Assembly: GCA_043823085.1 (NCBI GenBank)
Contig: JBDRBE010000003.1
Location: forward strand, 19,822-83,821
Direction: 5' to 3'
DNA from: Candidatus Levyibacteriota bacterium
Lineage (GTDB): Bacteria; Patescibacteriota; Microgenomatia; Levybacterales; UBA12049
Length of the DNA stretch: 64,000 nucleotides
Part shown: positions 1 to 64,000 of the stretch, piece by piece
Numbering within the stretch: the first letter of the stretch is position 1
How the letters are laid out: every line of letters starts with the position of its first letter
Notes under the pieces: generated by a model
What the model was told of the DNA's origin: nothing
The model's database searches: none
The model's input: only the letters and a program-made list of their open reading frames with translations
Program-made: the position numbers and the translations under genes

Positions 1-319
1 GATTTCCGGACGGGTTGCAAGCCAAGGGAAAGCAAAAGGCAGGGTTGCTATTATTCACGGAATAAAAGATTTAGCAAAAGTAAAAGTTGGTAATGTGTTT
101 GTGGCAGTGACAACTCATCCTGATTTTGTATCGGCAATGCGAAAAGCAGCGGCCATTGTTACGGATGAAGGCGGAATAACGTCGCACGCGGCAATTGTTT
201 CCAGAGAATTTGGTATTCCCTGTATTGTCGGTTGCAAAAACGCAGTAAAACTCTTTAAAGACGGGGATATAGTTGAGGTTGATGCGATAAAAGGGAAAAT
301 AGTGAGAATAGAAAAGTAG
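1..319 (+). CDS. C-terminal fragment (5' cut by window edge) of a PEP-utilising enzyme with swivel phosphohistidine domain (PpsA/PPDK/rifampicin-phosphotransferase-like)
   Basis: The frame is open from nt 2. Translation ...GRVAIIHGIKDLAKVKVGNVFVAVTTHPDFVSAMRKAAAIVTDEGGITSHAAIVSREFGIPC matches the PEP-utilizers mobile-domain signature (GGxTSHAAIxAREfGIP). Confidence 0.6.
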   Translation, partial: ISGRVASQGKAKGRVAIIHGIKDLAKVKVGNVFVAVTTHPDFVSAMRKAAAIVTDEGGITSHAAIVSREFGIPCIVGCKNAVKLFKDGDIVEVDAIKGKIVRIEK

Positions 320-350
320 CTTCGCAAGGCGACGCCTTGCGAAGCTAGAA

Positions 351-2507
351 TTACGGATTTGGGGATGGAGAAAGTTCAGGGTGCGGGCAGGTTAGGCAAT
401 ATCTGTCGCCGGTTGGGTCGGTAACAATTATTTCGTCTCTTAATTCAACATTATCGGTTTGTCCCGTTTTTGCCAAATCATTTGTCCCTTTATCAATCCA
501 AACTTTTTGCCGTCCGGGAGCAACTTTATTGGGTTCAGTTCCTCTTATAAAATATTCAAAACGAGTTGGACAACGATCAGGTGTACCTTCGGGTGGAGGA
601 AGAAGACCGGAGGTAGCGCAAACAATTTTTCCAATAACACTATCCGGTTTTGGCGGCTGCTGCGGTATATGGTCTTTTAAAAGTTCTGCCATAATTTCAT
701 GCCAAATTGGAGCGGCACCTGTAACTCCCGAAACTACACCTCCCATCGGGCTGTTATCATTATTCCCAACCCAAACTACTACAAGGTGCTCGGGAGTATA
801 GCCAATGGTCCAATTATCCCGAAAATCATTGGTTGTTCCGGTTTTTACAGGAACTGCTTTGTCGGAAATTTTAAGCTCGGAATTTGTGCCAAATGCCATG
901 GCTCTGGCATTATTATCCATTAAGATGTTTGAAATAATGAAAGTTACCCCGCTTGGTAAAACTTTCCTTCCAAAAATCGGACTTTGCAATGGGATATATT
1001 CTTCTAAAACCTTTCCTTTAGAATCTGTAACTTTAAGAATTGGATGAAGATCAACTCTATATCCCTGATTGGCAAAAACTCCGAAGGCCGTTGCCATGTC
1101 ATACATACTGACTTCACCGCCGCCTAAAGTTAGCGAAAGGCCATACTTTTCGGGTTCATTTAAAGTTGTTATTCCCATGGCGCTTGTTGTTGCAGTCATG
1201 GTTTCAACTCCGTTTAGTTTTAACATTTTAACGGCCGGAATATTTATGGAATTACCAAGCGCTTCTCTCATTAATACAGCGCCATGCCATTTTCCATCAT
1301 AATTAACAGGACAATATTGTTCATGTCCTGGATTTGGAAAGCATGAAAGTTGGTCAACAAAAAGTGTGGCGGCAGTAAATCCATGAATTAGTCCGACGGC
1401 ATAATTAATTGGTTTTATTGATGAGCCTGGCTGGCGAAGGGCAAGGGTAACATTAACATTTCCGTCAATTTCGCTGTCAAAATAATCTTTACTTCCAATC
1501 ATTGCCAATATTTCTCCGGTTGCAGGATTAGTAATTAAAGATGCGCCGTTTGTGACATGAGAACTATTAAGTTTTGCAACTTCGCTGGCTATAGCGTTTT
1601 GGGCAAAATCCTGTATTGATTGGTCAAGAGTTGTTTTAACTACAAGTCCGCCTTTTTCAAAAATTTGCGCGCCGTATTTTTTAATTAATAAATCTTTGAC
1701 GTATAAAACAAAATGAGGAGCTTTTATATTATCTGCCACTTTTTGGAAACGAAGCGGTTCTTTTAAGGCCTCATCCAGCTGTTTTTTACTAATAAAACCC
1801 TGTTCCTGCATTTGTTTTAAAACTTCTTGTTCTCTAGTTTTTGCCAGTTCGGGATGAGAGCCAAAAGGAGAGTAGGTAGTTGGGGACTCCGGGAGTCCTG
1901 CCAAAAGCGCGCTTTCGGCTAATGTTAAATCTTTGGCAGATTTGCCAAAATAGGTGCGTGAGGCCGTCTCAACGCCCCAAACAGTCCCGCCGTAGGGAAT
2001 TTGGTTTAAATACATTTCTAAAATTTTATCTTTGGGATAGATAAGCTCGGTGATAAAAGAAAGAAAAATTTCTTTAATTTTTCTTGGCAGTGTTCTTTCG
2101 GGGGTCAAAAGGCTGTTTTTAACCAGCTGTTGAGTAATGGTTGAGCCACCCTGAAGCTGTTTTTTAAAAACAGTTGAAAAAAAAGCCCTTGCTATTCCCC
2201 GGATATCTATTGGACCATGGGTATAAAAATTTCTGTCTTCGATAGCAATGGTGGCCTGTTGAACCTGTTTTGGAATTTGCGAAAGAGGAATAAAAGTTTG
2301 ATTTTTATCGGTGTAAATAGAATATAAAAGTTTGTCGTTTCTATCCAAAATTTGCGAAGATTGAGATGAAGAAAGACTGCTTAATTTGGTTGCGGACGGT
2401 ACATCTTTTAGGACAAAAAAATAAAGAGAAATAAAAATAATTGTAGCGACCAAAATAATTTTCCACTGTTTAAAAATAATTGTTTTAAGTTTTTGAGGTT
2501 TTTTCAT
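351..2507 (-). CDS. class A penicillin-binding protein (PBP1A-type bifunctional transglycosylase/transpeptidase)
   Basis: 718 aa with an N-terminal TM helix. GT51 motifs (IAIEDRNFYTHGPIDIRGIARA, ...TITQQLVKN) and transpeptidase motifs (SxxK region, KTGTTNDFRDNWTIGYTP). Confidence 0.85.
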   Translation of the reverse strand: MKKPQKLKTIIFKQWKIILVATIIFISLYFFVLKDVPSATKLSSLSSSQSSQILDRNDKLLYSIYTDKNQTFIPLSQIPKQVQQATIAIEDRNFYTHGPIDIRGIARAFFSTVFKKQLQGGSTITQQLVKNSLLTPERTLPRKIKEIFLSFITELIYPKDKILEMYLNQIPYGGTVWGVETASRTYFGKSAKDLTLAESALLAGLPESPTTYSPFGSHPELAKTREQEVLKQMQEQGFISKKQLDEALKEPLRFQKVADNIKAPHFVLYVKDLLIKKYGAQIFEKGGLVVKTTLDQSIQDFAQNAIASEVAKLNSSHVTNGASLITNPATGEILAMIGSKDYFDSEIDGNVNVTLALRQPGSSIKPINYAVGLIHGFTAATLFVDQLSCFPNPGHEQYCPVNYDGKWHGAVLMREALGNSINIPAVKMLKLNGVETMTATTSAMGITTLNEPEKYGLSLTLGGGEVSMYDMATAFGVFANQGYRVDLHPILKVTDSKGKVLEEYIPLQSPIFGRKVLPSGVTFIISNILMDNNARAMAFGTNSELKISDKAVPVKTGTTNDFRDNWTIGYTPEHLVVVWVGNNDNSPMGGVVSGVTGAAPIWHEIMAELLKDHIPQQPPKPDSVIGKIVCATSGLLPPPEGTPDRCPTRFEYFIRGTEPNKVAPGRQKVWIDKGTNDLAKTGQTDNVELRDEIIVTDPTGDRYCLTCPHPELSPSPNP

Positions 2508-2578
2508 TCAACTATCATATCAAAAGGGTTTTGAACTGACAAGTTTACCGGATTCTTGTATAATAATAATTATAGTCT

Positions 2579-3607
2579 ATGACTATTTTATCCGATATTC
2601 TAACTCTTTTTTCAACGCAATTCCAAATCTTAAATTTTAATATTCTCGATTTGATAATTATAATAGTTTTAATTATTTACATTTTTGAAGGATATTCTTT
2701 AGGCTTTGTTTCTTCTTTTTTTGATTTTTTAAGTTTTGTTTTTTCTTTTGCCCTCGGGCTTAAATTCTACGCGTTTTTTGGTAGTATTTTGGTTGATAAA
2801 TTTTCAATGACGCAGGGTTTTGGCAGTGCAATTGGATTTTTTGTAACGGCGATGCTTGCCGAAATAATTCTTTCGATTCTTTTTAGAAGAATAAATTTTT
2901 TATTTAAAAATTCGTCAATTTTTATTTTTTTTAAGGAAAGAAAAATCGGCAATTGCCTTGGGATTTTGCCGGGTCTTTTGTCAGCTCTTGTTTTGGTTTC
3001 TTTCATTCTGGCAATTATTGTTTCGCTTCCGCTCTCTCCCTTTTTGAAAAATTTAATTTCAACTTCCAGAATTGGCTCAAAACTGGTTTTAGAAACATCA
3101 GGATTTGATAAGAAAATAAATGATGTTTTTGGAGGGGCAGTTAGCGAAACCATTAATTTTTTAACTGTTGAACCAAAGAGCGATGAATTTATTAATCTAA
3201 ATTTTAAAGTAGTAAGTTTCAAAGTTGACGAGGAGGCGGAAAACAAAATGCTAATTCTGGTCAATAGAGAAAGGGTTTCCAAGGGTCTTGGTCCTTTGGC
3301 TTTGGATGAGAGCTTAAGACAAGTTGCAAGAAACCATAGTCAGGATATGCTCCAAAGAGGGTATTTTTCCCATTTTACGCCCGAAGGGTTTTCGCCTTTT
3401 GACCGTTTGGCAAAAGATAATGTATTTTATAATTATGCCGGAGAAAATTTGGCGCTTGCACCAAATGTTGATCTTGGTATGCAGGGATTAATGCAAAGTC
3501 AGGGACATCGGGAAAATATTCTTTCACCAAATTTTGATAGAATTGGGATTGGAGTAATTGACGGAGGGATTTATGGGGAAATGTTTACACAGGAGTTTAC
3601 GAACTAG
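2579..3607 (+). CDS. CvpA-like multi-pass membrane domain fused to a C-terminal CAP/SCP (YkwD-like) domain
   Basis: The N-terminal ~170 aa are hydrophobic and CvpA-like. The C-terminal region (LVNRERVSKGLGPLALDESLRQVARNHSQDM...GHRENILSPNFDRIGIGV) is typical of the CAP/SCP family. Confidence 0.55.
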   Translation: MTILSDILTLFSTQFQILNFNILDLIIIIVLIIYIFEGYSLGFVSSFFDFLSFVFSFALGLKFYAFFGSILVDKFSMTQGFGSAIGFFVTAMLAEIILSILFRRINFLFKNSSIFIFFKERKIGNCLGILPGLLSALVLVSFILAIIVSLPLSPFLKNLISTSRIGSKLVLETSGFDKKINDVFGGAVSETINFLTVEPKSDEFINLNFKVVSFKVDEEAENKMLILVNRERVSKGLGPLALDESLRQVARNHSQDMLQRGYFSHFTPEGFSPFDRLAKDNVFYNYAGENLALAPNVDLGMQGLMQSQGHRENILSPNFDRIGIGVIDGGIYGEMFTQEFTN

Positions 3608-4020
3608 AAGTAATTTTTAATTTGAAATTTGAAATTTTAAATCAAATAGAAATGTTTAAAAATTTAAATTTTAAAAATTCATTGAAAATTTAAAATTGAA
3701 AATTTAGATTTTACAATATGTATGAGTTGCCGGATATAAGAAATATTGATGTAAAGGGTAAAACTGTTTTTTTGCGAGCTGATTTAGATGTTCCGCTTGC
3801 GCAACCATCAACCCGCCTGCCAAAGCCTGGCACTGGCGGGCAGGCCATCAATAGACAACAAACAACCATAGAGGATGATACGAGATTGCAAGCCGGTTTT
3901 CCAACGGTGCAATATCTATTGGAGCATGGTGCAAAAGTGATAATCGGTGGGCATTTGGATAGACCAAAGGGAAGAGACGAAAGCCATAGTTTACAGCCAG
4001 TAGCAGTTTGGTTGCATGAA

Positions 4021-4072
4021 AATATCAAATATCACCCGTTCGGCAAGCTCAGGGCAAATATCAAAAATACAT
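4021..4072. repeat. Short interspersed repeat, family C copy 1 (caaatatcacccgttcggcaagctcagggcaaatatcaaaaata), in-frame in pgk
   Basis: The core CCGTTCGGCAAGCTCAGGGCAA recurs at 4167-4189 (pgk, different reading frame) and 47258-47306 (DNA ligase, third frame). Confidence 0.7.
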
Positions 4073-4166
4073 ATAAAAAATTAAAAATTAATGACTTTGA
4101 TAGGTGGAAGATAAATGATAACCTTTTTCTTTTGGAGAATTTGAGGTTTTATGAGGGGGAGGAGAA

Positions 4167-4189
4167 CCCTTCGACAAGCTCAGGGCAAG
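4167..4189. repeat. Family C copy 2 (ccttcgacaagctcagggcaag), in-frame in pgk
   Basis: Same core as 4035-4056 but translated in another frame (PSTSSGQE versus PFGKLRAN). Confidence 0.65.
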
Positions 4190-4646
4190 AATTTGTTAAA
4201 AAACTTGCATCTCTGGCTGATATTTACGTCAACGACGCTTTTGCCATGTGCCATAGAGATCATGCTTCAATGACAGGAATTACTCATAATCTCCCTCATT
4301 TTGCCGGACTGCATTTGCAAAAAGAGGTTGAGGTTTTAGGTTCGGTTTTAAAAGATCCAAAACGGCCTTTGGTTGCAATTATCGGCGGGAAAAAAATTGA
4401 AACAAAACTTCCTTTGGTTTTAAAGATGTATAATTTGGCTGATTATATTTTGGTTGGCGGAAAAATCGCCCAGGAAAAAGCATCGCTTGGGACTATCTGT
4501 CAGAGGGAAACTCACAAATGCGCAAATCTTGTGGTTGCCCAATTAAATAAAGATGGTAGCGATATTACAACTGGAGATTTAGAAAAATTTTTAGAGGTAA
4601 TTGAAAAAGCAAAAACAGTAGTTTGGAACGGACCCATGGGAATCAT

Positions 4647-4660
4647 AAATGGCAAATGGC
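4647..4660. repeat. 7-bp tandem duplication (AAATGGC)x2 causing the pgk frameshift
   Basis: Seen directly in the sequence: ggaatcataAAATGGCAAATGGCaaattgatcgg. Confidence 0.8.
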
Positions 4661-4910
4661 AAATTGATCGGAGATGATACGGAAATGGGGACGAAGAGGA
4701 TCGCAGAGGCGATTGTTAAAAGCGGGGCATATAGTGTAGTTGGCGGAGGAGATACTACTGAATTTTTAAAACGGCTTGGGATTTTTGATAAATTTGACTT
4801 TGTTTCAACCGGCGGGGGAGCAATGCTCTCCTTTTTAAGCGGCGAAAAATTACCGGGTTTGGAAGCATTGGCCTCTTGAAGGATTTTTTTAGAGAGTATA
4901 TACTCTAAAT

Positions 4911-5951
4911 ATGTTAAGAGTTGCGATAAATGGTTATGGAAGGATTGGGAGAGTTGCGCACCGGGTGATTTTGGAGAAACACGCAAGTGAAATAGAAGTT
5001 GTTGCTATCAACGCCGGATCGTCAACAGACATAAATGGTTGGATGTATCTTCTTAAATACGATACAGTCTATGGTCCGCTGTCTCACGATATCAAAAACC
5101 AAAGATCAAATATCAAAGATGCGATTGGAGATTTTATTATTGATGGAAAGCAAATTCCACTTTTTTCGCAAAAAGACCCAAGTCTTTTGCCATGGAAGGA
5201 TTTAAATGTTGATGTTGTTGTTGAATCGACCGGTGCTTTTCGGACAGAAGAAAAATTAAAAGCGCACATAAGCGCCGGAGCAAAAGCAGTTGTTCTTTCA
5301 GCGCCAGCTAAAGATCAAGTTTCAACTTATATTATTTCGGTTAATGCCAAAGATTATAAAGGCGAAAGTTTAGTCAGCAATACCTCTTGTACTACCAATT
5401 GCATTGCACCGGTTGCCAAAATTATACTTGAGAATTTTGGCATTGAAAAAGCCATGATGACTACGATTCACGGATATACATCGAATCAGCGCTTGCAGGA
5501 TGGGGGGCATAAAGATTATAGAAGAGGCCGCGCTGCCGCAGAAAATATTATTCCTACAACAACGGGTGCGACAAATGCGGCTGCAAAAACCATTCCAGAA
5601 TTGGAAGGAAAATTCAGCGGTCTTGCAATTAGAGTTCCGGTTGCTGTCGGTTCTCTCTCTGATTTCACATTTCTTCTAAAAAGGCAAACTTCAAAAGAAG
5701 AAATCAATGAAGTTTTTAAAAAGGCAGCGGAGGATCCAAATTACAAAGGAATCCTAGAAGTAACTCAAGATCCGATTGTTTCAAGTGATATTATCGGTAA
5801 TCCTCACTCTTCAATTGTCGATCTTTCGCTAACCCAAGTAGTCGGCGGGAATTTAGCCAAAGTTATTGCCTGGTATGACAATGAATGGGGGTATTCAAAC
5901 AGGCTGGTGGAAGAAGCAATAATGATAGGAAATAAAATTTCTAATTCCTAA
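4911..5951 (+). CDS. gap: glyceraldehyde-3-phosphate dehydrogenase, type I
   Basis: INGYGRIGR NAD-binding N-terminus, active-site SCTTNC, and the WYDNEWGYS C-terminal motif. Confidence 0.9.
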   Translation: MLRVAINGYGRIGRVAHRVILEKHASEIEVVAINAGSSTDINGWMYLLKYDTVYGPLSHDIKNQRSNIKDAIGDFIIDGKQIPLFSQKDPSLLPWKDLNVDVVVESTGAFRTEEKLKAHISAGAKAVVLSAPAKDQVSTYIISVNAKDYKGESLVSNTSCTTNCIAPVAKIILENFGIEKAMMTTIHGYTSNQRLQDGGHKDYRRGRAAAENIIPTTTGATNAAAKTIPELEGKFSGLAIRVPVAVGSLSDFTFLLKRQTSKEEINEVFKKAAEDPNYKGILEVTQDPIVSSDIIGNPHSSIVDLSLTQVVGGNLAKVIAWYDNEWGYSNRLVEEAIMIGNKISNS

Positions 5952-5993
5952 TCTCTAAATCCTAAACAAATCCCAATTATCAAAATCTAGAAT

Positions 5994-6587
5994 ATGGAAA
6001 ATCCCAAAGGACTGCCCGATATCAGAATTATTACGATTTCCGGGAGAATTGCTTCCGGCGCTACAACGCTGGCAAAGCATCTGGCTCAAACTTTAAAATG
6101 GAAGCATGTTGAAGGAGGAGATGTTTTTTGGGAGGAAGTAAGGAAGAAAATGGAGCTTTCTCCAAAAGATACACACCTGCGGCCGGATACTGAAGACAAA
6201 ATATTTGACGAACAGTTAATAAAAACATTGAAAGAAGAAAAACAAATTGTTTTGGAAACCAAATTAGCGGCTTTTAATGCTCAAGGAATTACAGGTGTTT
6301 TTAAAATTCTTGCTGTCTGTGATGACAAAAACGAAGGGGATCAAACAGATGTTAGGGTGGACAGGTTAGTGAATAGGGAAGGGGTAACGGTAGAAGAAGC
6401 GAAAAAAGAAATACTTGAAAGAGAAAAAAATGATCTTGAAAAGTGGCGAAGAATGTATGCCAAAGACGATCATAGCTGGGTTTACTGGGATAAAAAATAT
6501 TACGATTTAGTAGTTAATACTTTCAATCATTCTCCTGAAGAAACTCTGGAAATTGCACTAAAAGGGATTGGATATAAATCCGCATAA
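5994..6587 (+). CDS. P-loop nucleotide kinase, probably archaeal-type cytidylate kinase
   Basis: IITISGRIASGATTLAKHLAQTLKWKHVEGGDVF resembles the archaeal CMK N-terminus (ITISGxPGSGKTTVAKxLAExLGxxHVSAGxxFR). Length is 197 aa. Confidence 0.5.
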   Translation: MENPKGLPDIRIITISGRIASGATTLAKHLAQTLKWKHVEGGDVFWEEVRKKMELSPKDTHLRPDTEDKIFDEQLIKTLKEEKQIVLETKLAAFNAQGITGVFKILAVCDDKNEGDQTDVRVDRLVNREGVTVEEAKKEILEREKNDLEKWRRMYAKDDHSWVYWDKKYYDLVVNTFNHSPEETLEIALKGIGYKSA

Positions 6588-6659
6588 TTTTTGTTTCTTG
6601 CTTTTTATTTTTTTAGTGGTAAAATTAAGGCGCTTTTATAGATGTAAAAGGTGGCAGTT

Positions 6660-7937
6660 ATGATAACAGTAAAAGACTTAAAAGGAAAAACAGTTGGCGC
6701 CGCTGTTTCAGGAGGATTAGACTCTTCTACGCTAACCCGATGGCTAACAGATAATGGTGTAAAAGTTATATGTTTTGTAGTTGACCTCGCGCAGCCGGAT
6801 GAGCAAAACTTCAACGAGATAAAAAAAAGATTATTAATTGCGGGTGCTAAAGAGGTCGTAGTTGTAGACGGAAAAAACGATTTGGCAAAAATAGGTGTTT
6901 TGGCAATCCAGGCGCAAGCAAAATATGAGGGTGGTTATTGGAATACAACAGCTCTTGCTCGTCATATAACCACGGAATTGATACTTCGCGAGATGAAAAA
7001 AAGAAAAATAAATATTTTTACTCATGGTGCAACGGGAAGAGGGAATGACCAAGTCAGATTTCAGCTCGTTACGAATATGCTAGAACCAGATATTACTGTT
7101 TATGCTCCATGGAGAGATGACGCTTTTCTTAAAGCTTTTGGCGGTAGAAAAGAGATGATCGATTTTTGCAAAAAGAGAAAGATTCCTATCAAAGCAACAA
7201 TGGATAAACCATACAGTACAGATGCGAATATGCTTGGCTTAACCCATGAAGCAGGAAAACTGGAGTCGCTTGCTACTCCAGCAGATTTTGTCAAGCCGGA
7301 GATGGGGACTTTGCCGAAAGACGCTCCCGATAAAGAAGAGCAATTTTACATAACTTTCCAACAAGGGTTTCCAGTGCGGATAAATGGTAAAAAGACAACC
7401 TTGCTTGAAGCATTCCTTTTGGCAAATAAAATTGGCGGAAGAAATGGAGTTGGTATAGGAATTCATGTCGTGGAAAACAGATTTGTTGGTATAAAGTCAA
7501 GGGGAGTATACGAAATGCCAGGCATAGAACTCTTAGGAAAATGCTACGAATTTCTCCTTCAACTTATCTTAGAACGCCGCTCCCGAAGACTATTTCAATT
7601 TCTTTCGGAATTCATTGCAGAACAAGTTTATCAAGGTTACTTTTATGATCCGGCCTCAAATGCGGCAATGTCCGCTATAAAGCATCTTGCTTCTTTTGTA
7701 AGCGGTAATGTATATGCTTCCCTTTATAGAGGAAATGTCTTTTATCAAAAAATCGAACAGGCGAAGAATTCTCTTTATTCGGAAACCACAGGTTCCATGG
7801 AAAAAGTCGGGTCTTTTAATCATGCTGACTCCGAGGGATTCCTTCGTGTACTTGGTGTTACAGCAAAAGCTCTTAATGCTGCAAAACAAATCGATTTAAC
7901 TCCAATTGGCTCCAATTACAAAAAAAACAAAAAATAA
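6660..7937 (+). CDS. argG: argininosuccinate synthase
   Basis: AVSGGLDSS PP-loop, YEGGYWNTTALARH and GATGRGNDQVRF motifs. AGGTGG RBS lies 6 nt upstream of the ATG at 6660. Confidence 0.9.
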   Translation: MITVKDLKGKTVGAAVSGGLDSSTLTRWLTDNGVKVICFVVDLAQPDEQNFNEIKKRLLIAGAKEVVVVDGKNDLAKIGVLAIQAQAKYEGGYWNTTALARHITTELILREMKKRKINIFTHGATGRGNDQVRFQLVTNMLEPDITVYAPWRDDAFLKAFGGRKEMIDFCKKRKIPIKATMDKPYSTDANMLGLTHEAGKLESLATPADFVKPEMGTLPKDAPDKEEQFYITFQQGFPVRINGKKTTLLEAFLLANKIGGRNGVGIGIHVVENRFVGIKSRGVYEMPGIELLGKCYEFLLQLILERRSRRLFQFLSEFIAEQVYQGYFYDPASNAAMSAIKHLASFVSGNVYASLYRGNVFYQKIEQAKNSLYSETTGSMEKVGSFNHADSEGFLRVLGVTAKALNAAKQIDLTPIGSNYKKNKK

Positions 7938-8040
7938 ATTTCTTCTTTATTTTTTTTCTCAAAGTGAGTATAATATACTACTATAATCAATATTAGATTA
8001 ATATAGTGGGTCAATTTAGCTATAAAAATAGGGAGATCTT

Positions 8041-9396
8041 ATGGATAAGTTGTGGAACAAAACTAGTCAAAAACTTAATAAAATTGTAGAAGAATTTGAA
8101 ACAAGAGATGATTTAGTTTTAGACAAATACATGGTTGAAGCGGATATCTATGGTTCTTTTGCTCATGTATTTATGCTTTCCACAATTGGCTTACTTACAA
8201 AAACTGAATTGGCAGATATTCACAAGGGGCTTCTTAAGATTCTTGAATTAAATAAGGAGGGAAAATTTAACTTAGAATTTGGTGAAGAAGATATCCATAC
8301 AAAAATTGAAAATTTCTTAACTCAAACCATAGGTGAGGCTGGAAAAAAAATCCACGCTGGTCGTTCACGAAACGATCAAATCTTATTAGATACTAGAATT
8401 TATACAAAATCAGAACTTCTAAAAATATGGAAGAATCTTTTAGATTTAATATCTGTATTAATTGGGCTTTCAGAAAAGTATTCTGACATTCCAATGCCGG
8501 GTTACACACATATGCAAAAAGCTATGCCTTCATCTGTTGGAATGTGGTTTGGATCTTTTGCAGAGTCATTGACAGATGATGTAAAACTACTGCAAACGGC
8601 ATTTGATCTTAACAATCAATCTCCTCTTGGATCAGGAGCCGGCTATGGAGTATCATTAAATCTTAATCGCCAACTCGTAGCGGATTTTTTGGGGTTTGAG
8701 AAAGTTCAAACTAATTCTCTATATTGCCAGAATAGTCGGGGAAAAATTGAGTCAATTGTGGTATTTGCACTATTGCAAGTAGTATTTGACATTTCTAAGC
8801 TTGCATCTGATATTTTATTTTTTACAACATCTGAACTTGATTTCTTTGAAGTTGACGAGAGTCTTTTTACAGGAAGCAGTATTATGCCTCAAAAAAGAAA
8901 CGTCGATGTCGCTGAATTATTGCGTTCAAAAGTAAATATTGTAGAAGGCTATCTTGTTCAGATTTTTAATACAGTTGTAAATTTACCCTCGGGTTATAAC
9001 AGAGATTTCCAGGATATAAAAAGACCATTTATAGAAAGTATAAATTTAACAAAAAATGTTCTTAATATTTCAAAAATACTTGTAAAAAATATTAAACCCA
9101 GGAAAGATATTTTGGTAAAATCCATGACGCCGGAATTATATGCAACCCATGCTGCCTATCAGCTAGTCAAGGATGGCGTATCGTTTCGTGAAGCTTATAA
9201 GAAGACAGAAGATATCATCGATAATCTTCCTTCTTTTGATCCATATGAAGTTCTTAAAATGAGTAAGCATGTCGGCGGAACTGCAAATTTGCAAAATTGG
9301 GCAATGAAAAACGAACTGGTTAAGTATAAAAAAATTCTTTTAAAAGAAACTAAAAGTTATAATAAAATGATTTTTAATTTTAAAAATAAAAAATAA
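8041..9396 (+). CDS. argH: argininosuccinate lyase
   Basis: Fumarate-lyase signature GSSIMPQKRN. HAGRSRNDQ and YTHMQKAMP are typical of ArgH. Confidence 0.9.
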   Translation: MDKLWNKTSQKLNKIVEEFETRDDLVLDKYMVEADIYGSFAHVFMLSTIGLLTKTELADIHKGLLKILELNKEGKFNLEFGEEDIHTKIENFLTQTIGEAGKKIHAGRSRNDQILLDTRIYTKSELLKIWKNLLDLISVLIGLSEKYSDIPMPGYTHMQKAMPSSVGMWFGSFAESLTDDVKLLQTAFDLNNQSPLGSGAGYGVSLNLNRQLVADFLGFEKVQTNSLYCQNSRGKIESIVVFALLQVVFDISKLASDILFFTTSELDFFEVDESLFTGSSIMPQKRNVDVAELLRSKVNIVEGYLVQIFNTVVNLPSGYNRDFQDIKRPFIESINLTKNVLNISKILVKNIKPRKDILVKSMTPELYATHAAYQLVKDGVSFREAYKKTEDIIDNLPSFDPYEVLKMSKHVGGTANLQNWAMKNELVKYKKILLKETKSYNKMIFNFKNKK

Positions 9397-9513
9397 GCAT
9401 CAAAGACTTAAAGTTATTAACTTCAGAATTTGCCCCGCGAATTGAAAAAACAAGGTTATTGAAATTTATATGCGTTGGTGGTAAAGTAATGGTGTGAAAG
9501 TGAGGGGTTTGAT

Positions 9514-10764
9514 ATGAAAGTTGCCGATGCAATGTCAAAATATGTTGATTATATATCTGTTGATGCGAAAGTAGGCGATGTTGCGCGTCTTATTTTTGGT
9601 AGGGGAGTTAATGGGGTTCCTGTTTGTAAAGGCAAAAAGGTTGTTGGTCTGATTACGGAGCGTGATATTCTCTCCAAATTTTATCCCACAATGACAGAAT
9701 ATATAGAGGATACTATTCATGCTTCGGACTTCGAGGGCATGGAAAATAAAGTTAATGAAATTTTAGAACTGCCCGCCGAAAAAATAATGACTAAAAATCC
9801 AACTACAATATCTGCAGATATGCCTCTTTTGCGTGCGCAATCTTTAATGTTCACAGAAAAGGTCGGAAGACTTCCAGTAATTGATAAAAAAGGAATTTTG
9901 ATTGGAATAATTGCACAAGGAGATATATTTAAATCAATTGTTGGAGGAAAAGTTCCTCTCGATGAGGAAGATACAGATTTCTACAATTGGTTGGGCGAGT
10001 ATTATGATGAGCTCTATAATTGGGGGAAAAGATTAGATAGTGAAATACCGGCTCTTGCAAAATTATTCCAAAAAGAAAAAGTAAGAAACGTGTTGGATGT
10101 GTCATCAAGCACTGGGGAGCATAGTATTGCCTTGGCTAAAAAGGGATTTGGTGTCGTTGGCATTGAGACAAGCAATATAATGCAGAGACTTGCTCGAAAT
10201 AAACAAAAAGGACTCCCCTTACTCTATAGGAATAAAATAAGGTTTCTGGGAGGATCTTACAAAAAGGAATTAGAAGAGTTAACCTTTAATTTGGATGCCG
10301 CTATTTTTATGGGAAATGCTTTGTCCTCTGTTATAGCTTCTGATAAACGGATACTAGAAGATGTAGTGTGCGTTCTTAATAAAGAAAATCCAATACTTGT
10401 TTTTCAAGTTTTGAATCTTGAGAAAATATTCAAGGTCCAAAATGGTTTTAGAGATTTTAACATAACTGAGCAATCATATGGTGCTGGATCAAAATATGCT
10501 CTCTTATCGTTTTATACAAAAGGACAAAAGAAGAACATATTTATCAGTAGGGCGGTTTTTAGTTTGTCGCATGATAAGTGGGTATTTAGAGGTGTTAGAT
10601 CGACTCCTGTTGTTCCTATAAAAAAACAAAAACTTGTAAACAAATTACGCAAGTTGGGCTTTACTAAATTCAGTTTTTACGGAAGTTCACTCTATCAACC
10701 AATCTTTAAATATCCTTTCAAACCATCAAAAAGTGATTGGTTGAATGTTGTTGCCAAGATATGA
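9514..10764 (+). CDS. CBS-domain pair fused to a class I SAM-dependent methyltransferase-like domain
   Basis: Two CBS motifs in the N-terminal ~140 aa (...GVPVCKGKKVVGLITERDIL..., ...VGRLPVIDKKGILIGIIAQGDIF). A methyltransferase-like G-rich motif (LDVSSSTGEHSIALAKKG) is downstream. Confidence 0.55.
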   Translation: MKVADAMSKYVDYISVDAKVGDVARLIFGRGVNGVPVCKGKKVVGLITERDILSKFYPTMTEYIEDTIHASDFEGMENKVNEILELPAEKIMTKNPTTISADMPLLRAQSLMFTEKVGRLPVIDKKGILIGIIAQGDIFKSIVGGKVPLDEEDTDFYNWLGEYYDELYNWGKRLDSEIPALAKLFQKEKVRNVLDVSSSTGEHSIALAKKGFGVVGIETSNIMQRLARNKQKGLPLLYRNKIRFLGGSYKKELEELTFNLDAAIFMGNALSSVIASDKRILEDVVCVLNKENPILVFQVLNLEKIFKVQNGFRDFNITEQSYGAGSKYALLSFYTKGQKKNIFISRAVFSLSHDKWVFRGVRSTPVVPIKKQKLVNKLRKLGFTKFSFYGSSLYQPIFKYPFKPSKSDWLNVVAKI

Positions 10765-11312
10765 AAAAATTTATTTTTTTCTTTACATTTTTTGTTTTTC
10801 TTTTTTCCTTTCAACATTCGTTTGCACAAACGAAGATGGAGGAGGTCACGGTTGTTCCTCAAGCATCAGTTGATTATCAGCTCCCATACCCGGGGCTTTT
10901 ACCAGACAGTCCTCTTTATATTTTTAAAACAATCAGGGATAGAATAATTGGTTTTCTTGTTTCAGACCCTCTAAAGAAAGCGGAATTCAATTTACTGATG
11001 GCAGATAAACGGTTAATATCAGGTGTTGAGCTTATCAAGAAAAATAAAACAAAAGAAGATTTGGCTTATTCGACAATTTCCAAAGGAGAAAATTATTTTC
11101 AAGAAGCGATTGTAAAAATCAAAGAAGCAAAAAAACAGGGTTCGGACACGACAAAAATCTTAACAAAGCTTTCAATAGCTTCCCGAAAACACAAGGAAGT
11201 TTTGGTAAGTTTGGAAAAACAGGTTACGCCAGAAAAAAGGGCGACCCTGCTTAATTTAGAAAAAAGAGTAGATGAATTCGAAAAAGAGGTTGATGGAATA
11301 GTACCAAATTAA
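10761..11312 (+). CDS. hypothetical secreted protein
   Basis: Signal peptide MKKFIFFFTFFVFLFSFQHSFAQT and a coiled-coil-like C-terminus. The start overlaps the upstream stop (ATGA). Confidence 0.4.
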   Translation: MKKFIFFFTFFVFLFSFQHSFAQTKMEEVTVVPQASVDYQLPYPGLLPDSPLYIFKTIRDRIIGFLVSDPLKKAEFNLLMADKRLISGVELIKKNKTKEDLAYSTISKGENYFQEAIVKIKEAKKQGSDTTKILTKLSIASRKHKEVLVSLEKQVTPEKRATLLNLEKRVDEFEKEVDGIVPN

Positions 11313-11482
11313 CAGTTTGAATAACATTTTGTGATAATTTTTTTTGTTCATCTTAATTAAGACTTTTGAGCCCTCTTTTCCTAGAATATAAATTTTTTAC
11401 TCTTTTATTTTGCCTTTGTCAGAAACAGTTAAAAATCGAGGCTAAAAATTGAGCTGACTCTTTTTGATATAGATATTAGTAG

Positions 11483-11511
11483 TTGACACAATAGATCTAG
11501 CGTTTTATGCT
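11483..11511 (+). promoter_or_regulatory. sigma70-like promoter TTGACA-N17-TATGCT upstream of nrdR-nrdJ
   Basis: TTGACA at 11483-11488 and TATGCT at 11506-11511. Confidence 0.45.
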
Positions 11512-11519
11512 TTTCCTGG

Positions 11520-11535
11520 CACTAGATATAGTGTA
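11520..11535 (+). promoter_or_regulatory. putative NrdR box (cACTAGATATAGTGTa) just downstream of the -10
   Basis: The palindrome ACTAgATATAGTgt resembles the NrdR-box consensus acaCwAtATaTwGtgt. It sits in front of nrdR itself, which suggests autoregulation. Confidence 0.45.
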
Positions 11536-11613
11536 GGACATAGAAATTTGCTTAGGTCGGCACGAAAATTTTATTTGCTTATTTGAAATTTGTAGTATTT
11601 GTAGTATTAAGGT

Positions 11614-12063
11614 ATGAAGTGTCCATATTGCGGAAGCAAAGAAACAGAAGTAGTTGAAACAAGAGATAGCGAAGACTTGGAAACAATTCGAAGAAGAAGA
11701 GCTTGTCTAAAATGCGAAAAAAGATTTACGACTTACGAAAGAGTAGAAAATATTAATTTAATAGTTATAAAAAAAGACGGAAAAAGGGAGCAATTCAGCC
11801 GAGATAAATTAAAAAACGGAATTTTAAAGGCAAGCGAAAAAACAAAAGTCTCGCTTGAGAATATAGAAAAAATTGTTACAGAAGTAGAAAGAGAATTGCG
11901 AAGCGGAGATTCGGTTGAGATAGAAAGTAAAAAAATCGGATTAATGATTGCAAATAGACTTAAAAAAATTGACAAAGTAGCGTATATTAGATTTTCAAGT
12001 GTTTTCAAAAGATTTGTTGACGTTGAAGATTTTGAGGAAGAAGTAAAAAAACTCATTAAATAG
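11614..12063 (+). CDS. nrdR: transcriptional repressor NrdR (zinc ribbon + ATP-cone)
   Basis: MKCPYCGSKETEVVETRDSEDLETIRRRRACLKCEKRFTTYERVE is a near-canonical NrdR N-terminus. Confidence 0.9.
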   Translation: MKCPYCGSKETEVVETRDSEDLETIRRRRACLKCEKRFTTYERVENINLIVIKKDGKREQFSRDKLKNGILKASEKTKVSLENIEKIVTEVERELRSGDSVEIESKKIGLMIANRLKKIDKVAYIRFSSVFKRFVDVEDFEEEVKKLIK

Positions 12064-12084
12064 CATATGGTTAAATAAATAATT

Positions 12085-14544
12085 ATGAAATTAGACGGAA
12101 TTAGGCAAAAAGTATTTTTAGACAGATACTCACTAAAAGATAAAAAAGGTAATGCTTTGGAACAAACTCCGGACCGAATGTGGAGGAGAGTTGCCAAGGG
12201 AGTATCTATTGCAGAAAATAAAAAGAATCAGAAAAAATGGGAGAAAAAATTTTATGATGCGATGGAAGATTTTAAATTTGTTCCGGGCGGAAGAATTTTG
12301 GCAGGGGCGGGAACCGGTTTTGCTGTAACTTTTTATAACTGTTTTGTTCTCCCTTCTCCAAAAGACTCACGCGACGGGATAATAGATAATTTAAAATCAA
12401 TGATAGAAATTATGGCCCGGGGCGGGGGAGCCGGTATTAATCTTTCTTCGCTTCGTCCAAAAGGCGCAAGGGTTAAAAAAGTCAACGGATTTTCTTCAGG
12501 TCCCTGCAATTGGGCAGAACTTTATTCTCTTGCAACCCACGATATTATTCAGCAAGGCGGTTCAAGACGCGGGGCATTAATGCTGATGCTTTGGGATTGG
12601 CATCCGGATATTGAAGAATTTATTACGGTCAAACGTGATTTAAAAAGAATAAGCGGCGCAAATTTATCAGTTTGTATTTCCGATAAATTTATGGAGGCGG
12701 TTAAAAAAGACGCTGACTGGGATTTGGTTTTTCCGGATTTAGGAGATAAAGATTACGATGAAAAATGGGACGGAGTATTAAATAATTGGAAAGCCCATAA
12801 GAAGAAAGTCAAAGTTTATAAAACTATTAAAGCAAGATACCTCTGGAATTTAATTTGCGAAGCGGCCTGGCAATCAGCAGAGCCGGGCATTGTTTTTATG
12901 GAACGCTACAACAAATGGTATAACAATTGGTATTGGAATACTGTTAACTGTACAAACCCTTGCGGCGAAGAAGGTTTGCCTTCCTGGGGAGTTTGCAATC
13001 TTTCCTCTTTGAATCTTTCGGCATTTGTCAAAGGCGACAGTGTTGATAAGGCAGGAGAAATGGATTACAAAAGTCTTTGCGAACACGCTAAAATCGGGGT
13101 GAGACTGCAGGATGATATTATTAATATCGATAATTACGCTTTCCCAGAAATTCGCGAACGACAATTAAACGGCGAGCGAAGAATTGGACTTGGGACAATG
13201 GGTCTTGGGGATGCGCTTATTAAAATGCATCTTCGTTATGGATCTGATAAATCGCTAAAGACAATAGAAAAAATATTTAGAACAATAAGAGATGCCGCTT
13301 ATGAGGCTTCGGTTGAAATCTCACGCGAAAAAGGAGCTTTTCCAAAATTCAACGCCCAAAAATACCTCAAAGGATATTTTATTAAAAAACTTCCAAAAGA
13401 AATAAGAGACAAAATTAAAAAATACGGTATTCGAAACTCTTTGCTTTTACAGGAAGCGCCGACTGGCTCAACCAGTCTTCTTTCCGGTGTTTCTTCGGGA
13501 ATTGAACCCATTTACGAATTTGAATTTATTAGAAAAGATAGGCTTGGCGAGCATACGATATGTCATCCTCTATATGAAGAATGGAAAAAAGCCCACCCCA
13601 ACGAGAAAAAACCCGATTATTTTGTTTCGGCCAATGATTTAACTCCGGAAGATCACGTTAAAGTTCAGTCATTAATTCAAAGTTTTGTTGATGCATCAAT
13701 TTCAAAAACCGTTAATGCGCCAAAAGCCCATACGGTTGATGATGTAAAAAGACTTTATGAACTTGCCTACAAGCTTGGCTGTAAAGGAATTACTTACATG
13801 AGAGAGGGTTCAAGAGAGGGAGTTTTAACGCGAGTCGAAGAAAAAAAGGAAGAGGTTGTCAAAAAAGAAATGCCAAAAGTACAAAAACCGGTTGCACCAA
13901 GACCGATGCAGTTGGAGGGAGTTACTTACATGACTGAAACGCCGGTTGGAAAAACCTATATCACAATTAACCATAATCAAGACGGAGATCCATTCGAAGT
14001 ATTTATAACTATTGGAAAATCCGGTTCTGATGTTGCGGCAATGGCAGATGCGCTGGGACGAATGATCTCTCTGAATCTTCGTTTAAATGATTCGCTGCTA
14101 CCGCGAGAACGCATTAGACAAGTTGTCTCACAGCTGGCCGGAATCGGCGGAGCAAGAAGCGTTGGGTTTGGCAAAGAAAAAGTCAGGTCTTTACCAGATG
14201 CCATAGCCAAAATTTTATCAAAACATTTTAGTTTTGCTGTTAATGGTAGTGTTGAAGATAAAAGACCAGCATCAAACGGTGAAGGGCAATCGGGTAACGG
14301 CCATGCGCAAGATGAAGAAAGTCTGGTTTCAGACAAGGCTGATTTGGTTTTAATGCAGCAGTTAACTTTGGGCGGACAAGCAAGCGGTTTACCCTCTTTA
14401 GAAATTGAAGCGTCGGAAAAAACCTATGCCAAAGATCCAAGCGCCACAAATCTTTTTGATATTTGTCCGGAATGCGGAAGCGGAAGTTTAGCTTATGAAG
14501 AAGGCTGTAGAAAATGTTATAGTTGTGGGTATTCAGAATGCTAA
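12085..14544 (+). CDS. nrdJ: class II adenosylcobalamin-dependent ribonucleotide reductase
   Basis: 819 aa. Has GGGAGINLSSLRPKGA, the active-site region NPCGEEGLPSWGVCNLSSLNL, and a C-terminal zinc ribbon CPECGSG...CRKCYSCG. It lies directly after nrdR. Confidence 0.85.
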   Translation: MKLDGIRQKVFLDRYSLKDKKGNALEQTPDRMWRRVAKGVSIAENKKNQKKWEKKFYDAMEDFKFVPGGRILAGAGTGFAVTFYNCFVLPSPKDSRDGIIDNLKSMIEIMARGGGAGINLSSLRPKGARVKKVNGFSSGPCNWAELYSLATHDIIQQGGSRRGALMLMLWDWHPDIEEFITVKRDLKRISGANLSVCISDKFMEAVKKDADWDLVFPDLGDKDYDEKWDGVLNNWKAHKKKVKVYKTIKARYLWNLICEAAWQSAEPGIVFMERYNKWYNNWYWNTVNCTNPCGEEGLPSWGVCNLSSLNLSAFVKGDSVDKAGEMDYKSLCEHAKIGVRLQDDIINIDNYAFPEIRERQLNGERRIGLGTMGLGDALIKMHLRYGSDKSLKTIEKIFRTIRDAAYEASVEISREKGAFPKFNAQKYLKGYFIKKLPKEIRDKIKKYGIRNSLLLQEAPTGSTSLLSGVSSGIEPIYEFEFIRKDRLGEHTICHPLYEEWKKAHPNEKKPDYFVSANDLTPEDHVKVQSLIQSFVDASISKTVNAPKAHTVDDVKRLYELAYKLGCKGITYMREGSREGVLTRVEEKKEEVVKKEMPKVQKPVAPRPMQLEGVTYMTETPVGKTYITINHNQDGDPFEVFITIGKSGSDVAAMADALGRMISLNLRLNDSLLPRERIRQVVSQLAGIGGARSVGFGKEKVRSLPDAIAKILSKHFSFAVNGSVEDKRPASNGEGQSGNGHAQDEESLVSDKADLVLMQQLTLGGQASGLPSLEIEASEKTYAKDPSATNLFDICPECGSGSLAYEEGCRKCYSCGYSEC

Positions 14545-14548
14545 AACT

Positions 14549-14599
14549 AGCGTATAGCGTATAGCGTATAGCGTATAGCGTATAGCGTATAGCGTATAG
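14549..14599. repeat. tandem heptamer (GCGTATA)x7 immediately after the nrdJ stop
   Basis: Seen directly: tagcgtatagcgtatagcgtatagcgtatagcgtatagcgtatag. This unit is the reverse complement of the CTATACGC family found elsewhere in the window. Confidence 0.9.
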
Positions 14600-14644
14600 T
14601 TGTAGTTGTAATTAAAAATTAATTCAGTTAAAATGTTTGCGTGG

Positions 14645-14803
14645 GTAATCACCGTGACCTGCTTTTGCTGAAAGCTTCAGCAAGGCAAGAAATCGGTGGC
14701 AGTGCCGCTACTGTATAGCCAGAAAACCACGCAAAATAACCCCCGTGGGGGTTCCCGAGCAGGAGTTATTATATCCTTCTTGGGAACAAGAGGGATTTTT
14801 TTT
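14645..14803 (+). promoter_or_regulatory. cobalamin (AdoCbl) riboswitch upstream of the PduO-type adenosyltransferase
   Basis: GGTGGCAGTGCCGCTACTGTATAGCCAGAAAACCAC matches the conserved CCGCcACTGTaa core and B12 box AGCCAGgAaACC. A hairpin plus T-run (gggaac...gggattttttttATG) follows. Confidence 0.55.
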
Positions 14804-15370
14804 ATGGTTCGACAAGTTCACCACAAGGTGAAAATTTATACAAAGACCGGGGATAAAGGAAAAACTTCGCTTTTGGGCGGAAAGAGAGTGCCAAAAGATG
14901 ATTTAAGAATTGAAGTTATTGGAGAAATTGATGAACTGAATTCGGTGATTGGAATTGTGATAGCGCAAATCTCAAAGCGCAAATCTCAAAACCAAAACTT
15001 AAAGTTCAAAAATGAACTAATAAATATTCAAAAAGATCTTTTTGGAATTGGGTCATCATTGTCAGGTTTTTTAACTAAACGCTACGTGCTAGACGCTAGA
15101 CGCTTGGAAAAGATGATAGGCGAGTTATCGAAAGAGTTGCCCGTATTAAAGAGTTTTATTCTTCCCGGCGGGGGAGAAAGCGGTTCTTTTTTGCATTTGG
15201 CAAGAGCGGTTTGCCGAAGAGCGGAAAGAAGAACGGTTGGACTTTCTAAAAAAGAAATTGTCGATAAAAGTATCATTATGTATTTAAATCGTCTTTCGGA
15301 TTTATTATTTACAATGGCAAGATATATAAATTTTAAAGAAAATAAAAAAGAAATAATTTGGCCTTCCTAA
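14804..15370 (+). CDS. PduO-type ATP:cob(I)alamin adenosyltransferase
   Basis: MVRQVHHKVKIYTKTGDKGKTSLLGGKRVPKDDLRIEVIGEIDELNS matches the PduO N-terminal signature (KIYTKTGDKGxTSL...). The ATG at 14804 follows the riboswitch terminator; the ORF-track start at 14696 lies inside the riboswitch. Confidence 0.8.
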   Translation: MVRQVHHKVKIYTKTGDKGKTSLLGGKRVPKDDLRIEVIGEIDELNSVIGIVIAQISKRKSQNQNLKFKNELINIQKDLFGIGSSLSGFLTKRYVLDARRLEKMIGELSKELPVLKSFILPGGGESGSFLHLARAVCRRAERRTVGLSKKEIVDKSIIMYLNRLSDLLFTMARYINFKENKKEIIWPS

Positions 15371-15375
15371 GCTTA

Positions 15376-15594
15376 CCGTTCGCCTTTTCAATTCTATTCG
15401 AATACGGCTCACGGAGCGCTTTAAGGCGGGTAAGGTTAAAAAAATTTTATTGAAAGTAAAAATTGGGTGAAATCGGTGTGATTCCGATGCTGTGCCGCAA
15501 CTGTTAAAGCCAGATCCCCATTATCCCGCCAAACGGGATAGATAAGTCTTCCGAGTAGAAGCAATATTTCTCCTCGGAAACGAGGAGTTTTTTT
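15376..15594 (+). promoter_or_regulatory. second cobalamin riboswitch, upstream of an unknown 387-aa protein
   Basis: GGGTGAAATCGGTGTGATTCCGATGCTGTGCCGCAACTGTTAAAGCCAGATCCCC is a very good match to the B12 element core (GGTGAAAxCC...GCcGCAACTGTaa...AGCCAGGATaCC). The terminator hairpin ctcctcggaaacgaggagttttttt ends 2 nt before the ATG. Confidence 0.65.
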
Positions 15595-16758
15595 ATGGGA
15601 AAAGAAGTGTTTTTTGATAGAATAACAGCCAAAAATGTTGGTTTTGATTTACCGCAAGAAGCAGTTAATGTGTCAAGGGCCTTGACAAAATTTCCTTTTT
15701 TAAGAAAAGAAATCATTAAAACTACCGCTCGTCAAATCAGGACTTACGAGTCAGAAACCCTTAAAGATAGTGTCGTGTCTTATTATCCATGTTTTCTGCA
15801 TTCTGTTGGAGGAAAAACGAAATTATTCTCTTCGGATATCCCTCATGAACAATTTTTAATGGAGTCTCAAATAGACTCGATTGAAAGAGATGGTGCGCCG
15901 TTAAATGGTTTTAGAAAATTGCAAGAAGAATTAGGCCGATTTAGCGGGAAAAGATTATTCTTATGGATTAGTCCAAAAGGAAGCGCTGGCAATAAGGGAA
16001 TTTATAAAAAAATTAATTATGGTTATCATCAAATTTATATTGGGACAGCTGAAGACAGAAAAACCCAAGCCTATGCCCTAAAGTCTGATATTGATGAAAG
16101 GGTACTAGCCAGTTGGATTAATCAAGTTTCGAATGGAAAGACTAGCATTAAGGGAGAGGATTCTCTGGAATTTCTCTTTAATCCGGTCGTAGTCCCTTTT
16201 TTTTCTTCGACATATTCTTCCGATGAAATGATAGCTTTCGCCCTGGTTAGATTAAAAAATATTTTGGCAAAAAGCAAGCAGTCGGCATTTTATAAAGATG
16301 TAGAAGTTGAAAACTTACCGGATTCAATGATAGATACAAAAATAGAACAAGAAAGAGATGTTGAAAGAATAGCTAGGGAACTTGATATTCAGCTCTCTAT
16401 GGATAAATGGTTAGGTTATGAAGAAGCTAGACGAGCAATTGGAGGGCAAATGTATGTTTTGTATGAAAGTTATGCTAATAAAAAGGGAGAATTTGAATTA
16501 AAAGGTTGTTCGGGAGGAACAAAAACCACCAAAAATCTTTTTGAGAATGAAATAGATTTATTAATTGAAAATATTTTTTCTACAGCATTCAGAATTAAAA
16601 ATTCTACAACGGATGAAGAATATAAGTTTGATAAAATTGATGATTGTGTAAAATGTGGAGCAAAGAATGTTGCCGTTGGTCCTTGTAAGATCTGCCAGCC
16701 ATGTGACAAAGCATTAAGAGCTAAAAGCGCCGCAAAATATTCCTTCTCCTTGAACTAA
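15595..16758 (+). CDS. hypothetical protein under B12-riboswitch control, with a C-terminal Cys-rich zinc-ribbon-like motif
   Basis: 387-aa ORF with no family I recognise. The C-terminus is CVKCGAKNVAVGPCKICQPCDKA. Confidence 0.55.
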   Translation: MGKEVFFDRITAKNVGFDLPQEAVNVSRALTKFPFLRKEIIKTTARQIRTYESETLKDSVVSYYPCFLHSVGGKTKLFSSDIPHEQFLMESQIDSIERDGAPLNGFRKLQEELGRFSGKRLFLWISPKGSAGNKGIYKKINYGYHQIYIGTAEDRKTQAYALKSDIDERVLASWINQVSNGKTSIKGEDSLEFLFNPVVVPFFSSTYSSDEMIAFALVRLKNILAKSKQSAFYKDVEVENLPDSMIDTKIEQERDVERIARELDIQLSMDKWLGYEEARRAIGGQMYVLYESYANKKGEFELKGCSGGTKTTKNLFENEIDLLIENIFSTAFRIKNSTTDEEYKFDKIDDCVKCGAKNVAVGPCKICQPCDKALRAKSAAKYSFSLN

Positions 16759-16818
16759 AAGAATTTTGTAATCTCGATATAATGACAGTTTTATTTTTTA
16801 GTGCTATTATATTTATAT

Positions 16819-17304
16819 ATGGACGATTCGCAAAACTCAAAACTCAAAACTCAAAACTCAAATCAACAGGGTGGATTAGTAAATCAGACGGCGAACCAAA
16901 GTTTAGTATCAAATCCTTCAACCGTTACAGAGCCTGTTTCTCCTGTTAGTGTTCCTCAAAAAGAAATTGTGGAGCCGGTTTTAAATCAGCCAATAGCATC
17001 AGAAATTCAGGAGGAATGGGTAAAGCCGTCCCAAGCAGAGCCGGAGATTCAGCCAGAAGTAGAAGAAGCAGGTGTCGAAAAAGTTTCGGAGCTACCAAGA
17101 ATTACAGAAGAGCATAAACAAGTCGGCATAGAGCATGCCAAAGAGTCAACGCCCGTTCAAACAAAACCCTCGGGAACAATTCAATTACCAATGACCGAAA
17201 AAGAGGCGGATTCACAGATAAAATCAACAAAAAATACAGACTCGCCGCATTGGCTGGCAGTTTTAATTAAAAAAATATTTAAACGTTTAAAAGGGACAAA
17301 CTAA
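16819..17304 (+). CDS. hypothetical low-complexity (Q/N/S/P/E-rich) protein
   Basis: ORF starting MDDSQNSKLKTQNS... contains an in-frame (CAAAACT)n repeat (16831-16866) and is followed 1 nt later by the next gene. Confidence 0.4.
   Translation: MDDSQNSKLKTQNSNQQGGLVNQTANQSLVSNPSTVTEPVSPVSVPQKEIVEPVLNQPIASEIQEEWVKPSQAEPEIQPEVEEAGVEKVSELPRITEEHKQVGIEHAKESTPVQTKPSGTIQLPMTEKEADSQIKSTKNTDSPHWLAVLIKKIFKRLKGTN
16831..16866. repeat. tandem heptamer (CAAAACT)x~5 inside a coding region
   Basis: caaaactcaaaactcaaaactcaaaactcaaatc. Confidence 0.85.
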
Positions 17305-17305
17305 A

Positions 17306-19684
17306 ATGAATCTTCAAACTTTTTCTTTTGAAGAAATGGTTTCATTTCTTATTTCGCTTGCCATTGGTTTTATTGGCGCGATAATTTTGGTTGTCGGACT
17401 TTATTTTTTTAGCAGAATTTTATTCTTATGGTACAAATATCGCAATCGCGAAAAAGAATCTTTAGATTCGGTTCTTTTGCAAGTAGCTCTGCCGCGGGAT
17501 AACGAAATTAAAATTGATGCGGCCGAACAATTATTTTCCAGCCTCTCTTCAATTAGAAAAGGGGGCAGGCTTTCTTTTTTAAAACCACAGCCTCATCTTT
17601 CATTTGAAATAGTGGGAATGGCAGGGGATATTAGATTTTATGTTTATGTTCCCAATAAACTTCGGGATATGGTTGAAAAGCAAATTAACGGGGCTTATTC
17701 GGATGCAGAGATTACCCAAGTCGCCGAGAAAGAAGTTTCTCAAAAAAAATATGTGATGGGAGGAGAATATAATATTTTTTCAGAAAAAGGCAAAGTGGCC
17801 TTTGCTTCTTTAAGACTTAAATCCTCCAGTTATTTGCCGATTAAAGCCTATAAGGATCTTCCGGTTGATCCGTTATCTTCCATTACTTCAGTTTTGGCCA
17901 AAATGTCAGAAGGGGAGGGAGCGGCAATTCAGATCTTGGTAAGTCCGTCTGACTCTTCTTGGAAAAAATCGGGAAAGTCATATTTATCTAAAACCAAAAA
18001 GAATGAGGCCAATCCGGAAACCGCCAAATACTCGGCCGACCAAAAAGAACTTGAGGCAATTGAAAATAAAATTTCAAAACCCGGTTTTGATATGGTTGCA
18101 AGAATTGTTGTTTCCTCAAGCACAATGGAATCAGCCCAGGCACATTTAGGAAATATTTCCGGCGCATTTACTCAATTTAGCGGTATGAATTCTTTTACCA
18201 AAAATCGTCATTTTTTCAAAGGATTATTTATGAATGATTTTATTTACCGTTATATGCCCGTTCGTGGTCAAACAAATGTTTTATCCAGCGATGAGCTGGC
18301 AACAATTTTTCATTTTCCAAATAAAAGTATTACAACTCCTCATATTTTTTGGGTGACAGCCAAACGCGCGCCGGCGCCTGCTCAAATTCCAGAAAGTGGT
18401 CTTTATCTTGGTAAAAGCACATATCGTGGAATGAGTAAGCCCATTTATATGAGCTTGGATGACAGACGCCGCCATATGTATATTATTGGAAAAACTGGTA
18501 CGGGGAAAACAGAATTCTTAAAAGAAATGATAATGCAGGATATTAAAGCCGGACAGGGGTTGGCAGTAATAGATCCCCATGGAGATTTGATCGAAGATAT
18601 TCTGCCTCTTATTCCACCCCAGCGCTCTGAAGATGTTATTCTTTTTGATCCTTCTGATCAGCAAAGACCAATGGGAATAAACATGCTTGATGCTCAAACC
18701 GAAGAACAAAAGCATTATGTTGTTTCATCAATTATCGGACTGATGTATAAACTTTTTGATCCGCATCAAACCGGAATTATCGGTCCGAGATTTGAGCATT
18801 CGATACGAAATGCCATGTTAACGGTAATGTGTGAGCCGGGGAATACTTTTGTCGAAGTGGTTAGAGTTTTGACTGATTCTGCTTTTGTTCAGGAACTTTT
18901 GCCAAAAGTGCAAGACCCGATTGTTCGGCGTTACTGGACCGACCAGATTGCTCAAACATCGGATTTTCATAAGTCCGAGGTTTTGGACTATATTGTTTCC
19001 AAGTTTGGCCGCTTTGTTACCAATAAAATGATTCGAAATATTATCGGCCAATCACAAAGCTCTTTTAATTTTAGAAAAATTATGGATGAGGGGAAAATTC
19101 TTTTGGTTAATCTTTCTAAAGGTAAAATCGGCGAGGAAAATTCAAACTTTTTAGGATTGGTTTTAGTGCCTAAAATATTAATTTCTGCCATGTCCCGTCA
19201 AGACATGCCAAAAGAGCAAAGACGCGACTTTTTCCTGTACGTTGACGAATTCCAGAATTTTGCAACACCAGATTTTGCCCAAATATTATCGGAAGCGAGA
19301 AAATATAAACTCAATCTAATTGTTGCCAATCAGTTTATCGGACAAATGGAAGAGGAGGTTAAAAACGCCATTTTTGGCAATGTCGGAAGTTTAGTTGCCT
19401 TTAGGGTTGGCGTGACTGATGCAAATTATTTACAACATGAGTTTCAGCCCACTTTTACCGAAGCGGATTTAATTAATATCGAAAGATTTAATACTTATAC
19501 AAAAACAATTGTCAGCGGCGAGCCGGTGCCGCCGTTTTCTATGGACTTGGTTAAAGATATGGCAAAGGAAAAAGATATTGCCAATCCCAGAGTGGCAGAG
19601 TTAATCAGAGAGCTTTCAAGATTAAAGTTTGGTAAAGATGCTAGTGTAGTTGAAGCGGAAATTGCTCAACGAGCAAGACTTTGA
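17306..19684 (+). CDS. VirD4/TraG/TraD-like type IV coupling-protein family ATPase (DUF87/TraM-recognition-like)
   Basis: N-terminal TM segment. Walker A IIGKTGTGKTEFL, Walker B region FFLYVDEFQNFA, and the C-terminal LIVANQFIGQMEE motif are typical of T4CP/TrwB-like ATPases. Confidence 0.7.
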   Translation: MNLQTFSFEEMVSFLISLAIGFIGAIILVVGLYFFSRILFLWYKYRNREKESLDSVLLQVALPRDNEIKIDAAEQLFSSLSSIRKGGRLSFLKPQPHLSFEIVGMAGDIRFYVYVPNKLRDMVEKQINGAYSDAEITQVAEKEVSQKKYVMGGEYNIFSEKGKVAFASLRLKSSSYLPIKAYKDLPVDPLSSITSVLAKMSEGEGAAIQILVSPSDSSWKKSGKSYLSKTKKNEANPETAKYSADQKELEAIENKISKPGFDMVARIVVSSSTMESAQAHLGNISGAFTQFSGMNSFTKNRHFFKGLFMNDFIYRYMPVRGQTNVLSSDELATIFHFPNKSITTPHIFWVTAKRAPAPAQIPESGLYLGKSTYRGMSKPIYMSLDDRRRHMYIIGKTGTGKTEFLKEMIMQDIKAGQGLAVIDPHGDLIEDILPLIPPQRSEDVILFDPSDQQRPMGINMLDAQTEEQKHYVVSSIIGLMYKLFDPHQTGIIGPRFEHSIRNAMLTVMCEPGNTFVEVVRVLTDSAFVQELLPKVQDPIVRRYWTDQIAQTSDFHKSEVLDYIVSKFGRFVTNKMIRNIIGQSQSSFNFRKIMDEGKILLVNLSKGKIGEENSNFLGLVLVPKILISAMSRQDMPKEQRRDFFLYVDEFQNFATPDFAQILSEARKYKLNLIVANQFIGQMEEEVKNAIFGNVGSLVAFRVGVTDANYLQHEFQPTFTEADLINIERFNTYTKTIVSGEPVPPFSMDLVKDMAKEKDIANPRVAELIRELSRLKFGKDASVVEAEIAQRARL

Positions 19685-19692
19685 CACCTTGA

Positions 19693-19800
19693 GGGTAGAA
19701 GATAGAAGTTTGATGATAGATCTTGAAGTTTGAAAATGGAAGTTAGATTCTATCTTCTAGCTTCTAACTTCAAATTCTAGCTTCTAGTTTCCAGCGTCAA
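19693..19800. repeat. complex imperfect palindrome / inverted repeats in the spacer after the T4CP-like gene
   Basis: TAGAAGATAGAAGTTTGA...TTCTATCTTCTAGCTTCTAACTTC. The arms are reverse complements. Confidence 0.5.
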
Positions 19801-19962
19801 ACATCAAATTTTAACGTCCAGCATCAAATCTTTTTTCTACTTCTTTCCAGTTAACCACATTCCAAAAAGCCTCGATGTATTCTGGTCTTCGATTTTGATA
19901 TCCTAAAATTTAGTTATAAAAAACAAATGTAAAAAGGGTAAGAGAATTGTAAGGTTTTTTAT

Positions 19963-20913
19963 ATGTTGAAAATAGACGAACCACTAATTATACTATCTGC
20001 AATGGTTGAAGCTATTGAGAGAAGACCAAGACCAGGTACGAAAACAGCATCGATATTAGAATACGTAGAAAAAGGAGAACCAACTCGGGTAATTGTCGAA
20101 AAGACAGGTGTATCCGCATCAGTTGTACGAACTTTAAGGGCCCACATTTTTAAGTCTTACCTTCCTAAGCCTCAAGAAGAGAAGACAAAATCGGTATGGA
20201 TACAGGAAATCAGTCGAGCAAAGGGAGGGCAGAGTGTGCTTGTTGAACCATTTGCAAAAATGGGAATGGCGCCTGTAGAAATTGTAGAAGCTATAGCAAT
20301 AAAAACTGGAAGAGTTTTATCTTTACCTGAAGTTCGAAATGCGATGCAGAAAGCGAGGATAAAAGGGGTTCTTCCCAAGCCAAATCGAACTAAAGCGGAA
20401 GAGAACAAATTTTTAGCACAATGCCATAAGCCAAAAGAGGAAATAAAAAAGAGAGTTCGTCTCTGGCTAGAGTTAGAAGAGTTGCTTACTAAGAAAGGAG
20501 CGGTAGCAATACCGGCAGGAAGAGAAGATTGGCTTTCTTATATTTCTTTTTTTGAAAAACGGAGAGAGTTGCGACAGCCATTGAGCAAAGTATTTGTGGT
20601 GGAAGGACAAAGTTTAGAGGAAGTTTCAAGCTGGGATAAACAAAAACTCCTAAAGTTAGCAGATGTTCTTGGTAATTCTGTAGATGAAGTTAATTTTGTT
20701 CGAGATGCTCCGTTTTTGGTCTGTCAAATATTGATGTTTGTGGCCGCTTTTCACGAGAATAAATTGAGAGAATTTGATCTGGAGTTGGAATCCTTAAGTA
20801 AATTCCAGTTGAGAAACTCTATTAGGATTTGCTGGGCATATATGAATAAGTACCCCCAACTTGACAACCTAACCAAAGTTTATCAAATCATTAGAAAAAA
20901 CATTGGTTTTTAA
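19963..20913 (+). CDS. hypothetical protein
   Basis: 316-aa ORF with no motif I recognise. Basic and helical, so possibly DNA-binding. Confidence 0.45.
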   Translation: MLKIDEPLIILSAMVEAIERRPRPGTKTASILEYVEKGEPTRVIVEKTGVSASVVRTLRAHIFKSYLPKPQEEKTKSVWIQEISRAKGGQSVLVEPFAKMGMAPVEIVEAIAIKTGRVLSLPEVRNAMQKARIKGVLPKPNRTKAEENKFLAQCHKPKEEIKKRVRLWLELEELLTKKGAVAIPAGREDWLSYISFFEKRRELRQPLSKVFVVEGQSLEEVSSWDKQKLLKLADVLGNSVDEVNFVRDAPFLVCQILMFVAAFHENKLREFDLELESLSKFQLRNSIRICWAYMNKYPQLDNLTKVYQIIRKNIGF

Positions 20914-20959
20914 CCTAAGTTACAGAAAATTTGCTAATATAGTAAGCAAATTTAGCTTA

Positions 20960-20968
20960 TGATATAAT
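20960..20968 (+). promoter_or_regulatory. extended -10 element (TGATATAAT) upstream of tRNA-Ile
   Basis: TGnTATAAT lies 16 nt before the tRNA 5' end. Confidence 0.35.
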
Positions 20969-20984
20969 TTGAGCGTAGATATTT

Positions 20985-21056
20985 GCGTCCGTAGCTCAGT
21001 GGTAGAGCGCTACTCTTATAAAGTAGATGTCCTTGGTTCGAATCCAAGCGGACGCA
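20985..21056 (+). tRNA. tRNA-Ile, anticodon UAU
   Basis: Cloverleaf folded by hand: acceptor GCGTCCG/CGGACGC, D-arm GCTC..GAGC, anticodon stem CTACT/AGTAG with loop CTTATAA, and T-arm CTTGG-TTCGAAT-CCAAG. Confidence 0.7.
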
Positions 21057-21131
21057 CCCATTCGTCGCTTCGCTCCTCAGGGCAAGCTTGACTTTACAAA
21101 GGCCTTAATCTTTCGCTAAGATAGACGAAGC

Positions 21132-22943
21132 ATGAAAAAGATTTCCACGGGACCCGCATTCGGTGATTTTATTGGTTTGGAAAAATCCTCGCCAAAAAGG
21201 CATTACGGCGGCGAGGGCGACAGGACACAAATGCGGGATTTTTTACTGCCGCTTTTATTAATTATTTTGCTTGGCATTCTTATTTTCAGGCTTGCCGCTT
21301 TGCAAATTTTCCAGGGAAGTTATTATCGAAACCTGGCTGATAATAACAGAATCAGGACAACTACGATTCACGCTCCGCGGGGCATTATTTTTGACCGGAA
21401 CAACACGCCTTTGGTTTTTAATGTGCCCGGTTTTCGCGAAATTATTAATGGAAAAACTATTCTTCTCTCCCAAAAGCAGGCGATACAAGTAATTGCAGAA
21501 GGCAAAAAAGATCTAGAGGTTGATTCTCTTCGGGAATATTCTTATAAAGACGCTTTTTCTCATGTTTTGGGCTATCTTGGCCAAATTTCCCAAGGTGAAC
21601 TCAAAAAAGAAGAATTTAAAGACTATGCCGGCGGAGATTTAATAGGAAAAGACGGGATTGAACAGCAATATGAAAGTTTGCTTAAAGGTACAGACGGGAA
21701 GCAATTGTTTGAGGTGGATGCTTTAGGTAAAACAATAAGGACTTTGGGGGTTGAGGATCCAATTCCAGGTCTTGACATTAAATTAACTTTGGATGCCAAA
21801 CTGCAAATTGCAGGGTTTAAAGCAATGGAAAATGTTAAAAAAGGCGCATTAATTGTTTCAACGCCAAAAGGAGAAATCCTGGCTCTTATTTCAAAACCGA
21901 GCTTTGACCCAAACCTTTTTACCAAAGGCGAGTATTATTCTTCTGCTTCAGATTCTGCAAAGCAGAATTTGTCTGACGTTCTTCTTGGGCAAGAGAATCC
22001 TCTTTTAAACAGGGCAATTTCCGGAGTTTACCCTCCCGGATCAACTTTTAAAATAATTACGGCGGCAGCGGCTCTAGAAGATAAAATTATTGACGAGAAT
22101 TTTACGGTTGAGGACATAGGAGTTTTGCAAGTTGGAGCTTTTTCTTTTGGCAACTGGTATTTTCTGCAATACGGAAAAACAGAAGGAATTCTTAATGTAG
22201 TTTCGGCTTTAAGGCGGTCAAACGATATTTTCTTTTATAAGCTAGCCGAAAAAATTGGCCTTGAAAAATTATCGGAAATGGCAAAAAATTTTGGCCTTGG
22301 GCAAGCCTTGGGGATTGATTTAAGCGGCGAGGCAGAAGGTCTTGTGCCATCAGATTCCTGGAAACAAAAAGCAATTGGCGAGTCATGGTACTTGGGCGAC
22401 ACTTATCATTATGGTATTGGACAAGGATATTTGTTGACAACGCCTTTGCAGGTTAATACTTGGACCCAAGCGATCGCAAACGTGGGCTCGCTTTACGAGC
22501 CACATTTGCTTCAAAATCAAAAATTCTCGCGGAGCGAGACAAAATTCAAAATTCAAAGTTCAAAGTTTTTGAGTCAAAAAACAGTTGACTTAATTCGGCA
22601 GGGGATGGTGGAGAGTTGCAGCCCGGGTGGGGTGGCATGGCCGCTCTTTGAATTTAGAATTAAGAATCAAGAATTAAGAATTGATGGGAAGAATTTTTTG
22701 GAAGTGCCAACTTCATCAACTTCGGGACAAATGAAAGATTATCGGCAAATTTCAATTGCCTGTAAAACAGGAACAGCCCAACATGGAGGATTAGAAACTA
22801 TGCCTCACGCCTGGATAACGCTTTTTGCCCCGGCTTATGATCCGCAGATTGTCGTGACAGTTTTATCAGAAGAATCAGGGGAGGGTTCAAATGTTGCCGC
22901 CCCAATCGCCAAAAAAGTTTTGGAAGAGTGGTTTACTAGATAA
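21132..22943 (+). CDS. class B penicillin-binding protein (PBP2/FtsI-like peptidoglycan D,D-transpeptidase)
   Basis: N-terminal TM segment, PBP dimerisation region, and transpeptidase motifs (STFK, SxN region, KTGTAQ). It carries in-frame tandem-repeat insertions at 22515-22575 and 22655-22700. Confidence 0.85.
   Translation: MKKISTGPAFGDFIGLEKSSPKRHYGGEGDRTQMRDFLLPLLLIILLGILIFRLAALQIFQGSYYRNLADNNRIRTTTIHAPRGIIFDRNNTPLVFNVPGFREIINGKTILLSQKQAIQVIAEGKKDLEVDSLREYSYKDAFSHVLGYLGQISQGELKKEEFKDYAGGDLIGKDGIEQQYESLLKGTDGKQLFEVDALGKTIRTLGVEDPIPGLDIKLTLDAKLQIAGFKAMENVKKGALIVSTPKGEILALISKPSFDPNLFTKGEYYSSASDSAKQNLSDVLLGQENPLLNRAISGVYPPGSTFKIITAAAALEDKIIDENFTVEDIGVLQVGAFSFGNWYFLQYGKTEGILNVVSALRRSNDIFFYKLAEKIGLEKLSEMAKNFGLGQALGIDLSGEAEGLVPSDSWKQKAIGESWYLGDTYHYGIGQGYLLTTPLQVNTWTQAIANVGSLYEPHLLQNQKFSRSETKFKIQSSKFLSQKTVDLIRQGMVESCSPGGVAWPLFEFRIKNQELRIDGKNFLEVPTSSTSGQMKDYRQISIACKTGTAQHGGLETMPHAWITLFAPAYDPQIVVTVLSEESGEGSNVAAPIAKKVLEEWFTR
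22515..22575. repeat. AT-rich tandem repeats (AAATTCAAA / AGTTCAAAG) in-frame in PBP2
   Basis: gacaaaattcaaaattcaaagttcaaagtttttgagtcaaaaaa, encoding ETKFKIQSSKFLSQK. Confidence 0.8.
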
Positions 22944-22946
22944 AAC

Positions 22947-23423
22947 TTATTCAATTGGAATTGGGATCTTGGATATTGGCGGAGAAGAGTACACGTCTTC
23001 ATTTGTCATTTTTACTAACCAGTCGACTAATGTTACTCCCTCTCGGCGAAATTTAGCTTTCTCTTCAAAATCACTTATGTCATCGATGTGCATTTTTATG
23101 GGTTTCCATTTAAGTTTAATAACAGAGTCGCCGATTTTAAGAGCAGTCGAAGTGATACGTAGAGATTCTAATCCTTCACTTCCTAAACAAAACTCTATCT
23201 TTAGTCCTGGCTTTTTTACATGAAAAACTTCGATATTAATTTTATTAGTCTTTTTTGTAGCTCCAATTAATGTGCCGTCTTTTAATACTGTCAAGGAGGT
23301 ACTTAAGTCTTCGGCTATGTGTCTTGTTCCGGCTAAATTTTCTTTGGGTTGAAAAAATCCAGAGAGAACTTCAAAGGCTTTTTGTTCGGGTGTTGTTGCT
23401 TTTGGAATTTCTCCGTTTCCCAT
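22947..23423 (-). CDS. hypothetical protein
   Basis: 158-aa ORF, tail-to-head with the recombinase gene. No recognised motif. Confidence 0.45.
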   Translation of the reverse strand: MGNGEIPKATTPEQKAFEVLSGFFQPKENLAGTRHIAEDLSTSLTVLKDGTLIGATKKTNKINIEVFHVKKPGLKIEFCLGSEGLESLRITSTALKIGDSVIKLKWKPIKMHIDDISDFEEKAKFRREGVTLVDWLVKMTNEDVYSSPPISKIPIPIE

Positions 23424-23433
23424 AATCTTATAA

Positions 23434-24294
23434 TTAGAGTTCTAATAAATTTGTATTTTCCTTTGCTCTATTTTGGACGAATTGGAGATAGCGTTCGGTA
23501 GTTGAAAGTCTTTTGTGTCCTAAAACTTTTGATAAAACAACCAAGGATACACCGTGTTTTAAGTGATGAGCAACAAAGGTGTGGCGAAGATCATTGACTT
23601 TGGCGTCTTTTATCTCGGCCAATCTGAAATATCTTTCGACCGCGGTTCTAATATTTCGAATTAAAAACGGCTTGCCGGTTTTGGTAACAAAAACTCTTTC
23701 TTCTTTAACTTTTGGCCTAACATCCAAATATTTTTTGAGAGCTTCTTTGGCTGGTTTGTTTAAAGGCACAATGCGTGCTTCGTGTTTTTCATAGGGCAAA
23801 ATTTTGATGCTGTCTCCTGCAACATCGGAAAGTCTAAGCGCGGCTAATTCTCCAATCCTAATTCCGGTTTGAAGGAGTAGTTCGATAATGGCAAACATTC
23901 TCGCATCGTTTCTGGTAGAGTCTCTTAAAGCTCGGTATTCGGTTGGAGTTAGGATTCTGGGCGGAGCAAGCTCATATCTTGGGTGATTAATCAAAAGCGA
24001 TGGGTCATCGGTAATATACTCGTTAACCTTTAAAAACCTATAAAAAGTGCGGGTCGAGTTTATTTTTCGAGAAATAGTTTTTGGCGTGAAACCTTGCTTT
24101 GACAATTTTGCCAAAAAAGCCTCAAGATATTCCTTTGTAACTTCGTGAACATTAACTTTTGACGCTTCATTTAAAAAAGAAATCAACTGATCAATGTCCT
24201 TGCCATATGCTACAATGGTGGAGGTTGAATGTTTCTTTTCTTTTAAAAAATTCTTAAATTGTTCGTGGGCATCTTTGAGCGCAATCATTTTCAT
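23434..24294 (-). CDS. tyrosine site-specific recombinase (XerC/XerD family)
   Basis: The C-terminal catalytic region has RHTFVAHHLKHGVSLVVLSKVLGHKRLSTTERYLQ (R..H..R..Y). An N-terminal SAM-like core-binding domain is present. Confidence 0.85.
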   Translation of the reverse strand: MKMIALKDAHEQFKNFLKEKKHSTSTIVAYGKDIDQLISFLNEASKVNVHEVTKEYLEAFLAKLSKQGFTPKTISRKINSTRTFYRFLKVNEYITDDPSLLINHPRYELAPPRILTPTEYRALRDSTRNDARMFAIIELLLQTGIRIGELAALRLSDVAGDSIKILPYEKHEARIVPLNKPAKEALKKYLDVRPKVKEERVFVTKTGKPFLIRNIRTAVERYFRLAEIKDAKVNDLRHTFVAHHLKHGVSLVVLSKVLGHKRLSTTERYLQFVQNRAKENTNLLEL

Positions 24295-24355
24295 AGTTTT
24301 ATATGGCCTATAATATCACCGATTTGTGCTTAAGTCAATATGTAAATAAAACACT

Positions 24356-24712
24356 ATGAAAAGAGCATTATTTTTTGCGGCAATCGTTATTTCAATCTTA
24401 GTTATTAATAACTTAGCTCATTCGATATATGGTCTTTGGTCCAAGCAAGAACTTTTGGTTAATACGCAAAAAGACCTCGAAAGTAAGAAAAAAGAAAATA
24501 AAGAATTAAAAGATCAATTGTCAGTTGCCCAAAGCGAGCAATTTGTCGAAAAAGAGGCAAGAGATAAATTGTTTTTGGTAAAAGTTGGGGAGAGTGGTGT
24601 GATTTTGGATAAAAAACTTCTTGAAGCTTCAGAGTCCGCAGACAGTCAATCTCAACCCCAAAGCCCAAACTGGAAAAAGTGGTGGGAGTTGTTTTTTACA
24701 TCAGCTCCCTGA
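24356..24712 (+). CDS. FtsB/DivIC-like septum formation initiator
   Basis: A single N-terminal TM helix followed by a coiled coil (KDLESKKKENKELKDQLSVAQSEQFVEKEARDKLFLVKVGE), characteristic of FtsB/DivIC. Confidence 0.6.
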   Translation: MKRALFFAAIVISILVINNLAHSIYGLWSKQELLVNTQKDLESKKKENKELKDQLSVAQSEQFVEKEARDKLFLVKVGESGVILDKKLLEASESADSQSQPQSPNWKKWWELFFTSAP

Positions 24713-24920
24713 TTGCGTAGTGGGTTATGTAGAGAATAATGAAACCCACTACAAATGATGCGGAGAAAGAAAGGGTTGGATTATTTGGAAATAAGTATAA
24801 ATCCATTAAACCCCATGTTCCTCTCCAGAAAGAAACAACAGAAATACCAATTCCCACTGCCATTAAAAGTTTGTGGTGTAATTTATGCTTTGAATGAAAA
24901 TAATATTTGCTTTTAGGCAT
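24696..24920 (-). CDS. small hypothetical membrane protein
   Basis: 74-aa ORF with two predicted TM helices. Weak call. Confidence 0.3.
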   Translation of the reverse strand: MPKSKYYFHSKHKLHHKLLMAVGIGISVVSFWRGTWGLMDLYLFPNNPTLSFSASFVVGFIILYITHYAIRELM

Positions 24921-25084
24921 AAACTTCCCCCGTCATGTTTGTTTCCGCTTTTAACGCCTTCATTCTCGCCTGAATGGCGGGGTATTCGGCTAAGCGTAAA
25001 TAAGGGCAGGTTAATTTAAATATAACAAATTTTCCCAAAATCAACAAATAGGGGAGAGAGTATTTTTGATGATAAAAAGGTGTG

Positions 25085-25158
25085 TACCAGGGGGGAGGAT
25101 CGAACTCCCGACCTTGGGTTTATGAATCCCATGCTCTAACCGACTGAGCTACCCTGGC
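25085..25158 (-). tRNA. tRNA-Met, anticodon CAU (possibly initiator; three G-C pairs in the anticodon stem)
   Basis: Reverse complement GCCAGGGTAGCTCAGTCGGTTAGAGCATGGGATTCATAAACCCAAGGTCGGGAGTTCGATCCTCCCCCCTGGTA folds as a cloverleaf with anticodon loop TTCATAA. Confidence 0.7.
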
Positions 25159-25399
25159 GTCAAGCAAAAGTATATCAACTGGCGTTAAAGAAATCAATAA
25201 AGTGTGTTATAATATGGGCACGCGCGGGGTAGTGTACAGTGCACGTGAGGCTCATAATCTCACAGGCTAGGCGCAACTCCTAGCCCCGCAACACTTTGAC
25301 CCATACTCGTTCAGCGCAAACAAATTTGCTGGGCGAGTTTTTAATAATACAGAAGTGAATCCTAATAGGGTATAATGCAAGAAAAGTTAAGAAGGTTTA

Positions 25400-26752
25400 T
25401 TGATGAACAATCAATTCAAAAATAAAAAAATTGCCATTGTCGGGCTTGGAATAGAGGGTTTATCAAGCGCAAAGTTTTTTATTGAAAAGCGAGCAGAAGT
25501 TACAATTCTGGACAAAAAAGAAAAAACCGAATTAAACCTAGACACTCCGTTTGTTTTTGGTAAAAATTATCTGGATAATCTTGACTGTTTCGATGTCATT
25601 GTTAGAAGTCCGGGTGTTAAAGTTGATCTTCCAAATCTTCAAAAAGCAAAAGAAAAAGGAACGGTTATCACTTCTCAAATAAAACTTTTTTTTGATCTTT
25701 GTCCCTGCAAAATCATCGGCGTTACCGGAACAAAAGGAAAAGGAACGACCGCGTCGTTAATTTACGAAATGTTTAAAAAACAAACCAGAAATGCGTATTT
25801 GGGTGGTAATATAGGACTGCCTCCATTGGATTTTTTGGACAAATTAAATTCTCACTCAATTGTAGTTTTGGAACTCTCAAGTTTCCAACTCCAAGACCTT
25901 AAAAAGAGCCCTCATATTGCCGTAATTCTTATGACTTTAAGTGAACATCTTGATTATCATAAAGATGTTGAAGAATATGTCAGCGCAAAAAGAAATATTG
26001 TTAAATTTCAAAAGACTTCTGACTTTGCGATTTTAAATATTGATTATCCGGCAAGCCGCGAATCGGATATCCATACTCAGGGAAAAGTATTTTATATTAG
26101 TCGGGAAGGGGAGGTTGGTGAAGGATGTTTTGTGAAAAAAGGGGAAATAAAATTAAAAATTAAAAATGAGGAATTAAAAATTATTGATACTAAAGAAATT
26201 TTATTACCCGGGGAGCATAATTTTGAAAATGTTTGCGCGGCGGTTATGGCGGTTGCACTTTGTAATGTCTCGAAAGAGAATATCATTAAAGTCCTTAAAA
26301 CCTTTAAGGGCTTGGAGCATCGTTTGGAGCTTGTTGGAGAGGTTGGCGGCGTTAAATATTACGACGATTCGTTTTCGACCACTCCCGAAACTGCCATTGC
26401 CGCAATACTGGCTTTTAAAAATCCGGAGATTTTAATTTTGGGCGGGTCAAGTAAAAATTCAGATTTTAGCGAGTTAGGAAAAGTTATTAGTAATGCAAAA
26501 AATATCAAGGCGATTATTGGAATCGGTCTTGAATGGAAAAGAATTAAGTCAACTATACGCCATACGCTATACGCCATACGCTATATTGAAGGATTAAAGA
26601 ATATGCATTCAATTATTCAAAAAGCTTCAGAAATAGCGGAGGTGGGGGATATTGTTCTTCTGTCGCCGGCATGTGCCAGTTTTGATATGTTTAAGAACTA
26701 CAAGGACAGGGGAAGGCAGTTTAGAGAAGAAGTGGAGAACCTCAAGAAATAA
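25400..26752 (+). CDS. murD: UDP-N-acetylmuramoylalanine--D-glutamate ligase
   Basis: Rossmann N-terminus KIAIVGLGIEG and the Mur ligase P-loop IGVTGTKGKGTTASLIYEM. There is an in-frame CTATACGC-family repeat at 26548-26590. Confidence 0.9.
   Translation: MMNNQFKNKKIAIVGLGIEGLSSAKFFIEKRAEVTILDKKEKTELNLDTPFVFGKNYLDNLDCFDVIVRSPGVKVDLPNLQKAKEKGTVITSQIKLFFDLCPCKIIGVTGTKGKGTTASLIYEMFKKQTRNAYLGGNIGLPPLDFLDKLNSHSIVVLELSSFQLQDLKKSPHIAVILMTLSEHLDYHKDVEEYVSAKRNIVKFQKTSDFAILNIDYPASRESDIHTQGKVFYISREGEVGEGCFVKKGEIKLKIKNEELKIIDTKEILLPGEHNFENVCAAVMAVALCNVSKENIIKVLKTFKGLEHRLELVGEVGGVKYYDDSFSTTPETAIAAILAFKNPEILILGGSSKNSDFSELGKVISNAKNIKAIIGIGLEWKRIKSTIRHTLYAIRYIEGLKNMHSIIQKASEIAEVGDIVLLSPACASFDMFKNYKDRGRQFREEVENLKK
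26548..26590. repeat. CTATACGC/CCATACGC repeat inserted in-frame in murD
   Basis: aagtcaactatacgccatacgctatacgccatacgctatattg, encoding STIRHTLYAIRYI. Confidence 0.75.
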
Positions 26753-26790
26753 TTTTCAATTTTCAATTTTAAATTTCCAATCAATTTTCA

Positions 26791-28083
26791 ATGAATAAAA
26801 TTTTTAAATTCAAAATAGTTAAATCGGAGGTTAAATCAAAGGTGAGAGCTGGAGAAATTATCACTTCCCATGGTGTTGTTCATACGCCGGCTTTTGTGGT
26901 AGTAGGTACACAAGCAACGGTAAAGTCCCTGATGCCGGAGGATTTAAAAAATATTGGCGTTGAAATTTTGTTTGGCAATACTTATCATTTGCATCTTCGG
27001 CCGGGGGAAGATGTTATCCAAGAACTTGGGGGATTGGGAAAATTTATGGGGTGGAGTGGGGCAACAATTACTGACAGTGGCGGGTTTCAAGTATTTTCGT
27101 TAAATCGCGGAAAAACGCTGAACAGAACGCAGAATAACACGGAAAATGATTTCGGCGCAGTTCCGCGTCCACCAGTTGGCGGAGTTCAGCGTGATTCAGC
27201 GCCTGTCTTGGTCAAAATTACCGACAATGGGGTGGAGTTTAGGTCGCATTTGGATGGTTCAAAACACATTTTTACTCCGGAAAAGTCAATTGAAATACAA
27301 CAAAAACTTGGTGCGGATATTATTTTGGCTTTTGATGAATGCGCGCCGCATCCTTCAACTTGCGAATACACAAAAAAGGCAATGGAAAGGACACACGAGT
27401 GGGCGGTCCGATGCCTAAAAGCGTTTAATCCACCGTCCGAGGAGTCGAGGTCGTTGCCTCGCCACCTCGGAGGTGGCCGAATGGACTCCTCCGAGGTGAA
27501 TTTGCAGGCCCTTTATGGCATTATTCATGGTGGGATTTACAAAGATCTACGAGAGGAATCGGCAAAATTTATCAGTAATCTTTCTTTTGATGGTATTGCA
27601 ATAGGCGGAGTAGCTGTTGGGGAGAGCAAAAAAGAAATGCGGGATGTTTTAAATTGGGTTTATCCTTTTTTACCCGAAGATAAGCCTCGGCATTTGCTTG
27701 GAATTGGAGAAGTTGATGATATTTTTGACGCGGTCGATAAAGGAATGGATACATTTGATTGCGTTATTCCAACCAGATTCGGGCGTTACGGGATTGTTTT
27801 TGTGCCAAAGCCGGAGGGAAATATAAAAAATCATTTTCGGATTGACCTTAATAAATCAATTTATGCCAGAGACAAAGGCCCAATCAGTAAAGATTGCAAA
27901 TGCTATACTTGCCAAAATTTCACCCGTGGTTATCTTAACCATCTTTTCCGCGCGCAAGAATTACTCGGCTATCGCCTTGCAACCTATCATAATCTTTATT
28001 TTATCGTCGATCTTGTTAAACAAATCCGAGAGTCAATTCTGGAGGGGAGATTTGAGAAATTAAAAAAAAAGTGGCTGGGCTAA
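26791..28083 (+). CDS. tgt: queuine tRNA-ribosyltransferase
   Basis: HTPAFVVVGTQATVK, the Asp-rich active site, LLGIGEVDDIFDAVDKGMDTFDCVIPTR and the zinc site CxCxxC...H are present. There is a ~70-bp palindromic in-frame insert at 27431-27500. Confidence 0.9.
   Translation: MNKIFKFKIVKSEVKSKVRAGEIITSHGVVHTPAFVVVGTQATVKSLMPEDLKNIGVEILFGNTYHLHLRPGEDVIQELGGLGKFMGWSGATITDSGGFQVFSLNRGKTLNRTQNNTENDFGAVPRPPVGGVQRDSAPVLVKITDNGVEFRSHLDGSKHIFTPEKSIEIQQKLGADIILAFDECAPHPSTCEYTKKAMERTHEWAVRCLKAFNPPSEESRSLPRHLGGGRMDSSEVNLQALYGIIHGGIYKDLREESAKFISNLSFDGIAIGGVAVGESKKEMRDVLNWVYPFLPEDKPRHLLGIGEVDDIFDAVDKGMDTFDCVIPTRFGRYGIVFVPKPEGNIKNHFRIDLNKSIYARDKGPISKDCKCYTCQNFTRGYLNHLFRAQELLGYRLATYHNLYFIVDLVKQIRESILEGRFEKLKKKWLG
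27431..27500. repeat. palindromic GC-rich element inserted in-frame in tgt
   Basis: ccgaggagtcgaggtcgttgcctcgccacctcggaggtggccgaatggactcctccgagg. The outer arms and the central CCACCTCGGAGGTGG are reverse complements. It encodes SEESRSLPRHLGGGRMDSSE. Confidence 0.7.
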
Positions 28084-28206
28084 TCCAAGTTGGCTTTTTA
28101 GTTTTTATTATGATAGAATTATATTTAACATGGACAATTTACTTTTAAATTATTGGCGCTATGAAATATCCTAACTCGGTTGGGAGTTTTGCAGTGTCAT
28201 AGTTCG

Positions 28207-28231
28207 ACTCGCCAACCGGCGAGTTTTTTTT
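28207..28231 (+). terminator. intrinsic terminator after tgt
   Basis: ctcgccaaccggcgag hairpin followed by a T8 run. Confidence 0.55.
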
Positions 28232-28350
28232 GCGCACATTAAGACATTTATTGATAGTGCACAATCCTCCATAAAACGCTCTTTGAGCCGCAGTTTGAAT
28301 AAACTAAGGCGAAAAGAAAGTTTAGGAGGATATGGATAAGGGAGAGAAAT

Positions 28351-29077
28351 ATGAAAAATAAAAATAAGAAACCTATTATCGGGATTTTAGGCGGAATGGG
28401 ACCGCAGGCTTCAGCCTGTTTGGTCAATATTCTTGTGGAAATGTCCGCCAAAGAATTTGGGGCGAAAAACTGTGATGAATTTCCGGAAATAATTCTTGAT
28501 TCAATTCCACACCCGGATTTCATTTCAAGTAAGAAAAACAGCCAAATAGCTGTAAAAATGTTAAAAGAGAGGATTAAAAAGATGGAAAAAATGGGAGTTG
28601 GCGTTTTTGCCATAGCTTGCAACACGGCGCATATTCGACTCAATCACTTGAAAAATAGTTCAAAGATAGAATTTGTTTCAATAATAGATGAAATAGTCAG
28701 AGAAGTTATAATTTCCGGAATAAAAAAAGTGGGATTGTTAGTTTCGCCGACAACCTTAAAATCCGGTTTGTTTCAAAAGGCTTTTAAAAAAGACCTGTCC
28801 GCCATCAGGCAGGAAAATGTCACAATTATTAATCCCTCTAAAGCTCAAATGCGAAGATTGGAGGTGGTTTATCAGGCGTGTTATTGCCGGAGAAAAGAGG
28901 AGATCTGATAAAAAAGAATTAATGAAAATTGCAAAATCACTAAAACGAAGAGGCGCGGAAGGTTTAATTTTGGGCTGTACCGAACTGCCTTTGATTTTTC
29001 CAAAATCTTTTGAAATTCCAATTTTTGATTCGCTGGAAATTTTAGCCAGAGCATTATTAAATAAAAGTACTACTTGA
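28351..29077 (+). pseudogene. aspartate/glutamate racemase family (aspartate racemase-like) split by a +1 frameshift near 28846-28850
   Basis: ORF1 has IIGILGGMGPQAS ... ACNTAH. ORF2 has RRVIAGE ... AEGLILGCTELPLIF. Removing one A from the caAAtg run joins them as ...NPSKAQCEDWRW.... A homopolymer sequencing error is possible. Confidence 0.7.
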
Positions 29078-29105
29078 CAAAATACTATTTTACTAGTATA
29101 CTAGC

Positions 29106-29363
29106 ATGATGAAAGTAAATAAGGAGCTTGAGGAGCTTATTAAAACTATATTAGAAATCAGGACGGAAAAAGAAATGCATGACTTTTTACTAGGAATTCT
29201 TACTCCAAAAGAGCTATTGGAGATTCCTAACAGGCTTGAGATTGTAAAAATGTTAAAAAAAGGAGTTCCCCAGCACGAGATTGTCAGTAAGTTACATGTT
29301 GGGATTGCGACTGTAACAAGAGGAGTAAGAGAATTACAGAAAGGAAGATTTTATAATGTTTAA
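29106..29363 (+). CDS. TrpR-related YerC/YecD family DNA-binding protein
   Basis: EELIKTILEIRTEKEMHDFLLGILTPKELLEIPNRLEIVKMLKKGVPQHEIVSKLHVGIATVTRG is typical of the YerC/YecD (Trp-repressor-like) family. Confidence 0.75.
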   Translation: MMKVNKELEELIKTILEIRTEKEMHDFLLGILTPKELLEIPNRLEIVKMLKKGVPQHEIVSKLHVGIATVTRGVRELQKGRFYNV

Positions 29364-29482
29364 AAAGAAAAATGAGATGCTGAAACAAATTCAGCATGAC
29401 AGCAAAAATCATTTATGGAAGAAGCCTCTTTTGGAGGCTTGTATTCTCATGGAATAAAAAGTTTAATTTCCATCTGGAAACA

Positions 29483-29507
29483 AACCTCCAATAAAGGAGG
29501 TTTTTTT
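29483..29507 (+). terminator. intrinsic terminator
   Basis: aacctccaataaaggagg hairpin followed by a T7 run, 11 nt before the next ATG. Confidence 0.55.
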
Positions 29508-29518
29508 GTGGGAGAAAT

Positions 29519-30421
29519 ATGAAAGAAAATGTAACAAGATTAGAAAGATTAATGTCATTAGACGGCTTAGTTAGAATTGATAACCCAATTATGTTGGCAG
29601 AGATAGGTAGTGGATCTCCTGTGTTAGCTATTACTGCTGCTATGCATGGAGATGAGGAGACTGGCGTGTTTATCCTCGATATTGTTAGGAAAAATATCAG
29701 GCCGGAAAGAGGAACTGTTCGGCTAATTGTCGCAAATCCTCCTGCACTTTTTCGAGGAGTGAGATTTGTTAATGGTGACATGAATAGAGCTTTTCCTGGC
29801 GATAAAGGCAGTATTGGTGAAAAAGGAATCGCAGCGGACGTTCTTGATATTGTTGAAGATTCTGATTTTACAATAGATCTCCACACGTCTAGTTCTCCTA
29901 CCCAAACTTTTGCAATAGTTGGAAACAAAGAAAAAAGAAGAGTAGAGCTTGCAGAGATGGCAGGGGTTAAAAAAATTCTTTACATTCCAAAGCAAAATAG
30001 TTATGCAATGATTGATTTCGTTAAATGTGGTATAGGTATTGAATTAGGGTTACATAATAGTCAATATGCTTACGATTCAGGACTTCTATTGATAAATAAT
30101 GTATTAAACAGGCTAGGGTTAACCACGGAAGAGATTGGCAAGCAAGATGACGCTTATGAATATTTTCAAGTAACGGGTTCAATTCCAAAACCTTTTTCTG
30201 CTCCTGTTCAAATTTACTGCCAAAATTTTAAATTAGTCCACGCAGGGGAAACAATCGCAAAAACTGATAGTAAAGGGACAGTACTTCCCAAATTGTCTGA
30301 CCTTATGACTGCTCAAGAAGATTTTTACCCAATTCTAGTTGGAGAAAGAGCATATAAAGATATTGTTTGTATAAAAGCAAAAAAGATTTCTAGAGAGAAG
30401 ATGATAGAAGAAAGTAAGTGA
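29519..30421 (+). CDS. succinylglutamate desuccinylase/aspartoacylase (AstE/AspA) family zinc hydrolase
   Basis: Metal-binding motifs AITAAMHGDEETG and DLHTSSS, typical of the AstE/AspA M14-like fold. Confidence 0.7.
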   Translation: MKENVTRLERLMSLDGLVRIDNPIMLAEIGSGSPVLAITAAMHGDEETGVFILDIVRKNIRPERGTVRLIVANPPALFRGVRFVNGDMNRAFPGDKGSIGEKGIAADVLDIVEDSDFTIDLHTSSSPTQTFAIVGNKEKRRVELAEMAGVKKILYIPKQNSYAMIDFVKCGIGIELGLHNSQYAYDSGLLLINNVLNRLGLTTEEIGKQDDAYEYFQVTGSIPKPFSAPVQIYCQNFKLVHAGETIAKTDSKGTVLPKLSDLMTAQEDFYPILVGERAYKDIVCIKAKKISREKMIEESK

Positions 30422-30425
30422 AAAT

Positions 30426-32045
30426 ATGATAGAAATAGAAAAATATCATTTATTGAGAGATGGAGGTCGAGTCAAATCGGCTGGTGTTCCTGTGGATTTT
30501 GTATTTGAGCAAGGAAAGATATTTCAATCCAGTCAAGGATCAGATACAGCGGCGGAGATTACAAAAACTTTTTCTGGATTAAGGGATAATCCTCCCTCAG
30601 AAATAAGAGAGAGATTTTTTCCTTTAGATCGAGGAGAAATTAAGGCGCAAACTAGAAGGTCTCCAGCTCTATATAGACCGGTTTTAAAAACCGATCAAGG
30701 AGCGGGTAAATTTTTGCCATTTGAAATTGCAGATACTACCTTGAATTTTCCGTTTAAAGTTGGTGTGGAAGAAGGCTATGTTATTCCAGAAGCATATTTT
30801 CAAGATCAATTGCAAGAAAAAGGATTGCCAGAAGCGGTGGTTTCAGAGCTTGAAGAAGTCAAGAAACATTTTGGACACGGAGATGTTAATGAAGCAAAAT
30901 TAGCTTTTGAGAGATTGGAAATAGAAAGTGAAAAATCAGGGATTATTTTTAATCGAAGGGCAAGCGTAGGGAGAAATGGGCTTATGTTTATTCATCCAGC
31001 GAAAGCAGAAAGGCCGATTAGGCTAGCAAGTGAATCAATGGCTGGGATAGAGAATAAAGTAAGGAAATCGATTGAGGAGTTAATTGAAATCGCCGAGGCA
31101 AAAAAGAGATTTTTTGCAGAAAAAAACCATTTGCCATTCCGTCCAATGGATGAATTATCGGTTCCTCTTTATTTTCAATCGGATGTTCATTTATTTCCTG
31201 ACGGAAGTTTTGTAGTAGCAGAAATGCAATTACCCGATGTTGGGTTATTTTTGACTAGCTTGCCCGTTAACGGGAGTGATGTTTTTGAACAAGTCCATAA
31301 AATTATGAATCCCATAAAAAAAAAGGTTCTTGATGGATTTGAACAAGCAATTCAAAGAGTGGCAGACAAAAAAGGAAAAATTCCTATATATTTGGTTACC
31401 AGATCGGAAGTTATTAATAATAGAGAAGATGTTTTAGAAATTAAAGAATTAGCCGAGATTAAAGAAGAACTGAGACAACGAGGATATAATACAAGAGTAA
31501 TTTCTGCTTTTGATGTAGCAAAAGCAGACGAAGATAGTTTGATGTTTATTTTTAACCTAGATCCATTATCCGAGGAGTTTGGTTTACTGACAAAATCATA
31601 CCTCGCTGATACAAAAAGAAAATTGATAATGGTTCCTGACCCATTTTTAAGGATGGCAGAGCGGGAAGTAACTGGTTATCAACATATACAAATGTCGGAT
31701 AGACAAATTGGTAATTTAAGTGCTTTAGTAAAAGAGATAGAGTCGCCAAATGATAAAAAAGAAAAAATTTATACACAAATTATGGCAGTGGATTATTTTT
31801 TGCGACAATTAGGAATAAACGAAGATGTTGTGCATTTTTGCCATTCTGCACTACCAACTCCGATTCCTGCATACAGGTATGATATAAAAAGTTTGCAGTT
31901 AGCTGCTAATATTATTAGGGAGGGTAATTTAAAAAATGTTAACGTCAGATCAATTCCTATTTCTCCAGAGAGGGCAGTTTTATTAGATGTTGACGGTGGG
32001 ACATTGTATTCTACATTTAGATTTATGTTTTTAAGACAAGGATAA
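30426..32045 (+). CDS. hypothetical protein, possibly an ATP-grasp-like amidoligase
   Basis: 539 aa. The only motif seen is DGSFVVAEMQLPDVG, resembling the ATP-grasp Mg-binding E-x-N/Q motif. Its position right after an AstE/AspA-type hydrolase fits the amidoligase-plus-reversing-peptidase pairing. This is inference. Confidence 0.35.
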   Translation: MIEIEKYHLLRDGGRVKSAGVPVDFVFEQGKIFQSSQGSDTAAEITKTFSGLRDNPPSEIRERFFPLDRGEIKAQTRRSPALYRPVLKTDQGAGKFLPFEIADTTLNFPFKVGVEEGYVIPEAYFQDQLQEKGLPEAVVSELEEVKKHFGHGDVNEAKLAFERLEIESEKSGIIFNRRASVGRNGLMFIHPAKAERPIRLASESMAGIENKVRKSIEELIEIAEAKKRFFAEKNHLPFRPMDELSVPLYFQSDVHLFPDGSFVVAEMQLPDVGLFLTSLPVNGSDVFEQVHKIMNPIKKKVLDGFEQAIQRVADKKGKIPIYLVTRSEVINNREDVLEIKELAEIKEELRQRGYNTRVISAFDVAKADEDSLMFIFNLDPLSEEFGLLTKSYLADTKRKLIMVPDPFLRMAEREVTGYQHIQMSDRQIGNLSALVKEIESPNDKKEKIYTQIMAVDYFLRQLGINEDVVHFCHSALPTPIPAYRYDIKSLQLAANIIREGNLKNVNVRSIPISPERAVLLDVDGGTLYSTFRFMFLRQG

Positions 32046-32046
32046 T

Positions 32047-32463
32047 ATGCTGTTTGAACAAATTTCAAAAAAAGACATTTTGCAAATAGTTAAAGAGAGT
32101 TTAACAGAGGTAAAAAAAGAAATATTAGCGACAATGCTTCTAGAAGAAGAATTAAAATTTCCTTTGCCTTTTTCTTATTTTAGTCTTTTAAGAAAAAAGG
32201 TAGAAAGGGGAATTGTTTTAAAAAGACTTGGCTTTGGTAATAGGGAAGATTATGATAAAATTAAAAAGAAGATTAAGATTTCTAGCAAAAACTATATCTT
32301 TAAATATATTATTAACAGTTCTAAATATCAAAGAATGATAGTTATTGATAGAAAAAAGCTTTTTTTTGGCAATGATGATATATTTTTTCAGAGCGAATTT
32401 AAACCTTTAGTAAAAGTTTTCTCGGATTATTTCCATGAGTTGTTTAAGGAAGGAATGATATGA
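32047..32463 (+). CDS. small hypothetical protein
   Basis: 138-aa Lys-rich ORF, translationally coupled (2-nt gap upstream, 4-nt overlap with trpS). Confidence 0.45.
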   Translation: MLFEQISKKDILQIVKESLTEVKKEILATMLLEEELKFPLPFSYFSLLRKKVERGIVLKRLGFGNREDYDKIKKKIKISSKNYIFKYIINSSKYQRMIVIDRKKLFFGNDDIFFQSEFKPLVKVFSDYFHELFKEGMI

Positions 32464-33449
32464 GAAATAGAGTTTTTTCAGGGATTAGGGCAACGGGGAG
32501 GTTGCATTTGGGGAATTATTTGGGGGCGGTTAAGGGGATGCTTGTATTACAAGAAACCCATGACTGCGTTTTTTCTGTGGTTGATTTACATACGATTACA
32601 ACGCCGTATGATCCCTCTGCATTGCAGAGCTCAATAAGAGAGATTGTGCTTGATTATCTCGCCGCAGGTCTTGATCCAAAGAAATGTCATTTGGAAATTC
32701 AGTCAAAAGTGCCTCAGCACTTGGAATTGGCTTATCTTTTATCCACCATTTATCCTGTTTCCCGCCTTGAGGATTTGCCAACTTACAAAGAAAAAAAAGC
32801 CCAATTTCCAAAATATGTAAATATGGGACTTTTATATTATCCGGTTTTACAGGCGGCGGACATACTATTATATAAGGCCGAGCTAGTACCGGTTGGCGTT
32901 GATCAAGAACCTCATTTAGAAGTTACCCGAGAAATTGCCCGGAAGTTCAACTCAATGTTTAGCAGAACATTTCCCGAGTGTCAGCGATATGAAACAGAAG
33001 GAGGAAATGTGCCTTCACTTTTGGGAAAAGGGAAAATGAGTAAAACTGTTGAGGGAAGTTACATTCTTTTAACTGATGATTTGGAAACTATTAAAAAGAG
33101 ATTGGCCCGTGTTCCAACTGATAGCGGTACGGTTGGTGGTGATCCAACTTTACCCAGCTTTCGTGGGACAGGGATTGTTACATTGTTAGAATTGTTCAAA
33201 TTGTTTAAGAAAGGCGATTTATACGCAAAATATGTGCAGGATTATCAAAACAAAAAAATCAGATATTCGGAGATGAAAAATGAATTGGCGCAAGTGATTT
33301 TCAAAGAATTAGAGCCGATTCAAAAGAGAAGAAAAGAGTTTGTGGAAAATCCGGAGTTAGTCGACTCAATTATCAAAGATGGAATAGATCAATGCCGCCA
33401 AATGGCAGAGGAGACAATGAAAGAAGTTAGAGAGAAGATGGGATTGTAA
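32460..33449 (+). CDS. trpS: tryptophan--tRNA ligase
   Basis: Class I HIGH motif (GRLHLGNYLGA) and KMSKT (KMSKTVEGS). Confidence 0.9.
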   Translation: MRNRVFSGIRATGRLHLGNYLGAVKGMLVLQETHDCVFSVVDLHTITTPYDPSALQSSIREIVLDYLAAGLDPKKCHLEIQSKVPQHLELAYLLSTIYPVSRLEDLPTYKEKKAQFPKYVNMGLLYYPVLQAADILLYKAELVPVGVDQEPHLEVTREIARKFNSMFSRTFPECQRYETEGGNVPSLLGKGKMSKTVEGSYILLTDDLETIKKRLARVPTDSGTVGGDPTLPSFRGTGIVTLLELFKLFKKGDLYAKYVQDYQNKKIRYSEMKNELAQVIFKELEPIQKRRKEFVENPELVDSIIKDGIDQCRQMAEETMKEVREKMGL

Positions 33450-33501
33450 AAAATCGGCCGACGTTGACAAAAAATCTTACTAAGCTTAAAATACAATAGA
33501 C

Positions 33502-33690
33502 ATGAAGACTATTAATTTAGCAAAAATACTCAAAGGAAAAACTGGTTGGGTTTCTATATCTTCAGATTATAAAAAAATTATCGCTTATGGAAAAACACTC
33601 AATGAGCTTTTAGCTGAACTAAAAAAAATGGGTAATCCAAAAGGATATATTATGAAATCGGCAAAAGATTATTCAAGTTATGTCGGCTAA
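33502..33690 (+). CDS. small hypothetical protein (62 aa)
   Basis: Short ORF overlapping the next gene by 11 nt. Confidence 0.4.
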   Translation: MKTINLAKILKGKTGWVSISSDYKKIIAYGKTLNELLAELKKMGNPKGYIMKSAKDYSSYVG

Positions 33691-34141
33691 TGAAAAAAAT
33701 CTTTTCCAGACAACTATAAAAATTTGGTATAAATCTCTTCCGTTATTACCAAAAGTCCCCTGGCCGATTATAGATATAAAGTTAAGTAATCAAAAAATTT
33801 CATTACCGCAGCCATTACTTACTCTTGTTGATTCTGGAGCTAATTTATCTATTCTTCATCCTATGGTTGCGGAAGCGCTGGGGTTTAATCTGAAAAAAAT
33901 AGGACCAGCAAAACCGGGAGGAATTTCTGTCAGCGGTAATTATGAATCTTGGATTTTGCCGCAACCAGTCGATGTCAATGTTTATGGTTATCATTTTCAA
34001 TGTAGGTTCATAGTTATTAATAACCCAAAGCTAATTTGGGCATGTATTTTAGGTGAAGACAGTATTTTTCAGTTTGCACGGCTCGACTTCCAGAAATTTA
34101 AGGGATATTTTGAAGTCCGATTTAGAACAGATATAAATTGA
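33680..34141 (+). CDS. retropepsin-like (clan AA) aspartic protease domain protein
   Basis: LVDSGANLSILHP is a D-S-G-A aspartyl-protease active-site motif in a hydrophobic context. Length is 153 aa. Confidence 0.55.
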   Translation: MSANEKNLFQTTIKIWYKSLPLLPKVPWPIIDIKLSNQKISLPQPLLTLVDSGANLSILHPMVAEALGFNLKKIGPAKPGGISVSGNYESWILPQPVDVNVYGYHFQCRFIVINNPKLIWACILGEDSIFQFARLDFQKFKGYFEVRFRTDIN

Positions 34142-34187
34142 TACTGGCAGAAGTTACAATGAGAGAAGTGAGAGAGAAGATGGGGAT

Positions 34188-34610
34188 TTAATGGGTCTGT
34201 ATATAATCTTGAATTACCACTTGGACACTTAAAGCAAGTTTGTCAGGATTTATATTATTCTCTACAAGAACCTTTGAAATTTCATCACATGGAGGACGGA
34301 TTAAGCCATAAAACAGAGGTACGGGAACAATTTTTGGGTCTTGAAGATCTAATCGATAAAGATCGGCATATTCATAAGCAGCCGTACATACGTTTAAAGA
34401 CGTTTGAGAAAGTTTTGCTGATGACAAAGTATGGTTATCTTTTTTGGGATATACACTAGGAAATTTACCGCAACCCTCTTTGATTTCTTTGATTCCATCA
34501 AATTCATCCAGAACCTTTTTTAATCCAGTATTTTCTTGTTCTACAAGTGCCATAAGAATATGGAGAGGTTCAACGAAACCTCCATTAGCAAATGTTGATG
34601 CCTGTTGCAA
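34188..34610 (-). CDS. Clp N-terminal-domain-like protein
   Basis: FVEPLHILMALVEQENTGLKKVLDEFDG resembles the Clp_N repeat (xGTEHLLLALLxExxGxAxxVLxxxG), and two repeat units are visible. Confidence 0.45.
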   Translation of the reverse strand: MQQASTFANGGFVEPLHILMALVEQENTGLKKVLDEFDGIKEIKEGCGKFPSVYPKKDNHTLSSAKLSQTSLNVCTAAYEYADLYRLDLQDPKIVPVPLFYGLIRPPCDEISKVLVENNINPDKLALSVQVVIQDYIQTH

Positions 34611-34736
34611 AATTTTTTAAAAGGGTCTTGTGAGATGCAAGTTTTCGTGCGGTTCTCCTCTTAACATGAGTTAATTATATTAAAATAGTAAAATGTTTTC
34701 AATCGGAGAGGTTTTTGTGGTATAATTCTACAAAAT

Positions 34737-36590
34737 ATGGCGGGAGCATTTAGACCCCAAAAAAATAATAAAAGAAAAATCGTAAAGGTAAGATTTAATT
34801 TCTCCTGGAAGAATATTATTCTTTATGGATTTTTGGCATTTTTTCTTGGCTTTTTACTGCTTGGACTTTTTCAACCGGCCGAAGGGCAAAAAACAGTTCC
34901 TCTCTCGCAAGTCATAACCGATGTAAAAAACGGCCAGGTTACAAAAATTACAATCGAGGATAATAAATTAATAGTTGATACCAAAAAGGGGAGTGTTCAA
35001 AGTTTTAAGGAGACCGGCTCAAACGTTTACCAAATCTTTAAGGATGCCGGAATTGATTTGAACGAAACACAAATAGCTGTCAACGATCAGAACGGACTGA
35101 ACAATTGGTTAAATGTTCTTTCTTCAATCTTGCCCATAGTTTTAATGGTCGCTTTCTTTTATTTTATTTTTCGTCAGGCCCGTGGCGCGCAGGAAAACAT
35201 TTTTTCTTTTGGCCAGTCAAGGGCAAAGCTTTTTTCAAAAGACACACCAAGAGTTACTTTTGCCGATGTAGCCGGCGTTGACGAAGCAAAACAGGAATTA
35301 ACAGAAATTGTTGATTTTCTTAAAAATCCGGGAAAGTATAAAGCAATGGGAGCCAGAACGCCAAAAGGAGTGTTAATGATTGGACCATCGGGAACCGGAA
35401 AAACACTTTTGGCACGCGCTACCGCAGGCGAAGCTAATGTGCCATTTTTTTCCATGGCAGGGAGCGAATTTATGGAAATGTTGGTTGGAGTTGGAGCCTC
35501 GAGAGTTAGAGATTTATTTACTACTGCTAAAAAATCCCAGCCGGCGATAATTTTTATTGATGAAGTTGATGCTATTGGAAGACAAAGGGGCATTGGATTT
35601 ATGGGCGGACATGATGAAAGAGAACAAACCTTAAACCAGATATTGGTCGAAATGGACGGATTTACTCCAAATGAGCAGCTGGTTGTAATTGCCGCCACAA
35701 ATAGGCCCGATGTTTTGGATCCGGCGCTAGTTCGTCCTGGAAGATTTGACAGAAGAGTTGCTCTTGATATGCCTGACGTTGTCGGCAGAAAAGCAATTCT
35801 TGCCATTCATGCCAAAGGTAAGCCTTTTGAAAAAGAAGTAAATTGGGAAAAAGTTGCCAGAAGAACAGTTGGATTTTCCGGTGCGGATTTGGAAAATATG
35901 CTTAACGAAGCGGCAATTTTGGCGGCGCGTCTTTCGAAAAAGGCAATCGACATGAGCGATCTTGAAGAGGCGGCCACAAAAGTAAAACTTGGGCCGGAGA
36001 AAAAAAGATTGCAAACAGATGAGGATAAGAAAATGACTGCCTATCATGAAGCAGGTCACGCCATTGTTTCCTGGTTTATGCCGCACATGGATCCGGTACA
36101 CAGAATTTCGATAGTCAGCCGCGGACTATCGCTTGGGCATACAATGATGGAGCCAATTGAACGCGTTCATGAAACAAAAACTCATCTTTTGGAGCAGATT
36201 GCAGTGATGCTTGGAGGAAGAGCGGCAGAAGATTTAGTTTTTAAGGAAGTTACAACCGGCGCTTCCGATGATATTGCCAAGGCAACCCAAGTTGCAAGAA
36301 CAATGGTAGCGGAATTTGGCATGAGCGATCTTGGTCCAATAAATTTGGACGGAGAGAGCAGGCCATTTTATGAACAAACCACTGTTTCTCCCGACATGGC
36401 GTCAAAAATTGATGAGCACGTTAAAAAAATTACTGACAGCTGCTATAAAAATGCAACTACCATTCTTGTTAAGCTTCGCAAAAAACTTGATCTTTTGGCA
36501 GAGGAACTTTTGAAAAAAGAAACTATTGAATCCGAAGAATTTTCAAGAATTATCGGCCCCAAAAAAGCTTTTGCTGCTGCAAAAGCTTAA
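34737..36590 (+). CDS. ftsH: ATP-dependent zinc metalloprotease FtsH
   Basis: N-terminal TM region, AAA module (GPSGTGKTLLA, IIFIDEVDAIG, second region of homology) and HEAGH zinc motif. Confidence 0.92.
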   Translation: MAGAFRPQKNNKRKIVKVRFNFSWKNIILYGFLAFFLGFLLLGLFQPAEGQKTVPLSQVITDVKNGQVTKITIEDNKLIVDTKKGSVQSFKETGSNVYQIFKDAGIDLNETQIAVNDQNGLNNWLNVLSSILPIVLMVAFFYFIFRQARGAQENIFSFGQSRAKLFSKDTPRVTFADVAGVDEAKQELTEIVDFLKNPGKYKAMGARTPKGVLMIGPSGTGKTLLARATAGEANVPFFSMAGSEFMEMLVGVGASRVRDLFTTAKKSQPAIIFIDEVDAIGRQRGIGFMGGHDEREQTLNQILVEMDGFTPNEQLVVIAATNRPDVLDPALVRPGRFDRRVALDMPDVVGRKAILAIHAKGKPFEKEVNWEKVARRTVGFSGADLENMLNEAAILAARLSKKAIDMSDLEEAATKVKLGPEKKRLQTDEDKKMTAYHEAGHAIVSWFMPHMDPVHRISIVSRGLSLGHTMMEPIERVHETKTHLLEQIAVMLGGRAAEDLVFKEVTTGASDDIAKATQVARTMVAEFGMSDLGPINLDGESRPFYEQTTVSPDMASKIDEHVKKITDSCYKNATTILVKLRKKLDLLAEELLKKETIESEEFSRIIGPKKAFAAAKA

Positions 36591-36744
36591 TAACCCAATA
36601 CTACCAATTTCAAATACTACCAATTAATTTCAAATAGATAAATCTCAAATAAATACAAATAATTTGGAATTTGATATTTGTAATATTGATTTGTTTATTT
36701 GCTTATTGGGTTATTTGTTTATTTTGAAGTGTTATAATACTTCC

Positions 36745-37701
36745 ATGAAACGTTTTGTTCTCATTGATGGCCATGCGATACTTCATCGGGCTTTTCATGC
36801 ATTGCCTCCGCTGACTTCTGCAAAGGGAGAAACGGTAAATGCGGTCTACGGATTTTTTGCCATGCTTCTTAAAATTTTAGAAGACGTAAAGCCGGAATAT
36901 TTAGCTATTTGTTTTGACAGGCCAAAACCAACTTTTCGTCAAGAACTTTACGTTGGTTATCAGGCCCATCGGCCAAAAATGGACAGCGATTTAGTTCCTC
37001 AAATTGTCCTTCTTCATAAAGTTTTGGAAAGGATAAAAATTCCAATTTTTGAGGTGGATGGATATGAGGCAGACGATGTGATCGGCACTTTGGCCGATCG
37101 AATTCAAAAATCAAAAATCAAAAATCAAAAATTGCAAACGATAATTGTTTCAGGAGATAGAGACATGTTGCAACTTGTAAATTCTCATGTTCTGGTGCTT
37201 GCGCCAATTACAGGCATTACAAAAATGATTTTATTTGACCAAGAAAAAGTGGAGGAAAAATACGGACTTAAACCTTCTCAAATTATTGATTACAAGGCGT
37301 TGATAGGAGACCCTTCAGATAATTATCCGGGAGTTTTGGGGGTTGGACCAAAAACCGCGGCAGAACTTCTTTTAAAATATGAAACACTTGAGAATTTATA
37401 TCAAAATTTAGATTCAGTAGAAAATAAAAAACTGGTGGAAAAGCTGGCCAAAGAAGCGGAAGCCGCAGGAATGGCCAAAAAATTAGCTACCATTATCACT
37501 GACGCGCCGATAACGTTGAGTATTGAAAAATGTTTAGTTTCAAAAGTTGACTTAGAAGAAACAAAAAAGGCCTTTGAAGAGCTGGGGTTTAAGAGTTTGT
37601 TAAAAAGACTAGGACAGAATTCTAGTGATTCAGTGGCTAAGGAAGAACAGAAGCCTAAGGAAACACAAAATAAGGACAATGGTCAGTTAGGACTTTTATG
37701 A
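36745..37701 (+). CDS. stand-alone 5'-3' exonuclease / flap endonuclease (Pol I N-terminal-domain family)
   Basis: MKRFVLIDGHAILHRAF ... GYEADDVIGTLA ... H3TH motif GDPSDNYPGVLGVGPKTA. No polymerase domain follows. There is an in-frame (TCAAAAA)x3 at 37105-37132. Confidence 0.85.
   Translation: MKRFVLIDGHAILHRAFHALPPLTSAKGETVNAVYGFFAMLLKILEDVKPEYLAICFDRPKPTFRQELYVGYQAHRPKMDSDLVPQIVLLHKVLERIKIPIFEVDGYEADDVIGTLADRIQKSKIKNQKLQTIIVSGDRDMLQLVNSHVLVLAPITGITKMILFDQEKVEEKYGLKPSQIIDYKALIGDPSDNYPGVLGVGPKTAAELLLKYETLENLYQNLDSVENKKLVEKLAKEAEAAGMAKKLATIITDAPITLSIEKCLVSKVDLEETKKAFEELGFKSLLKRLGQNSSDSVAKEEQKPKETQNKDNGQLGLL
37105..37132. repeat. tandem heptamer (TCAAAAA) in-frame in the exonuclease gene
   Basis: caaaaatcaaaaatcaaaaatcaaaaatt, encoding KSKIKNQK. 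Confidence 0.85.
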
Positions 37702-38363
37702 TTAAGCCCTTCGATAAAACTCAGGATCTGCGAGCAGTTATTTTTGATTTGGATGGCCTTTTGATTGACTCAGAGCCTGCATGGGCCACCGCCACTCGAA
37801 TTCTTCTTAAAAAACTTGGTGTAGATTATCATGGTGAGTTGCGAGAGCAGATGATAGGAAGAGGACAGAGGGAATGCGCAGAAATTTATATTAAGCACTA
37901 TAAATTAAAAGAAAGCGTGGAAGATTTTGCCCAAAAACGCTGGAAGGTGCTTTATTCATTTTTGGAGAAAAATTTAAAATTGATGCCTGGAGCCAAAAAT
38001 TTAATTAGAGAATTGTCTGCCAATAATCTAGCTTTGGCTTTAGCCACGGCGGGGCATCAAAAGAAAAAGGCGAAAAAAATCTTGCAAAAATTTTTCCTAG
38101 GAGACTTTTTTAAAATCATTATTTCCGGCCTGGATGTTCCGAGGGGGAAGCCTTTCCCGCATATTTATTTTTTTTGCGCCCAAAAACTGGACGTTTCACC
38201 TTCCCAGTGTTTAGTTTTGGAGGATTCGCCAAATGGAGTGATAGCTGGGAAAAGAGCGGGGATGACTGTTTATGGGGTTAATAAAGATAGAGAACTAAGA
38301 GAAAAGATGAACGACGCAGGAGCGGATAAGGTGTTTCATTCTTTAACAGAAATAGAATTATGA
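37698..38363 (+). CDS. HAD-superfamily hydrolase, subfamily IA (beta-phosphoglucomutase/phosphatase-like)
   Basis: Motif I AVIFDLDGLLIDSE, motif II ATAG, and motif IV GVIAGKRAGM. Confidence 0.8.
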   Translation: MIKPFDKTQDLRAVIFDLDGLLIDSEPAWATATRILLKKLGVDYHGELREQMIGRGQRECAEIYIKHYKLKESVEDFAQKRWKVLYSFLEKNLKLMPGAKNLIRELSANNLALALATAGHQKKKAKKILQKFFLGDFFKIIISGLDVPRGKPFPHIYFFCAQKLDVSPSQCLVLEDSPNGVIAGKRAGMTVYGVNKDRELREKMNDAGADKVFHSLTEIEL

Positions 38364-38713
38364 GTAGCGAGGTATCACTTAAATGATATATATCATTTAA
38401 GTATTTTAAAATTCAAAAATTTTAAACTTTAGTAGGCGGACGTAAAAATCTTTCAGCGGCGGCTTGATGTGAAATCAAATGAGGATTACCTTTGTCAAGA
38501 CTAGAAAGGTTAAGTTGTTGTCTCGAAACAGTTGGTTTACTTCTGTTCGATGAAGCCCCCATGCTTGCATCTGGTAGGCCAAAATTTTTGACAGTATCTG
38601 CTACTTGTCTCAACCTCTCTCCAAGCCTCATATCTAAACAGAGAATACTGCTAAAATTGGCAAAAAGCAAGGGGAAAAGCTATAATAAGGTCTATGAAAG
38701 CGGCGTTTAAGAT

Positions 38714-39376
38714 ATGAATTTAAGAGAAAAAGCTATGCATATGGTTTTGGCTGGTGCTATTGTTGGCGCATTGGGAGTGGGGTGTGCGCCGCCCGTGAGA
38801 GAAGGCACGGATGCTAGTCCGTCAAAAACAAAAACAGAGTGTCTTACGGTTACCCCATCAGAAAGATACTCTTGCCTCTATAAACTTCCAGATTTAAACT
38901 TTCCTGTGTGGGATATAGGTTCAGATGGAGCTTATTACGGTTGTCTTGTTAAAAACGGAGAAAAATCATCCATCAGCGCTAAAATTAATGACGATACATT
39001 AATCATAAGACTTGCGCGGTCTTTCACTGATTTTGCACCAGATTTTCCGGAAGATAAAAATTTAGCTTACATTTTTGATCCTAAAGATATGCGTGCTCGG
39101 ACTCTTCCGTTCAATGAAATAAATAAGATAGTTGATAATGACATTTCAAGGTTTTTGCAAGCCAGAAGAAGCAGTCCAATAATTGCTGTAAAAGACGTTT
39201 GGCAAGACAGCGGTTTTGTTTATTTGGGTTTTGATTATCAAAATATGCAGAATCGCGATAGATACTGGACATTAATGATGCGTAATAATATGCTTGAGGG
39301 GAATAACTTTCGAGGTGTTGGAAAGTTGATTTTGCAAGCGATGCGTATTAGACGTGCAAGTTTTGATAAAGCATGA
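38714..39376 (+). CDS. hypothetical lipoprotein
   Basis: Signal peptide with lipobox-like ...GALGVGCAPP. Confidence 0.45.
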   Translation: MNLREKAMHMVLAGAIVGALGVGCAPPVREGTDASPSKTKTECLTVTPSERYSCLYKLPDLNFPVWDIGSDGAYYGCLVKNGEKSSISAKINDDTLIIRLARSFTDFAPDFPEDKNLAYIFDPKDMRARTLPFNEINKIVDNDISRFLQARRSSPIIAVKDVWQDSGFVYLGFDYQNMQNRDRYWTLMMRNNMLEGNNFRGVGKLILQAMRIRRASFDKA

Positions 39377-40641
39377 AAGTTGCGTTGGTGCATGATTATA
39401 TTAAAGAATATGGAGGCGCCGAAAGAGTGCTTGAGGCGTTGCATGAGATTTGGCCGGAGGCGCCCATTTTTACTTCGGTTTATCTGCCTGAATTTTTAGG
39501 ACCGCACAGGGAAAGGTTTAACGGATGGAAAATTAAAACTTCAATTCTTCAAAGTTTACCATTGAAAGCAAAATTAATAAGCCCTTTTCGAATTATCGCG
39601 CCGCTAATCTTTCGGTCATTTGATTTCAGCGATTATGATGTAGTAATTGTTTCTGCAACCGGAGCATATACACCGAACATGATACAACTCAAAACCACAA
39701 CTCAAAGCTCAAAAATAACTGACCATACGCCATGCGCCATACGCCATGCGCCAGTTCATGTTTGCTATTGTCATACGCCGCCAAGATATCTTTATGGATT
39801 TGCTACGGCAAGGGATTGGAAAAAGAATATTATTTTTAGGGTTTTGGGGGAAATTGCCAATGCATTTTTGCGGCAAATTGATTTTAAATCGGCGCAAAAC
39901 GTTGATTATTTTATCGCCAACTCAAAAAACGTGGCGGGAAGAATTAAAAAGTTCTATAAAAGAGATTCGACAGTTATTTATCCCCCCGTAGTTGGCGCTG
40001 AGGTCGGACATACAAATTTTTTTGTTCCGCAGTTGTCTCACGAAGAATCTCAAGGTGTTCATCAGCGCATTGGCGCTCGACAAGATGCGAACAGAAAAAA
40101 TTTGATATCCTCCCCGCGCCAATACTTTTTAGCCGGAGGAAGATTGGCAAGGCCAAAACACATTGATTTGATTGTTCAAGCCTGCGCTGAACTAAACCTT
40201 CCTCTGAAAATTTTTGGGAAGGGATTCGCGGGATACGATCAACAATTAAAAAATCAAAAATCAAAAATCAAAAATATAACTCAAAAGTCAAAAGTTGAAT
40301 TTTTGGGAGAAGTGAGCGACCAGGAGAAGTTGGAGTTGATGAAAAATGCCAAGGCTTACATTTTTGCCTCGGAAGATGAGGATTTTGGTATCACACCGGT
40401 TGAAGCAATGAGTGTTGGTACGCCGGTTGTTGCTTACCGTTCGGGAGGCGTTGTTGAATCGGTTGTTGATGGAAAAACAGGAATATTTTTTGATAAACTA
40501 TCAATAGAGTCTTTGGCGGAGGCAATAAGGCGCTTAAGCAGTTTAGGGGACTTAAGTGAAAATTGCCGCAATCAGGCCAAAAAATTTAGTAAAGAAAGAT
40601 TTAAAAAAGAAATCGTAGAATTTATTAAATCAAAAATTTAA
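39373..40641 (+). CDS. family GT4 glycosyltransferase carrying three in-frame repeat insertions
   Basis: N-terminus VALVHDYIKEYGGAERV and C-terminal EDFGITPVEAMSVGTPVVAYRSGGVVESV (E-x7-E region). Inserts lie at 39685-39755, 39998-40121 and 40248-40276. Confidence 0.8.
   Translation: MKVALVHDYIKEYGGAERVLEALHEIWPEAPIFTSVYLPEFLGPHRERFNGWKIKTSILQSLPLKAKLISPFRIIAPLIFRSFDFSDYDVVIVSATGAYTPNMIQLKTTTQSSKITDHTPCAIRHAPVHVCYCHTPPRYLYGFATARDWKKNIIFRVLGEIANAFLRQIDFKSAQNVDYFIANSKNVAGRIKKFYKRDSTVIYPPVVGAEVGHTNFFVPQLSHEESQGVHQRIGARQDANRKNLISSPRQYFLAGGRLARPKHIDLIVQACAELNLPLKIFGKGFAGYDQQLKNQKSKIKNITQKSKVEFLGEVSDQEKLELMKNAKAYIFASEDEDFGITPVEAMSVGTPVVAYRSGGVVESVVDGKTGIFFDKLSIESLAEAIRRLSSLGDLSENCRNQAKKFSKERFKKEIVEFIKSKI
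39685..39755. repeat. AT-rich plus CCATACGC/CCATGCGC repeat insertion in-frame in the GT4 gene
   Basis: caactcaaaaccacaactcaaagctcaaaaataactgaccatacgccatgcgccatacgccatgcgcc. Confidence 0.7.
39998..40121. repeat. ~125-bp RPE-like element with terminal inverted repeats (family B copy 1), inserted in-frame inside the GT4 CDS
   Basis: aggtcggacatacaaatttttttgttccgcag...gatgcgaacagaaaaaatttgatatcctccccgcgcca. It is about 85% identical to 50285-50409 (intergenic). The termini CAAATTTTTTTGTTCCGCAG and CTGCGAACAGAAAAAATTTG are reverse complements. Confidence 0.8.
40248..40276. repeat. (TCAAAAA)x4 tandem repeat in-frame in the GT4 gene
   Basis: aaaaatcaaaaatcaaaaatcaaaaatat. Confidence 0.85.
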
Positions 40642-40643
40642 TT

Positions 40644-41486
40644 ATGCCGGAATTGCCAGAAGTCGAAACTATCAGATTGGGCTTGCAGAAATATCTTGTC
40701 GGACACAAGATTTTGGATGTCGAGGTAAAAGTGCCTAAAATTTTTCAAGGTAACAGAAAAAATGTTATCGGCGCAAAAGTGATTGGTGTTAAAAGAATAG
40801 GGAAAGGGTTAATTATCGAGCTTGATAACGATTATGCACTGGCTATTCATTTAAAACTTACCGGCCAGATTATTTACAGCGGAAAAGAAACAAGTTCAAT
40901 CCATTTTTCCGTAAAGACAGGCGGAAGCCTTCCCTCAAAATACACTCACGTCATTTTTAAATTAGATAAAGACGCTTTTCTTTACTATAACGATCTTCGA
41001 AAATTCGGCTGGATAAGGGTTATTAAAAAAGACGAGCTTAACGACCTTCCGTTTTTTAAAGAAATGGGACCAGAACCCTTAAAAGATTTAACTTTTTCCA
41101 AATTCATAAAAATAATCCAAATTTCAAATTCTCCTATCAAAATAATACTGATGGACCAGAAAAAAATCGGCGGAATCGGCAATATCTATGCCAACGAAGC
41201 TTTGTTTCTTTCCGGAATTAATCCAAGAAGATCTGCAAAAAATTTATCAAATAAAGAAATTCAAAAACTATATGGTGCAATTGTTGAAGCCTTGAAAAGA
41301 GGTTTAAAATATGGTGGCTCATCGGATGTTAATTTTGTGAATGCGTTTGGACAGGACGGAAATTATCAAAATCATTTTTTAGTTTATTCAAGAAAAGGGC
41401 AGAAGTGCCAAAGGTGTAAAGGTATTATTCAAAAAATCCAATTAGGCGGCCGCGGAACCTATTTCTGTCTCAATTGCCAGAAATAA
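40644..41486 (+). CDS. mutM: formamidopyrimidine-DNA glycosylase (Fpg/Nei family)
   Basis: N-terminal MPELPEVE catalytic Pro/Glu, H2TH region, and C-terminal zinc finger CQRC...CLNC. Confidence 0.85.
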   Translation: MPELPEVETIRLGLQKYLVGHKILDVEVKVPKIFQGNRKNVIGAKVIGVKRIGKGLIIELDNDYALAIHLKLTGQIIYSGKETSSIHFSVKTGGSLPSKYTHVIFKLDKDAFLYYNDLRKFGWIRVIKKDELNDLPFFKEMGPEPLKDLTFSKFIKIIQISNSPIKIILMDQKKIGGIGNIYANEALFLSGINPRRSAKNLSNKEIQKLYGAIVEALKRGLKYGGSSDVNFVNAFGQDGNYQNHFLVYSRKGQKCQRCKGIIQKIQLGGRGTYFCLNCQK

Positions 41487-41530
41487 CTATATCAGCCATT
41501 GATTTTCGTTTACCGTTTGTGTTAATATTA

Positions 41531-41556
41531 AAAACTAGTACATGCTAGTTTTTTTA
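41531..41556 (+). terminator. intrinsic terminator after fpg
   Basis: aaactagtacatgctagttt hairpin followed by a T-run. Confidence 0.5.
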
Positions 41557-41599
41557 TGCTTCGGAGGCTGAAGCGCAATCTTGAGCATGGTGAAAGATT

Positions 41600-42307
41600 A
41601 TGCAAGAAAGTAACAATAAGGAAACAGTAATTATTAAACTTGGGGGATCGCTTATTGTCCCAAATGGTGGTCTTGATACCACGTACATCAAGACCTTTTA
41701 TACGTTCGTTCGAAACGTAGTCGCCGAAAAAAGTAGGCGACTTTTTATTTTAGTGGGGGGCGGATTGTTGTCCCGCCATTACCGCGATGCAGGAGCCGAA
41801 GTTACAGGACAAGAATTATCAAAAGAAGATTTGGACTGGCTTGGAATTCATGCAACAAGACTAAATGCTCATCTTTTCCGTACCATATTTCGCGATTTAG
41901 CCCATCCTGTTATCATCCATGACTATGAATATATCCAAAAACCCACAAAGCCGATTGTTATCGCTGCCGGCTGGAAACCGGGCTGGTCAACAGATTACGA
42001 TGCTGTTGTTTTGGCTCAAGACTATAATATCAAAACAATTATTAAAATGAGCAATGTCGACTATGTTTATGATAAAGATCCTAATGTTGATTCCGGCGCA
42101 AAACCTTATAAAAAAATTTCCTGGCAGGTATATCAAGAAATGGTTGGTACTGTTTGGACTCCGGGCGAACATACGCCTTTTGATCCGGTCGCTGCGAAAC
42201 TGGCCAGCGAACTTAGCTTAAAAGTTTTTTATGTTAATGGAAAAAATCTTGAAAATGCCAAAAAAGCCATGGATGGGCAAGAATTCGTAGGAACGGTGAT
42301 AGAGTAG
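41600..42307 (+). CDS. amino-acid-kinase family protein, probably archaeal-type UMP kinase
   Basis: IIKLGGSLIVPNGG ... ILVGGGLLSRHY resembles archaeal PyrH (~230 aa). Confidence 0.55.
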   Translation: MQESNNKETVIIKLGGSLIVPNGGLDTTYIKTFYTFVRNVVAEKSRRLFILVGGGLLSRHYRDAGAEVTGQELSKEDLDWLGIHATRLNAHLFRTIFRDLAHPVIIHDYEYIQKPTKPIVIAAGWKPGWSTDYDAVVLAQDYNIKTIIKMSNVDYVYDKDPNVDSGAKPYKKISWQVYQEMVGTVWTPGEHTPFDPVAAKLASELSLKVFYVNGKNLENAKKAMDGQEFVGTVIE

Positions 42308-42310
42308 CGA

Positions 42311-42454
42311 GAATCTTTGAAGTGGGAAGTGGGATTTTCTTGAATTTGATGTCTTGATGATTCGATTCCTAGATATCAAGGTTTCGAGATTTCAATTCGT
42401 TAGCTGACGAATCAAGATCAAAAGCATCAAAGATATCTCACTTCAAAAATTCCA
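42311..42454. repeat. MITE-like ~140-bp element with terminal inverted repeats, family A copy 1
   Basis: It starts ctttgaagtgggaagtggga and ends gatatctcacttcaaaaattccaatg. Related copies are at 52605-52740 and 59108-59186. It ends exactly at the recF start codon. Confidence 0.7.
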
Positions 42455-43537
42455 ATGTATTTAAAGCATTTATTTCTTCAAAACTTCAGAAACTATTCAA
42501 AATCAGATTTTAACTTTAGTCAAGATACAACTCTAGTCGTTGGCCCTAATACCTCTGGAAAAACAAATTTAATTGAGGCGATTTATTTACTATCAACCGG
42601 AAAAAGTTTTCGCTCGGAAAAAGATTATCAAATGATTAGTTTTGATAAAGATTTGGCGAGGGTGAAAGGAAAAATAGACGATATAGAACTTGAGATTGTT
42701 TTAACAAACGAAGGTCTTAAAAAATATTTAGTCAACGGAGTCAGTAAAAGAAAAGCGGATTTTGCCTCTAATCTGCCTTTGGTTCTTTTTAACCCGGAAG
42801 ATTTAGAAATTATTATTGATTCGCCTTCTTTGCGGCGGAATTTTTTAGACGAAGTTTTAGAACAGGAAGACAGAGATTATCGGTTTGCGATTATTGCTTA
42901 CACCAAGGCTTTACGCCAGCGAAACGCGCTTTTGGAATTGGCAAGAGAAACAGGCCGGCAGGGAAAAGAAAAGCAATTTGAATATTGGGATGATCTTTGT
43001 ATTAAAAACGGCGAGATTGTAACTGCAAAAAGAGAGGAGTTCATTACTTTTTTAAATAATGCAGATAAAGAAATTTTTGATTTCCAAGTGGTTTACGATA
43101 AAAGTATTATTTCTCCCGAGCGGCTTTTGCAATACAAAAATGCGGAAGTTGGGGCAGGTGTAACTTTGGTTGGTCCCCATAGAGATGATTTTTCGGTTCA
43201 CATGTTCAATAACCAGAGGCAAACGACACACGATGTTAAGTTTTTTGGTTCAAGAGGCCAGCAGAGATTAGCGATTTTACAATTAAAACTTTTACAGCTT
43301 GAATATTTGGAAAAGAGAATAGGGCAGCGGTCCACCTTCACTGAAGCTTCGGCGGACAGGCCAATTCTTCTTTTGGATGATATTTTTTCCGAGCTTGACA
43401 GCGAACATATTCAGCTTGTTTTAGAGATGGTTGATAAACAGCAAACCATTATGACCGCAACACACAAAGAATTCTTTGATAAAAAGTTTCTAAGAGGGGT
43501 AAGTGTGATAGAATTAGGATTAAATGGAAAAGTTTGA
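42455..43537 (+). CDS. recF: DNA replication and repair protein RecF
   Basis: Walker A VGPNTSGKTNLIEAIYLLSTGKSFR, plus the signature and Walker B regions near the C-terminus (LLLDDIFSELD). Confidence 0.9.
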   Translation: MYLKHLFLQNFRNYSKSDFNFSQDTTLVVGPNTSGKTNLIEAIYLLSTGKSFRSEKDYQMISFDKDLARVKGKIDDIELEIVLTNEGLKKYLVNGVSKRKADFASNLPLVLFNPEDLEIIIDSPSLRRNFLDEVLEQEDRDYRFAIIAYTKALRQRNALLELARETGRQGKEKQFEYWDDLCIKNGEIVTAKREEFITFLNNADKEIFDFQVVYDKSIISPERLLQYKNAEVGAGVTLVGPHRDDFSVHMFNNQRQTTHDVKFFGSRGQQRLAILQLKLLQLEYLEKRIGQRSTFTEASADRPILLLDDIFSELDSEHIQLVLEMVDKQQTIMTATHKEFFDKKFLRGVSVIELGLNGKV

Positions 43538-44417
43538 CCAAAGCCAGTTAAAGAAACTTTATCGACCTCAAAAGAATTCTCATAAGGGGCAAAATGGGAA
43601 GTTGATGATTATCGGCGGGTCGCATCTTTTTCATGGTGCGTCTTTGTGGGCGCTAAAAGTTGCTTCAAGAATTGTAGACATGGTTTTTTATTCATCAACA
43701 GCGGAAAATAATCAACTCACGCAGGAATTAAAAAGCAAACTTTATGATTTTATGGCAATTTCAAGAGATAAAATTGACGATTATATTAAAGAGGCGGATG
43801 TTGTTCTTTTGGGCTCGGGATTGCCAAGGGAAGAGGGAAGAGAAGAGAGAGAAGAATCGACAAGAGAACTCACGCAAAGATTATTAAGCTCGTATCCCGA
43901 TAAAAAATGGGTGATTGATGCAGGTTCTTTAACCGAGATGGAGCCGGAATGGCTATTACCATTAAAGGGAAACGTGATAGTTACTCCACATAAAGGAGAG
44001 TTTGAAACTCTTTTTAAACTCAAAAGTCAAAAGTCAAATCTCAAAACCACAACTCAAAACTCAAAAATTACGGAAGAAATTGTTCAGCAAATGGCCGGAA
44101 AATATAACTGTGTGATTCTTTTAAAGGGCGCAACAGATATTATTTGTTCGCCCTTCGACTCCGCTCAGGGTGAAATTCGTTGCGTCCGAATTTCAGGTGG
44201 AAATGTAGGGATGACCAAAGGGGGAACAGGAGATGTTCTAGCAGGTTTAGTTGCGGCGCTTTCTTGCAAAAACGATTTGTTTTTAGCGGCATCGGCTGGT
44301 TCATTTATCAACAAAAAAGCCGGAGAAAGTCTTTATGAGAAGGTTGGACCTTATTTTAACGCTTCAGATTTGGCAGACGAAATTCCCGCAGTAATGAATC
44401 ATTTAATCAATAAATAA
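43524..44417 (+). CDS. YjeF C-terminal-domain carbohydrate-kinase-like protein (NAD(P)H-hydrate dehydratase family)
   Basis: GQNGKLMIIGGSHLFHGASLWA ... GGTGDVLAGLVAALS. It carries in-frame repeat insertions at 43810-43870 (GA-rich), 44020-44075 (AT-rich) and 44150-44200 (family D). Confidence 0.7.
   Translation: MEKFDQSQLKKLYRPQKNSHKGQNGKLMIIGGSHLFHGASLWALKVASRIVDMVFYSSTAENNQLTQELKSKLYDFMAISRDKIDDYIKEADVVLLGSGLPREEGREEREESTRELTQRLLSSYPDKKWVIDAGSLTEMEPEWLLPLKGNVIVTPHKGEFETLFKLKSQKSNLKTTTQNSKITEEIVQQMAGKYNCVILLKGATDIICSPFDSAQGEIRCVRISGGNVGMTKGGTGDVLAGLVAALSCKNDLFLAASAGSFINKKAGESLYEKVGPYFNASDLADEIPAVMNHLINK
44150..44200. repeat. family D element (ccttcgactccgctcaggg + hairpin gaaattcg...cgaatttc), in-frame in the YjeF-like gene
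   Basis: The core TTCGACTCCGCTCAGGG is shared with 59866-59925 (inside trxB) and related to family C (GCTCAGGGCAA). Confidence 0.65.
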
Positions 44418-44461
44418 ACCAATCAACAAGTCAACAAATTATAAATCGGAAGAATAATTCA

Positions 44462-44668
44462 TCATTTTCGTGCCAAGCGGGTCGGAAAGCAAGGTTTAAG
44501 AATTGGAAGATCATTGGGCATAGATGCTTCCGGCGTAGTCCTTGGTGGAGTTTTAGTTGCGTTTTGTTGAGGAAGTTCGCTAGTTCCAGTTGCTAAGCCT
44601 GTTAAAACAGCGGCGATAACGACTGCCGTAAATGCTCTTCTTGCTTCTCTTCCAATTCTAAATTCCAT
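44462..44668 (-). CDS. small hypothetical secreted/membrane protein
   Basis: 68-aa ORF with a hydrophobic segment (AVVIAAVLTGLA). Confidence 0.3.
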   Translation of the reverse strand: MEFRIGREARRAFTAVVIAAVLTGLATGTSELPQQNATKTPPRTTPEASMPNDLPILKPCFPTRLARK

Positions 44669-44733
44669 TTGGATATTATAACATCAAAAAAAACCTTGTC
44701 AATTCAGGGTTTTTTGTCTTTTTTGGGCTGAGG

Positions 44734-45222
44734 TTATTTTTTACTCGGAGATGTTAGAAACTTTACGGCATTTTCACAAATAATAACAGCCCTATATCTC
44801 TCTGGATGTGCTTTTCTGTCGAAGTACTGGTCTCTTAAAAGCCATGGCATATCTGTTTCTGCTGCAGCTTTAACAGTTTGAAAAAAGTCAACTGCTGCCT
44901 TTCGTCCCTTTGGTGTCTCTAAATTTTGAGCTTGTTCTATCAACCCTATAAGACTACGTTCTGCATCAGTTTGTATAGGATGAAATTTAGTCTCTCTATG
45001 TTCAAAAGCTTTTGCAACTATAAAAAAAGCCTGTAACTGATCCATGGTAATTTCTTGACCGGTTTTGCCCCCAATCCCATCAAACGCTTTGTGATATTCT
45101 CTACTAGCAGCTCGACCATCTAACCATTCTCTTAGTGATTTAACAGTCTTTCCAATACCAGGTAATGTTTCTAATTGTGGTCTCATGCCGATGATTTTAT
45201 CACCGTAATAAGCAGAAGTCAA
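44734..45222 (-). CDS. hypothetical protein
   Basis: 162-aa ORF, no recognised motif. Confidence 0.45.
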   Translation of the reverse strand: MTSAYYGDKIIGMRPQLETLPGIGKTVKSLREWLDGRAASREYHKAFDGIGGKTGQEITMDQLQAFFIVAKAFEHRETKFHPIQTDAERSLIGLIEQAQNLETPKGRKAAVDFFQTVKAAAETDMPWLLRDQYFDRKAHPERYRAVIICENAVKFLTSPSKK

Positions 45223-45270
45223 TTATTCACCTAATTAACAAATTCGGATTAATTTTCATGAAACAAAAAT

Positions 45271-45480
45271 TTATCTTGCTGTCGTTAATCGGCCATCTGG
45301 AGAAATATGGGGAGACTGTACTTTTGTGTCCTTCATTCTGCTAAGCTTCTCCGCCTCGGTGGTAACTTGTGGACTTGTTGTTATTGTGTTCCCTTTAGAA
45401 ACTTCTTCCAAAGCAATTATTGATAGTACCGCAAGCCCAGAACCAATAAGTGCTCCAACTATTTCTGCTTTTGAAGGCAT
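45271..45480 (-). CDS. small hypothetical membrane protein
   Basis: 69-aa ORF with an N-terminal TM helix. Confidence 0.3.
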   Translation of the reverse strand: MPSKAEIVGALIGSGLAVLSIIALEEVSKGNTITTSPQVTTEAEKLSRMKDTKVQSPHISPDGRLTTAR

Positions 45481-45518
45481 TTTGTTTGGATTATAGCACC
45501 AAAGAAGCTTTTGTCAAG

Positions 45519-45860
45519 CTATTCTTTTTTGCTTTCTAGTTTTTCGAGGAGTTGGGAGAGCTGGACGGTAATAATAACAGCAAGGGCGGTTATTAAAATT
45601 GCATAAATGAGAAGGGAAACGAGGCCGCTTCCCGGAATCCATTTCTTAATATAGTCGTTGACAAAGGCTTGAATGACATTGTTCCAGGCCAAAGCAGCCA
45701 CTAATCCAAAACCCGAAGTTGCAAGGGTTAACATCTGCCGTGTCACCTCAATATGTAATTTCTTATCTGCCATAAAAAGATTATACCACATTGACTTTTC
45801 TCGGGAAAAATGCGTTAATAGTTTAAGATTTAAGATTAAGGATTTAAGATTTAAGAACAT
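45519..45860 (-). CDS. small conserved-looking membrane protein (two TM helices)
   Basis: MADKKLHIEVTRQMLTLATSGFGLVAALAWNNVIQAFVNDYIKKW; the true start is probably an internal Met. Confidence 0.4.
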   Translation of the reverse strand: MFLNLKSLILNLKLLTHFSREKSMWYNLFMADKKLHIEVTRQMLTLATSGFGLVAALAWNNVIQAFVNDYIKKWIPGSGLVSLLIYAILITALAVIITVQLSQLLEKLESKKE

Positions 45861-45895
45861 TCATAAATCGTAAATCATAATTCATAAATCAAGAA

Positions 45896-46945
45896 ATGTT
45901 TACACCCAAGTTCGTAATTACCAACAAGATTCTCAAGAACATCGGTATTATTGAGGCTGCAAAAGAAGTAATCGCCAACGCCCCGCTTCTACCTTATTAT
46001 GAAAAGAAGTTTCGGGACGAAGCTATTGTTCGAACTGTTCATTACGGAACTCATATTGAGGGAAATGAATTGAATTTATCTCAGGCCGAAAAAGTTATGG
46101 CAGGTCTTGATGTTGTGGCGCGAGACCGCGATATTCAGGAAGTAATTAATTATAGAAAGGTTATTGATTATATCGGAAAAGTTACGCCGGATTTAAAAGC
46201 AAAAATAGGGGAGAACTTAATAAATCATTTGCATAAATTAACCGTCGAGAAACTTTTGCCAAAAGAAAATTGCGGAATTTTTCGAAAAAATCAGGTGGTT
46301 GTCAAAAATAGTCAAACAGGCGAGATTTCTTTTACTCCGCCAAAAGCAGATGAAATTAGCGGGCAAATTAATGAATTATTGGCGTATATAAATAGCTTGC
46401 AAAGTCAAGAGATACATCCTATTTTGAAAAGCGGAATTGTTCATTACGAATTGGTTAGAATTCATCCATTTATTGACGGAAACGGCCGGGTTGCACGAGC
46501 TCTTTCCACTCTAATTTTATTTTTAGAAGGTTATGATATTAGAAAATTCTTTTCATTAGAAGAATATTTTGATGTTAACGCAGAGATTTATTATCGGGCA
46601 CTGCAATCGGTTTCAAAAAATGGCGATTTGACTTTTTGGCTTGAGTATTTTACTCAAGGACTTGCAATTGAACTCTCGAAAATAAAAGAGAAAGTGGAAA
46701 AAATTTCAATAGATGCAAAATTAAAAGAAAAACTCGGCGGACAGCCTTTGATGCTAACAGATCGTCAGCTCAAGATAATCGAATACATTCAAGAAACAGG
46801 ATATTTACAAAATCAAGCTTTTGAAAGTCTTTTCCCCATGGTTTCGGAGGACACGATTTTAAATGAATTAAAAGGACTTCTGAAAAATGGAATTATCAAA
46901 AAGAAGGGTGTAACCAAAGGCGCAAAATACATTATGGGAGCCTAA
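45896..46945 (+). CDS. Fic family protein (putative AMPylase) with a C-terminal wHTH-like domain
   Basis: Canonical Fic motif HPFIDGNGRVARAL. Confidence 0.85.
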   Translation: MFTPKFVITNKILKNIGIIEAAKEVIANAPLLPYYEKKFRDEAIVRTVHYGTHIEGNELNLSQAEKVMAGLDVVARDRDIQEVINYRKVIDYIGKVTPDLKAKIGENLINHLHKLTVEKLLPKENCGIFRKNQVVVKNSQTGEISFTPPKADEISGQINELLAYINSLQSQEIHPILKSGIVHYELVRIHPFIDGNGRVARALSTLILFLEGYDIRKFFSLEEYFDVNAEIYYRALQSVSKNGDLTFWLEYFTQGLAIELSKIKEKVEKISIDAKLKEKLGGQPLMLTDRQLKIIEYIQETGYLQNQAFESLFPMVSEDTILNELKGLLKNGIIKKKGVTKGAKYIMGA

Positions 46946-46964
46946 TTTAGAGTATAATAATTAT

Positions 46965-48710
46965 ATGCTTTTTGCAGTACTCTCCAAATATTTTGAAAAA
47001 TTAGAATCTACTTCGTCGCGACTTGCTTTGATTGATATTCTCTCGGAGCTTTTTAAAGAATCAGAGAAAGACGAAATTGAAGAAATTGTTTATTTAACTC
47101 AAGGAAGGGTTGCTCCATTTTTTGAAGCGACGGAAATTGGCATGGCCGAAAAAACCGTTGCCGATTCAATTGCAAGAGCGTATGGATTATCGAAAGCAGA
47201 GGTTTTAAAGTCGTATCAAAAATTAGGAGATATGGGGAGCGTCGCTACGATCTTAAGTTCAAAAATCACCCGTTCGGCAAGCTCAGTGCAAAAATCAAAA
47301 ATATCTGTTTCCCAAGTTTTTGATGTTTTGACGCAAATTGCCAAGACCTCGGGAGAGGGAACGGTAGAAAAGAGACTTGTTCTTTTATCAGAGCTTCTTA
47401 AAAAACTTGATCCTGTTTCGGTTAAACATTTAGCGCGTATTCCTTTGGGAAATATGCGGCTTGGGATTGGTGACCCGACGATTTTGGACGCGCTTGCCAA
47501 AGCAAAGCTTGGCGATAAAAGCAAAAGAAAACTTTTAGAAGGGGCTTACAACAGAACTTCGGATCTTGGATTAATTGCCAAAACTCTTTGGAGCGACGGG
47601 CTTTCAAGCGTTGAAAAACTAAAAGTTGCGGTTGGAAAACCAATTCGGGCCGAGCTTGCCGAAAGATTGCCAAGTCCCGAAAAAGTAATTGAGAAAATGA
47701 AAACAGTCGACGTACAGTATAAATACGATGGTTTTCGCGTTCAAATTCACAAAAATAAAAACGAGGTTTCGATGTATTCAAGAAATCTTGAGAATATGAC
47801 TCATATGTTTCCCGAACTTATAAAAGGAGCGAAAGAACAGGTTAAACCCCAAACAGTTATTTTGGATTGCGAGGCGCTGGCTTACAATCCCCTTTCGGAA
47901 GAATTTTTGCCGTTTCAGGAAACAACCAAACGAAGAAGAAAACACGGTATTGAGGAGATGGCAAAAAAACTGCCTCTTAAAGCTTTTGTTTTTGACATCC
48001 TTTATAAGGATGGAAAGTCCTTGATTGACGAGCCGTTGACTAGTCGACTGAAAATTCTCAAAGAGACTATCAGGGATAATGGGGTTTTAATTGTCACCAA
48101 AAATCAAACTGTCTCCGATGCAAAAACTTTAACTTTACTTTTGGAAGACGCAATTTCCAAAGGTCTGGAGGGAGTGGTTGTTAAAAGATTGGACAGTAAA
48201 TATGAGGCGGGGGCAAGAAATTTTAATTGGGTAAAACTCAAAAGAAATTCCTCCGGCGAACTTAACGACACAATTGATTGTGTGATTTTGGGTTACATCA
48301 GCGGAAAAGGTAAAAGAACCGCTTTTGGAGCAGGGGCTTTGCTTGTTGGAATTTATGACGACAAAAAAGATGAGTTTGTAACTGTTTCCAAAATCGGAAC
48401 AGGACTTACAGATGAAGAATGGAAAGAAATAAAAATTCAAGGTGCAAAATTCAAAGTGCAAGATAAACCGCCGAGAGTAAATTCATTAATAACACCAAGT
48501 GTTTGGGTAGCGCCAAAAATTGTCATTGAAGTTTTGGCAGATGAAATAACTCGTAGTCCTGTTCATACCGCAGGGAAAAGCGCTGATGAACCCGGTTACG
48601 CTCTTCGATTTCCCCGTCTTGTTTCATTTCGAGGAAAAGATAAGCGGGCAGAAGACGCCACGACGGTTAAAGAATTAATTCAGATGTACAAACAACAAGG
48701 GAAAAAATAA
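46965..48710 (+). CDS. ATP-dependent DNA ligase (archaeal/eukaryotic-type)
   Basis: Adenylation motif I KYDGFRVQIH, motifs III-V and the OB domain (EGVVVKRLDSKYEAG...). A family C repeat lies in-frame at 47258-47306. Confidence 0.85.
   Translation: MLFAVLSKYFEKLESTSSRLALIDILSELFKESEKDEIEEIVYLTQGRVAPFFEATEIGMAEKTVADSIARAYGLSKAEVLKSYQKLGDMGSVATILSSKITRSASSVQKSKISVSQVFDVLTQIAKTSGEGTVEKRLVLLSELLKKLDPVSVKHLARIPLGNMRLGIGDPTILDALAKAKLGDKSKRKLLEGAYNRTSDLGLIAKTLWSDGLSSVEKLKVAVGKPIRAELAERLPSPEKVIEKMKTVDVQYKYDGFRVQIHKNKNEVSMYSRNLENMTHMFPELIKGAKEQVKPQTVILDCEALAYNPLSEEFLPFQETTKRRRKHGIEEMAKKLPLKAFVFDILYKDGKSLIDEPLTSRLKILKETIRDNGVLIVTKNQTVSDAKTLTLLLEDAISKGLEGVVVKRLDSKYEAGARNFNWVKLKRNSSGELNDTIDCVILGYISGKGKRTAFGAGALLVGIYDDKKDEFVTVSKIGTGLTDEEWKEIKIQGAKFKVQDKPPRVNSLITPSVWVAPKIVIEVLADEITRSPVHTAGKSADEPGYALRFPRLVSFRGKDKRAEDATTVKELIQMYKQQGKK
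47258..47306. repeat. family C copy 3 (ttcaaaaatcacccgttcggcaagctcagtgcaaaaatcaaaaatatc), in-frame in the ligase gene
   Basis: The same core as the pgk copies but read in a third frame (TRSASSVQKS). Confidence 0.7.
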
Positions 48711-48729
48711 TATAAAAATTATAACGTTT

Positions 48730-48777
48730 ATGCAGTTTGTTGCAGATCTTCACGTTCACTCTAAATATTCCCGCGCC
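48730..48777 (+). other. synonymously recoded duplicate of codons 1-16 of the downstream EndoQ-like gene
   Basis: atgcagtttgttgcagatcttcacgttcactctaaatattcccgcgcc gives MQFVADLHVHSKYSRA, versus the gene start MQLVADLHVHSKYSRA at 48876. There are 15 nucleotide differences, 14 of them synonymous, including TCT versus AGT for Ser. Confidence 0.6.
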
Positions 48778-48875
48778 CCAGATAACCTTAGCATGCGCCT
48801 TTTCAATACTATATCGTATACGGCTTATGCTGCGGTTTTAACGGGGCAGCTTTTTAATAGTGCTAAAATAGTCAT

Positions 48876-50267
48876 ATGCAACTAGTGGCAGATTTACATG
48901 TACATAGTAAATACTCACGCGCGGTATCACCGGACATGGTTTTGCCAATCATGGCAAAATGGGCAGTTAAAAAAGGAATTGATATTTTGGCAACTGCCGA
49001 CTGGACACATCCTCTTTGGTTTAGGGAAATAAAAGCTAACCTAGAAGAATCCAGTATTGGACTCTTCAAGCTCAAATCTTCCTCCTACTCTAAAGCTTCG
49101 GAGGACAAGCAAAACAAAACTCATTTTATTCTCTCCACTGAAATTTCGAGCATTTACTCGCAGGGTGGGCAAGTGCGGAGAGTTCATAATTTAATTTTAT
49201 CGCCGGGCTTTGAAACTTGCGAAAAAATCAATCAGGAATTGGTTAAACGCGGGTGTAATCTTTCCTCCGACGGACGGCCGATTGTTGGAATTTCTTCAAA
49301 AAATCTTTTGGAAATGGTTTTATCAATTGACAAAAACGCCTTATTTATTCCTTGCCATGTTTGGACGCCGTGGTTTTCTTTGTATGGTTCAAAATCAGGC
49401 TTTGATTCTATAGAAGAATGTTTTGGTGAGTATGTAAATAAAATTTATGCCGTTGAGACAGGACTTTCAAGCGACCCCCAAATGAACTGGCGGATAAAAG
49501 AATTGGAAAACCGTTCAATTGTTTCCTCGTCTGATTCCCATTCGCCGGCAAAGATGGGGAGGGAAGCGACCATATTCACAGTTCAAAATTCAAAATTCAA
49601 AAATCAAAATGACAGTTCAAAATTCAAAATTACATATGATGATTTAGTAGCTGCTATAAAAAGAGATCCCGAAGGTAATTTAAAGATTGGTTATACTATT
49701 GAGTTCTATCCGGAGGAGGGGAAATACCATTATACGGGGCATAGAAATTGTAAAGTTGTACAGAGTCCGGAGGAAACAAATAAGAATGGAGAGATTTGTC
49801 CGGTTTGCAAAAAACCCCTGACAGTGGGAGTGATGCACCGTGTTGAACAACTTGCTCAACAACAATCAATAAACAACTATCGACAATCAACAGATAAATT
49901 TGGAGTTACTTGGGTTGAAGATTCCAGAGGTATTCATCCGCCGTTTGTAAAATTGGTGCCTTTAAATGAAATAATTGCCGAGAGTTTAGCATCGACCGTG
50001 TCTAGCGTCAAAGTAAAAAGCGTTTTTGATCAAATGTGTGGTGAATTCGGTTCGGAAATAAAAATTCTTTTGACAACTCCAATTCAAGATTTGGAAAAAG
50101 CCCAAGGGCCAAAAATTGCCGAGGGAGTTGCCAAAGTCAGGAAGAGTGATATTGTGATTGAACCCGGATTTGATGGAGAATATGGGAAGGTAAAGATATG
50201 GGGAGAAAAAAAGTCAGCAGAGAATAGAAATGGGGAGAAAGAAGAGGCGCAGTTGGGATTATTTTAA
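48876..50267 (+). CDS. PHP-domain nuclease, endonuclease Q-like (TIGR00375 family)
   Basis: N-terminal DLHVHSKYSRAVS PHP motif, further His/Asp metal ligands (PCHVWTPWFS, SSDSHSP), an internal CxxC zinc finger (ICPVCKKPLTVGVMHRVEQLA) and C-terminal PGFDGEYGKVKI. The architecture matches archaeal EndoQ. An in-frame AT-rich tandem repeat lies at 49580-49632. Confidence 0.55.
   Translation: MQLVADLHVHSKYSRAVSPDMVLPIMAKWAVKKGIDILATADWTHPLWFREIKANLEESSIGLFKLKSSSYSKASEDKQNKTHFILSTEISSIYSQGGQVRRVHNLILSPGFETCEKINQELVKRGCNLSSDGRPIVGISSKNLLEMVLSIDKNALFIPCHVWTPWFSLYGSKSGFDSIEECFGEYVNKIYAVETGLSSDPQMNWRIKELENRSIVSSSDSHSPAKMGREATIFTVQNSKFKNQNDSSKFKITYDDLVAAIKRDPEGNLKIGYTIEFYPEEGKYHYTGHRNCKVVQSPEETNKNGEICPVCKKPLTVGVMHRVEQLAQQQSINNYRQSTDKFGVTWVEDSRGIHPPFVKLVPLNEIIAESLASTVSSVKVKSVFDQMCGEFGSEIKILLTTPIQDLEKAQGPKIAEGVAKVRKSDIVIEPGFDGEYGKVKIWGEKKSAENRNGEKEEAQLGLF
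49580..49632. repeat. AT-rich tandem repeat (TTCAAAA) in-frame in the EndoQ-like gene
   Basis: cagttcaaaattcaaaattcaaaaatcaaaatgacagttcaaaattcaaaatt. Confidence 0.85.
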
Positions 50268-50284
50268 AAATTGTTTCTTTGGCG

Positions 50285-50409
50285 CTTAGGTCGGACATGC
50301 AAATTTTTTTGTTCCGCAGTTTCTCTCGCGATGGGTCTTAATTTGCTCATCAACGCAGCGTCGCTCGCAAAGATGCGAACAGAAAAAATTTGATATCCTC
50401 CCCGCGCCA
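50285..50409. repeat. ~125-bp RPE-like element, family B copy 2 (intergenic)
   Basis: taggtcggacatgcaaatttttttgttccgcag...gatgcgaacagaaaaaatttgatatcctccccgcgcca. It is homologous to 39998-40121. Confidence 0.8.
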
Positions 50410-50423
50410 CAATAAAAAATTTT

Positions 50424-51053
50424 ATGATGTTTAAGAATAGAGAACAGGTTGGGGGGCTTTTGGCTCAAAAATTAAAATCTTTTGAAGGTAAAAAAGATGT
50501 TTTAGTTTTGGGGATTCCAAGGGGCGGAGTAGTAGTTGCAAAAATTATTGCCCAAAGATTAAAACTCATTCTTGATATAATTGCCGTTAAAAAAATCGGT
50601 GCGCCCAGCAATCCGGAATTGGCAATTGGCGCTTTGGGCCCCAAAAGTATGGTTTATTTGGAAGAAAATTTAATATCTCATTTGGGAGTTAGCATATCAG
50701 AAATCAAAAGTTTGAAAGCGCAAAAAGAAAAAGAACGAAAGGAACTTGAAGAAAGATTAAGAGGCGAAAAATATGCCATTGATGTTAAAGGGAAAACAAT
50801 TATTTTAGTTGATGACGGAGTGGCAACCGGCGCAACAGTAAAATGCGCAAGCATTTTTCTTAAAAAAGAAAAAGCGAAAAAGATAATTTTGGCCGTTCCG
50901 GTAATTTCAGAAGAAACTTTTGATGAGATTAAAACCTATTTTGATCAAGTGATTGCTTTATCTATCGAAGAAAATTTTTACGCCGTAGGCCAATTTTATT
51001 CTGACTTTCCGCAGGTTGGCGACAACGAAGTTAGAAATATTTTGAAAAAATGA
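50424..51053 (+). CDS. phosphoribosyltransferase family protein
   Basis: PRPP-binding motif IILVDDGVATGATV. Confidence 0.75.
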   Translation: MMFKNREQVGGLLAQKLKSFEGKKDVLVLGIPRGGVVVAKIIAQRLKLILDIIAVKKIGAPSNPELAIGALGPKSMVYLEENLISHLGVSISEIKSLKAQKEKERKELEERLRGEKYAIDVKGKTIILVDDGVATGATVKCASIFLKKEKAKKIILAVPVISEETFDEIKTYFDQVIALSIEENFYAVGQFYSDFPQVGDNEVRNILKK

Positions 51054-51127
51054 ATAAGTGGACTTGGAATTGGATTTGGAAATTGTCGCTTGACAAGACG
51101 ATTATAACTATGACATAAAATAAGCCT

Positions 51128-51775
51128 ATGGTAGAGGGACTAGAAAAATTGGCACAAGAACTTAAAGAAAATCTTTTTTCTCCAGAAGCGGTTACTAATT
51201 TTTGGCAAGCAAAATTGCAAGCAGATGGCAAAAGAATAGGACTGAATATTTCTGTGCCAAAATGCGATTGGACAGAAGATGAGATAAGAAAACCAATGGT
51301 AGACAATAAAGGTAGAGAAGTTCCTTCAATGATGGTTTATCTTCCACAAGAGCTTACAGGACAGGAAGGATTAAAAAAATTAGGACAAATGTATCCAGAT
51401 ACGAATAGCTGGATTTTTCAAGAAGGCGTTGCTCATGGTGCAAGCAAAAAATACGGATGGATTAAGGTAGAAGCGGCTATTAATGCTCCAAACCTTAATA
51501 CTACCGAAAGTGATCTTGAAGAACATGCCAAAAAGAAAGGATATTCAATGCAAAGATTAAATGTATATATTCTTGCTTCTCAAGCAAGTAAGGATTTAAC
51601 TGGACACTACCTGGATGAACAATTGACATATTCTCGGCTTGGTTTCCGTCATGGGAGTGATGCTGTTTACTTTAGCTTTAATCAGAGTGGGTCCTTGCTT
51701 ATCCATTGGCCCCTGGGTTCGAAAGCGTATGGTCCGGAAATGGGTGGTCGTTTTGAAGAAGTGAAGAAAGCTTGA
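51128..51775 (+). CDS. hypothetical protein
   Basis: 215-aa ORF, no recognised motif. Confidence 0.45.
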   Translation: MVEGLEKLAQELKENLFSPEAVTNFWQAKLQADGKRIGLNISVPKCDWTEDEIRKPMVDNKGREVPSMMVYLPQELTGQEGLKKLGQMYPDTNSWIFQEGVAHGASKKYGWIKVEAAINAPNLNTTESDLEEHAKKKGYSMQRLNVYILASQASKDLTGHYLDEQLTYSRLGFRHGSDAVYFSFNQSGSLLIHWPLGSKAYGPEMGGRFEEVKKA

Positions 51776-51984
51776 ACCTTTGACTCTTTGTCCTTTTAGC
51801 CCCTTTGATTTTTGTTTTTTTATAGTCCTCGTCCAAAAAATTTTATGCTACAATACTTTTGAGAGTAGGTTAATACATTCTTAAGCTAAGATTTCAGAAT
51901 TGCTAAAATCCTTATCTTTAGGGAAGTCATTTCGGAATACGGAATATATAAAATAATAATCAAGAAAAGAAAGAAAAGTAAATT

Positions 51985-52602
51985 ATGAAATTAATAGTAG
52001 GGCTTGGAAATCCGGGGGAGAAGTATGAGAAAACCCGCCATAATTTGGGTTTTATGGTTTTGGAAAAATTCTTGCAGGATTTTGAATCGGCGAAGATGAC
52101 AGTTTGGAAGAACGAACCAAAATTCAAATGTGAAACAGCACTTATTGAATGGCAGCCAAAAATTGGTCAATTGGAAAAAGTGGTTTTGGCAAAACCAAAA
52201 ACCTATATGAATAATTCCGGACTTGCCATTAAACTTCTCACTTCTTACTTCTCACTTTTCACTTCCGATGTTTGGGTTATTCATGATGATATTGATTTAC
52301 CGCTCGGTTCATTAAAGATTAGATTTGGCGGCTCATCGGCCGGACACAAAGGAGTTCAATCAATTATTGACAATCTTGGAACAGATAAGTTTTGGCGTTT
52401 TAGAATGGGGATAGGAGAACAATATCAAAAATCAAATATCAAAGATCAAAAGATTAGAAATGTCGATGAATATGTTTTGAATACATTCAAAGGACAGGAG
52501 AGGGGAAAAGTTAAGGATTTAATAAAAAAAGGTTCAAAAGCGATTCAAACAGGACTTGAAGACAGTTTAGAAGCGGCAATGAATAGGTTTAACACTAAGT
52601 AA
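51985..52602 (+). CDS. pth: peptidyl-tRNA hydrolase
   Basis: MKLIVGLGNPGEKYEKTRHNLGF and HDDIDLPLGSLKIRFGGSSAGHKG (Pth signatures). It has a short in-frame TCACTTC repeat insertion. Confidence 0.9.
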   Translation: MKLIVGLGNPGEKYEKTRHNLGFMVLEKFLQDFESAKMTVWKNEPKFKCETALIEWQPKIGQLEKVVLAKPKTYMNNSGLAIKLLTSYFSLFTSDVWVIHDDIDLPLGSLKIRFGGSSAGHKGVQSIIDNLGTDKFWRFRMGIGEQYQKSNIKDQKIRNVDEYVLNTFKGQERGKVKDLIKKGSKAIQTGLEDSLEAAMNRFNTK

Positions 52603-52604
52603 AC

Positions 52605-52740
52605 GGAATTCTTGAAGTGAGAAGTAAGATATCTTTGAATTTGATTTCTTGATATCTTGATATTTTGAATTCTAGATATCAAGACGTCAAAGATTCAAGT
52701 TCAAGAATATCAGAGGTATCTCACATCAAAAAGTTCTAAT
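52605..52740. repeat. MITE-like element, family A copy 2
   Basis: It starts gaattcttgaagtgagaagtaagatatc and ends gaggtatctcacatcaaaaagttctaat. The termini TTGAAGTGAGA...GATATC and GATATCTCAC..TCAA are reverse complements. Confidence 0.7.
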
Positions 52741-52741
52741 T

Positions 52742-53029
52742 ATGAATTCAGTTGGACAGATCCTCAAAAAATTCGATCCGATTAAGGATAAGTATATTTC
52801 GCGAGAATTCCAGTCTTTTGGTATTTATTTGGCCGAAGAACTGGGGGATTATAAGCACAGAAGCTTGTATATAAAGCTTGCAAAAACCGTTCACCGCTCA
52901 ATTTTGGAAAAAGCACTTTTTTATGTTTCCGACAGTAACGCACGAAATAAAGTTGCCCTTTTTATGTGGAAGCTGAACGAGCTTCGCAAGCGAGCGAAAG
53001 CTGACACACAAGAGGAGCACAGGCGTTAG
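52742..53029 (+). CDS. small hypothetical protein
   Basis: 95-aa basic ORF. Confidence 0.35.
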   Translation: MNSVGQILKKFDPIKDKYISREFQSFGIYLAEELGDYKHRSLYIKLAKTVHRSILEKALFYVSDSNARNKVALFMWKLNELRKRAKADTQEEHRR

Positions 53030-53079
53030 CCGAGAACTCTTATGTGGAAGCTGGTTCAGCTTAAGAAAGAGGCAAAGAA

Positions 53080-53601
53080 ATGAAAAAAACATATCTTTTA
53101 ATATTTGTTGCATCACTGGTTTTAGTTGCTTTGGCGTTCTTTTTCCAAGATAAATTATCACATTTTAGAACTCTTGGACTTTTAGGAATTTTTTTAATTA
53201 ATTTTTTTGGGAGCGCAACTATATTTCTTCCTGCTCCTGCAATTGTTTCGGTTGTAGCAGGCGGAATGATTTACCCGCCTATTTTAGTTGCTTTAATTTC
53301 GGCTTTGGGTGGGGCTTTTGGCGATGGTCTGGGATTTTTGCTCGGTCATTCAAGCAAAGAGGTTTTCAAGCTTAAAAAACATAAATTTTTATATCCTACT
53401 TTGGAAGATTTATTTAAAAAATACGGGGCTATTATTATTGTTGTTTTTGCTTTTATTCCAAATCCTCTTTTTGACGCAATAGGAATTTTGGCCGGAATTT
53501 TTTCTTTTTCTCCGGGGAGATTTTTCACTTTTCTCTTTTTGGGAAGATTACTTCGTAATATAATTCTTGTCCAATTTTCATCAGTCATTGCGGGATATTA
53601 A
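53080..53601 (+). CDS. DedA/YqaA (VTT-domain) family membrane protein
   Basis: Multi-TM protein with IFLPAPAIVSVVAGG...GGAFGDGLGFLLG, typical of the YqaA/DedA family. Confidence 0.55.
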   Translation: MKKTYLLIFVASLVLVALAFFFQDKLSHFRTLGLLGIFLINFFGSATIFLPAPAIVSVVAGGMIYPPILVALISALGGAFGDGLGFLLGHSSKEVFKLKKHKFLYPTLEDLFKKYGAIIIVVFAFIPNPLFDAIGILAGIFSFSPGRFFTFLFLGRLLRNIILVQFSSVIAGY

Positions 53602-53604
53602 AAT

Positions 53605-53898
53605 ATGAAGAGAGCGAGGATTTTGATTTCTGGTTTTGTGCAGGGAGTCGGATATCGCCATTTTGTTAGGAAAAACGCCCTTGAACTTGGTTTAACCGGC
53701 TGGATTAGGAATTTGCCTGGGACTGGAGTTGAAGCAGTCTTTGAGTCTTTGGCAAGCTCAGACCAAGTGGCAAAAGAAAAGATAGAAGATATGATTTCCC
53801 TCTGCAGAAAAGGTCCATTTATGTCGGAAGTGAAAAATATGGAAGTCAAGTGGGAGGAAGGAACAGACGAATTCAATGATTTTGAGATTGTGATGTGA
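53605..53898 (+). CDS. acyP: acylphosphatase
   Basis: ISGFVQGVGYRHFV ... GWIRNLPGTGVEAVFE (acylphosphatase signatures). Confidence 0.8.
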   Translation: MKRARILISGFVQGVGYRHFVRKNALELGLTGWIRNLPGTGVEAVFESLASSDQVAKEKIEDMISLCRKGPFMSEVKNMEVKWEEGTDEFNDFEIVM

Positions 53899-54062
53899 TA
53901 CAATAGCCTTAATTTTCAATTTTAAATTTTCAATTTTTAATAAACAAAGTTTGAAAGCTCGCTTGAAATACTTTGTTTTCAAGCTTTGCTTATTAAATCT
54001 AAATGTTTTAATTTTATCATTGGAAATTGATTAGAGATTAGAAATTAAGAATTAGAAATTAT

Positions 54063-54650
54063 ATGTTGTATTACATTCTTTTATTCACATTCCTTGCCTC
54101 GATAATCTCTCTTCTTTTGGTGGCAATTTTATTGCTTCATAAAACCTTTATCCATAAAATCTCTTTTTTTCTGGTTTCTTTTGCCGCATTCTTTCTAATC
54201 GAAAGAATGTTTTTATCGCTTCATCATCACGAAGAACATGGTGAAAGTTTAAGACTGCCGACTCCGCTTCTTTTTTTTGGCGATGCCATGCATAATTTTA
54301 TCGACGGAATGTCTATTGCAGCTGCTTTTTTAGTTTCTTTTCCGCTTGGTTTTGTGACGAGCCTAGCTGTTTTTGTTCACGAGATTCCGCATGAATTGGG
54401 CGATTTTGGTATTTTAATTCGCAAAGGTTTTGGCAGAAAAAAAGTTTTGGAGTTTAATATTTTGACTGCGGCTTTTGCTTTTTATCTTGGAAGTCAATTT
54501 AAAAATATTATTCCTTTTCTTTTGGCAGTAACTAGCGGAAATTTTGTTTATCTTGCAGCTACTGATCTTTTGCCCGAAATTCATCAAAAAATGGATAAGA
54601 AAGAAGCGGCTTTTCATACTGCTTTTTTCTCTCCGGTATTCTTCTTGTGA
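54063..54650 (+). CDS. ZIP family metal (zinc/iron) permease
   Basis: HHHEEHG loop and the signature HEIPHELGDF in a TM helix. Confidence 0.75.
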   Translation: MLYYILLFTFLASIISLLLVAILLLHKTFIHKISFFLVSFAAFFLIERMFLSLHHHEEHGESLRLPTPLLFFGDAMHNFIDGMSIAAAFLVSFPLGFVTSLAVFVHEIPHELGDFGILIRKGFGRKKVLEFNILTAAFAFYLGSQFKNIIPFLLAVTSGNFVYLAATDLLPEIHQKMDKKEAAFHTAFFSPVFFL

Positions 54651-54675
54651 CGTTTTTAACAAGAGTTCTTGCGGA

Positions 54676-55740
54676 TTAATTACAGGAGGCGACGCCAGAA
54701 TTAGTACTTGCGGCTTGCGTAGTATCGCCAAAACCTGGCGCCGGTTCGTCTGTTGGAAGTTTATTATTGCATTCACTTGGACTATTTGTAAAAGCAGAGC
54801 AAATAGCTTCTAAAAGACCTTGTGGGTCTCTTGATGAATTTGAAGTTACTCCATTTATCACTAGAGTCGGGGAGCCTTGAACTCCATATTTTGTGTTGTC
54901 GTTTTTATTTACATCAAAAGGAGGAAATTGACTATTGCTCCAGGAATTTTTGTCATTAAATTTTTCTTTGATTTTAAACTGCGAATCGGTTTGGGCAACA
55001 CAATTATTAATAGTTGTTAAATCAAGATTACTATTGCAGTCATTAGTATTTCCGCTTTGGAGAAAGCATTTTAGATAATTGTTCAGTTCGCTTGGCTGAT
55101 TTTTTTCTATACAATACTGTTTGAGATTTTCGTCAATTTCTTTTTCGCCATGCATGGCGTAGCTGACAAATTTAAGCGCAAAGTTAATTTTTTGCCCAAG
55201 AGCATCCAAAACAGGAAGTATTCCTTTTTCCATTTGCGTGCCATAAGGGCAGTAACTCATGACAAAAAGTTCAATAACTGGTTTGTCATTTTTGGGAACA
55301 GGTTTTTGGGCTGCTTGTGAAGCTTGAGCACCTTGTACGGCCGTTTTTCCCAAATCCGCCACTTTTATCCCCGAGCTAAATAAAAGCGCTCCGTCTTTGG
55401 TAATATAAGAAATATATTTTTTGGCATTTGCGCCTTCGCCAAGGGTAAGTTCAAATTCATAGATACCACTTGATTCTTTAAGATTATCAACAGTAAACTT
55501 TGTGCCGGGAGTGATTATTTTTTCAATCGCAGAAGGAATAGTTTTGCTTTTGAAAGTTTCAAAATTGTTTTTTTGGTCAATGTTTGTTTTAAGATAAAAT
55601 CCGACACCAAATAAAATAACAAGTGGGATAAGAAAAAGATAGGATTTGAGTTTGAATTTGGGCCTTGCTTTTCTTGGCATTGGAGATAAATTGTAGTTTA
55701 CCCAAAAGTTATTGTCAATAATAAAAAATTCCTCTTGCAC
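54676..55740 (-). CDS. secreted thioredoxin-fold / DsbA-like thiol-disulfide oxidoreductase with a Cys-rich C-terminal tail
   Basis: N-terminal TM anchor, CxxC active site SYCPYG in thioredoxin-fold context, and a C-terminus with many Cys, Asn and Ser. Confidence 0.55.
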   Translation of the reverse strand: MQEEFFIIDNNFWVNYNLSPMPRKARPKFKLKSYLFLIPLVILFGVGFYLKTNIDQKNNFETFKSKTIPSAIEKIITPGTKFTVDNLKESSGIYEFELTLGEGANAKKYISYITKDGALLFSSGIKVADLGKTAVQGAQASQAAQKPVPKNDKPVIELFVMSYCPYGTQMEKGILPVLDALGQKINFALKFVSYAMHGEKEIDENLKQYCIEKNQPSELNNYLKCFLQSGNTNDCNSNLDLTTINNCVAQTDSQFKIKEKFNDKNSWSNSQFPPFDVNKNDNTKYGVQGSPTLVINGVTSNSSRDPQGLLEAICSAFTNSPSECNNKLPTDEPAPGFGDTTQAASTNSGVASCN

Positions 55741-55776
55741 AAATTATTTTTTTTGTTCATACTATTTAATAAACAT

Positions 55777-56526
55777 ATGAGATTACAAAATAAAGTTGCA
55801 ATTGTGACAGGAGGGGGAAGCGGTATTGGCCGGGGAATCGCCATACTTTTTGCCAAAGAAGGAGCAAAAGTTGTGGTTTGCGGAAGAAGACCGGAGGCGT
55901 TGGAAGAGACGGTTAATTTGATTAAACAAAATGGGGGAGAAGCAGTTTTAATTGTTTGTGATGTTTCAAACGCAGAGCAAGTCAACGCTTTAGTAAGTCA
56001 AACAGTCCAACAATTTGGCCGTTTGGATATTTTGGTAAATAATGCCGGAGTATATATTGCTCGTGATGCTCTCTCTGCAACAGAAGAGGAGTGGAATACC
56101 ACCATGTCTATTGATCTTAAAGGTGTTTGGCTTTGCTCGAAAGCGGCAATTCCGCAAATGATAAATGGCGGAGGAGGTAAAATTGTAAACATTGCTTCAA
56201 TTGCAGGACTGGTTGGTTTTGCAGGTTCTGCTTTTTATTGTGCGGCAAAAGGAGCGGTTGTTAATTTAACCCGCGAAATGGCTCTGGACTACGCGTTAAA
56301 GCATATTAATGTCAATGCGATTGCGCCGGGAATTATTGATACGGACATGACAAAACCCTTTTTGCAAGACGAGCAAGCAAAGAAAAGTTTTTTGGATCAA
56401 ACGCCAGTTGGCAGAGTTGGAACACCCGAGGACATTGCTTTTGCCGCAGTTTATCTTGCCTCAAACGAGTCTGATTTTGTTACAGGTCATACCTTGGTTG
56501 TCGATGGGGGATGGACAGCAAAATAG
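55777..56526 (+). CDS. SDR family oxidoreductase (FabG-like)
   Basis: TGGGSGIGRG cofactor motif, NNAG, and catalytic YxxxK (YCAAK). Confidence 0.85.
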   Translation: MRLQNKVAIVTGGGSGIGRGIAILFAKEGAKVVVCGRRPEALEETVNLIKQNGGEAVLIVCDVSNAEQVNALVSQTVQQFGRLDILVNNAGVYIARDALSATEEEWNTTMSIDLKGVWLCSKAAIPQMINGGGGKIVNIASIAGLVGFAGSAFYCAAKGAVVNLTREMALDYALKHINVNAIAPGIIDTDMTKPFLQDEQAKKSFLDQTPVGRVGTPEDIAFAAVYLASNESDFVTGHTLVVDGGWTAK

Positions 56527-56623
56527 CCGCCATTGCTCAATTGCTACATTGTTTCATTGCTAGCAATCGAACAATAGAACAATCTAACAATCGCTTCTTT
56601 TCTGGTGTATAATACTACAAATT

Positions 56624-58195
56624 ATGGATAAACCTTTTTCTCTCTTTGCCGATGTTCTTATTCGTGAGTTTGAAAAAGATGAAACCCCAAGCTCGGGTCG
56701 GAAAATTAGCGTTAATCCAATAGTTTCCAAAGTCGCATCAATATATGAAAAACTGCGAAACGCCATGGATTATCGTGATGAGGAAGTAATTCTTCGGGCG
56801 GCAATCGAGCGAATTCTTAAAAGACGCTTTCTTTTTGGGGGAACGGGAAAAAGTATTGCAGAACCCTTGGTTCGTGAACTTGTTTGGGCAAGATATTTTC
56901 CCGATGAAAGTTTGTCGGAATCAATTATCGAAAAAATAGGAAAAAAAATAGATCTATATTCAAAGCTTCACCAAAATATTCTTTTAAAACACCCCAGTTT
57001 TTCGGAAAAAACGATAAATCAATTAATATATCAATTAATGTCTTCAGACCTTGAACACATCTTGGGAAAGCCTCATAAAAAAGAAGTTATGACCAATTTT
57101 ATTTTTAGAATTATGCGCGAGAATATATCAATAATAGATGACAGCGAACAAACAAGAGATGCTCAAGTTTTTATCGCTATTCATAAAAGTTTTGCCAAAG
57201 ACGATTTGGCGCTTCTTTACTATCATTTATTTAATCAATACTTCGGCGAAATTTCAGAAAAAAATCTTGAGGAGACATCTTCGGATTTTTTAAAAGGGTA
57301 TAGGGAAATTAATTATCAATTGAATTATCCGCGAAAAGACAGAATTTATAATTTTGTTAAAGACAAAACAGCTGTCTTTTTTATCTTAGAAGACTTATTA
57401 AACTTGGAAAAGGGAAATGTCCGCGAGCTTTACAAAAGCGAAAAGGACTTTGATAAAATTGTTTTTGAAATTTGTGAAAGTAGATATGAGGGAATTTCTT
57501 CCAAGGTCCGCCGGGCAATTTTTCGAAGCGTTATTTTTATTCTCTTAACAAAGGCTTTTTTTGCTTTGGCCATTGAGGGAACATATGAAAGCGTTTTTTA
57601 TGGACGAATTTTATGGACTTCAACCCTTTTAAATATTGGAGTACCGCCGTTTCTTATGGCAGCTGTCGGTTTTTTAATAAGAGGGCCAAGTCAAAACAAC
57701 TCAAAGCGAATTTTATCTTATATTAAATTACTTTTAACAAGTGATAGCACAAAATTTAAAAATCCTTTGCAAATTAAGAAAAATCCCGACAAAATAAAAC
57801 CGCTTCTCAATTCAATCTTTACTCTTTTATGGCTGGCAACCTTTCTCTTGGCCTTTGGCATTATTATTTTCTTTTTAGGAAAACTTCATTTTAATATTGT
57901 TAGTCTTGGTATATTTGTTTTTTTCTTGGCGATTGTATCCTTTTTGTCTTATCGAATCAATCAGTCTGCCCATATTTATTCAATAGAGGAGAAGAAAAAT
58001 ATTCTGGCTCCGGTTGTTGATTTCCTGCTTATGCCTTTTGTGCGAGTCGGGAGACACTTAACAGAGGGAATTTCGCAGATTAATCTTTTTATTTTTATTT
58101 TGGATTTTATTATCGAAACGCCTTTTAAAGGACTTTTCGGCTTTTTCGAACAGTGGTTTTTGTTTTTACAAGCCAAAAGAGAGGAATTGGAGTAG
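56624..58195 (+). CDS. hypothetical membrane protein (soluble N-terminal ~300 aa, multi-TM C-terminal region)
   Basis: 523-aa ORF, no recognised motif. The last 34 bp are duplicated at 59071-59104. Confidence 0.45.
   Translation: MDKPFSLFADVLIREFEKDETPSSGRKISVNPIVSKVASIYEKLRNAMDYRDEEVILRAAIERILKRRFLFGGTGKSIAEPLVRELVWARYFPDESLSESIIEKIGKKIDLYSKLHQNILLKHPSFSEKTINQLIYQLMSSDLEHILGKPHKKEVMTNFIFRIMRENISIIDDSEQTRDAQVFIAIHKSFAKDDLALLYYHLFNQYFGEISEKNLEETSSDFLKGYREINYQLNYPRKDRIYNFVKDKTAVFFILEDLLNLEKGNVRELYKSEKDFDKIVFEICESRYEGISSKVRRAIFRSVIFILLTKAFFALAIEGTYESVFYGRILWTSTLLNIGVPPFLMAAVGFLIRGPSQNNSKRILSYIKLLLTSDSTKFKNPLQIKKNPDKIKPLLNSIFTLLWLATFLLAFGIIIFFLGKLHFNIVSLGIFVFFLAIVSFLSYRINQSAHIYSIEEKKNILAPVVDFLLMPFVRVGRHLTEGISQINLFIFILDFIIETPFKGLFGFFEQWFLFLQAKREELE
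58161..58194. repeat. 34-bp direct repeat, copy 1 (ttttt[ag]caagccaaaagagaggaattggagta)
   Basis: The identical string recurs at 59071-59104, and the two copies bracket ORF 58196-59062. Confidence 0.8.
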
Positions 58196-59062
58196 ATGAG
58201 GCTAATGGAGATTTTCGTAAGAACTCGCTTTAAACGTGAGCCCGAAAAACTTCCGGAGGACAAGGATGTTGTTATTATAAGACCCCCGGCAGGAATTAAT
58301 CTAGAAGAGATTGAGGAATTAGCTAGTAAATTAAGATCGAGAAATTTTTTGCCCGTTATAGAACCGGAAGATATGGGATTAGGAGGTATCGCAAGTTCAA
58401 GATTCTGGCCGACAGATCACATCAGGGAAGTTTACCCTTGGATTTTTAGATCAAGGCCGTATAGACCGACAGATTGTATTTTTAAAGATTTAGAAAAAAG
58501 AGGAATTGATTTAAGTCGAGTTAATGAACATATTGTTGATGTCGGGATTTTAAGAGGAGGAGATTATGTTTATCTGGAACAAAACAAAGTTTTTACTTAT
58601 GACAAAGGAAGAGTTTTTAAAGGTAATTCCTCATTAAGAGAGGAGGAAGATAAAGTTAGAAAAGTTTTTAAGATGATGGAGAAAGCAGGATGGGAGCTTA
58701 TTCCTCTTGATATTTCTCGAGGGGAAAAAGACAAGTTGGATCTTGATTTTTTGCTCTCTCTTTTTTTAGGAAAAGATGGAAAAACTCACGCGATTGTACC
58801 CGAAGTATTTTTTTCACAGATCCCATCCGAATTTAAGACGCATACGATATTCGATGAGGAAGTATACTCTGGGGCTTGCAATATTGCCGATTTAAGACGA
58901 GGAACCGTTCTTGTAGTTCCTAATGAAAACCAATCGCCTAGTATCAATCGAATAATTAAAAAATACGTTCACCCGTCAATTGATATTATCGAGGCTCCGC
59001 CTAATTTTTTGGAGAGAGATGGCGGACCAAGATGCTCAATCAGCTCTTTTTCAATAAAATAA
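58196..59062 (+). CDS. hypothetical protein flanked by a 34-bp direct repeat
   Basis: 288-aa ORF, no recognised motif. Confidence 0.45.
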   Translation: MRLMEIFVRTRFKREPEKLPEDKDVVIIRPPAGINLEEIEELASKLRSRNFLPVIEPEDMGLGGIASSRFWPTDHIREVYPWIFRSRPYRPTDCIFKDLEKRGIDLSRVNEHIVDVGILRGGDYVYLEQNKVFTYDKGRVFKGNSSLREEEDKVRKVFKMMEKAGWELIPLDISRGEKDKLDLDFLLSLFLGKDGKTHAIVPEVFFSQIPSEFKTHTIFDEEVYSGACNIADLRRGTVLVVPNENQSPSINRIIKKYVHPSIDIIEAPPNFLERDGGPRCSISSFSIK

Positions 59063-59070
59063 TGATTTTT

Positions 59071-59104
59071 TATTTTTGCAAGCCAAAAGAGAGGAATTGG
59101 AGTA
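59071..59104. repeat. 34-bp direct repeat, copy 2
   Basis: tttttgcaagccaaaagagaggaattggagta. Confidence 0.8.
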
Positions 59105-59107
59105 AGG

Positions 59108-59186
59108 TTTAGAATTCTTGACGTCAAGACCTCAAAAATTCAAGATCAAGAATATCAAGAGTGTCCAACTTCAAAAATTCCAAATA
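59108..59186. repeat. degenerate family A MITE-like element, copy 3
   Basis: gaattcttgacgtcaaga...caacttcaaaaattccaaat shares both termini with the copies at 42311 and 52605. Confidence 0.55.
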
Positions 59187-59226
59187 GTCCTTGCTAGGTG
59201 TTTAATCAAATATTATAATAAGTTAT

Positions 59227-59553
59227 ATGGCAGAAGTAATTATTACCGATCAAAATTTCGAATCAGAAGTTATTAAATCTGACATGCCGGTTCTTGTGGA
59301 TTTTTGGGCGCCGTGGTGCGGGCCATGCCGGATTGTCGGTCCGATTATCGAAGAATTGGCAAAAGAATATGAGGGAAAAGTTAAAATCGGAAAATTAAAT
59401 GTTGACGAAAATTCCGATACTGCGACAAAATATGCGGTGATGAGTATTCCGACTCTTCTTATCTTCAAAAAAGGAAGTCCTTTTAAAACCATGGTCGGCG
59501 CTCTGGCAAAAGAAAATATTAAAAAGGAAATCGATTCAGTAATTAGCGTATAG
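59227..59553 (+). CDS. trxA: thioredoxin
   Basis: Active site WAPWCGPCR. Confidence 0.92.
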
Positions 59554-59620
59554 GGTATAGGGGATAGCGTATAGTTTCCGTTTTAACTATATGCTATACG
59601 CCATTTGCTATACGCTGTTT
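59551..59620. repeat. long hairpin built from GCGTATAG/CTATACGC units between trxA and trxB
   Basis: gcgtatagggtataggggatagcgtatag...ctatatgctatacgccatttgctatacgc. The arms are reverse complements. It may act as a terminator or attenuator. Confidence 0.65.
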
Positions 59621-59625
59621 TTATT

Positions 59626-60567
59626 ATGTATGATGTCATAATTATTGGAAGCGGTCCAGCGGGACTCACTGCTGCAATTTATACCACCCGGGCAAATCTT
59701 AAAACTTTAATTATTGCCGGAAGCCGTTGGGGCGGGCAGTTAATGTTAACTGCTTTAGTTGAAAATTTTCCGGGATTTCCGCAGGGAATTAATGGTCAGG
59801 ATTTAATGGCGGCGATGCGAAAACAGGCCGAGCATTTTGGCGCGGAAATTATAGAAACCGATTTTACCCGCCTTCGCCCCTTCGACTCCGCTCAGGGCTT
59901 CGGCGGGCAAGGCAAAAGTGGCGGATTATTTAAAGTCACAGCCGGCGGGAAAGATTATCAGAGTAAATCAATAATCATTGCAACAGGTGCCGACACAAAA
60001 TGGCTGGGAGTTCGTGGTGAAAAAGAATTAATCGGCCGCGGTGTTTCGACCTGCGCTCCCTGCGACGCGCCGTTTTTTAAAAACAAAAATGTCATTGTGG
60101 TTGGAGGAGGCGATAGTGCCATGGAAGAGGCGCTGGTTTTAAGCGGTTTTGCCAATTCGGTCACTATTGTTCATAGGCGCAATTTGTTCCGTGCAAGCAA
60201 GATAATGATTGGAAAAGTAAAAGAGAATAAAAAAATAAAATTTCTTTTTGACTCAAAAATTGTGGAAGTTTTGGGGAAGGGAAGAGTAAGTGGCGTAAAA
60301 ATTGAAAATGTTAAAACAGGAAAAGTTTCCAAAATGCCGATTGACGGAGTTTTTGTTGCCATTGGTCATATGCCCAATTCATCAGTTTTTAAAAATATTA
60401 ATAAAGACAAAAATGGATATATCAAAGCTTATGAAAATACAAAAACAAATATCGAAGGCGTTTTTGTCGCCGGCGATGTTTATGATCGGCGGTATAAACA
60501 GGCAATCACCGCCGCAGGTTTTGGCTGCCAGGCCGCATTAGATGTAGAAAGATGGTTACGCGGTTGA
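59626..60567 (+). CDS. trxB: thioredoxin-disulfide reductase
   Basis: FAD motif IIIGSGPAGLTAA, redox CAPCDAPFF, and NADPH motif VVGGGDSAMEEA. It contains an in-frame family D insert (59866-59925). Confidence 0.9.
   Translation: MYDVIIIGSGPAGLTAAIYTTRANLKTLIIAGSRWGGQLMLTALVENFPGFPQGINGQDLMAAMRKQAEHFGAEIIETDFTRLRPFDSAQGFGGQGKSGGLFKVTAGGKDYQSKSIIIATGADTKWLGVRGEKELIGRGVSTCAPCDAPFFKNKNVIVVGGGDSAMEEALVLSGFANSVTIVHRRNLFRASKIMIGKVKENKKIKFLFDSKIVEVLGKGRVSGVKIENVKTGKVSKMPIDGVFVAIGHMPNSSVFKNINKDKNGYIKAYENTKTNIEGVFVAGDVYDRRYKQAITAAGFGCQAALDVERWLRG
59866..59925. repeat. family D element in-frame in trxB
   Basis: cccgccttcgccccttcgactccgctcagggcttcggcgggcaaggcaaaagtggcgg, encoding RLRPFDSAQGFGGQGKSGG. 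Confidence 0.65.
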
Positions 60568-60598
60568 CAGGGTTTTTTAGTTCCATTACAATACCTAC

Positions 60599-61147
60599 AT
60601 GACTTCAATTTCTTTGGATGGCATTGACGAAAAATTCCGCGACAAAGTTTCTGTTCAGGATTATTCAAAAAAACCCCAGATCGATGGTGTAAAAATTCTT
60701 GATATTAATAAATTTGTCGGCGAAGACGGCCATTTTTCCGAGCTGATTCATTTTAATGAGAGAGGCGAATGTGAAGAATTTCCCGGATTTAAAGTAGCGC
60801 AGGTAAATCGCGCAAAAGTTTTACCGCATGCCATAAAAGCCTGGCATATTCATTTTAAGCAGGATGAAATTTGGTATGTATATCCGGAAGAACATTTGTT
60901 CGTCGGGCTTTTTGACGTTCGCGAGGGCTCAAAAACCAAAGAAGTTTCAATGAAAGTTGTTCTTGGCGGAAAATCAAGATTGTTATTTATACCAAAAGGT
61001 ATAGCTCATGGATGCGCAAATGTAACAGATAATCCTGCAAATATCTTTTATTTTGTGAGCCAAAAATTTGATATCAAAGATCCAGATGAAAAAAGATTGC
61101 CTTGGGATATTTTGGGAAAAGACTTCTGGGAAGCCAAAAAAGAGTAG
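60599..61147 (+). CDS. dTDP-4-dehydrorhamnose 3,5-epimerase-like cupin
   Basis: RmlC-family motifs (KPQIDGVKILD..., HFSELIHF, FIPKGIAHG). Confidence 0.65.
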   Translation: MTSISLDGIDEKFRDKVSVQDYSKKPQIDGVKILDINKFVGEDGHFSELIHFNERGECEEFPGFKVAQVNRAKVLPHAIKAWHIHFKQDEIWYVYPEEHLFVGLFDVREGSKTKEVSMKVVLGGKSRLLFIPKGIAHGCANVTDNPANIFYFVSQKFDIKDPDEKRLPWDILGKDFWEAKKE

Positions 61148-61411
61148 TTGACAGCTTTAAGGAGCTGTGATAAGATTGACGATGGTCAGCGAAAATCGAT
61201 ATTCAATGATAACGACAAAACAAATAATAAAAAATACCCTCGGGGGTTTTTTGTTGTCTTCGTAAGAATTTAGATTCTTCGTTAACCGGTAAAAATTTCA
61301 ATTAAAGTGGATTCTATTAAGTAGCACATTGTAATAATAATGCGTTTGTCCCGTAAATCTTTGCGAACTGTTTAATGAGCAATTAGATTTACGCGATCCC
61401 GTATTGTCTGC

Positions 61412-61485
61412 GGGCTCGTAGTTCAGCAGGCTAGAACACTTCATTTGCAATGAAGAGGTAGGCGGTTCGAGTCCGCCCGAGTCCA
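61412..61485 (+). tRNA. tRNA-Cys, anticodon GCA
   Basis: Acceptor GGGCTCG/CGAGTCC, D-arm, anticodon stem CTTCA/TGAAG with loop TTTGCAA, and T-arm GGCGG-TTCGAGT-CCGCC. Confidence 0.8.
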
Positions 61486-61496
61486 CATGAATTATG

Positions 61497-61598
61497 GGCA
61501 AAGATAACGGGATCAACGAACTTGTAACTGCTCGCTAAGGCTTGCAGACAATTTCGGGACATCGCGAAGGTCGAGAGTTCGAATCTCTTCCGGTCCAC
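61497..61598 (+). other. tRNA-like element (clean T-arm GAGAG-TTCGAAT-CTCTT plus acceptor-like CCGGTCC-A-CCCA) with no canonical 5' half
   Basis: No complementary 5' acceptor strand (GG[AG][CT][CT]GG) and no D or anticodon arm were found by hand in the preceding 100 nt. Confidence 0.25.
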
Positions 61599-62014
61599 CC
61601 ATTCGACTCTCCGCCAGTTGGCGGATCGCTCAGGGCAAGCAGGATTTTCGTTGATTAGTGCCTAGCGCTGTCTCAATGACGAGACCGCTAGACACTAGTC
61701 AATTAAGACTAGATGGGATTCCGCCTAGCGGCGGAATCTTTGACCCCGCTAGAAACTTACTTGCTCGCAAGGTTTACATCCTTGCCTCGCAAGAGCGTTT
61801 CTATAAGGGTCTGCGTCGCCCGCCACAAATTTGGGTGGGTGTTAAAAATGTACGTCTGAATTAAAACAGAAGTTTTAAATTTATTGAAACTTTTCTGTAA
61901 AGAAATTTGGGCGGGCTCCTTGAAAAGTGAAGAGAAACAAGCCCCATAGAATCTTTCTTCTCGACACGTCAAACGTGCCTCGAAGAGCGATTTGACGGGG
62001 CAAGCGTCTTTAAG

Positions 62015-64000
<1,986 letters not shown>

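Follow-up and report, generated by a model that had tools for sequence, protein, structure and literature searches.

A 22- to 24-nt repeat carried in frame by housekeeping genes of a Levybacteria genome and found in many phyla: a putative ultra-small mobile element

A short GC-rich string occurs twice in pgk and once in an ATP-dependent DNA ligase gene of the window examined here (the whole stretch of 64,000 nt), which belongs to a metagenome-assembled genome of Candidatus Levyibacteriota (Microgenomates, CPR). This raises the question of whether it is a protein motif or a unit of DNA that entered these genes, and how such a unit could be accommodated within coding sequence. The original prediction described a ~45-bp DNA-level repeat inserted in three reading frames. 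The unit proved to be smaller, namely, a 22-nt element lying in phase inside arrays of tandem heptamers; the 45-nt identity (93%) of copies 1 and 3 (family D20) consists of this element plus flanking heptamer units. The core of 22-24 nt can be written as CCC-TTCGRC-(spacer of 2-4 nt or a nested hairpin)-GCTCAGGGCA-RGC. The 22-mer CCGTTCGGCAAGCTCAGGGCAA matched the window at 4036-4057 (0 mismatches), 4167-4188 (two mismatches) and 47270-47291 (one mismatch), with 0 matches in 100 dinucleotide shuffles of the window, the GC content of which is 37.7%. A two-box search, CC(N)TTCGNC...CTCAGGG, gave further copies from 44151, 59878, 21058 and 61599, corresponding to the related copies expected in the YjeF-like gene, in trxB, after tRNA-Ile and after a tRNA-like element. 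A decayed copy in an acylphosphatase gene, which had been missed, was recovered by a profile search and orthologue alignment. The window thus holds eight copies of one element, all on the + strand, of which six are coding and in frame in five genes (pgk twice, the YjeF-like gene, the ATP-dependent ligase, acylphosphatase and trxB) and two are non-coding, each beginning directly 3' of a tRNA-type 3' end.

Copy 1 (CCCGTTCGGCAAGCTCAGGGCA, residues HPFGKLRA) occupies 4035-4056 of pgk within a tract of heptamer repeats (4020-4091, + strand) that begins with (AAATATC)x2.1 at 4020-4034, continues 3' of the copy with TCAAAAA and following units, and ends with (AAAAATT)x2.3 at 4076-4091. Copy 2 (CCCTTCGACAAGCTCAGGGCAAG, NPSTSSGQE; 4167-4189) lies just 5' of a helix in the same gene. 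Copy 3 (CCCGTTCGGCAAGCTCAGTGCA, TRSASSVQ), in the ATP-dependent DNA ligase, is at 47269-47290 and not at 47262-47283 as first reported. The YjeF-like (Carb_kinase) gene carries CCCTTCGACTCCGCTCAGGGTG at 44151-44172, with the spacer TCC and the translation SPFDSAQGE, and the decayed acylphosphatase copy, (GAG)TCTTTGGCAAGCTCAGACCAAG at 53743-53767, forms a 7-aa insertion, ESLASSD. In trxB, the insert at 59866-59915 (RLRPFDSAQGFGGQGKSGG) is a GC-rich composite, with the core element CCCCTTCGACTCCGCTCAGGGC at 59877-59898 nested between the arms ACCCGCC and GGCGGGCAAGGC. A minus-strand 12-mer at 47652-47663 was rejected as a further copy and regarded as a chance match because it belongs to a conserved part of the ligase gene.

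The six coding copies all keep the frame and are stop-free, as had been claimed, and they are in sense orientation. The sense strand of the element lacks stop codons in all three frames, and the antisense strand has TGA in one frame. The use of three frames held for the right-hand box only. Codon phases 1 and 3 were observed for the TTCG box, and for the CTCAG box all three, namely, 1 (copy 1), 3 (copies 2 and 3) and 2 (YjeF-like gene and trxB); the right box appears in all three phases because the spacer in the latter two genes is one base longer. Copy 1 does have a separate frame, but PSTSSGQ (copy 2) and RSASSVQ (copy 3) represent one frame that differs by base substitutions only, and the 22-mer is therefore read in two frames. 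The full third frame (IRQAQDK) was found only in the ligase orthologue L213. Several frames are used both within the window and among ligase orthologues.

Depending on the phase, the element would give rise to a short loop of hydrophilic residues, PFGKLRA, PSTSSGQ or RQAQGK. In the AlphaFold model of the N-terminal part of PGK, residues 106-114 are coil with a pLDDT below 50, which at copy 1 concerns residues 109-114, and residues 151-157 are located at a coil/helix N-cap; we infer that the hosts of the coding copies are surface loops. That the string turns up in genes with no relation to each other, in more than one codon phase and also outside coding sequence supports the original view that it is a DNA-level element rather than a protein motif. 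This view is also backed by the coding copies being insertions and by the presence of an identical, sharp-edged string in many phyla.

The original prediction included neither the heptamer-array context nor the occurrence of the element in other genomes. Copy 1 splits an array unit in phase (TCAAATA TCA/CCCGTTCGGCAAGCTCAGGGCA/AATA TCAAAAA), as does the ligase copy (TCAAAAA TCA/CCCGTTCGGCAAGCTCAGTGCA/AAAA TCAAAAA). Such in-phase, duplication-free insertion within heptamer units was observed twice in the window, in the loci L212, L213 and L214, and in one Chloroflexaceae genome, where the copy interrupts a (GACGAGT)n array. A target-site preference, namely for heptamer arrays at TCA^AAA, was evident, and target-site duplication was not seen, the arrays running in phase across the insert. 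Period-7 arrays adjoin three of 118 cross-phylum matches and arrays of period 4-6 or 8-12 adjoin none, and a Nostoc match (L063) has TTCTGAC on both flanks.

For each of the six coding copies, comparison with orthologues revealed sites that contain the element (filled) and sites that do not (empty). The ligase loop reads SKFKIQNSK in 65 of 120 orthologues, and element-like inserts occur in ~25 of the 120, in all three frames (e.g., NPSASLRAR, IRQAQDK and IHSASSGQ). The empty site in L211 is TCAAAAA TCAAAGC TCAAAAA TCAAAAA, relative to which the window has 22 additional nucleotides and one heptamer fewer (+22-7 = +15 nt). At the same TCA^AAA point, the ligase genes of L213 and L214 carry TCCATTCGACAAGCTCAGGACA and TCCATTCTGCAAGCTCAGGACA, respectively, and that of L212 has a 24-nt variant inside an AGTTCAA array. 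The window ligase copy is identical to the L213 and L214 ligase copies at 19 of 24 positions and to copy 1 at 23 of 24. Copies in one genome are thus more alike than copies at one site in different genomes, a contrast that indicates that copying or conversion took place recently inside this genome. The YjeF-like gene is filled in the window and in L212 (CCCTTCGACTCTGCTCAGGGCG) and empty in L211, the trxB insert is present in the window and absent from L211 and L213, and ESLASSD was found in the window only and was absent from four orthologues. One ligase orthologue, P0139 (981 aa), additionally contains intein and LAGLIDADG domains (PF14890 and PF14528).

These length changes suggest how a gene might tolerate the element. 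A copy in a gene would survive only where the result stays readable, and a 22-nt insert would cause a +1 frameshift (22 = 1 mod 3), which the loss of one 7-nt unit (7 = 1 mod 3) from a slippage-prone array could cancel. The ligase fits this arithmetic exactly. Heptamer arrays may thus be safe landing sites in genes, because 7-nt slippage can correct a +1 frameshift. A variable (AAATGGC)n array in pgk (two copies in the window and at least four in a Logan assembly) also fits the slippage idea. This gene falls into two frames (3718-4677 and 4649-4879), split by the tandem 7-bp repeat at 4647-4664, which has 2.6 units in the window and at least four at the start of an independent Logan contig (L001, 1-40). 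One or four copies keep the frame and two do not; the split is probably a collapse of the repeat in the assembly or real copy-number variation and not the sign of a dead gene.

The two pgk sites differ in their history. Among the PGKs of alignment A1, site 1 (copy 1) is filled in the window only, and relatives have uninterrupted arrays, (GTTCAAA)x4 in L202 and (GTTCAGA)x5 in L206, which are translated in three frames (SKFKVQSS). Site 2 (copy 2) is filled in 15 of 120 Levybacteria orthologues, its empty state being EEKNDPEF, as in the solved PGK 1PHP. Occupancy is scattered across the tree at this site, as it is in the ligase loop, and at site 2 it requires a minimum of 10 gains or losses in a neighbour-joining tree that has no support values. 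A filled and an empty PGK (P0044 and P0065) can be 83% identical, and filled pairs are only 50-55% identical (e.g., ~50% for P0078 and P0001). The DNA at site 2 is nevertheless almost constant (window, AACCCTTCGACAAGCTCAGGGCAAG; L206, AACCCTTCGACCGCCTCAGGGCAAG; L204, AACCCATCATCTAGCTCAGGGCAAG): the GC-rich string is kept in orthologues with ~50% amino acid identity, and the flanking codons differ at synonymous sites. The copy in L202 has the same ends and is interrupted by a hairpin element, TCCGCCAG...CTGGCGGA, with an element-like loop of its own. Between the filled L206 and the empty L215 (76% amino acid identity), the 9 nt GATCCGGAA are swapped for 24 nt. This change, a replacement rather than a simple insertion, recurs in distant lineages, and allele exchange therefore fits better than repeated independent transposition at site 2. 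A metagenome scan for PGK loci yielded, among the matches listed, mostly distant PGKs with ~33% identity.

The two non-coding copies, both on the + strand, are located at the ends of tRNA-type genes. One (CCCATTCGTCGCTTCGCTCCTCAGGGCAAGC, 21057-21087) starts from the base after the discriminator of tRNA-Ile(TAT). The other (CCCATTCGAC-TCTCCGCCAGTTGGCGGATC-GCTCAGGGCAAGC, 61598-61640) lies in the tRNA-Ala/23S spacer, where it begins directly after the discriminator of a tRNA-like 3' half and has a small hairpin nested between its two boxes. The fetched loci contain 41 other tRNAs, none of which has a copy next to it. The tRNA-Ile gene itself (anticodon TAT, i.e., UAU; 20984-21060) encodes CCCA, not CCA, after the discriminator. 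The tRNA-like 3' half (61487-61601; T-arm GAGAGTTCGAATCTCTT, acceptor strand CCGGTCC and discriminator A) sits between tRNA-Ala and the 23S gene without a matching 5' half and received no ARAGORN call. Its assignment as a tmRNA 3' end was rejected, the Rfam resemblance (E = 9.5) not being significant. At L211 (20958-20990), a tRNA-Ala is directly followed by a (TTGGTCG)n heptamer array.

Outside the Levybacteria, the 18-mer TTCGRCAAGCTCAGGGCA, queried against 596 Gb of species-representative genomes, had at least 120 matching DNA stretches in many phyla, including, among the matches listed, Acidobacteriota, Chloroflexota, several CPR classes, Proteobacteria and Planctomycetota. They include Nostoc sp. 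CHAB 5844 and Sphingomonas natans, which are not labelled as MAGs, as well as chromosome-level MAG assemblies. The match count alone proves little, since ~35 chance matches are estimated in 596 Gb. The unqueried flanks are more telling: in 118 independent loci, the upstream CCC is conserved at 98/96/85% and the downstream GGC(TCT) at 64/86/79%, and beyond them nothing is conserved, which delimits a sharp-edged unit of 24-27 nt. The 18-mer was also present in 59 IMG/VR viral contigs, where CCC precedes 41 of 62 matches and AGC or GGC follows 39 of 62; five of the viral matches, within one homologous gene, are probably chance matches.

The contexts in other groups resemble those in the window. 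In other CPR classes, all 10 copies that fall within long ORFs have the sense orientation and are read as PSTSSGQ, HSTSSGQ or LRQAQGK; one host ORF, judged by eye, looks like a GyrB fragment. In Acidobacteria, the sequence around six matches is that which characterises the second hairpin of Acido-Lenti-1, an Rfam motif, and the loop of the one locus aligned to the model (L095) has 28 nt versus 3 nt in the consensus, providing a filled/empty contrast in another phylum. Acido-Lenti-1 as the element's own family was rejected, the motif only hosting it. Enrichment in hairpin loops was modest (14% vs. 3.6% of copies between inverted repeats of at least 7 bp). Tandem 24-nt arrays of the element were found in L042, L076 and L116, and nested insertions in the PGK of L202, at 61598-61640, in the trxB insert and in the Acido-Lenti-1 loop.

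These results probably reflect a family of ultra-small, non-autonomous, non-palindromic dispersed mobile repeats. Mobility is read from the distribution only, since neither an enzyme that moves the element nor a donor copy or transposition intermediate came to light. The element has no stable fold beyond a CCC/GGG closure of 3-4 bp, and fold z-scores of approximately -1.35 to +1.4 (+1.40 for the bare 27-nt consensus) were not significant. It has no terminal inverted repeats, the CCC and GGC ends forming none of useful length. Rfam searches of the window and 18 element-bearing loci at gathering thresholds, and of two regions at E-value thresholds, returned no family corresponding to the element, and Pfam scans of six translated frames gave no meaningful match. 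When the 3,047 ORFs of 120 loci were clustered all against all, no recurrent neighbour family emerged; the largest cluster of neighbouring proteins covered six of the 120 loci, within a scope of ~4 kb on each side that leaves room for a distant RAYT. In a full-text search of the available literature, no paper contained the nucleotide string or any of twelve peptide translations. To our knowledge, the element bears no likeness to sigma-54 promoters, dif, parS, 5S rRNA, RNase P RNA or SRP RNA.

In form, the best match is with the small dispersed repeats (SDRs) of cyanobacteria, likened here by description and not by sequence. Elhai and colleagues reportedly described SDR1-8 in 2008 as dispersed, non-coding repeats of ~21-27 nt that insert precisely into short host motifs. 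The SDRs are also said to lie often in tandem heptamer repeats, to be nested, to be confined to one cyanobacterial subgroup and to have been ascribed to an RNA intermediate. The present element shares with them the size of ~21-27 nt, dispersal with sharp edges, precise insertion into short host motifs, a lack of coding capacity, a proposed RNA intermediate, nesting and heptamer arrays, the last in window copies 1 and 3 and in L212, L213, L214, L006, L036 and L105. Unlike the SDRs, it occurs in CPR, many phyla and viral contigs, resides routinely in protein-coding genes where it is read in frame, and is without a detectable stable shared secondary structure of the kind that compensatory changes support in SDR4-6. 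Small dispersed repeats of heterocyst-forming cyanobacteria are cited in PMC3116915, PMC2884548 and PMC4390886.

In its effect on proteins, the element is best matched, by analogy, with the Rickettsia palindromic elements (RPEs), selfish in-frame repeats that add fold-compatible peptide segments to unrelated housekeeping genes (PMC10969869). The six copies in five genes recall this behaviour. RPEs, however, are ~100-150 bp long, palindromic, read as one conserved peptide in one frame and limited to Rickettsia (PMC10969869), whereas the present element is 22-24 nt long, non-palindromic, read in several frames and spread across phyla. REP/REPIN sequences are abundant, non-autonomous repeats of 20-40 nt that leave no target-site duplication and are presumably moved in trans by RAYT via ssDNA (PMC3116915; PMC3733652). 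They resemble the element in being short, non-autonomous and free of duplication, but are imperfect palindromes, extragenic, species-specific in sequence and RAYT-linked (PMC3116915; PMC3733652). The element, in contrast, is unfolded, lies inside genes, keeps one sequence across phyla and has no linked gene within ~4 kb. Classification as a MITE was rejected in view of the missing terminal inverted repeats and duplication and the replacement of 9 nt at PGK site 2. The defining features of REP/REPIN, MITE and RPE thus fail because the element lacks a fold, inverted repeats, a duplication and a linked gene. Like the GC clusters and byp elements of yeast mitochondria, the copies are short GC-rich inserts inside protein-coding genes of an AT-rich genome. 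Lang and colleagues reportedly described in 2014 that byp elements are skipped by the ribosome and have matching take-off and landing codons and an in-frame stop. The copies described here are open in frame and have no stop, and ordinary translation is therefore simpler than a byp-type bypass. What sets the element apart from the known systems is its near-fixed sequence across phyla and viral contigs, its routine in-frame residence in CPR housekeeping genes and its lack of structure.

If the element is mobile, it could spread in trans, moved by an enzyme whose substrate is a single-stranded intermediate of RNA or DNA, with selection keeping only stop-free copies located in loops. Exchange from lineage to lineage, perhaps with phages as vectors, would account for a sequence that hardly varies between phyla. 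An RNA intermediate is favoured by the sense-only orientation and by the tRNA 3'-end and RNA-loop contexts, while replication-linked ssDNA is still conceivable because most genes in the window point one way. The orientation bias could also stem from selection (the antisense TGA) or from co-orientation of genes and replication rather than from the mechanism. It is also difficult to see why a selfish 24-mer should vary so little from phylum to phylum unless it has a function or is recognised by a universal factor.

Another explanation is that the string is a functional nucleic-acid signal under selection (for protein or RNA binding, RNA processing or DNA uptake), with dispersal secondary and the gene copies useful. 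It would account for a near-invariant sequence with information confined to 24-27 nt, for the right-hand box CTCAGGGCAAG being kept in PGK orthologues that are ~50% identical, and for all copies lying on the transcribed strand. The two copies abutting the 3' processing site of tRNA-type genes and the position in an RNA-motif loop in Acidobacteria could be understood in the same way. Nevertheless, we consider a signal unlikely. The density is low (about one copy per 8-20 kb), copies arise by whole-unit insertion and not by point mutation, the hosts are functionally unrelated (glycolysis, ligase, thioredoxin reductase and acylphosphatase), and decayed copies exist (L204 and window 53743-53767). 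The 41 tRNAs without an adjacent copy and the absence of a stable fold or Rfam family also argue against it. An uptake signal in particular would be species-specific and frequent on both strands; a DNA uptake sequence was rejected given eight copies per 64 kb on one strand, the cross-phylum occurrence and whole-unit insertions. A Chi-like signal is likewise argued against by the low density, one-strand bias and origin by insertion.

An explanation that we judge to be improbable is a single ancient entry into each gene, with the patchiness produced by homologous recombination (allele exchange or gene conversion) among lineages and paralogous copies. The same 9-nt-to-24-nt replacement at PGK site 2 in distant lineages and the nearly identical YjeF copies of the window and L212 are in line with this history, and the 23/24 identity of the window 22-mers in copy 1 and the ligase is consistent with conversion. 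Recombination, however, leaves unexplained the same 24-mer in unrelated genes, in differing heptamer arrays, in RNA-motif loops of Acidobacteria and in viral contigs, and the differences in the flanking codons would restrict conversion tracts to only ~24 nt.

The hydrophilic, loop-like peptides in poorly modelled regions, the metagenomic origin of the contigs and the evidently mis-assembled or variable neighbouring pgk repeat might suggest that the repeats are protein linkers of low complexity that arose by convergence, or an artefact of assembly or chimera formation. This idea is essentially refuted by the identical nucleotide string in different codon phases and non-coding DNA, the exact reproduction of the ligase copy by two independent assemblies, the orthologous copies in many independent assemblies and the matches in Nostoc sp. 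CHAB 5844, S. natans and chromosome-level MAGs. The two assemblies were those of the sequencing runs SRR27458547 and SRR27458548 in Logan, in which the ligase protein, including the insert, was identical to that in the window. Around pgk, the contigs in Logan are interrupted by A/T-rich and heptamer repeats on either side of the gene, and the comparison covered the ligase copy alone.

Returning to a mobile repeat, a bolder form is possible, although we hold it with considerable doubt: the 24-nt CCCTTCGACAAGCTCAGGGCAGGC may be a pan-bacterial, phage-borne mobile element, the smallest and most widespread known, which a conserved or transferred factor recognises on single-stranded nucleic acid and which colonises the heptamer loops of essential CPR proteins as a general generator of loop insertions. 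If the element is indeed a mobile repeat, mobile DNA can be as small as ~24 nt, phyla with hardly anything else in common would have one sequence that is active in them or at least retained, and an unknown recognising machinery would be worth finding. Some of the numerous short insertions that distinguish lineages in otherwise conserved CPR proteins would then also be explained and be linked to the abundant heptanucleotide arrays translated in three frames. In practice, both the elements and the arrays interrupt assemblies, give rise to apparent frameshifts (pgk is an example) and swell 'hypothetical protein' families with translated-repeat peptides; they could be used as markers of recent genetic exchange.

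The heptamer arrays are a conspicuous feature of the window in their own right. A period of 7 was assigned to approximately 37 of 92 Tandem Repeats Finder rows and a period of 14 to further rows (examples of period 7: 14548-14599, 16831-16862, 37104-37132, 40249-40293, 44016-66 and 49574-49631). The unit sequences vary widely. Of 36 heptamer arrays, 22 lie inside ORFs of at least 100 aa and yield three-frame peptides such as FKIQNSK and QKSKIKN, and translated arrays likewise occur in orthologues across Levybacteria. Among the papers listed by a literature search on CPR/Patescibacteria, none mentions STRR or heptanucleotide repeats. In the 5' part of the 23S rRNA gene, (GACAGAA)x6 at 62324-62367 and (TTCTGTT)x4.7 at 62392-62424 are roughly complementary and may form an expansion hairpin built of heptamer repeats. 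Arrays of (TAGCGTA)n occur in both orientations at 14548-14599, 26553-26585, 59544-59574 and 62769-62799, with up to 94% complementarity (14567-14602 vs. 26550-26585), the unit being common to distant loci.

Other GC-rich inserts were also noted. A second one in pgk (3811-3850, ACCCGCCTGCCAAAGCCTGGCACTGGCGGGCAGGCCATCA) has a low pLDDT and falls within a segment of ~19 residues that is missing from the solved PGK 1PHP. The ends of this insert (ACCCGCC...GGCGGGCAGGC) agree with the outer arms of the composite in trxB, and on this sequence likeness a second micro-element family, comprising this insert and the trxB arms, may be present. The ORF at 26791-28083 (+) contains GC-rich hairpin-like islands at 27430-27481 and 27152-27184, of which one has CCATTCGGC on the minus strand and the other has TCCACCAGTTGGCGGA, with one mismatch to the hairpin nested in the copy at 61598-61640. 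Finally, an AdoCbl-II (cobalamin) riboswitch aptamer was detected at 15452-15525, upstream of the ORF at 15595-16758, with a score of 37.0 bits against a gathering threshold of 36.5 bits.

Follow-up and report, generated by a model that had tools for sequence, protein, structure and literature searches.

Corrinoid adenosyltransferase genes (btuR, cobA or pduO) reportedly lie behind cobalamin riboswitches in known B12 regulons (Vitreschak/Rodionov et al. 2003). B12 regulons also place B12-independent substitutes, among them metE, nrdEF and nrdDG, under B12 OFF regulation. In humans, CblC (MMACHC) and CblD (MMADHC) act upstream of MMAB, and Salmonella has the reductase PduS with PduO; thiol chemistry and Co-S ligation have been described for CblC and CblD. 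Class II ribonucleotide reductases (RNRs) reportedly carry a C-terminal Cys-rich zinc-finger tail (Loderer et al. 2017), and env8HyCbl is reportedly a class II cobalamin riboswitch. The characterised member of Rfam family RF01689 is env8HyCbl, whose P13 hairpin carries the ribosome-binding site (RBS) and whose ligand preference is for hydroxo- and methylcobalamin rather than AdoCbl (PMC5028336).

The window analysed here is a 64,000-nt stretch of a contig from a Candidatus Levyibacteriota bacterium, a CPR organism with a tiny genome. One strand of it carries, in this order, nrdR, nrdJ, a riboswitch, a PduO-type adenosyltransferase gene, a second riboswitch, and the genes for a protein here called X and a small protein called Y (Table 1). 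As in known B12 regulons, a riboswitch gates a corrinoid adenosyltransferase beside the genes of a B12-dependent enzyme. Unlike those regulons, the present unit lacks transporter and biosynthesis genes, and its most consistently gated gene is that for X rather than the adenosyltransferase gene.

Table 1. Features of the nrdR-to-Y region, with positions counted from the first nucleotide of the window
Feature	Position	Strand	Description
Sigma-70-like promoter	11483..11511	+	TTGACA-17-TATGCT; 5' of nrdR; 10/12 matches
Two NrdR-box-like sites	11486..11534	+	Box 1 and box 2, 33 bp spacing
nrdR	11614..12063	+	Repressor, Zn ribbon and ATP-cone; TIGR00244 186 bits (cut-off 125 bits), PF22811, PF03477
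nrdJ	12085..14544	+	Class II AdoCbl-dependent ribonucleotide reductase; TIGR02504 (NrdJ equivalog model) 559 bits (cut-off 400 bits), PF02867 415 bits
Aptamer 1	14625..14737	+	Class II cobalamin riboswitch; RF01689 34.6 bits, E = 2e-5
Expression platform 1	14752..14803	+	P13, antiterminator, terminator, RBS, T-run
PduO	14804..15370	+	PduO-type ATP:cob(I)alamin adenosyltransferase; PF01923 190 bits, TIGR00636 190 bits (cut-off 108 bits)
Aptamer 2	15452..15525	+	Class II cobalamin riboswitch; RF01689 37.0 bits
Expression platform 2	15548..15594	+	P13, antiterminator, terminator, RBS, U7
X	15595..16758	+	387-aa protein of an uncharacterised family; alpha/beta core, C-terminal Cys4 ribbon and fifth Cys
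Y	16819..17304	+	Small protein, mostly disordered; conserved C-terminal amphipathic helix

The nrdR-nrdJ unit and the PduO gene

Curated models bear out the identities that a first-pass annotation of this DNA had given to nrdR, the class II nrdJ and the PduO-type adenosyltransferase, each product scoring above the cut-off of its model (Table 1). NrdR has the zinc ribbon and ATP-cone expected of the regulon's protein. NrdJ carries a TSCPD domain and a C-terminal Cys-rich tail (CPECG..CRKCYSCGYSEC) which is nearly invariant among the compared loci. The match of the PduO-type protein to PF01923 is full length (1-171 of 171), and its gene really begins with the ATG at 14804. The open reading frame listing gives the GTG at 14696 instead, which was rejected as the start because that frame would run through the riboswitch.

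The same annotation had placed a promoter overlapping an NrdR box in front of nrdR. Both hexamers are present and overlap box 1 (ACACAATAGATCTAGC, 11486-11501), but promoter-type matches in this AT-rich region occur at chance level (15 found vs 15.4 expected) and box 1 is weak, with 5 mismatches. Box 2 (GCACTAGATATAGTGT, 11519-11534), which lies 33 bp downstream of box 1, has 2 mismatches to the consensus ACACWATATATWGTGT, and the window contains 4 NrdR-box matches at 3 mismatches or fewer where 0.55 are expected. The promoter call gains weight only because the promoter and the two box-like sites are kept in the related Levybacteria locus L008, with the -35 and -10 hexamers holding their position. 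NrdR probably autoregulates nrdR-nrdJ through the box-like sites around the promoter.

Cobalamin-clan aptamers and their expression platforms

Both RNA elements are members of the cobalamin riboswitch clan by their covariance-model matches, and we are highly confident that they function as cobalamin riboswitches. When the whole window was scanned at the Rfam gathering thresholds, one cobalamin-clan element was returned (15452-15525), which scores 37.0 bits with RF01689 against a gathering threshold of 36.5 bits. Element 1 (14625-14737) surfaces in a local E-value scan and, taken alone, falls 1.9 bits below that threshold. The first-pass annotation had read both elements as B12 riboswitches to be matched with RF00174, quoting one core and mentioning a second, weaker match. 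Their place in the clan (CL00101) stands, but RF01689 ("AdoCbl-variant", class II) outscores RF00174, a member of the same clan, for both, and RF00174 was accordingly rejected as their class. The second element is the stronger one (37.0 vs 34.6 bits for the first), and the quoted core GCCGCAACTGTTAAAGCCAGATCCCC (15494-15519) lies inside it.

The related loci yielded 13 further cobalamin-clan matches (28.6 to 56.8 bits), with RF00174 as the top model solely in L009 and L011-13. A riboswitch occupies the position equivalent to element 1 in L005/L018 (50.6 bits) and L002 (32.9 bits). Across 11 aptamers, 4 of the 5 pairs of the P5 helix show compensatory changes; a CUG/CAG helix switches to CGG/CCG between aptamers, and P3 can be read straight from the alignment as UGGG/CCCA vs CGGG/CCCG. 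Folding of leader 1 gave z = -4.0.

RF01689 is the best model for the window elements, although their scores sit at its threshold, and they resemble class II riboswitches (Johnson et al. 2012; Polaski et al. 2016, PMC5028336) in being compact aptamers without a large P6 extension, in having a 7-nt L5 of the UGNRAWU type in the present leaders, and in placing a P13 hairpin with a purine-rich loop close behind the aptamer. They depart from that class in that the L5 of aptamer 1 is interrupted by a 36-nt hairpin and that aptamer 2 is joined to P13 by a linker of about 22 nt with an extra hairpin.

P13 reads UUCC-CGAGCA-GGAG (14752-14765) in platform 1 and CUUC-CGAGUA-GAAG (15548-15561) in platform 2. 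Among the 15 leaders compared, P13 statistics were taken on 10 distinct leaders from two lineages. The hairpin is conserved, with 90% of cells paired vs at most 65% when the partners are slid; each of its four pairs shows changes in both partners, and the loop never departs from GAGCA/GAGUA. No L5-L13 base pairs could be assigned from the leader sequences.

In Levybacteria leaders, P13 is followed by an antiterminator and then by a terminator that also hides the RBS. The antiterminator of platform 1 pairs GUUCCCGAG with CUUGGGAAC, and the terminator (14773-14796) holds the RBS AGAGGGA in its 3' arm ahead of a T-run and the ATG at 14804. In platform 2, UUCCGAG (15549-15555) pairs with CUCGGAA (15573-15579), and the terminator (15570-15587), with GAGGAG as the RBS in its 3' arm, is followed by seven Us and the ATG at 15595. 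The hairpin and T-run noted earlier just ahead of each start codon are thus found at both. Antiterminator and terminator 5' arm covary (UUCCGAG/CUCGGAA; GUUCCCGAG/CUUGGGAAC; UCUCUCGAG/CUCGAGAGA), and the pair CUUCCGAAG/CUUCGGAAG has a compensated insertion. P13 and the platform structures are, in this comparison of leaders, supported by covariation. In Roizmanbacteria loci, P13 stands 5-10 nt before the ATG with no terminator and carries the RBS in its 3' arm, as in env8 (PMC5028336). Unlike env8, the window and the other Levybacteria loci have a P13 without an RBS and add the antiterminator-terminator module, which would combine transcriptional with translational control.

Because P13 in Levybacteria precedes an antiterminator and a terminator that hides the RBS, both elements are likely to be OFF switches, with the direction of switching and the form of the ligand both inferred. 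Binding of cobalamin would stabilise an L5-L13 kissing loop and, through it, the short P13 hairpin, which would consume nucleotides that otherwise form the 5' arm of the antiterminator, so that the terminator would form and its 3' arm would also bury the RBS. Without cobalamin, the antiterminator would form, transcription would read through and the RBS would be free. No promoter-like site was seen between PduO and aptamer 2, and X in this genome would therefore be gated by two attenuators in series.

Alternatively, cobalamin could stabilise a longer P13, namely the antiterminator hairpin, and the elements would be ON switches, the inducer of PduO and X being a substrate cobalamin whose upper ligand is small. 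Such a reading would accommodate the minimum-free-energy fold of leader 1, which is the antiterminator, the AAUU-like runs that the AU-rich loop of the long hairpin has in several leaders and that are complementary to the 3' half of L5 (AAUU), and the sensing of hydroxo- and methylcobalamin, substrates of the adenosylation pathway, by the characterised RF01689 member (PMC5028336). Complementarity made of A-U pairs only, however, is expected by chance in AT-rich loops, and the invariant loop with its closing 4-bp P13 is kept in Roizmanbacteria, where without a terminator it carries the RBS, which is an OFF design. All characterised cobalamin riboswitches that act directly on the downstream gene are, to our knowledge, OFF, and we consider ON switching very unlikely.

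Protein X and its genomic neighbourhood

The open reading frame of X is real, having 12 close homologues and about 79 family representatives (sequence clusters), and all named members of the family come from Levybacteria, Roizmanbacteria or unclassified Patescibacteria. The protein had been described as lacking a recognisable family, and this has held: sequence searches of Pfam, NCBIfam and PDB gave no match for X, its structure model (pLDDT 89.7) has no Foldseek match in PDB or BFVD, and 78 family members gave no Pfam or NCBIfam family beyond scattered zinc-ribbon or rubredoxin-like matches. The C-terminal CxxC...CxxCxxC ribbon is likewise there, the tail being CxxC-x9-CxxCxxC, and by its sequence the C-terminus is a zinc-ribbon or rubredoxin-like Cys4 domain. 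Its four cysteines, which form two CxxC knuckles, are invariant in 53/53 and 25/25 sequences and, with E97, S126 and G129, make up the invariant residues of the protein (C351, C354, C367 and C370); a fifth cysteine is present in all 53 aligned members. Neither profile nor fold comparison matched X to B12-binding PF02310, CblC/MMACHC, CblD, CbiZ, CobA/EutT, BtuF or PduS, and X resembles no B12-handling protein of known structure. Its sequence contains neither a conserved His nor DxHxxG nor any other known motif for B12 binding. It also lacks a signal peptide and any transmembrane or hydrophobic segment.

In every locus read, the gene for X either follows a cobalamin riboswitch directly or belongs to a PduO-X operon headed by one. 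The first arrangement is found in the window, L001, L004, L006, L008/L019, L009, L010, L011-13, L014, L015/16 and L017, and the second in L002, where X begins 11 nt after PduO, and L005/L018. In 9 distinct loci other than the window, covariance models detect a cobalamin-clan riboswitch immediately 5' of X, a strongly positive answer to the earlier question of whether homologues of X elsewhere follow B12 riboswitches; the riboswitch was recognised in L004 by a weak match and a visible core motif and in L006 by the visible core motif alone. PduO is immediately upstream of X in 11 of the 12 loci with upstream sequence (20-55% X identity). In L017, where the riboswitch scores best of all (56.8 bits), X stands alone behind it, with neither nrdJ nor PduO nearby. 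The riboswitch in L008, L009 and L010 stands between X and an ungated nrdJ-PduO pair, and in most relatives X is gated and PduO is not, so that X is the core target of the switch. The earlier claim that riboswitches control both PduO and X fits the window, where both elements end in a terminator at the start codons, but most relatives gate X only.

Y always follows X and is homologous in 12 loci, with the motifs EVKEAGVE, LPMTEEEA and S..WLA.L; it has no Pfam match. Other neighbours are a thioredoxin gene convergent to X-Y in 4 loci, a 5'-nucleotidase gene adjoining X in L017 and an ATPase gene downstream in Levybacteria loci.

It is possible that X is unrelated to B12 chemistry and is, for example, a nucleic-acid-binding Zn-ribbon protein or a housekeeping protein carried in the operon. 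Zinc ribbons are common in nucleic-acid-binding proteins, the sole PDB profile matches of X are ribbon-containing ribosomal proteins, and no member of the family has a B12-binding motif or a functional annotation. Against this stands the dedicated riboswitch, which is kept directly 5' of X in two lineages, including the locus without nrdJ and PduO, and is retained in two different expression-platform forms. It would be difficult to account for regulation retained in this way if X had no B12-related role, and an X foreign to B12 is quite unlikely.

Proposed role of X

Regulation and gene linkage suggest a role for X in the handling of cobalamin. The first-pass annotation had proposed an uptake, trafficking or remodelling factor, a proposal that stays an inference; direct uptake is unlikely since X lacks both a signal peptide and transmembrane segments. 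There is about an even chance that X is a new cytoplasmic salvage or trafficking partner of PduO. X, a cytoplasmic protein with a putative metal ribbon, would be made together with Y when cobalamin is scarce and would most likely work alongside PduO to convert scavenged cobalamin or pass it on, whether by removing the upper ligand, by reduction toward cob(I)alamin or by chaperoning through a thiol ligand. The end product of this route would be AdoCbl for NrdJ.

By analogy, X would occupy the same logical place as CblC, CblD and PduS, that of a soluble partner beside a PduO-type enzyme to which cob(I)alamin or cob(II)alamin has to be delivered, and its additional conserved cysteine might take part in thiol chemistry or in Co-S ligation, as described for CblC and CblD. 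X shows neither sequence nor fold similarity to these proteins and no recognisable flavin or Fe-S motifs. It is close to an even prospect that X performs, with a new fold, a step analogous to that of CblC/CblD or PduS in feeding PduO.

Repression by B12 also marks B12-independent substitutes such as metE and nrdEF, and this signature fits because most relatives gate X and not PduO. X, possibly with Y and in Levybacteria with the downstream ATPase, could have a B12-sparing or bypass function that is switched on when the cobalamin supply falls short of what NrdJ needs. Such a function might be an AdoCbl-free deoxynucleotide route, for instance salvage from DNA or deoxynucleosides, or, as the extreme case, a new reductase. 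B12 OFF regulation is the classic pattern of such substitutes, and the riboswitch that parts X from an ungated nrdJ-PduO pair in L008, L009 and L010, the thioredoxin convergent to X-Y and the 5'-nucleotidase beside X would all be in keeping with it. The Cys-rich tails of X and NrdJ also share the pattern CxxC-x9/10-CxxCxxC: the tail of X resembles that of NrdJ (CxxC-x10-CxxCxxC..C), with five cysteines aligning, although the likeness is weak (E = 0.012, a single pairwise comparison). The tails of X, however, vary in layout over the family, unlike the nearly invariant NrdJ tails, and do not co-vary with them, and the thioredoxin linkage is accounted for by NrdJ itself. X resembles neither the RNR barrel nor kinases nor nucleoside-handling folds, all of which are in the PDB, and the adjacency of PduO and X in 11 of 12 loci, with a shared operon in L002 and L005, points to the cofactor pathway. 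A bypass function is therefore unlikely. It is highly improbable that X, rather than handling a cofactor, lies at the heart of a back-up for NrdJ that works without B12, a hitherto unknown means of obtaining deoxynucleotides and, in its most extreme form, a new kind of reductase that is driven by thioredoxin and bears an RNR-like Cys-rich tail; the riboswitch would then turn X on only when cobalamin runs out, as happens with metE and nrdEF elsewhere.

The RNAs of this family form a natural pair of class II cobalamin switches which use one P13 module in a purely translational and in a terminator-coupled form, and the pair helps the study of how expression platforms evolve. As far as we know, the processing and delivery of scavenged cobalamin in cells that do not synthesise it have been detailed for few systems only. 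CPR bacteria often rely on a B12-dependent reductase to make their DNA precursors, and B12 handling is therefore likely to be important for them. Being small and soluble, X can be expressed and assayed directly. Two independent comparative lines tie its family, for which neither relatives nor a known fold could be detected, to B12: the dedicated cobalamin riboswitch kept through two expression-platform designs and the near-obligate linkage to PduO. By this comparative evidence X is a strong candidate for a new B12-handling factor.

Gene order and the putative nrdR promoter

The 11.4-17.3 kb region carries, all on the plus strand, nrdR, nrdJ (encoding the class II AdoCbl-dependent ribonucleotide reductase NrdJ), the gene for a PduO-type ATP:cob(I)alamin adenosyltransferase (PduO), the gene for an uncharacterised 387-aa protein, here X, and a small gene, Y, 3' of X. 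A 224-aa PduO ORF with a GTG start was set aside as an artefact of mechanical ORF calling because its start falls within the first riboswitch. Coding-strand bias is strong in the window (1-64000), where 41 of 45 ORFs of at least 180 aa lie on the plus strand.

Features of the locus and period-7 repeats (window coordinates)
Feature	Position	Strand	Remarks
Sigma-70-like promoter, TTGACA-17-TATGCT	11483-11511	+	consensus match
Second NrdR-box-like site, weak	11486-11501		overlaps -35/-10 spacer
NrdR-box-like 16-bp site	11519-11534		2 mismatches to NrdR-box consensus
nrdR	11614-12063	+	TIGR00244, 186 bits
nrdJ	12085-14544	+	TIGR02504, 559 bits; TSCPD domain and Cys-rich tail
TAGCGTA x7.4, perfect array	14548-14599		between nrdJ and riboswitch 1
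Terminator hairpin 1	14773-14796		followed by T-run abutting ATG
PduO-type adenosyltransferase	14804-15370	+	TIGR00636, 190 bits
Terminator hairpin 2	15570-15587		followed by T-run abutting ATG
X, 387-aa ORF	15595-16758	+	
Y, small ORF	16819-17304	+	
792-aa HerA/VirD4/TraG-like ATPase	17306-19684		N-terminal transmembrane segment; PADLOC mad8-like, 1e-15
Other period-7 repeats	16831-16862, 19744-19810, 26553-26585, 39723-39753, 44016-44066, 49574-49631, 59544-59574		

Consensus promoters are no commoner here than in shuffled sequence (15 versus 15.4), so the TTGACA-17-TATGCT match alone is no proof of a promoter. NrdR-box sites with three or fewer mismatches number four in the whole window versus 0.55 expected, and both hexamers and both box sites recur in unchanged order before nrdR in another Levybacteria genome (locus L008). 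A putative NrdR-controlled promoter before nrdR is likely from these sequence features. A perfect 9-bp tandem repeat (ATTTGTAGT x2.3, 11588-11608) directly precedes the ribosome-binding site and start codon of nrdR, within a 5' leader stretch of about 80 nt that is missing from L008.

Two genes upstream of nrdR, the product of 9514-10764 has two CBS domains fused to a SAM-methyltransferase-like domain, and a DUF5667 gene (10737-11312) lies between this gene and nrdR. The presence in L008 of a 417-aa ORF similar to the fusion in size and position suggests that the neighbourhood upstream of nrdR may be conserved in Levybacteria. The intergenic DNA is dotted with period-7 tandem repeats across the whole window, and the TAGCGTA unit recurs 45 kb from its perfect array. 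A 14-bp duplication (2x7) occurs within the PduO ORF (14962-14990), and UAGCGUU repeats occur within the X leader of a related locus (L010, about 2620-2645). Compared with the bacterial Rfam model, the 23S rRNA gene (62020-64000) contains three insertions, of 21, 107 and about 90 nt; the 61 kb upstream of it contain no 16S rRNA gene, only a tRNA (61412-61485), so the rRNA genes appear unlinked.

Riboswitch class and leader architecture

The first-pass annotation had proposed two cobalamin riboswitches, to be checked against RF00174. Both elements do fall in the cobalamin clan, while the class changes: the element before X (aptamer 2, 15452-15525), the sole riboswitch in the 64 kb at curated thresholds, matches RF01689 (37.0 bits versus 36.5; Rfam), as does that before PduO (aptamer 1, 14625-14737; 34.6 bits, E = 2e-5 in a local scan). 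Judged by these covariance scores, both are class II ("AdoCbl-variant") members rather than RF00174. Related loci gave 13 more cobalamin-clan matches (28.6-56.8 bits), placed relative to the genes as in the window, and an alignment of 11 aptamers contains compensatory changes in four of five P5 pairs and in the CUG/CAG helix. As a promoter for riboswitch 1, 14606-14634 was dropped because its -10 would put the transcription start within the aptamer. On the Roizmanbacteria-type contig L011 (63-253), as well as in L012 and L013, the database gene call for the X homologue (426 aa) starts within the riboswitch aptamer; NCBI's call for the cluster of this homologue (365 aa) and the P13-ATG geometry put the true start some 60 codons further on.

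Soon 3' of each aptamer, the leader alignment contains an invariant block, YYCCGAG-Y-AGRAG. In Roizmanbacteria-type loci this block folds into a hairpin, CCC(C) GAGCA GGG, whose end lies 5-10 nt upstream of the ATG, and so it carries the ribosome-binding site. The layout is that of P13, the short hairpin 3' of the aptamer, in env8HyCbl, a characterised RF01689 member in which cobalamin fixes L5 and L13 (the loops of P5 and P13) in a kissing interaction and the ribosome-binding site is hidden (PMC5028336). Covariation shows the 4-bp P13 stem to be real, with 90% of cells paired, versus at most 65% with slid partners, and changes on both sides in all four pairs. A hairpin at 15519-15540 was ruled out as P13, being missing from L001 and L008.

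P13 is also kept in Levybacteria loci, but there its nucleotides have the 5' arm of the terminator as an alternative partner. The resulting helix, a predicted antiterminator, co-varies among Levybacteria leaders: it is UUCCGAG/CUCGGAA in window leader 2, GUUCCCGAG/CUUGGGAAC in leader 1, UCUCUCGAG/CUCGAGAGA in L010, and CUUCCGAAG/CUUCGGAAG, with a compensated insertion, in L008. It is the minimum-free-energy fold of leader 1 (z = -4.0). In the window leaders the ribosome-binding sites, AGAGGGA and GAGGAG, lie within the 3' arms of the terminator hairpins. From the conservation of P13, the co-varying alternative helix and the terminators, we infer a three-state OFF switch. Cobalamin would stabilise P13 through a putative L5-L13 kissing loop; formation of P13 would block the antiterminator, allowing the terminator to form and sequester the ribosome-binding site. 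A sequence scan found no promoter-like site between PduO and aptamer 2, and X may therefore be gated twice in series.

Genomic association of X and Y

Seventeen further X loci were read, several of which are one arrangement recovered twice. Contig scans of genomes and metagenomes, whose search patterns were too specific, returned four loci, with L007 duplicating L003. PduO, counting cut or split copies identified as PduO, lies immediately upstream of X in the window and in L001, L002, L004, L005/L018, L006, L008/L019, L009, L010, L014 and L015; L017 is the only locus with upstream sequence where it does not directly precede X. Whether X homologues elsewhere also lie behind B12 riboswitches, a check proposed in the first-pass annotation, was answered in the affirmative by covariance models, which placed one directly before X in L001, L008/L019, L009, L010, L011-13, L014, L015/16 and L017. 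L004 has a weak RF00174 match before X, and the GCTGTGCCGCAACTGT core is present with large insertions in both L004 and L006. In L002 and L005/L018 the riboswitch precedes PduO and X is next in one unit, the PduO-to-X gap in L002 being 11 nt. X alone is gated in L008, L009 and L010, where nrdJ and PduO are ungated, and in L017 X alone stands behind the best-scoring riboswitch (56.8 bits). This placement across loci marks X as the core target of the switch in its lineage.

Y is found 3' of X in every locus long enough to show it. Most of it is disordered; it has EVKEAGVE and LPMTEEEA as conserved motifs and ends in an amphipathic helix. Levybacteria loci couple Y translationally to the membrane-anchored ATPase (in the window Y ends 2 nt before it; coupling is also tight in L001, L003, L004 and L008), whereas Roizmanbacteria-type loci keep X-Y followed by a convergent thioredoxin in place of the ATPase. 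Since the window has no predicted terminator from X to the ATPase, the riboswitches may gate the ATPase too. L011 also encodes, 3.5 kb from X (4822-6465), a 547-aa radical SAM protein in which a B12-binding domain is weakly matched (23 bits, under the Pfam cut-off), so a second B12 client besides NrdJ may exist.

The X family and its role

A protein identical to X is listed, as a hypothetical protein, for a metagenome-assembled genome of Candidatus Levyibacteriota, which places the window in a CPR/Patescibacteria bacterium; 12 close homologues share 47-58% identity. A profile search of 1.84 billion representatives gave a family of 79 proteins at E <=1e-3, nearly all of 350-430 aa; a second, word-indexed search with a broad X profile added none. 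Named members belong to Levybacteria, Roizmanbacteria or "Patescibacteria group", one being UniRef A0A2H0WTU6, "Uncharacterized protein". The earlier description of X as lacking a recognisable family stands: apart from sporadic zinc-ribbon or rubredoxin-like matches, Pfam, NCBIfam and PADLOC scans gave no family for X or for 78 family members, and searches of PDB sequences with the single sequence and a 53-sequence profile returned zinc-ribbon matches only. AlphaFold2 with a 53-sequence alignment modelled X (pLDDT 89.7, pTM 0.78; first model, pLDDT 67) as a mixed alpha/beta core flanked by an N-terminal helical segment and a C-terminal ribbon. Foldseek matched neither model to the PDB (best E 0.075 and TM-scores <=0.2 with the better model) and found no match in BFVD.

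E97, S126, G129 and the four ribbon cysteines are invariant, and E54, D58, S62, R98, G100, G105, W124, P127, Y148, K163, P197, Y233, G304 and R333 nearly so; a fifth cysteine lies near the C-terminus of every member, in varying layouts. The sequence of X contains no hydrophobic segment, transmembrane segment or signal peptide, and an uptake role for X itself was dropped for want of the latter two. A defence-system or phage origin of X or Y was likewise dropped, there being no PADLOC or BFVD fold match. The X tail weakly resembles that of NrdJ (E = 0.012), a sequence likeness to be taken as a lead only; co-variation of the tails as a sign of a shared partner was rejected, as the tails of NrdJ are nearly invariant and those of X differ between members.

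The riboswitch class, NrdR, NrdJ and PduO are already known. What is new is the X(-Y) family, consistently under riboswitch control and linked to PduO, and the proposed derivative of the class II P13 platform that is coupled to a terminator; the literature searched describes none of these, nor B12 riboswitches in Patescibacteria. The regulation of X says that it is wanted when cobalamin is scarce. The main rival reading, a B12-sparing back-up function, would fit such regulation, which is in the style of metE or nrdEF, but is at odds with the PduO linkage and seems improbable. That linkage says that X works with the adenosyltransferase. By its sequence, X is soluble and cytoplasmic, bears a metal ribbon and keeps both an additional thiol and a polar site conserved. 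The mechanism with most support, to which we give an even chance, is that X salvages cobalamin or traffics it on to PduO, which could be by removing the upper ligand, by reduction or by a thiol-ligated hand-off.

Follow-up and report, generated by a model that had tools for sequence, protein, structure and literature searches.

The 64-kb window, by which we mean the whole stretch of DNA analysed here, comes from Candidatus Levyibacteriota, to which NCBI assigns proteins identical to its MurD and GT4, and which is a Microgenomates branch of the CPR/Patescibacteria. Nearly all of its genes lie on the + strand and GC skew was positive in 31/32 2-kb bins, reminiscent of a closed Microgenomates genome for which a disparity in strand composition has been reported (PMC7143001). 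Four nucleotides after the stop codon of nrdJ, a direct array begins that was resolved by TRF at 14548-14599 as (TAGCGTA)x7.4 with 100% matches. A previous inspection of this DNA from its letters alone (the sequence-only reading) had described a tandem array after nrdJ, and its perfect period of 7 shows that array to be real. It is located upstream of an AdoCbl-II-like aptamer (14625-14737) and a cobalamin adenosyltransferase gene.

Two aptamers resembling the AdoCbl-II (B12) riboswitch were observed in this region, both adjoining the B12-dependent nrdJ. The one directly 3' of (TAGCGTA)7 and 5' of the cobalamin adenosyltransferase gene scored 34.6 bits, just under the gathering score. The other (15452-15525), upstream of the open reading frame at 15595-16758, scored 37.0 bits, above the gathering score.

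Units related to the complement of TAGCGTA, which we write as CTATACG, were also found in frame within protein genes, as had been claimed for murD and for a GT4 glycosyltransferase gene. The murD block (26553-26585, + strand) reads CTATACG CCATACG CTATACG CCATACG CTATA and is translated as KSTIRHTLYAIRYIEG, read as IRHTLYAIRY. The GT4 block (39723-39753, + strand) consists of CCATACG and CCATGCG in alternation (CCATACG CCATGCG CCATACG CCATGCG CCA, x2.2), is translated as DHTPCAIRHAPVHV, read as HTPCAIRHAP, and is situated in a hypervariable loop of the enzyme. Both blocks have a perfect 14-nt period, which suggests recent two-unit duplications. Both are also in the CTATACG orientation, which is stop-free and gives LYAIRYT (CTA TAC GCT ATA CGC TAT ACG), while the complement orientation, as read from the sequence, carries TAG in all three frames. 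A further in-frame array, CTAAACG CTACGTG CTAGACG CTAGACG at 15076-15106 (+ strand) of the cobalamin adenosyltransferase gene, is a probable member of the same family and its weakest one, being short and holding 2.4 perfect copies.

In the spacer between trxA and trxB, inverted heptamer arrays form the hairpin that the sequence-only reading had noticed there (59544-59616, + strand; arms at 59544-59574 and 59587-59616). The 5' arm reads TAGCGTA TAGGGTA TAGGGGA TAGCGTA TAG and the 3' arm, after the loop, CTATATG CTATACG CCATTTG CTATACG CT. Folding gave -35.3 kcal/mol with a z of -6.4. The array's second TAG serves as the stop codon of trxA. Downstream of the hairpin come TTTTTATT, which is kept before trxB in relatives, and then the ATG of trxB. 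A consensus terminator scan of 59300-59800 flagged nothing, a null that is uninformative because the loop and mismatched stem of this hairpin lie outside the rules of the scan.

The remaining copy lies in the 23S rRNA gene. When the initial 1.7 kb of the 23S gene was aligned to the bacterial LSU model of Rfam, extra sequence appeared at three positions: 21 nt for 3 near position 165, 107 nt for 5 near 284, and, within the loop of a hairpin spanning model positions 573-600, about 94 nt. The last of these, at 62709-62822 (+ strand), corresponds to E. coli about 541-552 in the Rfam LSU and E. coli alignments, that is, to the tip of helix 25. It contains the hairpin insert that had been proposed for this gene (arms at 62729-62760 and 62769-62800) within a conserved outer stem. 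The proposal had named a variable helix as the expected position, and the alignments indeed put the insert, which is extra relative to both the bacterial LSU model and E. coli, at an insertion-tolerant site. The segment 62700-62830 folds as one rod (-76.1 kcal/mol, z -9.1), the inner part of which is made of 5-bp stems (ATGGC/GCTAT) with 2x2 internal loops every 7 nt. Five core positions of the units are conserved and paired, and the other two are different in each unit, so modelled, the insert looks like an old array that may have been kept as a helix.

A second heptamer hairpin was found in the same gene at 62307-62427 (+ strand; E. coli about 273-284), where 107 nt replace 5. It consists of inverted GACAGAA/TTCTGTY arrays and folds at -52 kcal/mol (z -5.6). 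E. coli 23S rRNA tolerates insertions at I4-I6 (261-275) and I10 (542-550) (Yokoyama and Suzuki 2008, PMC2441807), and in the E. coli alignment both heptamer hairpins coincide with these sites. The same two sites are occupied by ES5 and ES7 in eukaryotes (PMC2441807; PMC9561286), and helix 25 belongs, with helices 9 and 45, to the three classical locations of intervening sequences in 23S rRNA (PMC4990558). Tsurumaki et al. report insertions of at least 100 nt in 77% of CPR 23S genes, which they mostly presume to be introns, with repeats unmentioned. We rejected a group I/II intron reading of the two inserts, because no intron RNA family reached its gathering score in the window and both inserts (94 and 107 nt) are roughly 100-nt simple hairpins.

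Several features of the surrounding RNA genes were noted in passing. In the region 61412-64000 the 23S gene is preceded by tRNA-Ala only. Because the 62 kb upstream of it contain no 16S gene, the rRNA genes appear to be unlinked. The order trxB - dTDP-sugar isomerase - tRNA-Ala - 23S is kept in several relatives. A tRNA-Ile whose anticodon, TAT (UAU), is uncommon in bacteria lies at 20984-21060, where a tRNA is predicted by ARAGORN as well as by Rfam.

When written in the CTATACG orientation, the eight family arms aligned in one register, C[CT]A[TG]NNG, with the unit consensus CYATRCG. The occurrences of CTATACGC and GCGTATAG thus belong to one unit family, and their relatedness follows from a common 7-nt unit in a common register. 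Together with the extra 23S sequence described above, this means that neither of the two outcomes named by the sequence-only reading as refuting it was observed. The unit is present at six or seven dispersed loci within the 64-kb window. Counting both strands, there are 14 copies of the octamer CTATACGC, where dinucleotide-preserving shuffles predict 0.46 and none reached 14. The sequence-only reading had spoken of one element family; this holds for the shared unit and its register but not in the sense of copies of a discrete element, since among the eight arms there were no shared ends, flanking duplications or full-length consensus, only the 7-nt unit was common to them, and the arrays held from 2.4 to 7.4 units. 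The trxA-trxB and 23S hairpins folded better than shuffles, but the array after nrdJ did not, nor did a motif at 48800-48825 that had been counted as a further family member. We rejected the latter, which has no tandem heptamers and gave no two-unit match at up to 2 mismatches.

The rejected motif sits in a remnant of the EndoQ-like gene, a diverged second copy of its first 16 codons. This gene start (MQxVADLHVHSKYSRA) is duplicated at 48730-48777 versus 48876-48923, 146 nt upstream, with about 75% nucleotide identity and in a different frame, so that a gene-start remnant lies inside what had been taken for a spacer.

For the family as a whole, the idea that its members are unrelated chance repeats or assembly artefacts is refuted and can be given next to no credence. 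Chance would have to account for the octamer excess and for the common register of all arms. As for artefacts, the murD and trxA-trxB copies recur unchanged in independent Logan contigs, with no difference in copy number from the window, and L126, which comes from a separate sample, carries this unit at the corresponding place in murD. What speaks for some artefact is that the copy number of an array can differ between assemblies, as described below for PGK, so that exact counts in metagenome-assembled genomes (MAGs) are not fully reliable.

The CTATACG arrays are accompanied by many others of the same period. A count of perfect arrays in the 64-kb window gave nine at period 7 and none at periods 4-6 and 8-13, with 0.0 expected. 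A looser criterion yielded 30 approximate period-7 arrays of many different units, among them AAAACTC, AAAAATC, AAAATTC, AAAATTG, GACAGAA, AAGTGAG and ACGCTAT; the perfect-run test is the cleaner of the two because the looser criterion is not comparable at short periods. In terms of density, the window holds 4.7 arrays per 10 kb at period 7 versus 0.3 at period 8, and TRF also reported period 7 or 14 at 26553, 39723, 59544 and 62769. Since this period-7 excess involves many units, the CTATACG family is a single instance of a heptamer phenomenon that is general here. Mapping to the open reading frames placed about 16 of the 30 arrays inside Pfam-supported protein genes and four in the 23S, with the rest in spacers. 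The array-bearing genes are housekeeping genes, those for PGK, GAPDH, PBP2, MurD, a 5'-3' exonuclease, the GT4 enzyme, NAD(P)H-hydrate dehydratase, the EndoQ-like protein and peptidyl-tRNA hydrolase. About half of the window arrays are therefore coding, and the predominantly intergenic location that characterizes LSSR and STRR repeats was not found here. Two spacer palindromes, at 52628-52711 and 56515-56608, are built of inverted arrays of 8-nt units (GATATCTT; CATTGCTA/CAATCGAA), which means that repeat-built hairpins are not strictly confined to period 7.

Comparison with relatives indicated how widely the phenomenon extends. The density of heptamer arrays dropped with distance from the window genome, from its 4.7 per 10 kb to 2.6 where the TrxB identity of the relative was at least 63%, and to 0.4-1.0 in more distant ones; L134, which is without the rRNA inserts, had no heptamer arrays in its 8 kb. 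Arrays of the CTATACG type themselves are nearly confined to the window genome and L126, with three tandem-like matches in 601 kb of relatives. The closest relative found, L126, is a distant one (72% MurD identity).

Whether the in-frame blocks are insertions was examined against homologues of murD and GT4. The murD linker had equal length in all homologues compared, so the murD block is a unit replacement at a heptamer hot spot and not an insertion. At this site the DNA of L126, a different sample, reads CTATACG CTATACG CTAAACG CTATTCC, that of L128 is (AAATTTC)x4, and L127, which is syntenic with the window, has a degenerate CAAAxTC array. Because the murD array is common to the window and L126 at only 72% MurD identity, some arrays must be old and not fast-changing. 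The GT4 loop comprises about 3 residues in minimal homologues, while elsewhere it is filled by other peptides of heptamer origin (KFKVQNSKFKI, KFKISNLKL) or by inserts of unrelated sequence; judged by its peptide, the loop NHSPLAISHKP of P0198 is possibly a decayed copy of the CTATACG family. Homologues of MurD and GT4 from Levybacteria and Microgenomates showed other in-frame inserts at variable sites as well (for example ...SFPRKRES...SGMT..., ...SSRLTSFART... and ...HPELVSG...MPKQVRHD...), and in the alignments these look like translated dispersed palindromic repeats.

A metagenome scan with TrxB returned 80 loci. Long hairpins of TAGAAGG/CTATCTT-type heptamers occupy this spacer in L130, L141 and L143, whose arrays have the TAG phase of the window array in common; the spacers of L133 and L139 contain other units, and those of L134, L135 and L137 are without an array, with an ordinary hairpin in its place in L134. 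The window itself carries a spacer hairpin of inverted TAGAAGA/TTCTATC arrays at 19691-19776 (+ strand), of the same unit family as the trxA-trxB spacers of relatives. Hairpins of this family were seen in L130 at about 5870-5995 and in L141 and L143 upstream of trxB, so unit families are common to lineages yet placed at different loci.

In six of the loci from the TrxB scan, the 23S gene was present downstream of trxB. Between the same conserved flanks, the helix-25 region measured 47 nt in L134, which has no insert, and 136-182 nt in L130, L131, L138, L141 and the window. The inner hairpins of these relatives are made of AAAATCA/TTTTGAA (L130), AGTCATT (L138), AACAxxT/GGTTAC (L141) and TTAAGTC-like units (L131), all within the conserved outer stem, and the extension is sporadic among relatives. 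At the ES5-equivalent site, about 125 nt were found in L131 and about 485 nt in L141, and none in L130, L134 or L138. Since the permissive sites of relatives hold other units or none, the unit sequence turns over while the site persists. As judged from these orthologous sequences, the murD linker, the GT4 loop, the trxA-trxB spacer and helix 25 are permissive hot spots with unit turnover.

These comparisons bear on the proposal that selection maintains the unit for a function wherever it occurs, whether as a single-stranded heptamer binding site, as part of a terminator, or as a three-frame stop module of the form (TAGNNNN)n. Direct repeats of heptamers have been suggested as targets of cold-shock proteins (PMC4679880). 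A selected motif would also agree with an array that supplies the trxA stop codon, with a hairpin followed by the conserved TTTTTATT, and with a TAG phase common to L130, L141 and L143. Yet none of these roles makes sense inside the two enzymes and the rRNA helix that carry the unit, relatives have unrelated units or no array at the same sites, the terminator scan flagged nothing around the spacer hairpin, and, as described below, scrambled heptamers form arrays about as often as the real one. We consider a selected motif improbable.

A difference in copy number was seen in the PGK gene (3718-4879 in the window), which is split into two open reading frames exactly at (ATGGCAA)x2 (4647-4664, + strand); the array causes a frameshift, and one or four copies would restore the frame, four of them adding 7 aa. 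Comparison with Logan contigs identified L400 (SRR27458547), positions 1-45 of which start inside this array with at least four copies and continue into the same unique flank; in all other respects this contig matches the window exactly. Two assemblies of one population are thus at least 14 nt apart in the length of a heptamer array, owing either to population heterogeneity or to collapse by the MAG assembler, and the exact copy numbers of arrays in the MAG may be unreliable. At about 3679 and 16860, too, Logan contigs stop within arrays, which is weaker evidence because such ends are also expected from 31-mers common to several loci.

When one genome per species was scanned for CYATRCG x3, at least 120 loci in many phyla were detected. 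Among the other arrays in the loci listed, period 7 again dominated, with 90 arrays as against 22 for period 6 and 19 for period 8. Of the 120 listed arrays, 18 were accompanied by an inverted partner no more than 110 nt away, compared with 1 of 120 in a reversed-sequence null. Among the matches listed (L001-L120), 15 of the 18 paired arrays had the topology 5'-CGTATAG...CTATACG-3', which is also that of both window hairpins; the two possible topologies amount to the same duplex, which gives no reason for such a bias. In viral contigs the real unit was found at 38 loci and three composition-matched scrambled heptamers at 12, 104 and 36. The scrambled heptamers thus arise at comparable rates, and we rejected the notion that CTATACG is universally special; arrays are common whatever the heptamer, in line with what has been reported for LSSRs (Mrazek et al. 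2007, as summarised in PMC4679880).

The sharing of one unit between loci raises the question of copy-and-paste dispersal, either by a very small mobile repeat, for which the small dispersed repeats of cyanobacteria and REP doublets (REPINs) are candidate likenesses, or by ectopic conversion or template switching between heptamer arrays, in which conversion overwrites the old unit. Such a process would explain why CTATACG occurs at six or seven loci in 64 kb but gave three tandem-like matches in 601 kb of relatives, and why units in the murD linker were replaced at constant length. It would also fit the recurrence of a hairpin (doublet) layout at 59544-59616, at 62729-62800 and in the listed arrays of the wider scan, where it exceeded the null, and the appearance of the TAGAAGA family at 19691-19776 in the window and in the trxA-trxB spacer in relatives. 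A mobile repeat should nevertheless have left conserved ends, flanking duplications or a full-length consensus, whereas the 7-nt unit alone is common to the copies and its number is variable. In addition, no transposase, reverse transcriptase or RAYT was present among the about 57 open reading frames of the window, in which the sole recombinase is Xer-like and syntenic in relatives, and units of different families have no homology to prime conversion. On balance we regard active dispersal as unlikely, though not negligibly so.

We favor instead the interpretation that the CTATACG family probably represents heptanucleotide repeats of the STRR/LSSR type that change in 7-nt steps and are filtered by selection. 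Under this slippage interpretation, misaligned strands at replication would create arrays and lengthen or shorten them by 7 or 14 nt at a time, a mechanism that we infer, and the arrays would persist only where additional sequence is harmless. Spacers would be one kind of permissive site. Surface loops and linkers of proteins would be another, provided that the orientation is stop-free and the length a multiple of 3 nt. The tips of insertion-tolerant rRNA helices would be a third, where the survivors would be inverted arrays that fold into a helix.

Several observations go against this interpretation. The CTATACG arrays themselves showed no difference in copy number, their murD and trxA-trxB copies being the same in Logan contigs, and the murD array held in common with L126 speaks for some arrays being old. 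The window has a GC content of 38%, and local seeding predicts locus-specific units rather than one GC-rich unit at six or seven loci; the presence of one unit at six or more loci within 64 kb is not explained by slippage alone. The constant-length replacement of units in murD, and partly in helix 25, is unexpected unless selection on length is strong. Finally, about half of the arrays are coding, as against the mostly intergenic pattern reported for such repeats. A more far-reaching possibility, which we hold to be doubtful, is that a clade-specific engine of 7-nt repeats builds protein loops as well as 23S extensions at the ES5 and ES7 sites, and homogenises the units in trans. Such an engine might make direct arrays in spacers and proteins and inverted ones in RNA, by means of a trans-acting template or of copying from array to array. 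The sharing of a unit between multiple loci supports it and nothing beyond that does; if it were true, it would be a concrete, observable route for the growth of rRNA expansion segments.

Whichever process is at work, heptanucleotide repeats are a long-known yet unexplained trait of some bacterial genomes, and this CPR genome offers compact test material, with the same sites bearing different units in sister lineages and empty in others. The copy number of at least one array, that in PGK, differs between assemblies of one population, and helix extensions at the ES5 and ES7 sites of rRNA can be assembled from inverted simple repeats, so the repeat-built 23S inserts bear on the origin of intervening sequences and of expansion segments. 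In practical terms, heptamer arrays can frameshift MAG genes, as in PGK, and inflate apparent insertions in CPR proteins and rRNA.

Among known systems, REPINs, MITEs and the small dispersed repeats (SDRs) of Nostoc resemble the CTATACG family in being short dispersed repeats that are often paired as spacer hairpins (Bertels and Rainey 2011, PMC3116915). They differ in that the window copies have variable unit number and lack a fixed length, conserved ends and target-site duplications, and in that no cognate transposase is encoded in the window; the defining features of REPINs and MITEs, namely their ends and length, are thus absent from the family. Elhai and colleagues reportedly described in 2008 that Nostoc SDRs occur in association with heptamer arrays and sometimes break up conserved genes.

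By analogy, the 23S copy resembles a helix-25 extension of the intervening sequence or expansion segment kind. In the intervening sequences of helix 25 the tetraloop is replaced by an extended stem-loop that is removed by RNase III (PMC4990558). As in Salmonella, Helicobacter, Campylobacter and Coxiella (PMC4990558), a terminal loop has been turned into a stem-loop of about 100 nt that is sporadic among relatives, and the long predicted double-stranded stem of helix 25 is a plausible RNase III substrate by the same analogy. In contrast to those intervening sequences, the inner part of the window insert is made of inverted heptamer arrays with a lineage-dependent unit, and no open reading frame lies inside it. 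With ES5L and ES7L the window hairpins share their positions (E. coli about 273-284 and about 541-552), but they are bacterial, short (about 95-110 nt), simple rods and repeat-built.

The closest likeness is with the STRR/LSSR repeats. The sequence-only reading had called a repeat family that is found in protein genes, an rRNA gene and spacers unusual, which is true of bacteria generally, although the heptanucleotide LSSR/STRR class has already been described (PMC4679880). In most genomes, heptanucleotide repeats are reported to outnumber all other classes of LSSR (Mrazek et al. 2007, as cited in PMC4679880), and the TAACTGA heptamer is dispersed, by a mechanism that is not known, in genomes of scattered phyla including Beggiatoaceae, cyanobacteria and Bacteroidetes (MacGregor 2015, PMC4679880). 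An STRR has been reported in the gene for RNase P RNA (Vioque 1997). The window shares with these repeats a 7-nt head-to-tail unit, an excess of period 7, seen here across 64 kb, one unit at many dispersed loci mixed with other heptamer units, occasional stop-free arrays in open reading frames, and arrays in a structured RNA gene. It differs in its host, a member of the CPR, and in its units, in having about half of its arrays in conserved protein genes, in its inverted arrays that form 23S helix extensions, and in the documented turnover of units at orthologous sites. We therefore describe the family as STRR-like and not as STRR sensu stricto, because the host is not a cyanobacterium and the units are other than STRR1-3. 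No paper on heptamer repeats in CPR/Patescibacteria was found in the literature searched. Heptamer arrays as such are a known class, from which the host phylum, the units, the inverted arrays in 23S rRNA and the site-wise turnover set this case apart.

Follow-up and report, generated by a model that had tools for sequence, protein, structure and literature searches.

Heptanucleotide tandem arrays occur in genes, spacers and 23S rRNA throughout the window (the whole 64-kb stretch of DNA analysed here). We consider them likely to be microsatellites produced by a DNA-level process, most probably slippage, and filtered by reading frame, stop codons and the tolerance of protein loops. TRF and lag-7 scans detected ~26 arrays, the coordinates of which are given in Table 1. 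Under a strict criterion (13/14 lag matches), the window contains 12 period-7 segments, compared with 0.03 +/- 0.18 in dinucleotide shuffles, while each of the other periods from 2 to 13 gives 0-2 segments, leaving period 7 alone enriched. The specificity for period 7 is repeated in 80 related genome loci, and an independent set of 80 metagenome loci contains 76 period-7 segments versus 0-11 for periods 4-12. The window and these 160 related loci together form a pooled data set of 2.2 Mb. Periods 6, 9 and 12 show no enrichment.

Table 1. Heptamer arrays of the window, with repeat units, copy numbers and genomic context
Position	Strand	Repeat	Context and remarks
3611..3717		AATTTGA, AAAATTT (AT-rich)	fill the spacer upstream of PGK
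4647..4664	+	AAATGGC x2.6	PGK frameshift point
5091..5120	+	ATCAAAG x4.3	GAPDH; exactly +7 aa vs PDB 1hdg (solved structure)
14548..14599	+	TAGCGTA x7.4, perfect	intergenic, directly after stop codon of ORF 12085..14544; unit contains TAG
16831..16862	+	CAAAACT x4.6, perfect	near N-terminus of unannotated ORF 16801..17304
19744..19795		TAGCTTC x7.6, imperfect	intergenic
22540..22564	+	CAAAATT x3.6	PBP2, within variable region aa 462-557
22650..22682	+	GAATTAA x4.7	PBP2
26149..26183	+	AAAATTA x5.0	MurD; length same as orthologues
26553..26585	+	(CTATACGCCATACG) x2.4	MurD; stop-free orientation of TAGCGTA family; no length change
26751..26792		AATTTTC x6.4	spacer between MurD and next gene
37104..37132	+	TCAAAAA x4.1, perfect	5'-3' exonuclease ORF 36745..37701; TRF score 58
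39685..39753	+	degenerate CAAAACY (39685-39721), then (CCATACGCCATGCG) x2.2 (39723-39753)	GT4
40249..40293	+	AAAAATC x6.6, perfect core 40249-40275	GT4 glycosyltransferase; loop 5-8 aa longer than orthologues
44016..44066	+	AAACTCA x7.4, imperfect	YjeF-type NAD(P)HX dehydratase
45822..45891		TTTAAGA x5 + TCATAAA x4.4	between divergent genes
49574..49631	+	ATTCAAA x8.4, imperfect	TIGR00375 (EndoQ-like) ORF
52233..52265	+	ACTTCTC x4.7	pth; length-neutral, aligns gap-free to conserved segment
52424..52451	+	ATCAAAA x4.0	pth; +8 aa vs PDB 7y52
53911..53941		AATTTTC x4.4	intergenic
59544..59617	+	TAGCGTA-type + inverted CTATACGC-type	just after ORF 59227..59553; hairpin -35.3 kcal/mol, z -6.4
62305..62428	+	GACAGAA + inverted TTCTGTY	23S rRNA insertion; hairpin -56.2 kcal/mol, z -7.2
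62715..62810	+	GGCGTAT-type + CGCTATA-type	second 23S rRNA insertion; Rfam model position 583

Distribution and composition of the arrays

By count, the majority of the window arrays are genic, despite a ~4-fold higher density in non-coding DNA (~11 arrays in 9.5 kb, compared with ~15 arrays in 54 kb of coding sequence). An earlier sequence-only reading had reported AT-rich heptamer blocks in the genes for the 5'-3' exonuclease, GT4, the YjeF-type protein, PBP2, the EndoQ-like protein and pth, and in ORF 16801..17304. A heptamer array is present in every one of these loci, but the list was incomplete, since arrays also occur in GAPDH, MurD and PGK, and ~10 more lie in spacers and 23S rRNA. The two blocks proposed in GT4 differ in quality: that at 40249-40293 is a clear AAAAATC array, while that at 39685-39721 is a merely degenerate CAAAACY array, adjoined by a GC-richer CCATACG/CCATGCG array (39723-39753) that the reading had missed. 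The overall base composition of the arrays (A45 C19 G8 T28) has much more A and much less G than would follow from the background or from a stop-codon filter. The description of the repeats as AT-rich does not extend to the TAGCGTA, CCATACG and GACAGAA families.

The units are diverse, with >15 distinct units among the ~26 window arrays and ~70 across the pooled loci. Dominance by any one unit is only partial, CAAAANT accounting for 9 arrays and the TAGCGTA/CCATACG family for 6 loci. TAGCGTA, which includes the stop codon TAG, is intergenic, and its reverse complement CTATACG/CCATACG is found within MurD and GT4. The TTTAAGA array between divergent genes falls within an N-terminal ORF extension that orthologues lack, and is therefore probably non-coding. 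In the 23S rRNA, the first insertion comprises 107 nt compared with 5 in the Rfam model, and the second folds (-51.4 kcal/mol, z -7.8) into a hairpin in which a 5-bp stem recurs every 7 nt.

Copy number, reading frame and protein loops

Perfect arrays within the ORFs of the pooled data set (2.2 Mb) are concentrated at a single copy number, with 43 arrays at 3.9-4.9 copies, nearly none at 3.1-3.7 and two at >=5. Expressed as exact lag-7 runs, 43 measure 20-27 nt and eight measure 14 nt, with one each at 17, 30 and 35 nt; periods 5, 6, 8 and 9 show no comparable run-length peak in ORFs. The perfect non-coding runs measure 16, 19, 24, 32 and 45 nt, and their lengths differ from those in ORFs (Fisher p = 0.013; 0.0007 when the 14-nt class is omitted), although this non-coding set is small (n=5). 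Seven bases do not divide into whole codons, so that consecutive units fall in each of the three frames in turn and the peptide has a 7-residue period; the array peptides are polar, of low complexity and rich in K/S/Q/N/I/F. The suggestion, made from the sequence alone, that three heptamers preserve the frame (3 x 7 = 21) is upheld by the peak at ~4 copies in ORFs, by the gain of exactly 21 nt in the exonuclease and by the 7 additional residues in GAPDH.

The exonuclease ORF carries Pfam PF02739 and PF01367. The block previously placed at 37105-37132 was recovered at 37104-37132 as 4.1 perfect copies (TCAAAAATCAAAAATCAAAAATCAAAAAT), translated as IQKSKIKNQK. The array-encoded residues QKSKIKNQK lie where helix 109-122 ends, in the loop that precedes strand 130-135, and are absent from both 6vde and 1taq, relative to which they form an insertion. 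In the structure model, this helix end and loop coincide with a local dip in pLDDT to 65, as expected from the proposal that such inserts occupy loops. Relatives L001 and L095 have a short loop of 12 aa with a single CAAAAC seed (...ACT CAA AAC...), while the window and L003 have a loop of 19 aa encoded by 4 x CAAAAAT, exactly 21 nt longer. The presence of the seed unit at the same site in the short orthologue points to local expansion.

Other coding arrays vary in their effect on the protein. The insert at 39685..39753 in GT4 (~18 aa) has a counterpart in L003 alone. In the PBP2 array at 22650..22682, the sole copy that would place TAA in frame reads CAA, which abolishes the stop. Three coding arrays are length-neutral (both MurD arrays and pth 52233..52265), an outcome not foreseen under simple expansion.

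The site in the YjeF-type gene carries an array of equal length and different unit in L003, L009, L013, L007, L008 and L015, and none in L017, L006 and L014. Each array-bearing genome repeats a unit of its own in ~4 near-perfect copies (TCTCAAA, CAGAATT, AAGAATT, AAAAATT, TTTCCAA), and the proteins sharing the array site are only 50-65% identical. The peptides encoded at orthologous sites are wholly different while the DNA periodicity is kept (LKSQKSNLK, KFRIQNSEF, QFPISNFQS). To the question of whether orthologues share the same segments, raised in the sequence-only reading, the answer is thus divided: arrays do occur at the same sites in orthologues, but their units are lineage-specific. Array sites therefore appear to be old hot-spots with ongoing turnover, rather than fresh insertions or frozen ancestral peptides. 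Genome and metagenome collections contain no relative of the same species, the nearest having ~70-72% DNA identity, and array comparisons are therefore between species; on this basis the arrays would seem to be unstable.

Proposed mechanism and alternative explanations

We propose that slipped-strand mispairing in replication, with a strong preference for 7-nt steps, would seed and expand heptamers genome-wide and in many relatives, and that selection would then filter the surviving arrays. Within an ORF, an array could be retained where (i) the net change keeps the frame, in practice through conversion of one seed into four units (+21 nt, +7 aa), (ii) the unit is free of stops in the three sense-strand frames, or the offending copy is mutated, and (iii) the site is an indel-tolerant surface loop. 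In spacers, any unit at any copy number could persist, while those in rRNA might survive as inverted pairs lengthening a helix. Slippage as the generating step and the simultaneous addition of three units are inferences, as would be any account of why the unit has seven bases.

Several observations do not fit simple slippage. Slippage in its classical form requires two or more copies for a one-unit misalignment and still more for the simultaneous gain of three, and does not account for a viable passage from one seed directly to four copies. Unit similarity is greater within genomes than between them (pairs at distance <=1, 0.19 vs 0.09; permutation p 0.0005). Abundance was rejected as the basis of unit choice, since TAGCGTA-type 7-mers, although rare in the window (<=4 copies when arrays are excluded), build arrays at six loci. 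The within-genome likeness of units, the arrays of rare 7-mers and the A-rich, G-poor bias hint at a sequence preference or templating beyond random slippage.

In a further, improbable reading, an active, lineage-specific process in some Patescibacteria and a few other lineages writes 7-nt arrays in discrete bursts. It could stem from a dedicated enzyme or from some property of the replisome or the repair machinery. It would prefer units that are A-rich and G-poor on the sense strand, with unit choice partly genome-specific, and would go together with inverted arrays that form hairpins and with small palindromic GC-rich inserts. If true, burst-writing would be a main source of new protein loops and rRNA expansion segments in these reduced genomes.

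It is unlikely that the arrays are sequence-specific elements, whether produced by some dedicated means of writing, copying or spreading them or kept as protein-binding sites or RNA structures. The mechanisms that come under this heading include a mobile mini-element, ectopic templating and gene conversion between arrays. The clustering of units by genome would fit such elements, as would the recurrence of identical units in different genomes, the presence of the rare TAGCGTA/CCATACG family at six loci including 23S rRNA, the strong hairpins formed by inverted array pairs, and the GC-rich hairpin mini-elements that L082 and L002 carry exactly between heptamer units. Genome-specific heptamer families have also been read as regulatory in Beggiatoaceae, Xanthomonas/Nostoc and Geobacter (PMC4679880, PMC4692102, PMC2700814). 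However, the diversity of units noted above is high, array flanks are without conservation, the exonuclease seed argues for local expansion, and base composition may account for part of the within-genome likeness.

The sequence-only reading had likened the pattern to selection for intrinsically disordered inserts. In such a scenario the K/S/Q/N-rich peptides would have a use, perhaps as flexible linkers or interaction motifs, and the arrays would be kept on that account. We regard this too as improbable. Distant orthologues do have the same insert length in the same loop (the YjeF-type site and the exonuclease), the array peptides are polar and of low complexity, and there is a parallel with the tandem repeats of Borgs, A-rich on the coding strand and read as making disordered regions (PMC9879509). 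Nevertheless, peptide sequence and chemistry are unconserved among orthologues (KSQKSNLK, FRIQNSEF, FPISNFQ), of which L017 and L006 have no insert at all, and the three length-neutral arrays replace sequence without adding length. In addition, array density is higher in non-coding DNA, the 23S rRNA insertions are likewise built of arrays, and in PGK one extra unit shifts the frame.

The PGK gene is the sole out-of-frame case confirmed by homology. It is frameshifted by one extra AAATGGC unit, the removal of which gives a 384-aa PGK; the 7-nt deletion restores the alignment to PDB 1php across the junction. A scan for other genes rescued by gain or loss of one unit was non-specific, with 11 candidates at period 7 compared with 59 at period 5. 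A single 7-nt unit can break a gene call, as it does in PGK, with consequences for reconstructing metabolism from metagenome-assembled genomes. The 'off' frame of PGK, and the similarity of the heptamers to the AAGACTC repeat of neuO (PMC13001214), are what would be expected of phase-variable contingency loci, in which copy-number slippage toggles genes on and off. This explanation is very unlikely, since the arrays lie in single-copy housekeeping genes (pth, MurD, PBP2, GAPDH, exonuclease) for which an off state should be lethal, are short (~4 copies) and internal, unlike extended 5' tracts of surface or modification genes, and, among the array-bearing ORFs of the window, interrupt none but PGK at the array itself. 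An assembly or sequencing artefact is extremely unlikely. Repeats can be mis-assembled, and the additional unit in PGK could reflect a minority allele or an error in the consensus, but the arrays (21-58 nt) are below sequencing-read length, the ORFs remain open, and arrays occur at the same sites in many independent assemblies from different projects.

Three further candidates were rejected. Coiled-coil heptads (21 nt = 7 aa) do not fit, as the arrays give just 1.3-2.5 heptads without an a/d hydrophobic pattern. On the sequence alone, phased A-tract bending and ribosomal slippery heptamers were both set aside, since a 7-bp spacing does not keep phase with the DNA helix and arrays occur in spacers and rRNA besides genes.

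Relation to known heptanucleotide repeats

An excess of heptanucleotide repeats in bacteria has reportedly been recognized since work on cyanobacterial STRR in 1990 and genome surveys in 2007. The arrays described here appear to represent a new host group (Candidatus Levybacteria-like, Patescibacteria/CPR) for this known repeat bias, and not a new system; our literature searches for heptamer repeats in CPR/Patescibacteria gave nothing specific. As cited in later papers, heptanucleotide SSRs are the most abundant class of long SSR in many bacterial genomes (Mrazek et al. 2007, via PMC4692102, PMC4679880), and polymerase slippage was proposed as their origin, with the reason for seven left unexplained (Mrazek, Guo & Shah 2007, via PMC4692102, PMC4679880). 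The SSRs of that survey, as these papers present them, resemble the present arrays in the over-representation of period 7 and the many units per genome. They occur mainly in large genomes (Burkholderia, cyanobacteria, actinobacteria, Xanthomonas) and between genes, with genic units mostly divisible by three (PMC4692102, PMC4679880), whereas here a small CPR genome carries mostly 4-copy, frame-keeping heptamers in housekeeping genes.

[quoted passage not shown] These elements share with the present arrays a location both within and between genes and, with our 43 ORF arrays at 3.9-4.9 copies, the number of units. They differ in having a single GC-rich consensus, read as regulatory RNA elements (PMC2700814), whereas the units here are many and mostly A-rich, lack a single BLAST-detectable consensus and, unlike the Geobacter elements, have a visible seed in short orthologues. 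Genome-specific families such as the cyanobacterial STRR, TAACTGA in Beggiatoaceae (PMC4679880), and GGGAATC in Xanthomonas and GGGGAYT in Nostoc (PMC4692102) are similar in the heptamer period, a partial genome-specific unit preference and occasional inverted hairpin pairs; in each of them a single unit prevails, in arrays that are mainly intergenic and frequently long, while the units here are diverse and mostly coding. [quoted passage not shown]

CPR genomes are compact and gene-dense, making the selective filter (one seed to four copies, stop-free units) easy to read. With many orthologous sites, the seed, the product and its later turnover are directly comparable, offering a clean data set on the elementary mutational step and on why seven bases are preferred. 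A repeat bias at the DNA level can generate, as by-products, low-complexity loops in the proteins of CPR and some insertions in rRNA.

Another likeness within a coding sequence is the A-rich heptamer (AAGACTC)n of neuO in the E. coli K1 prophage CUS-3, which yields full-length protein only at copy numbers divisible by 3 (PMC13001214). The neuO repeat is a long 5'-terminal tract of 3-53 copies, mediating on/off phase variation of an accessory gene (PMC13001214), whereas the arrays here are short and internal and lie in essential genes, in contrast to the long 5' or promoter tracts of accessory, surface or modification genes by which contingency loci are recognized. Translated in this analysis, AAGACTC gives RLKTQDS, which may be compared with QNSKLKT here.

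Occurrence of heptamer arrays

The window has a G+C content of 37-38% and carries nearly all of its genes on the + strand. Its 5'-3' exonuclease has its best homologues in Candidatus Levybacteria and other Microgenomates (Patescibacteria/CPR), at up to 74% identity. Pfam matches confirm the gene names assigned in the sequence-only reading (exonuclease, GT4 glycosyltransferase, YjeF-type NAD(P)HX dehydratase, PBP2, pth, MurD, PGK and GAPDH), while the "EndoQ-like" ORF matches TIGR00375, but with a score below the curated cut-off.

Tandem Repeats Finder gives 92 rows for the window, more than one-third of them with period 7. With a strict criterion (13/14 matches at a given lag), 12 period-7 segments are found, against 0.03 ± 0.18 in dinucleotide shuffles and 0-2 segments for each of the other periods from 2 to 13. 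The heptamer arrays reported earlier are real. They are present at the exonuclease locus and at every other locus listed in that reading, but one of the two GT4 arrays is only degenerate, and adjoins a non-AT-rich CCATACG/CCATGCG array. A somewhat looser scan yields about 26 arrays, about 15 of them in genes (including GAPDH, MurD and PGK, missing from the earlier list) and about 11 in spacers and the 23S rRNA. The density is ∼0.28/kb in coding DNA and ∼1.2/kb in non-coding DNA, the latter including an array in an N-terminal ORF extension that is absent from orthologues.

Positions of heptamer arrays and other features in the window
Feature	Position	Remarks
PGK, first ORF	3718..4677	
PGK, conserved C-terminus	4649..4879	other frame
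PGK break site	4647-4664	AAATGGC AAATGGC AAAT
GC-rich element in PGK	3812-3846	34 nt; encodes RLPKPGTGGQA
TAGCGTA array	14548-14599	spacer
AdoCbl-II riboswitch match	15452-15525	37.0 bits (gathering score 36.5); upstream of ORF 15595..16758
ORF	16801..17304	no family matched
tRNA-Ile	20984-21060	UAU anticodon
Two tRNA-Met(CAU) genes	25084-25292	divergent, 65 nt apart
Exonuclease array	37104-37132	TCAAAAA x4.1, perfect; translation IQKSKIKNQK
GT4 array	39685-39721	degenerate
Array in N-terminal ORF extension	45822-45856	counted as non-coding
ORF preceding hairpin	59227..59553	
TAGCGTA array	59544-59574	spacer
Inverted TAGCGTA-type array pair	59544-59617	hairpin, -35.3 kcal/mol
tRNA-Ala	61412-61486	upstream of 23S rRNA
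23S rRNA	62020-64000	
23S rRNA, first insertion	62305-62428	107 nt (5 in Rfam model)
23S rRNA, second insertion	62715-62810	model position 583

Period 7 is also the sole enriched period in related loci, which comprised 80 loci around exonuclease homologues (contigs with one genome per species) and an independent set of 80 metagenome loci around FtsH homologues. The FtsH set contains 76 period-7 segments, against 0-11 for periods 4-12, with at least one array in 26 of the 47 loci of 10 kb or longer. The distribution is patchy: among Patescibacteria, arrays occur commonly in Levybacteria-like loci, Moranbacteria loci and some others, and they are nearly lacking from Dehalococcoidia/Chloroflexota loci, with only two exceptions (L042 and L044).

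Copy number, frame and length in coding DNA

Maximal exact lag-7 runs were measured across a pooled 2.17 Mb. Runs of 20-27 nt predominate in long ORFs (43 arrays; the remainder are 14 nt in eight, and 17, 30 and 35 nt in one each), and no comparable peak occurs at periods 5, 6, 8 or 9. A 21-27-nt run corresponds to at least four but fewer than five perfect copies, or three units beyond the first. Most arrays in the 14-nt class have a single mismatch in the next unit. Perfect non-coding arrays, a small sample, are spread over 16, 19, 24, 32 and 45 nt, and differ from those in ORFs with a Fisher p of 0.013 (0.0007 when the 14-nt class is left out; non-coding n = 5). The result is a clean quantitative rule of four copies in ORFs.

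The exonuclease and GAPDH loci appear to display the expansion step directly. The exonuclease loop (GYEADDxxGT to xSGDRD) has 12 aa in the related loci L001 and L095, where the DNA (...ACT CAA AAC...) contains a single CAAAAC seed, and 19 aa in the window and L003, where four CAAAAAT units occupy the seed position, a difference of +21 nt. Compared with PDB 1hdg, GAPDH has an insertion of exactly 7 aa at its array. Together with the 43 ORF arrays, these cases bear out the earlier arithmetic that three added units (21 bp) keep the frame. Other net differences in length are less regular. Description of the arrays as insertions holds for most: the exonuclease is 5 aa longer than 6vde, 1taq and the commonest loop (14 aa), and net gains are 8 aa at pth site 2 and ∼18 aa each at the YjeF-type site and at site 1 of GT4. 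It fails for both MurD arrays and pth site 1, where the net length change is zero.

PGK is split: its first ORF terminates in ...WNGPMGIINGKWQIDRR and a stop codon, and the conserved C-terminus resumes in another frame. Deletion of one AAATGGC unit (7 nt) at the break site yields a 384-aa PGK that aligns with PDB 1php across the junction. The frameshift is due to one extra unit, and such an out-of-frame product is expected from the array-making process. The +7 nt may reflect a genuine, fixed pseudogene or split gene, an allele carried by a minority of the population, or an error in the consensus.

Because 7 = 2 x 3 + 1, consecutive units fall into each of the three frames in turn, and a unit in coding DNA must therefore lack stops in every sense-strand frame. 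TAGCGTA, which includes TAG, is found in spacers, and its reverse complement (CTATACG/CCATACG) within MurD and GT4. The GAATTAA array of PBP2 has CAA in the one copy where TAA would be in frame. In the AlphaFold2 model of the exonuclease (mean pLDDT 81), Q121-K129 forms the end of helix 109-122 and the loop preceding strand 130-135, and the 10-residue block there has a pLDDT of 65, compared with 82-90 in flanking blocks.

Turnover and origin of the arrays

An insert of equal length is common to seven genomes at the YjeF-type site, in proteins that are just 50-65% identical, and is absent in L017 and L006. The DNA, read in five of the seven, consists of about four near-perfect copies of a genome's own unit (TCTCAAA in L003, CAGAATT in L009, AAGAATT in L007, AAAAATT in L008 and TTTCCAA in L015) followed by a degenerate tail, and the encoded peptides are wholly different. 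The exonuclease site likewise varies by unit (CAAAAAT, CAAAGTT, CAGAATT, AAAAGTC). Near-perfect arrays could not persist as relics at such divergence, so each lineage must have regenerated its own at old hot-spots.

The best explanation for the arrays is a heptamer-specific microsatellite process that would generate them, with selection acting as a filter; the adaptive interpretation proposed earlier, selection for disordered inserts, is not supported. There are signs of something beyond random slippage. Unit pairs at a distance of 1 or less are more frequent within genomes than between them (0.19 vs 0.09; permutation p 0.0005), to which differences in base composition may contribute. TAGCGTA/CCATACG are rare 7-mers, yet form arrays at six loci. 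The sense strand of ORF arrays is A-rich and G-poor (A45 C19 G8 T28, against a background of A33 C16 G22 T29), whereas a stop filter alone predicts A28 C22 G22 T27.

Heptanucleotide repeats are described as the most abundant class of long SSRs in many bacterial genomes, with polymerase slippage over ∼7 nt as the proposed cause (Mrazek et al. 2007, as cited in PMC4692102 and PMC4679880). Cyanobacteria, Beggiatoaceae and Xanthomonas have heptamer families specific to particular genomes (PMC4692102, PMC4679880), and Geobacter metallireducens has 49 elements, each of four tandem heptanucleotide repeats, both within and between genes (PMC2700814). neuO is full-length solely at AAGACTC copy numbers divisible by three (PMC13001214). 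The A-rich genic repeats of Borg elements have unit lengths divisible by three (PMC9879509), unlike the 7-nt unit here. Literature searches found no published report of the pattern in CPR bacteria, and the present comparative material is useful for asking why the unit measures seven bases.

rRNA insertions, hairpins and GC-rich elements

The 23S rRNA contains at least two insertions composed of heptamer arrays. In the first, a GACAGAA array pairs with an inverted TTCTGTY array in a predicted hairpin (-56.2 kcal/mol, z -7.2); the second is predicted to fold (-51.4 kcal/mol) with 5-bp stems every 7 nt. Upstream lie tRNA-Ala and protein-coding ORFs and the 16S gene is absent there, so the rRNA genes appear unlinked. 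The inverted TAGCGTA-type pair lies directly 3' of an ORF stop codon, and may serve as a terminator or RNA-stability element. The L084 exonuclease has a 56-aa loop encoded by two inverted arrays (GTAGAAG-type and TCTACCR-type; in-CDS fold -49.7 kcal/mol), an arrangement similar to that of the window's rRNA insertions. Among the other tRNA genes, tRNA-Ile with a UAU anticodon is an uncommon bacterial solution for reading AUA.

The GC-rich, partly palindromic element inside PGK (CCCGCCTGCCAAAGCCTGGCACTGGCGGGCAGGC) falls in an insert of 19 aa compared with 1php. The element shares 97% identity with L021:17065-17098, within the YjeF-type gene of a genome ∼69% identical overall, and looks like a small element inserting in frame, comparable to Rickettsia palindromic elements. 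GC-rich hairpin inserts also occur in the exonuclease loop of L082 and L002 (TCGCCTCGCG...GCGAAGCGGGC), placed exactly between two heptamer units, and in that of L008, as a perfect palindrome (CCTGCCTGCCGGCAGGCAGG).
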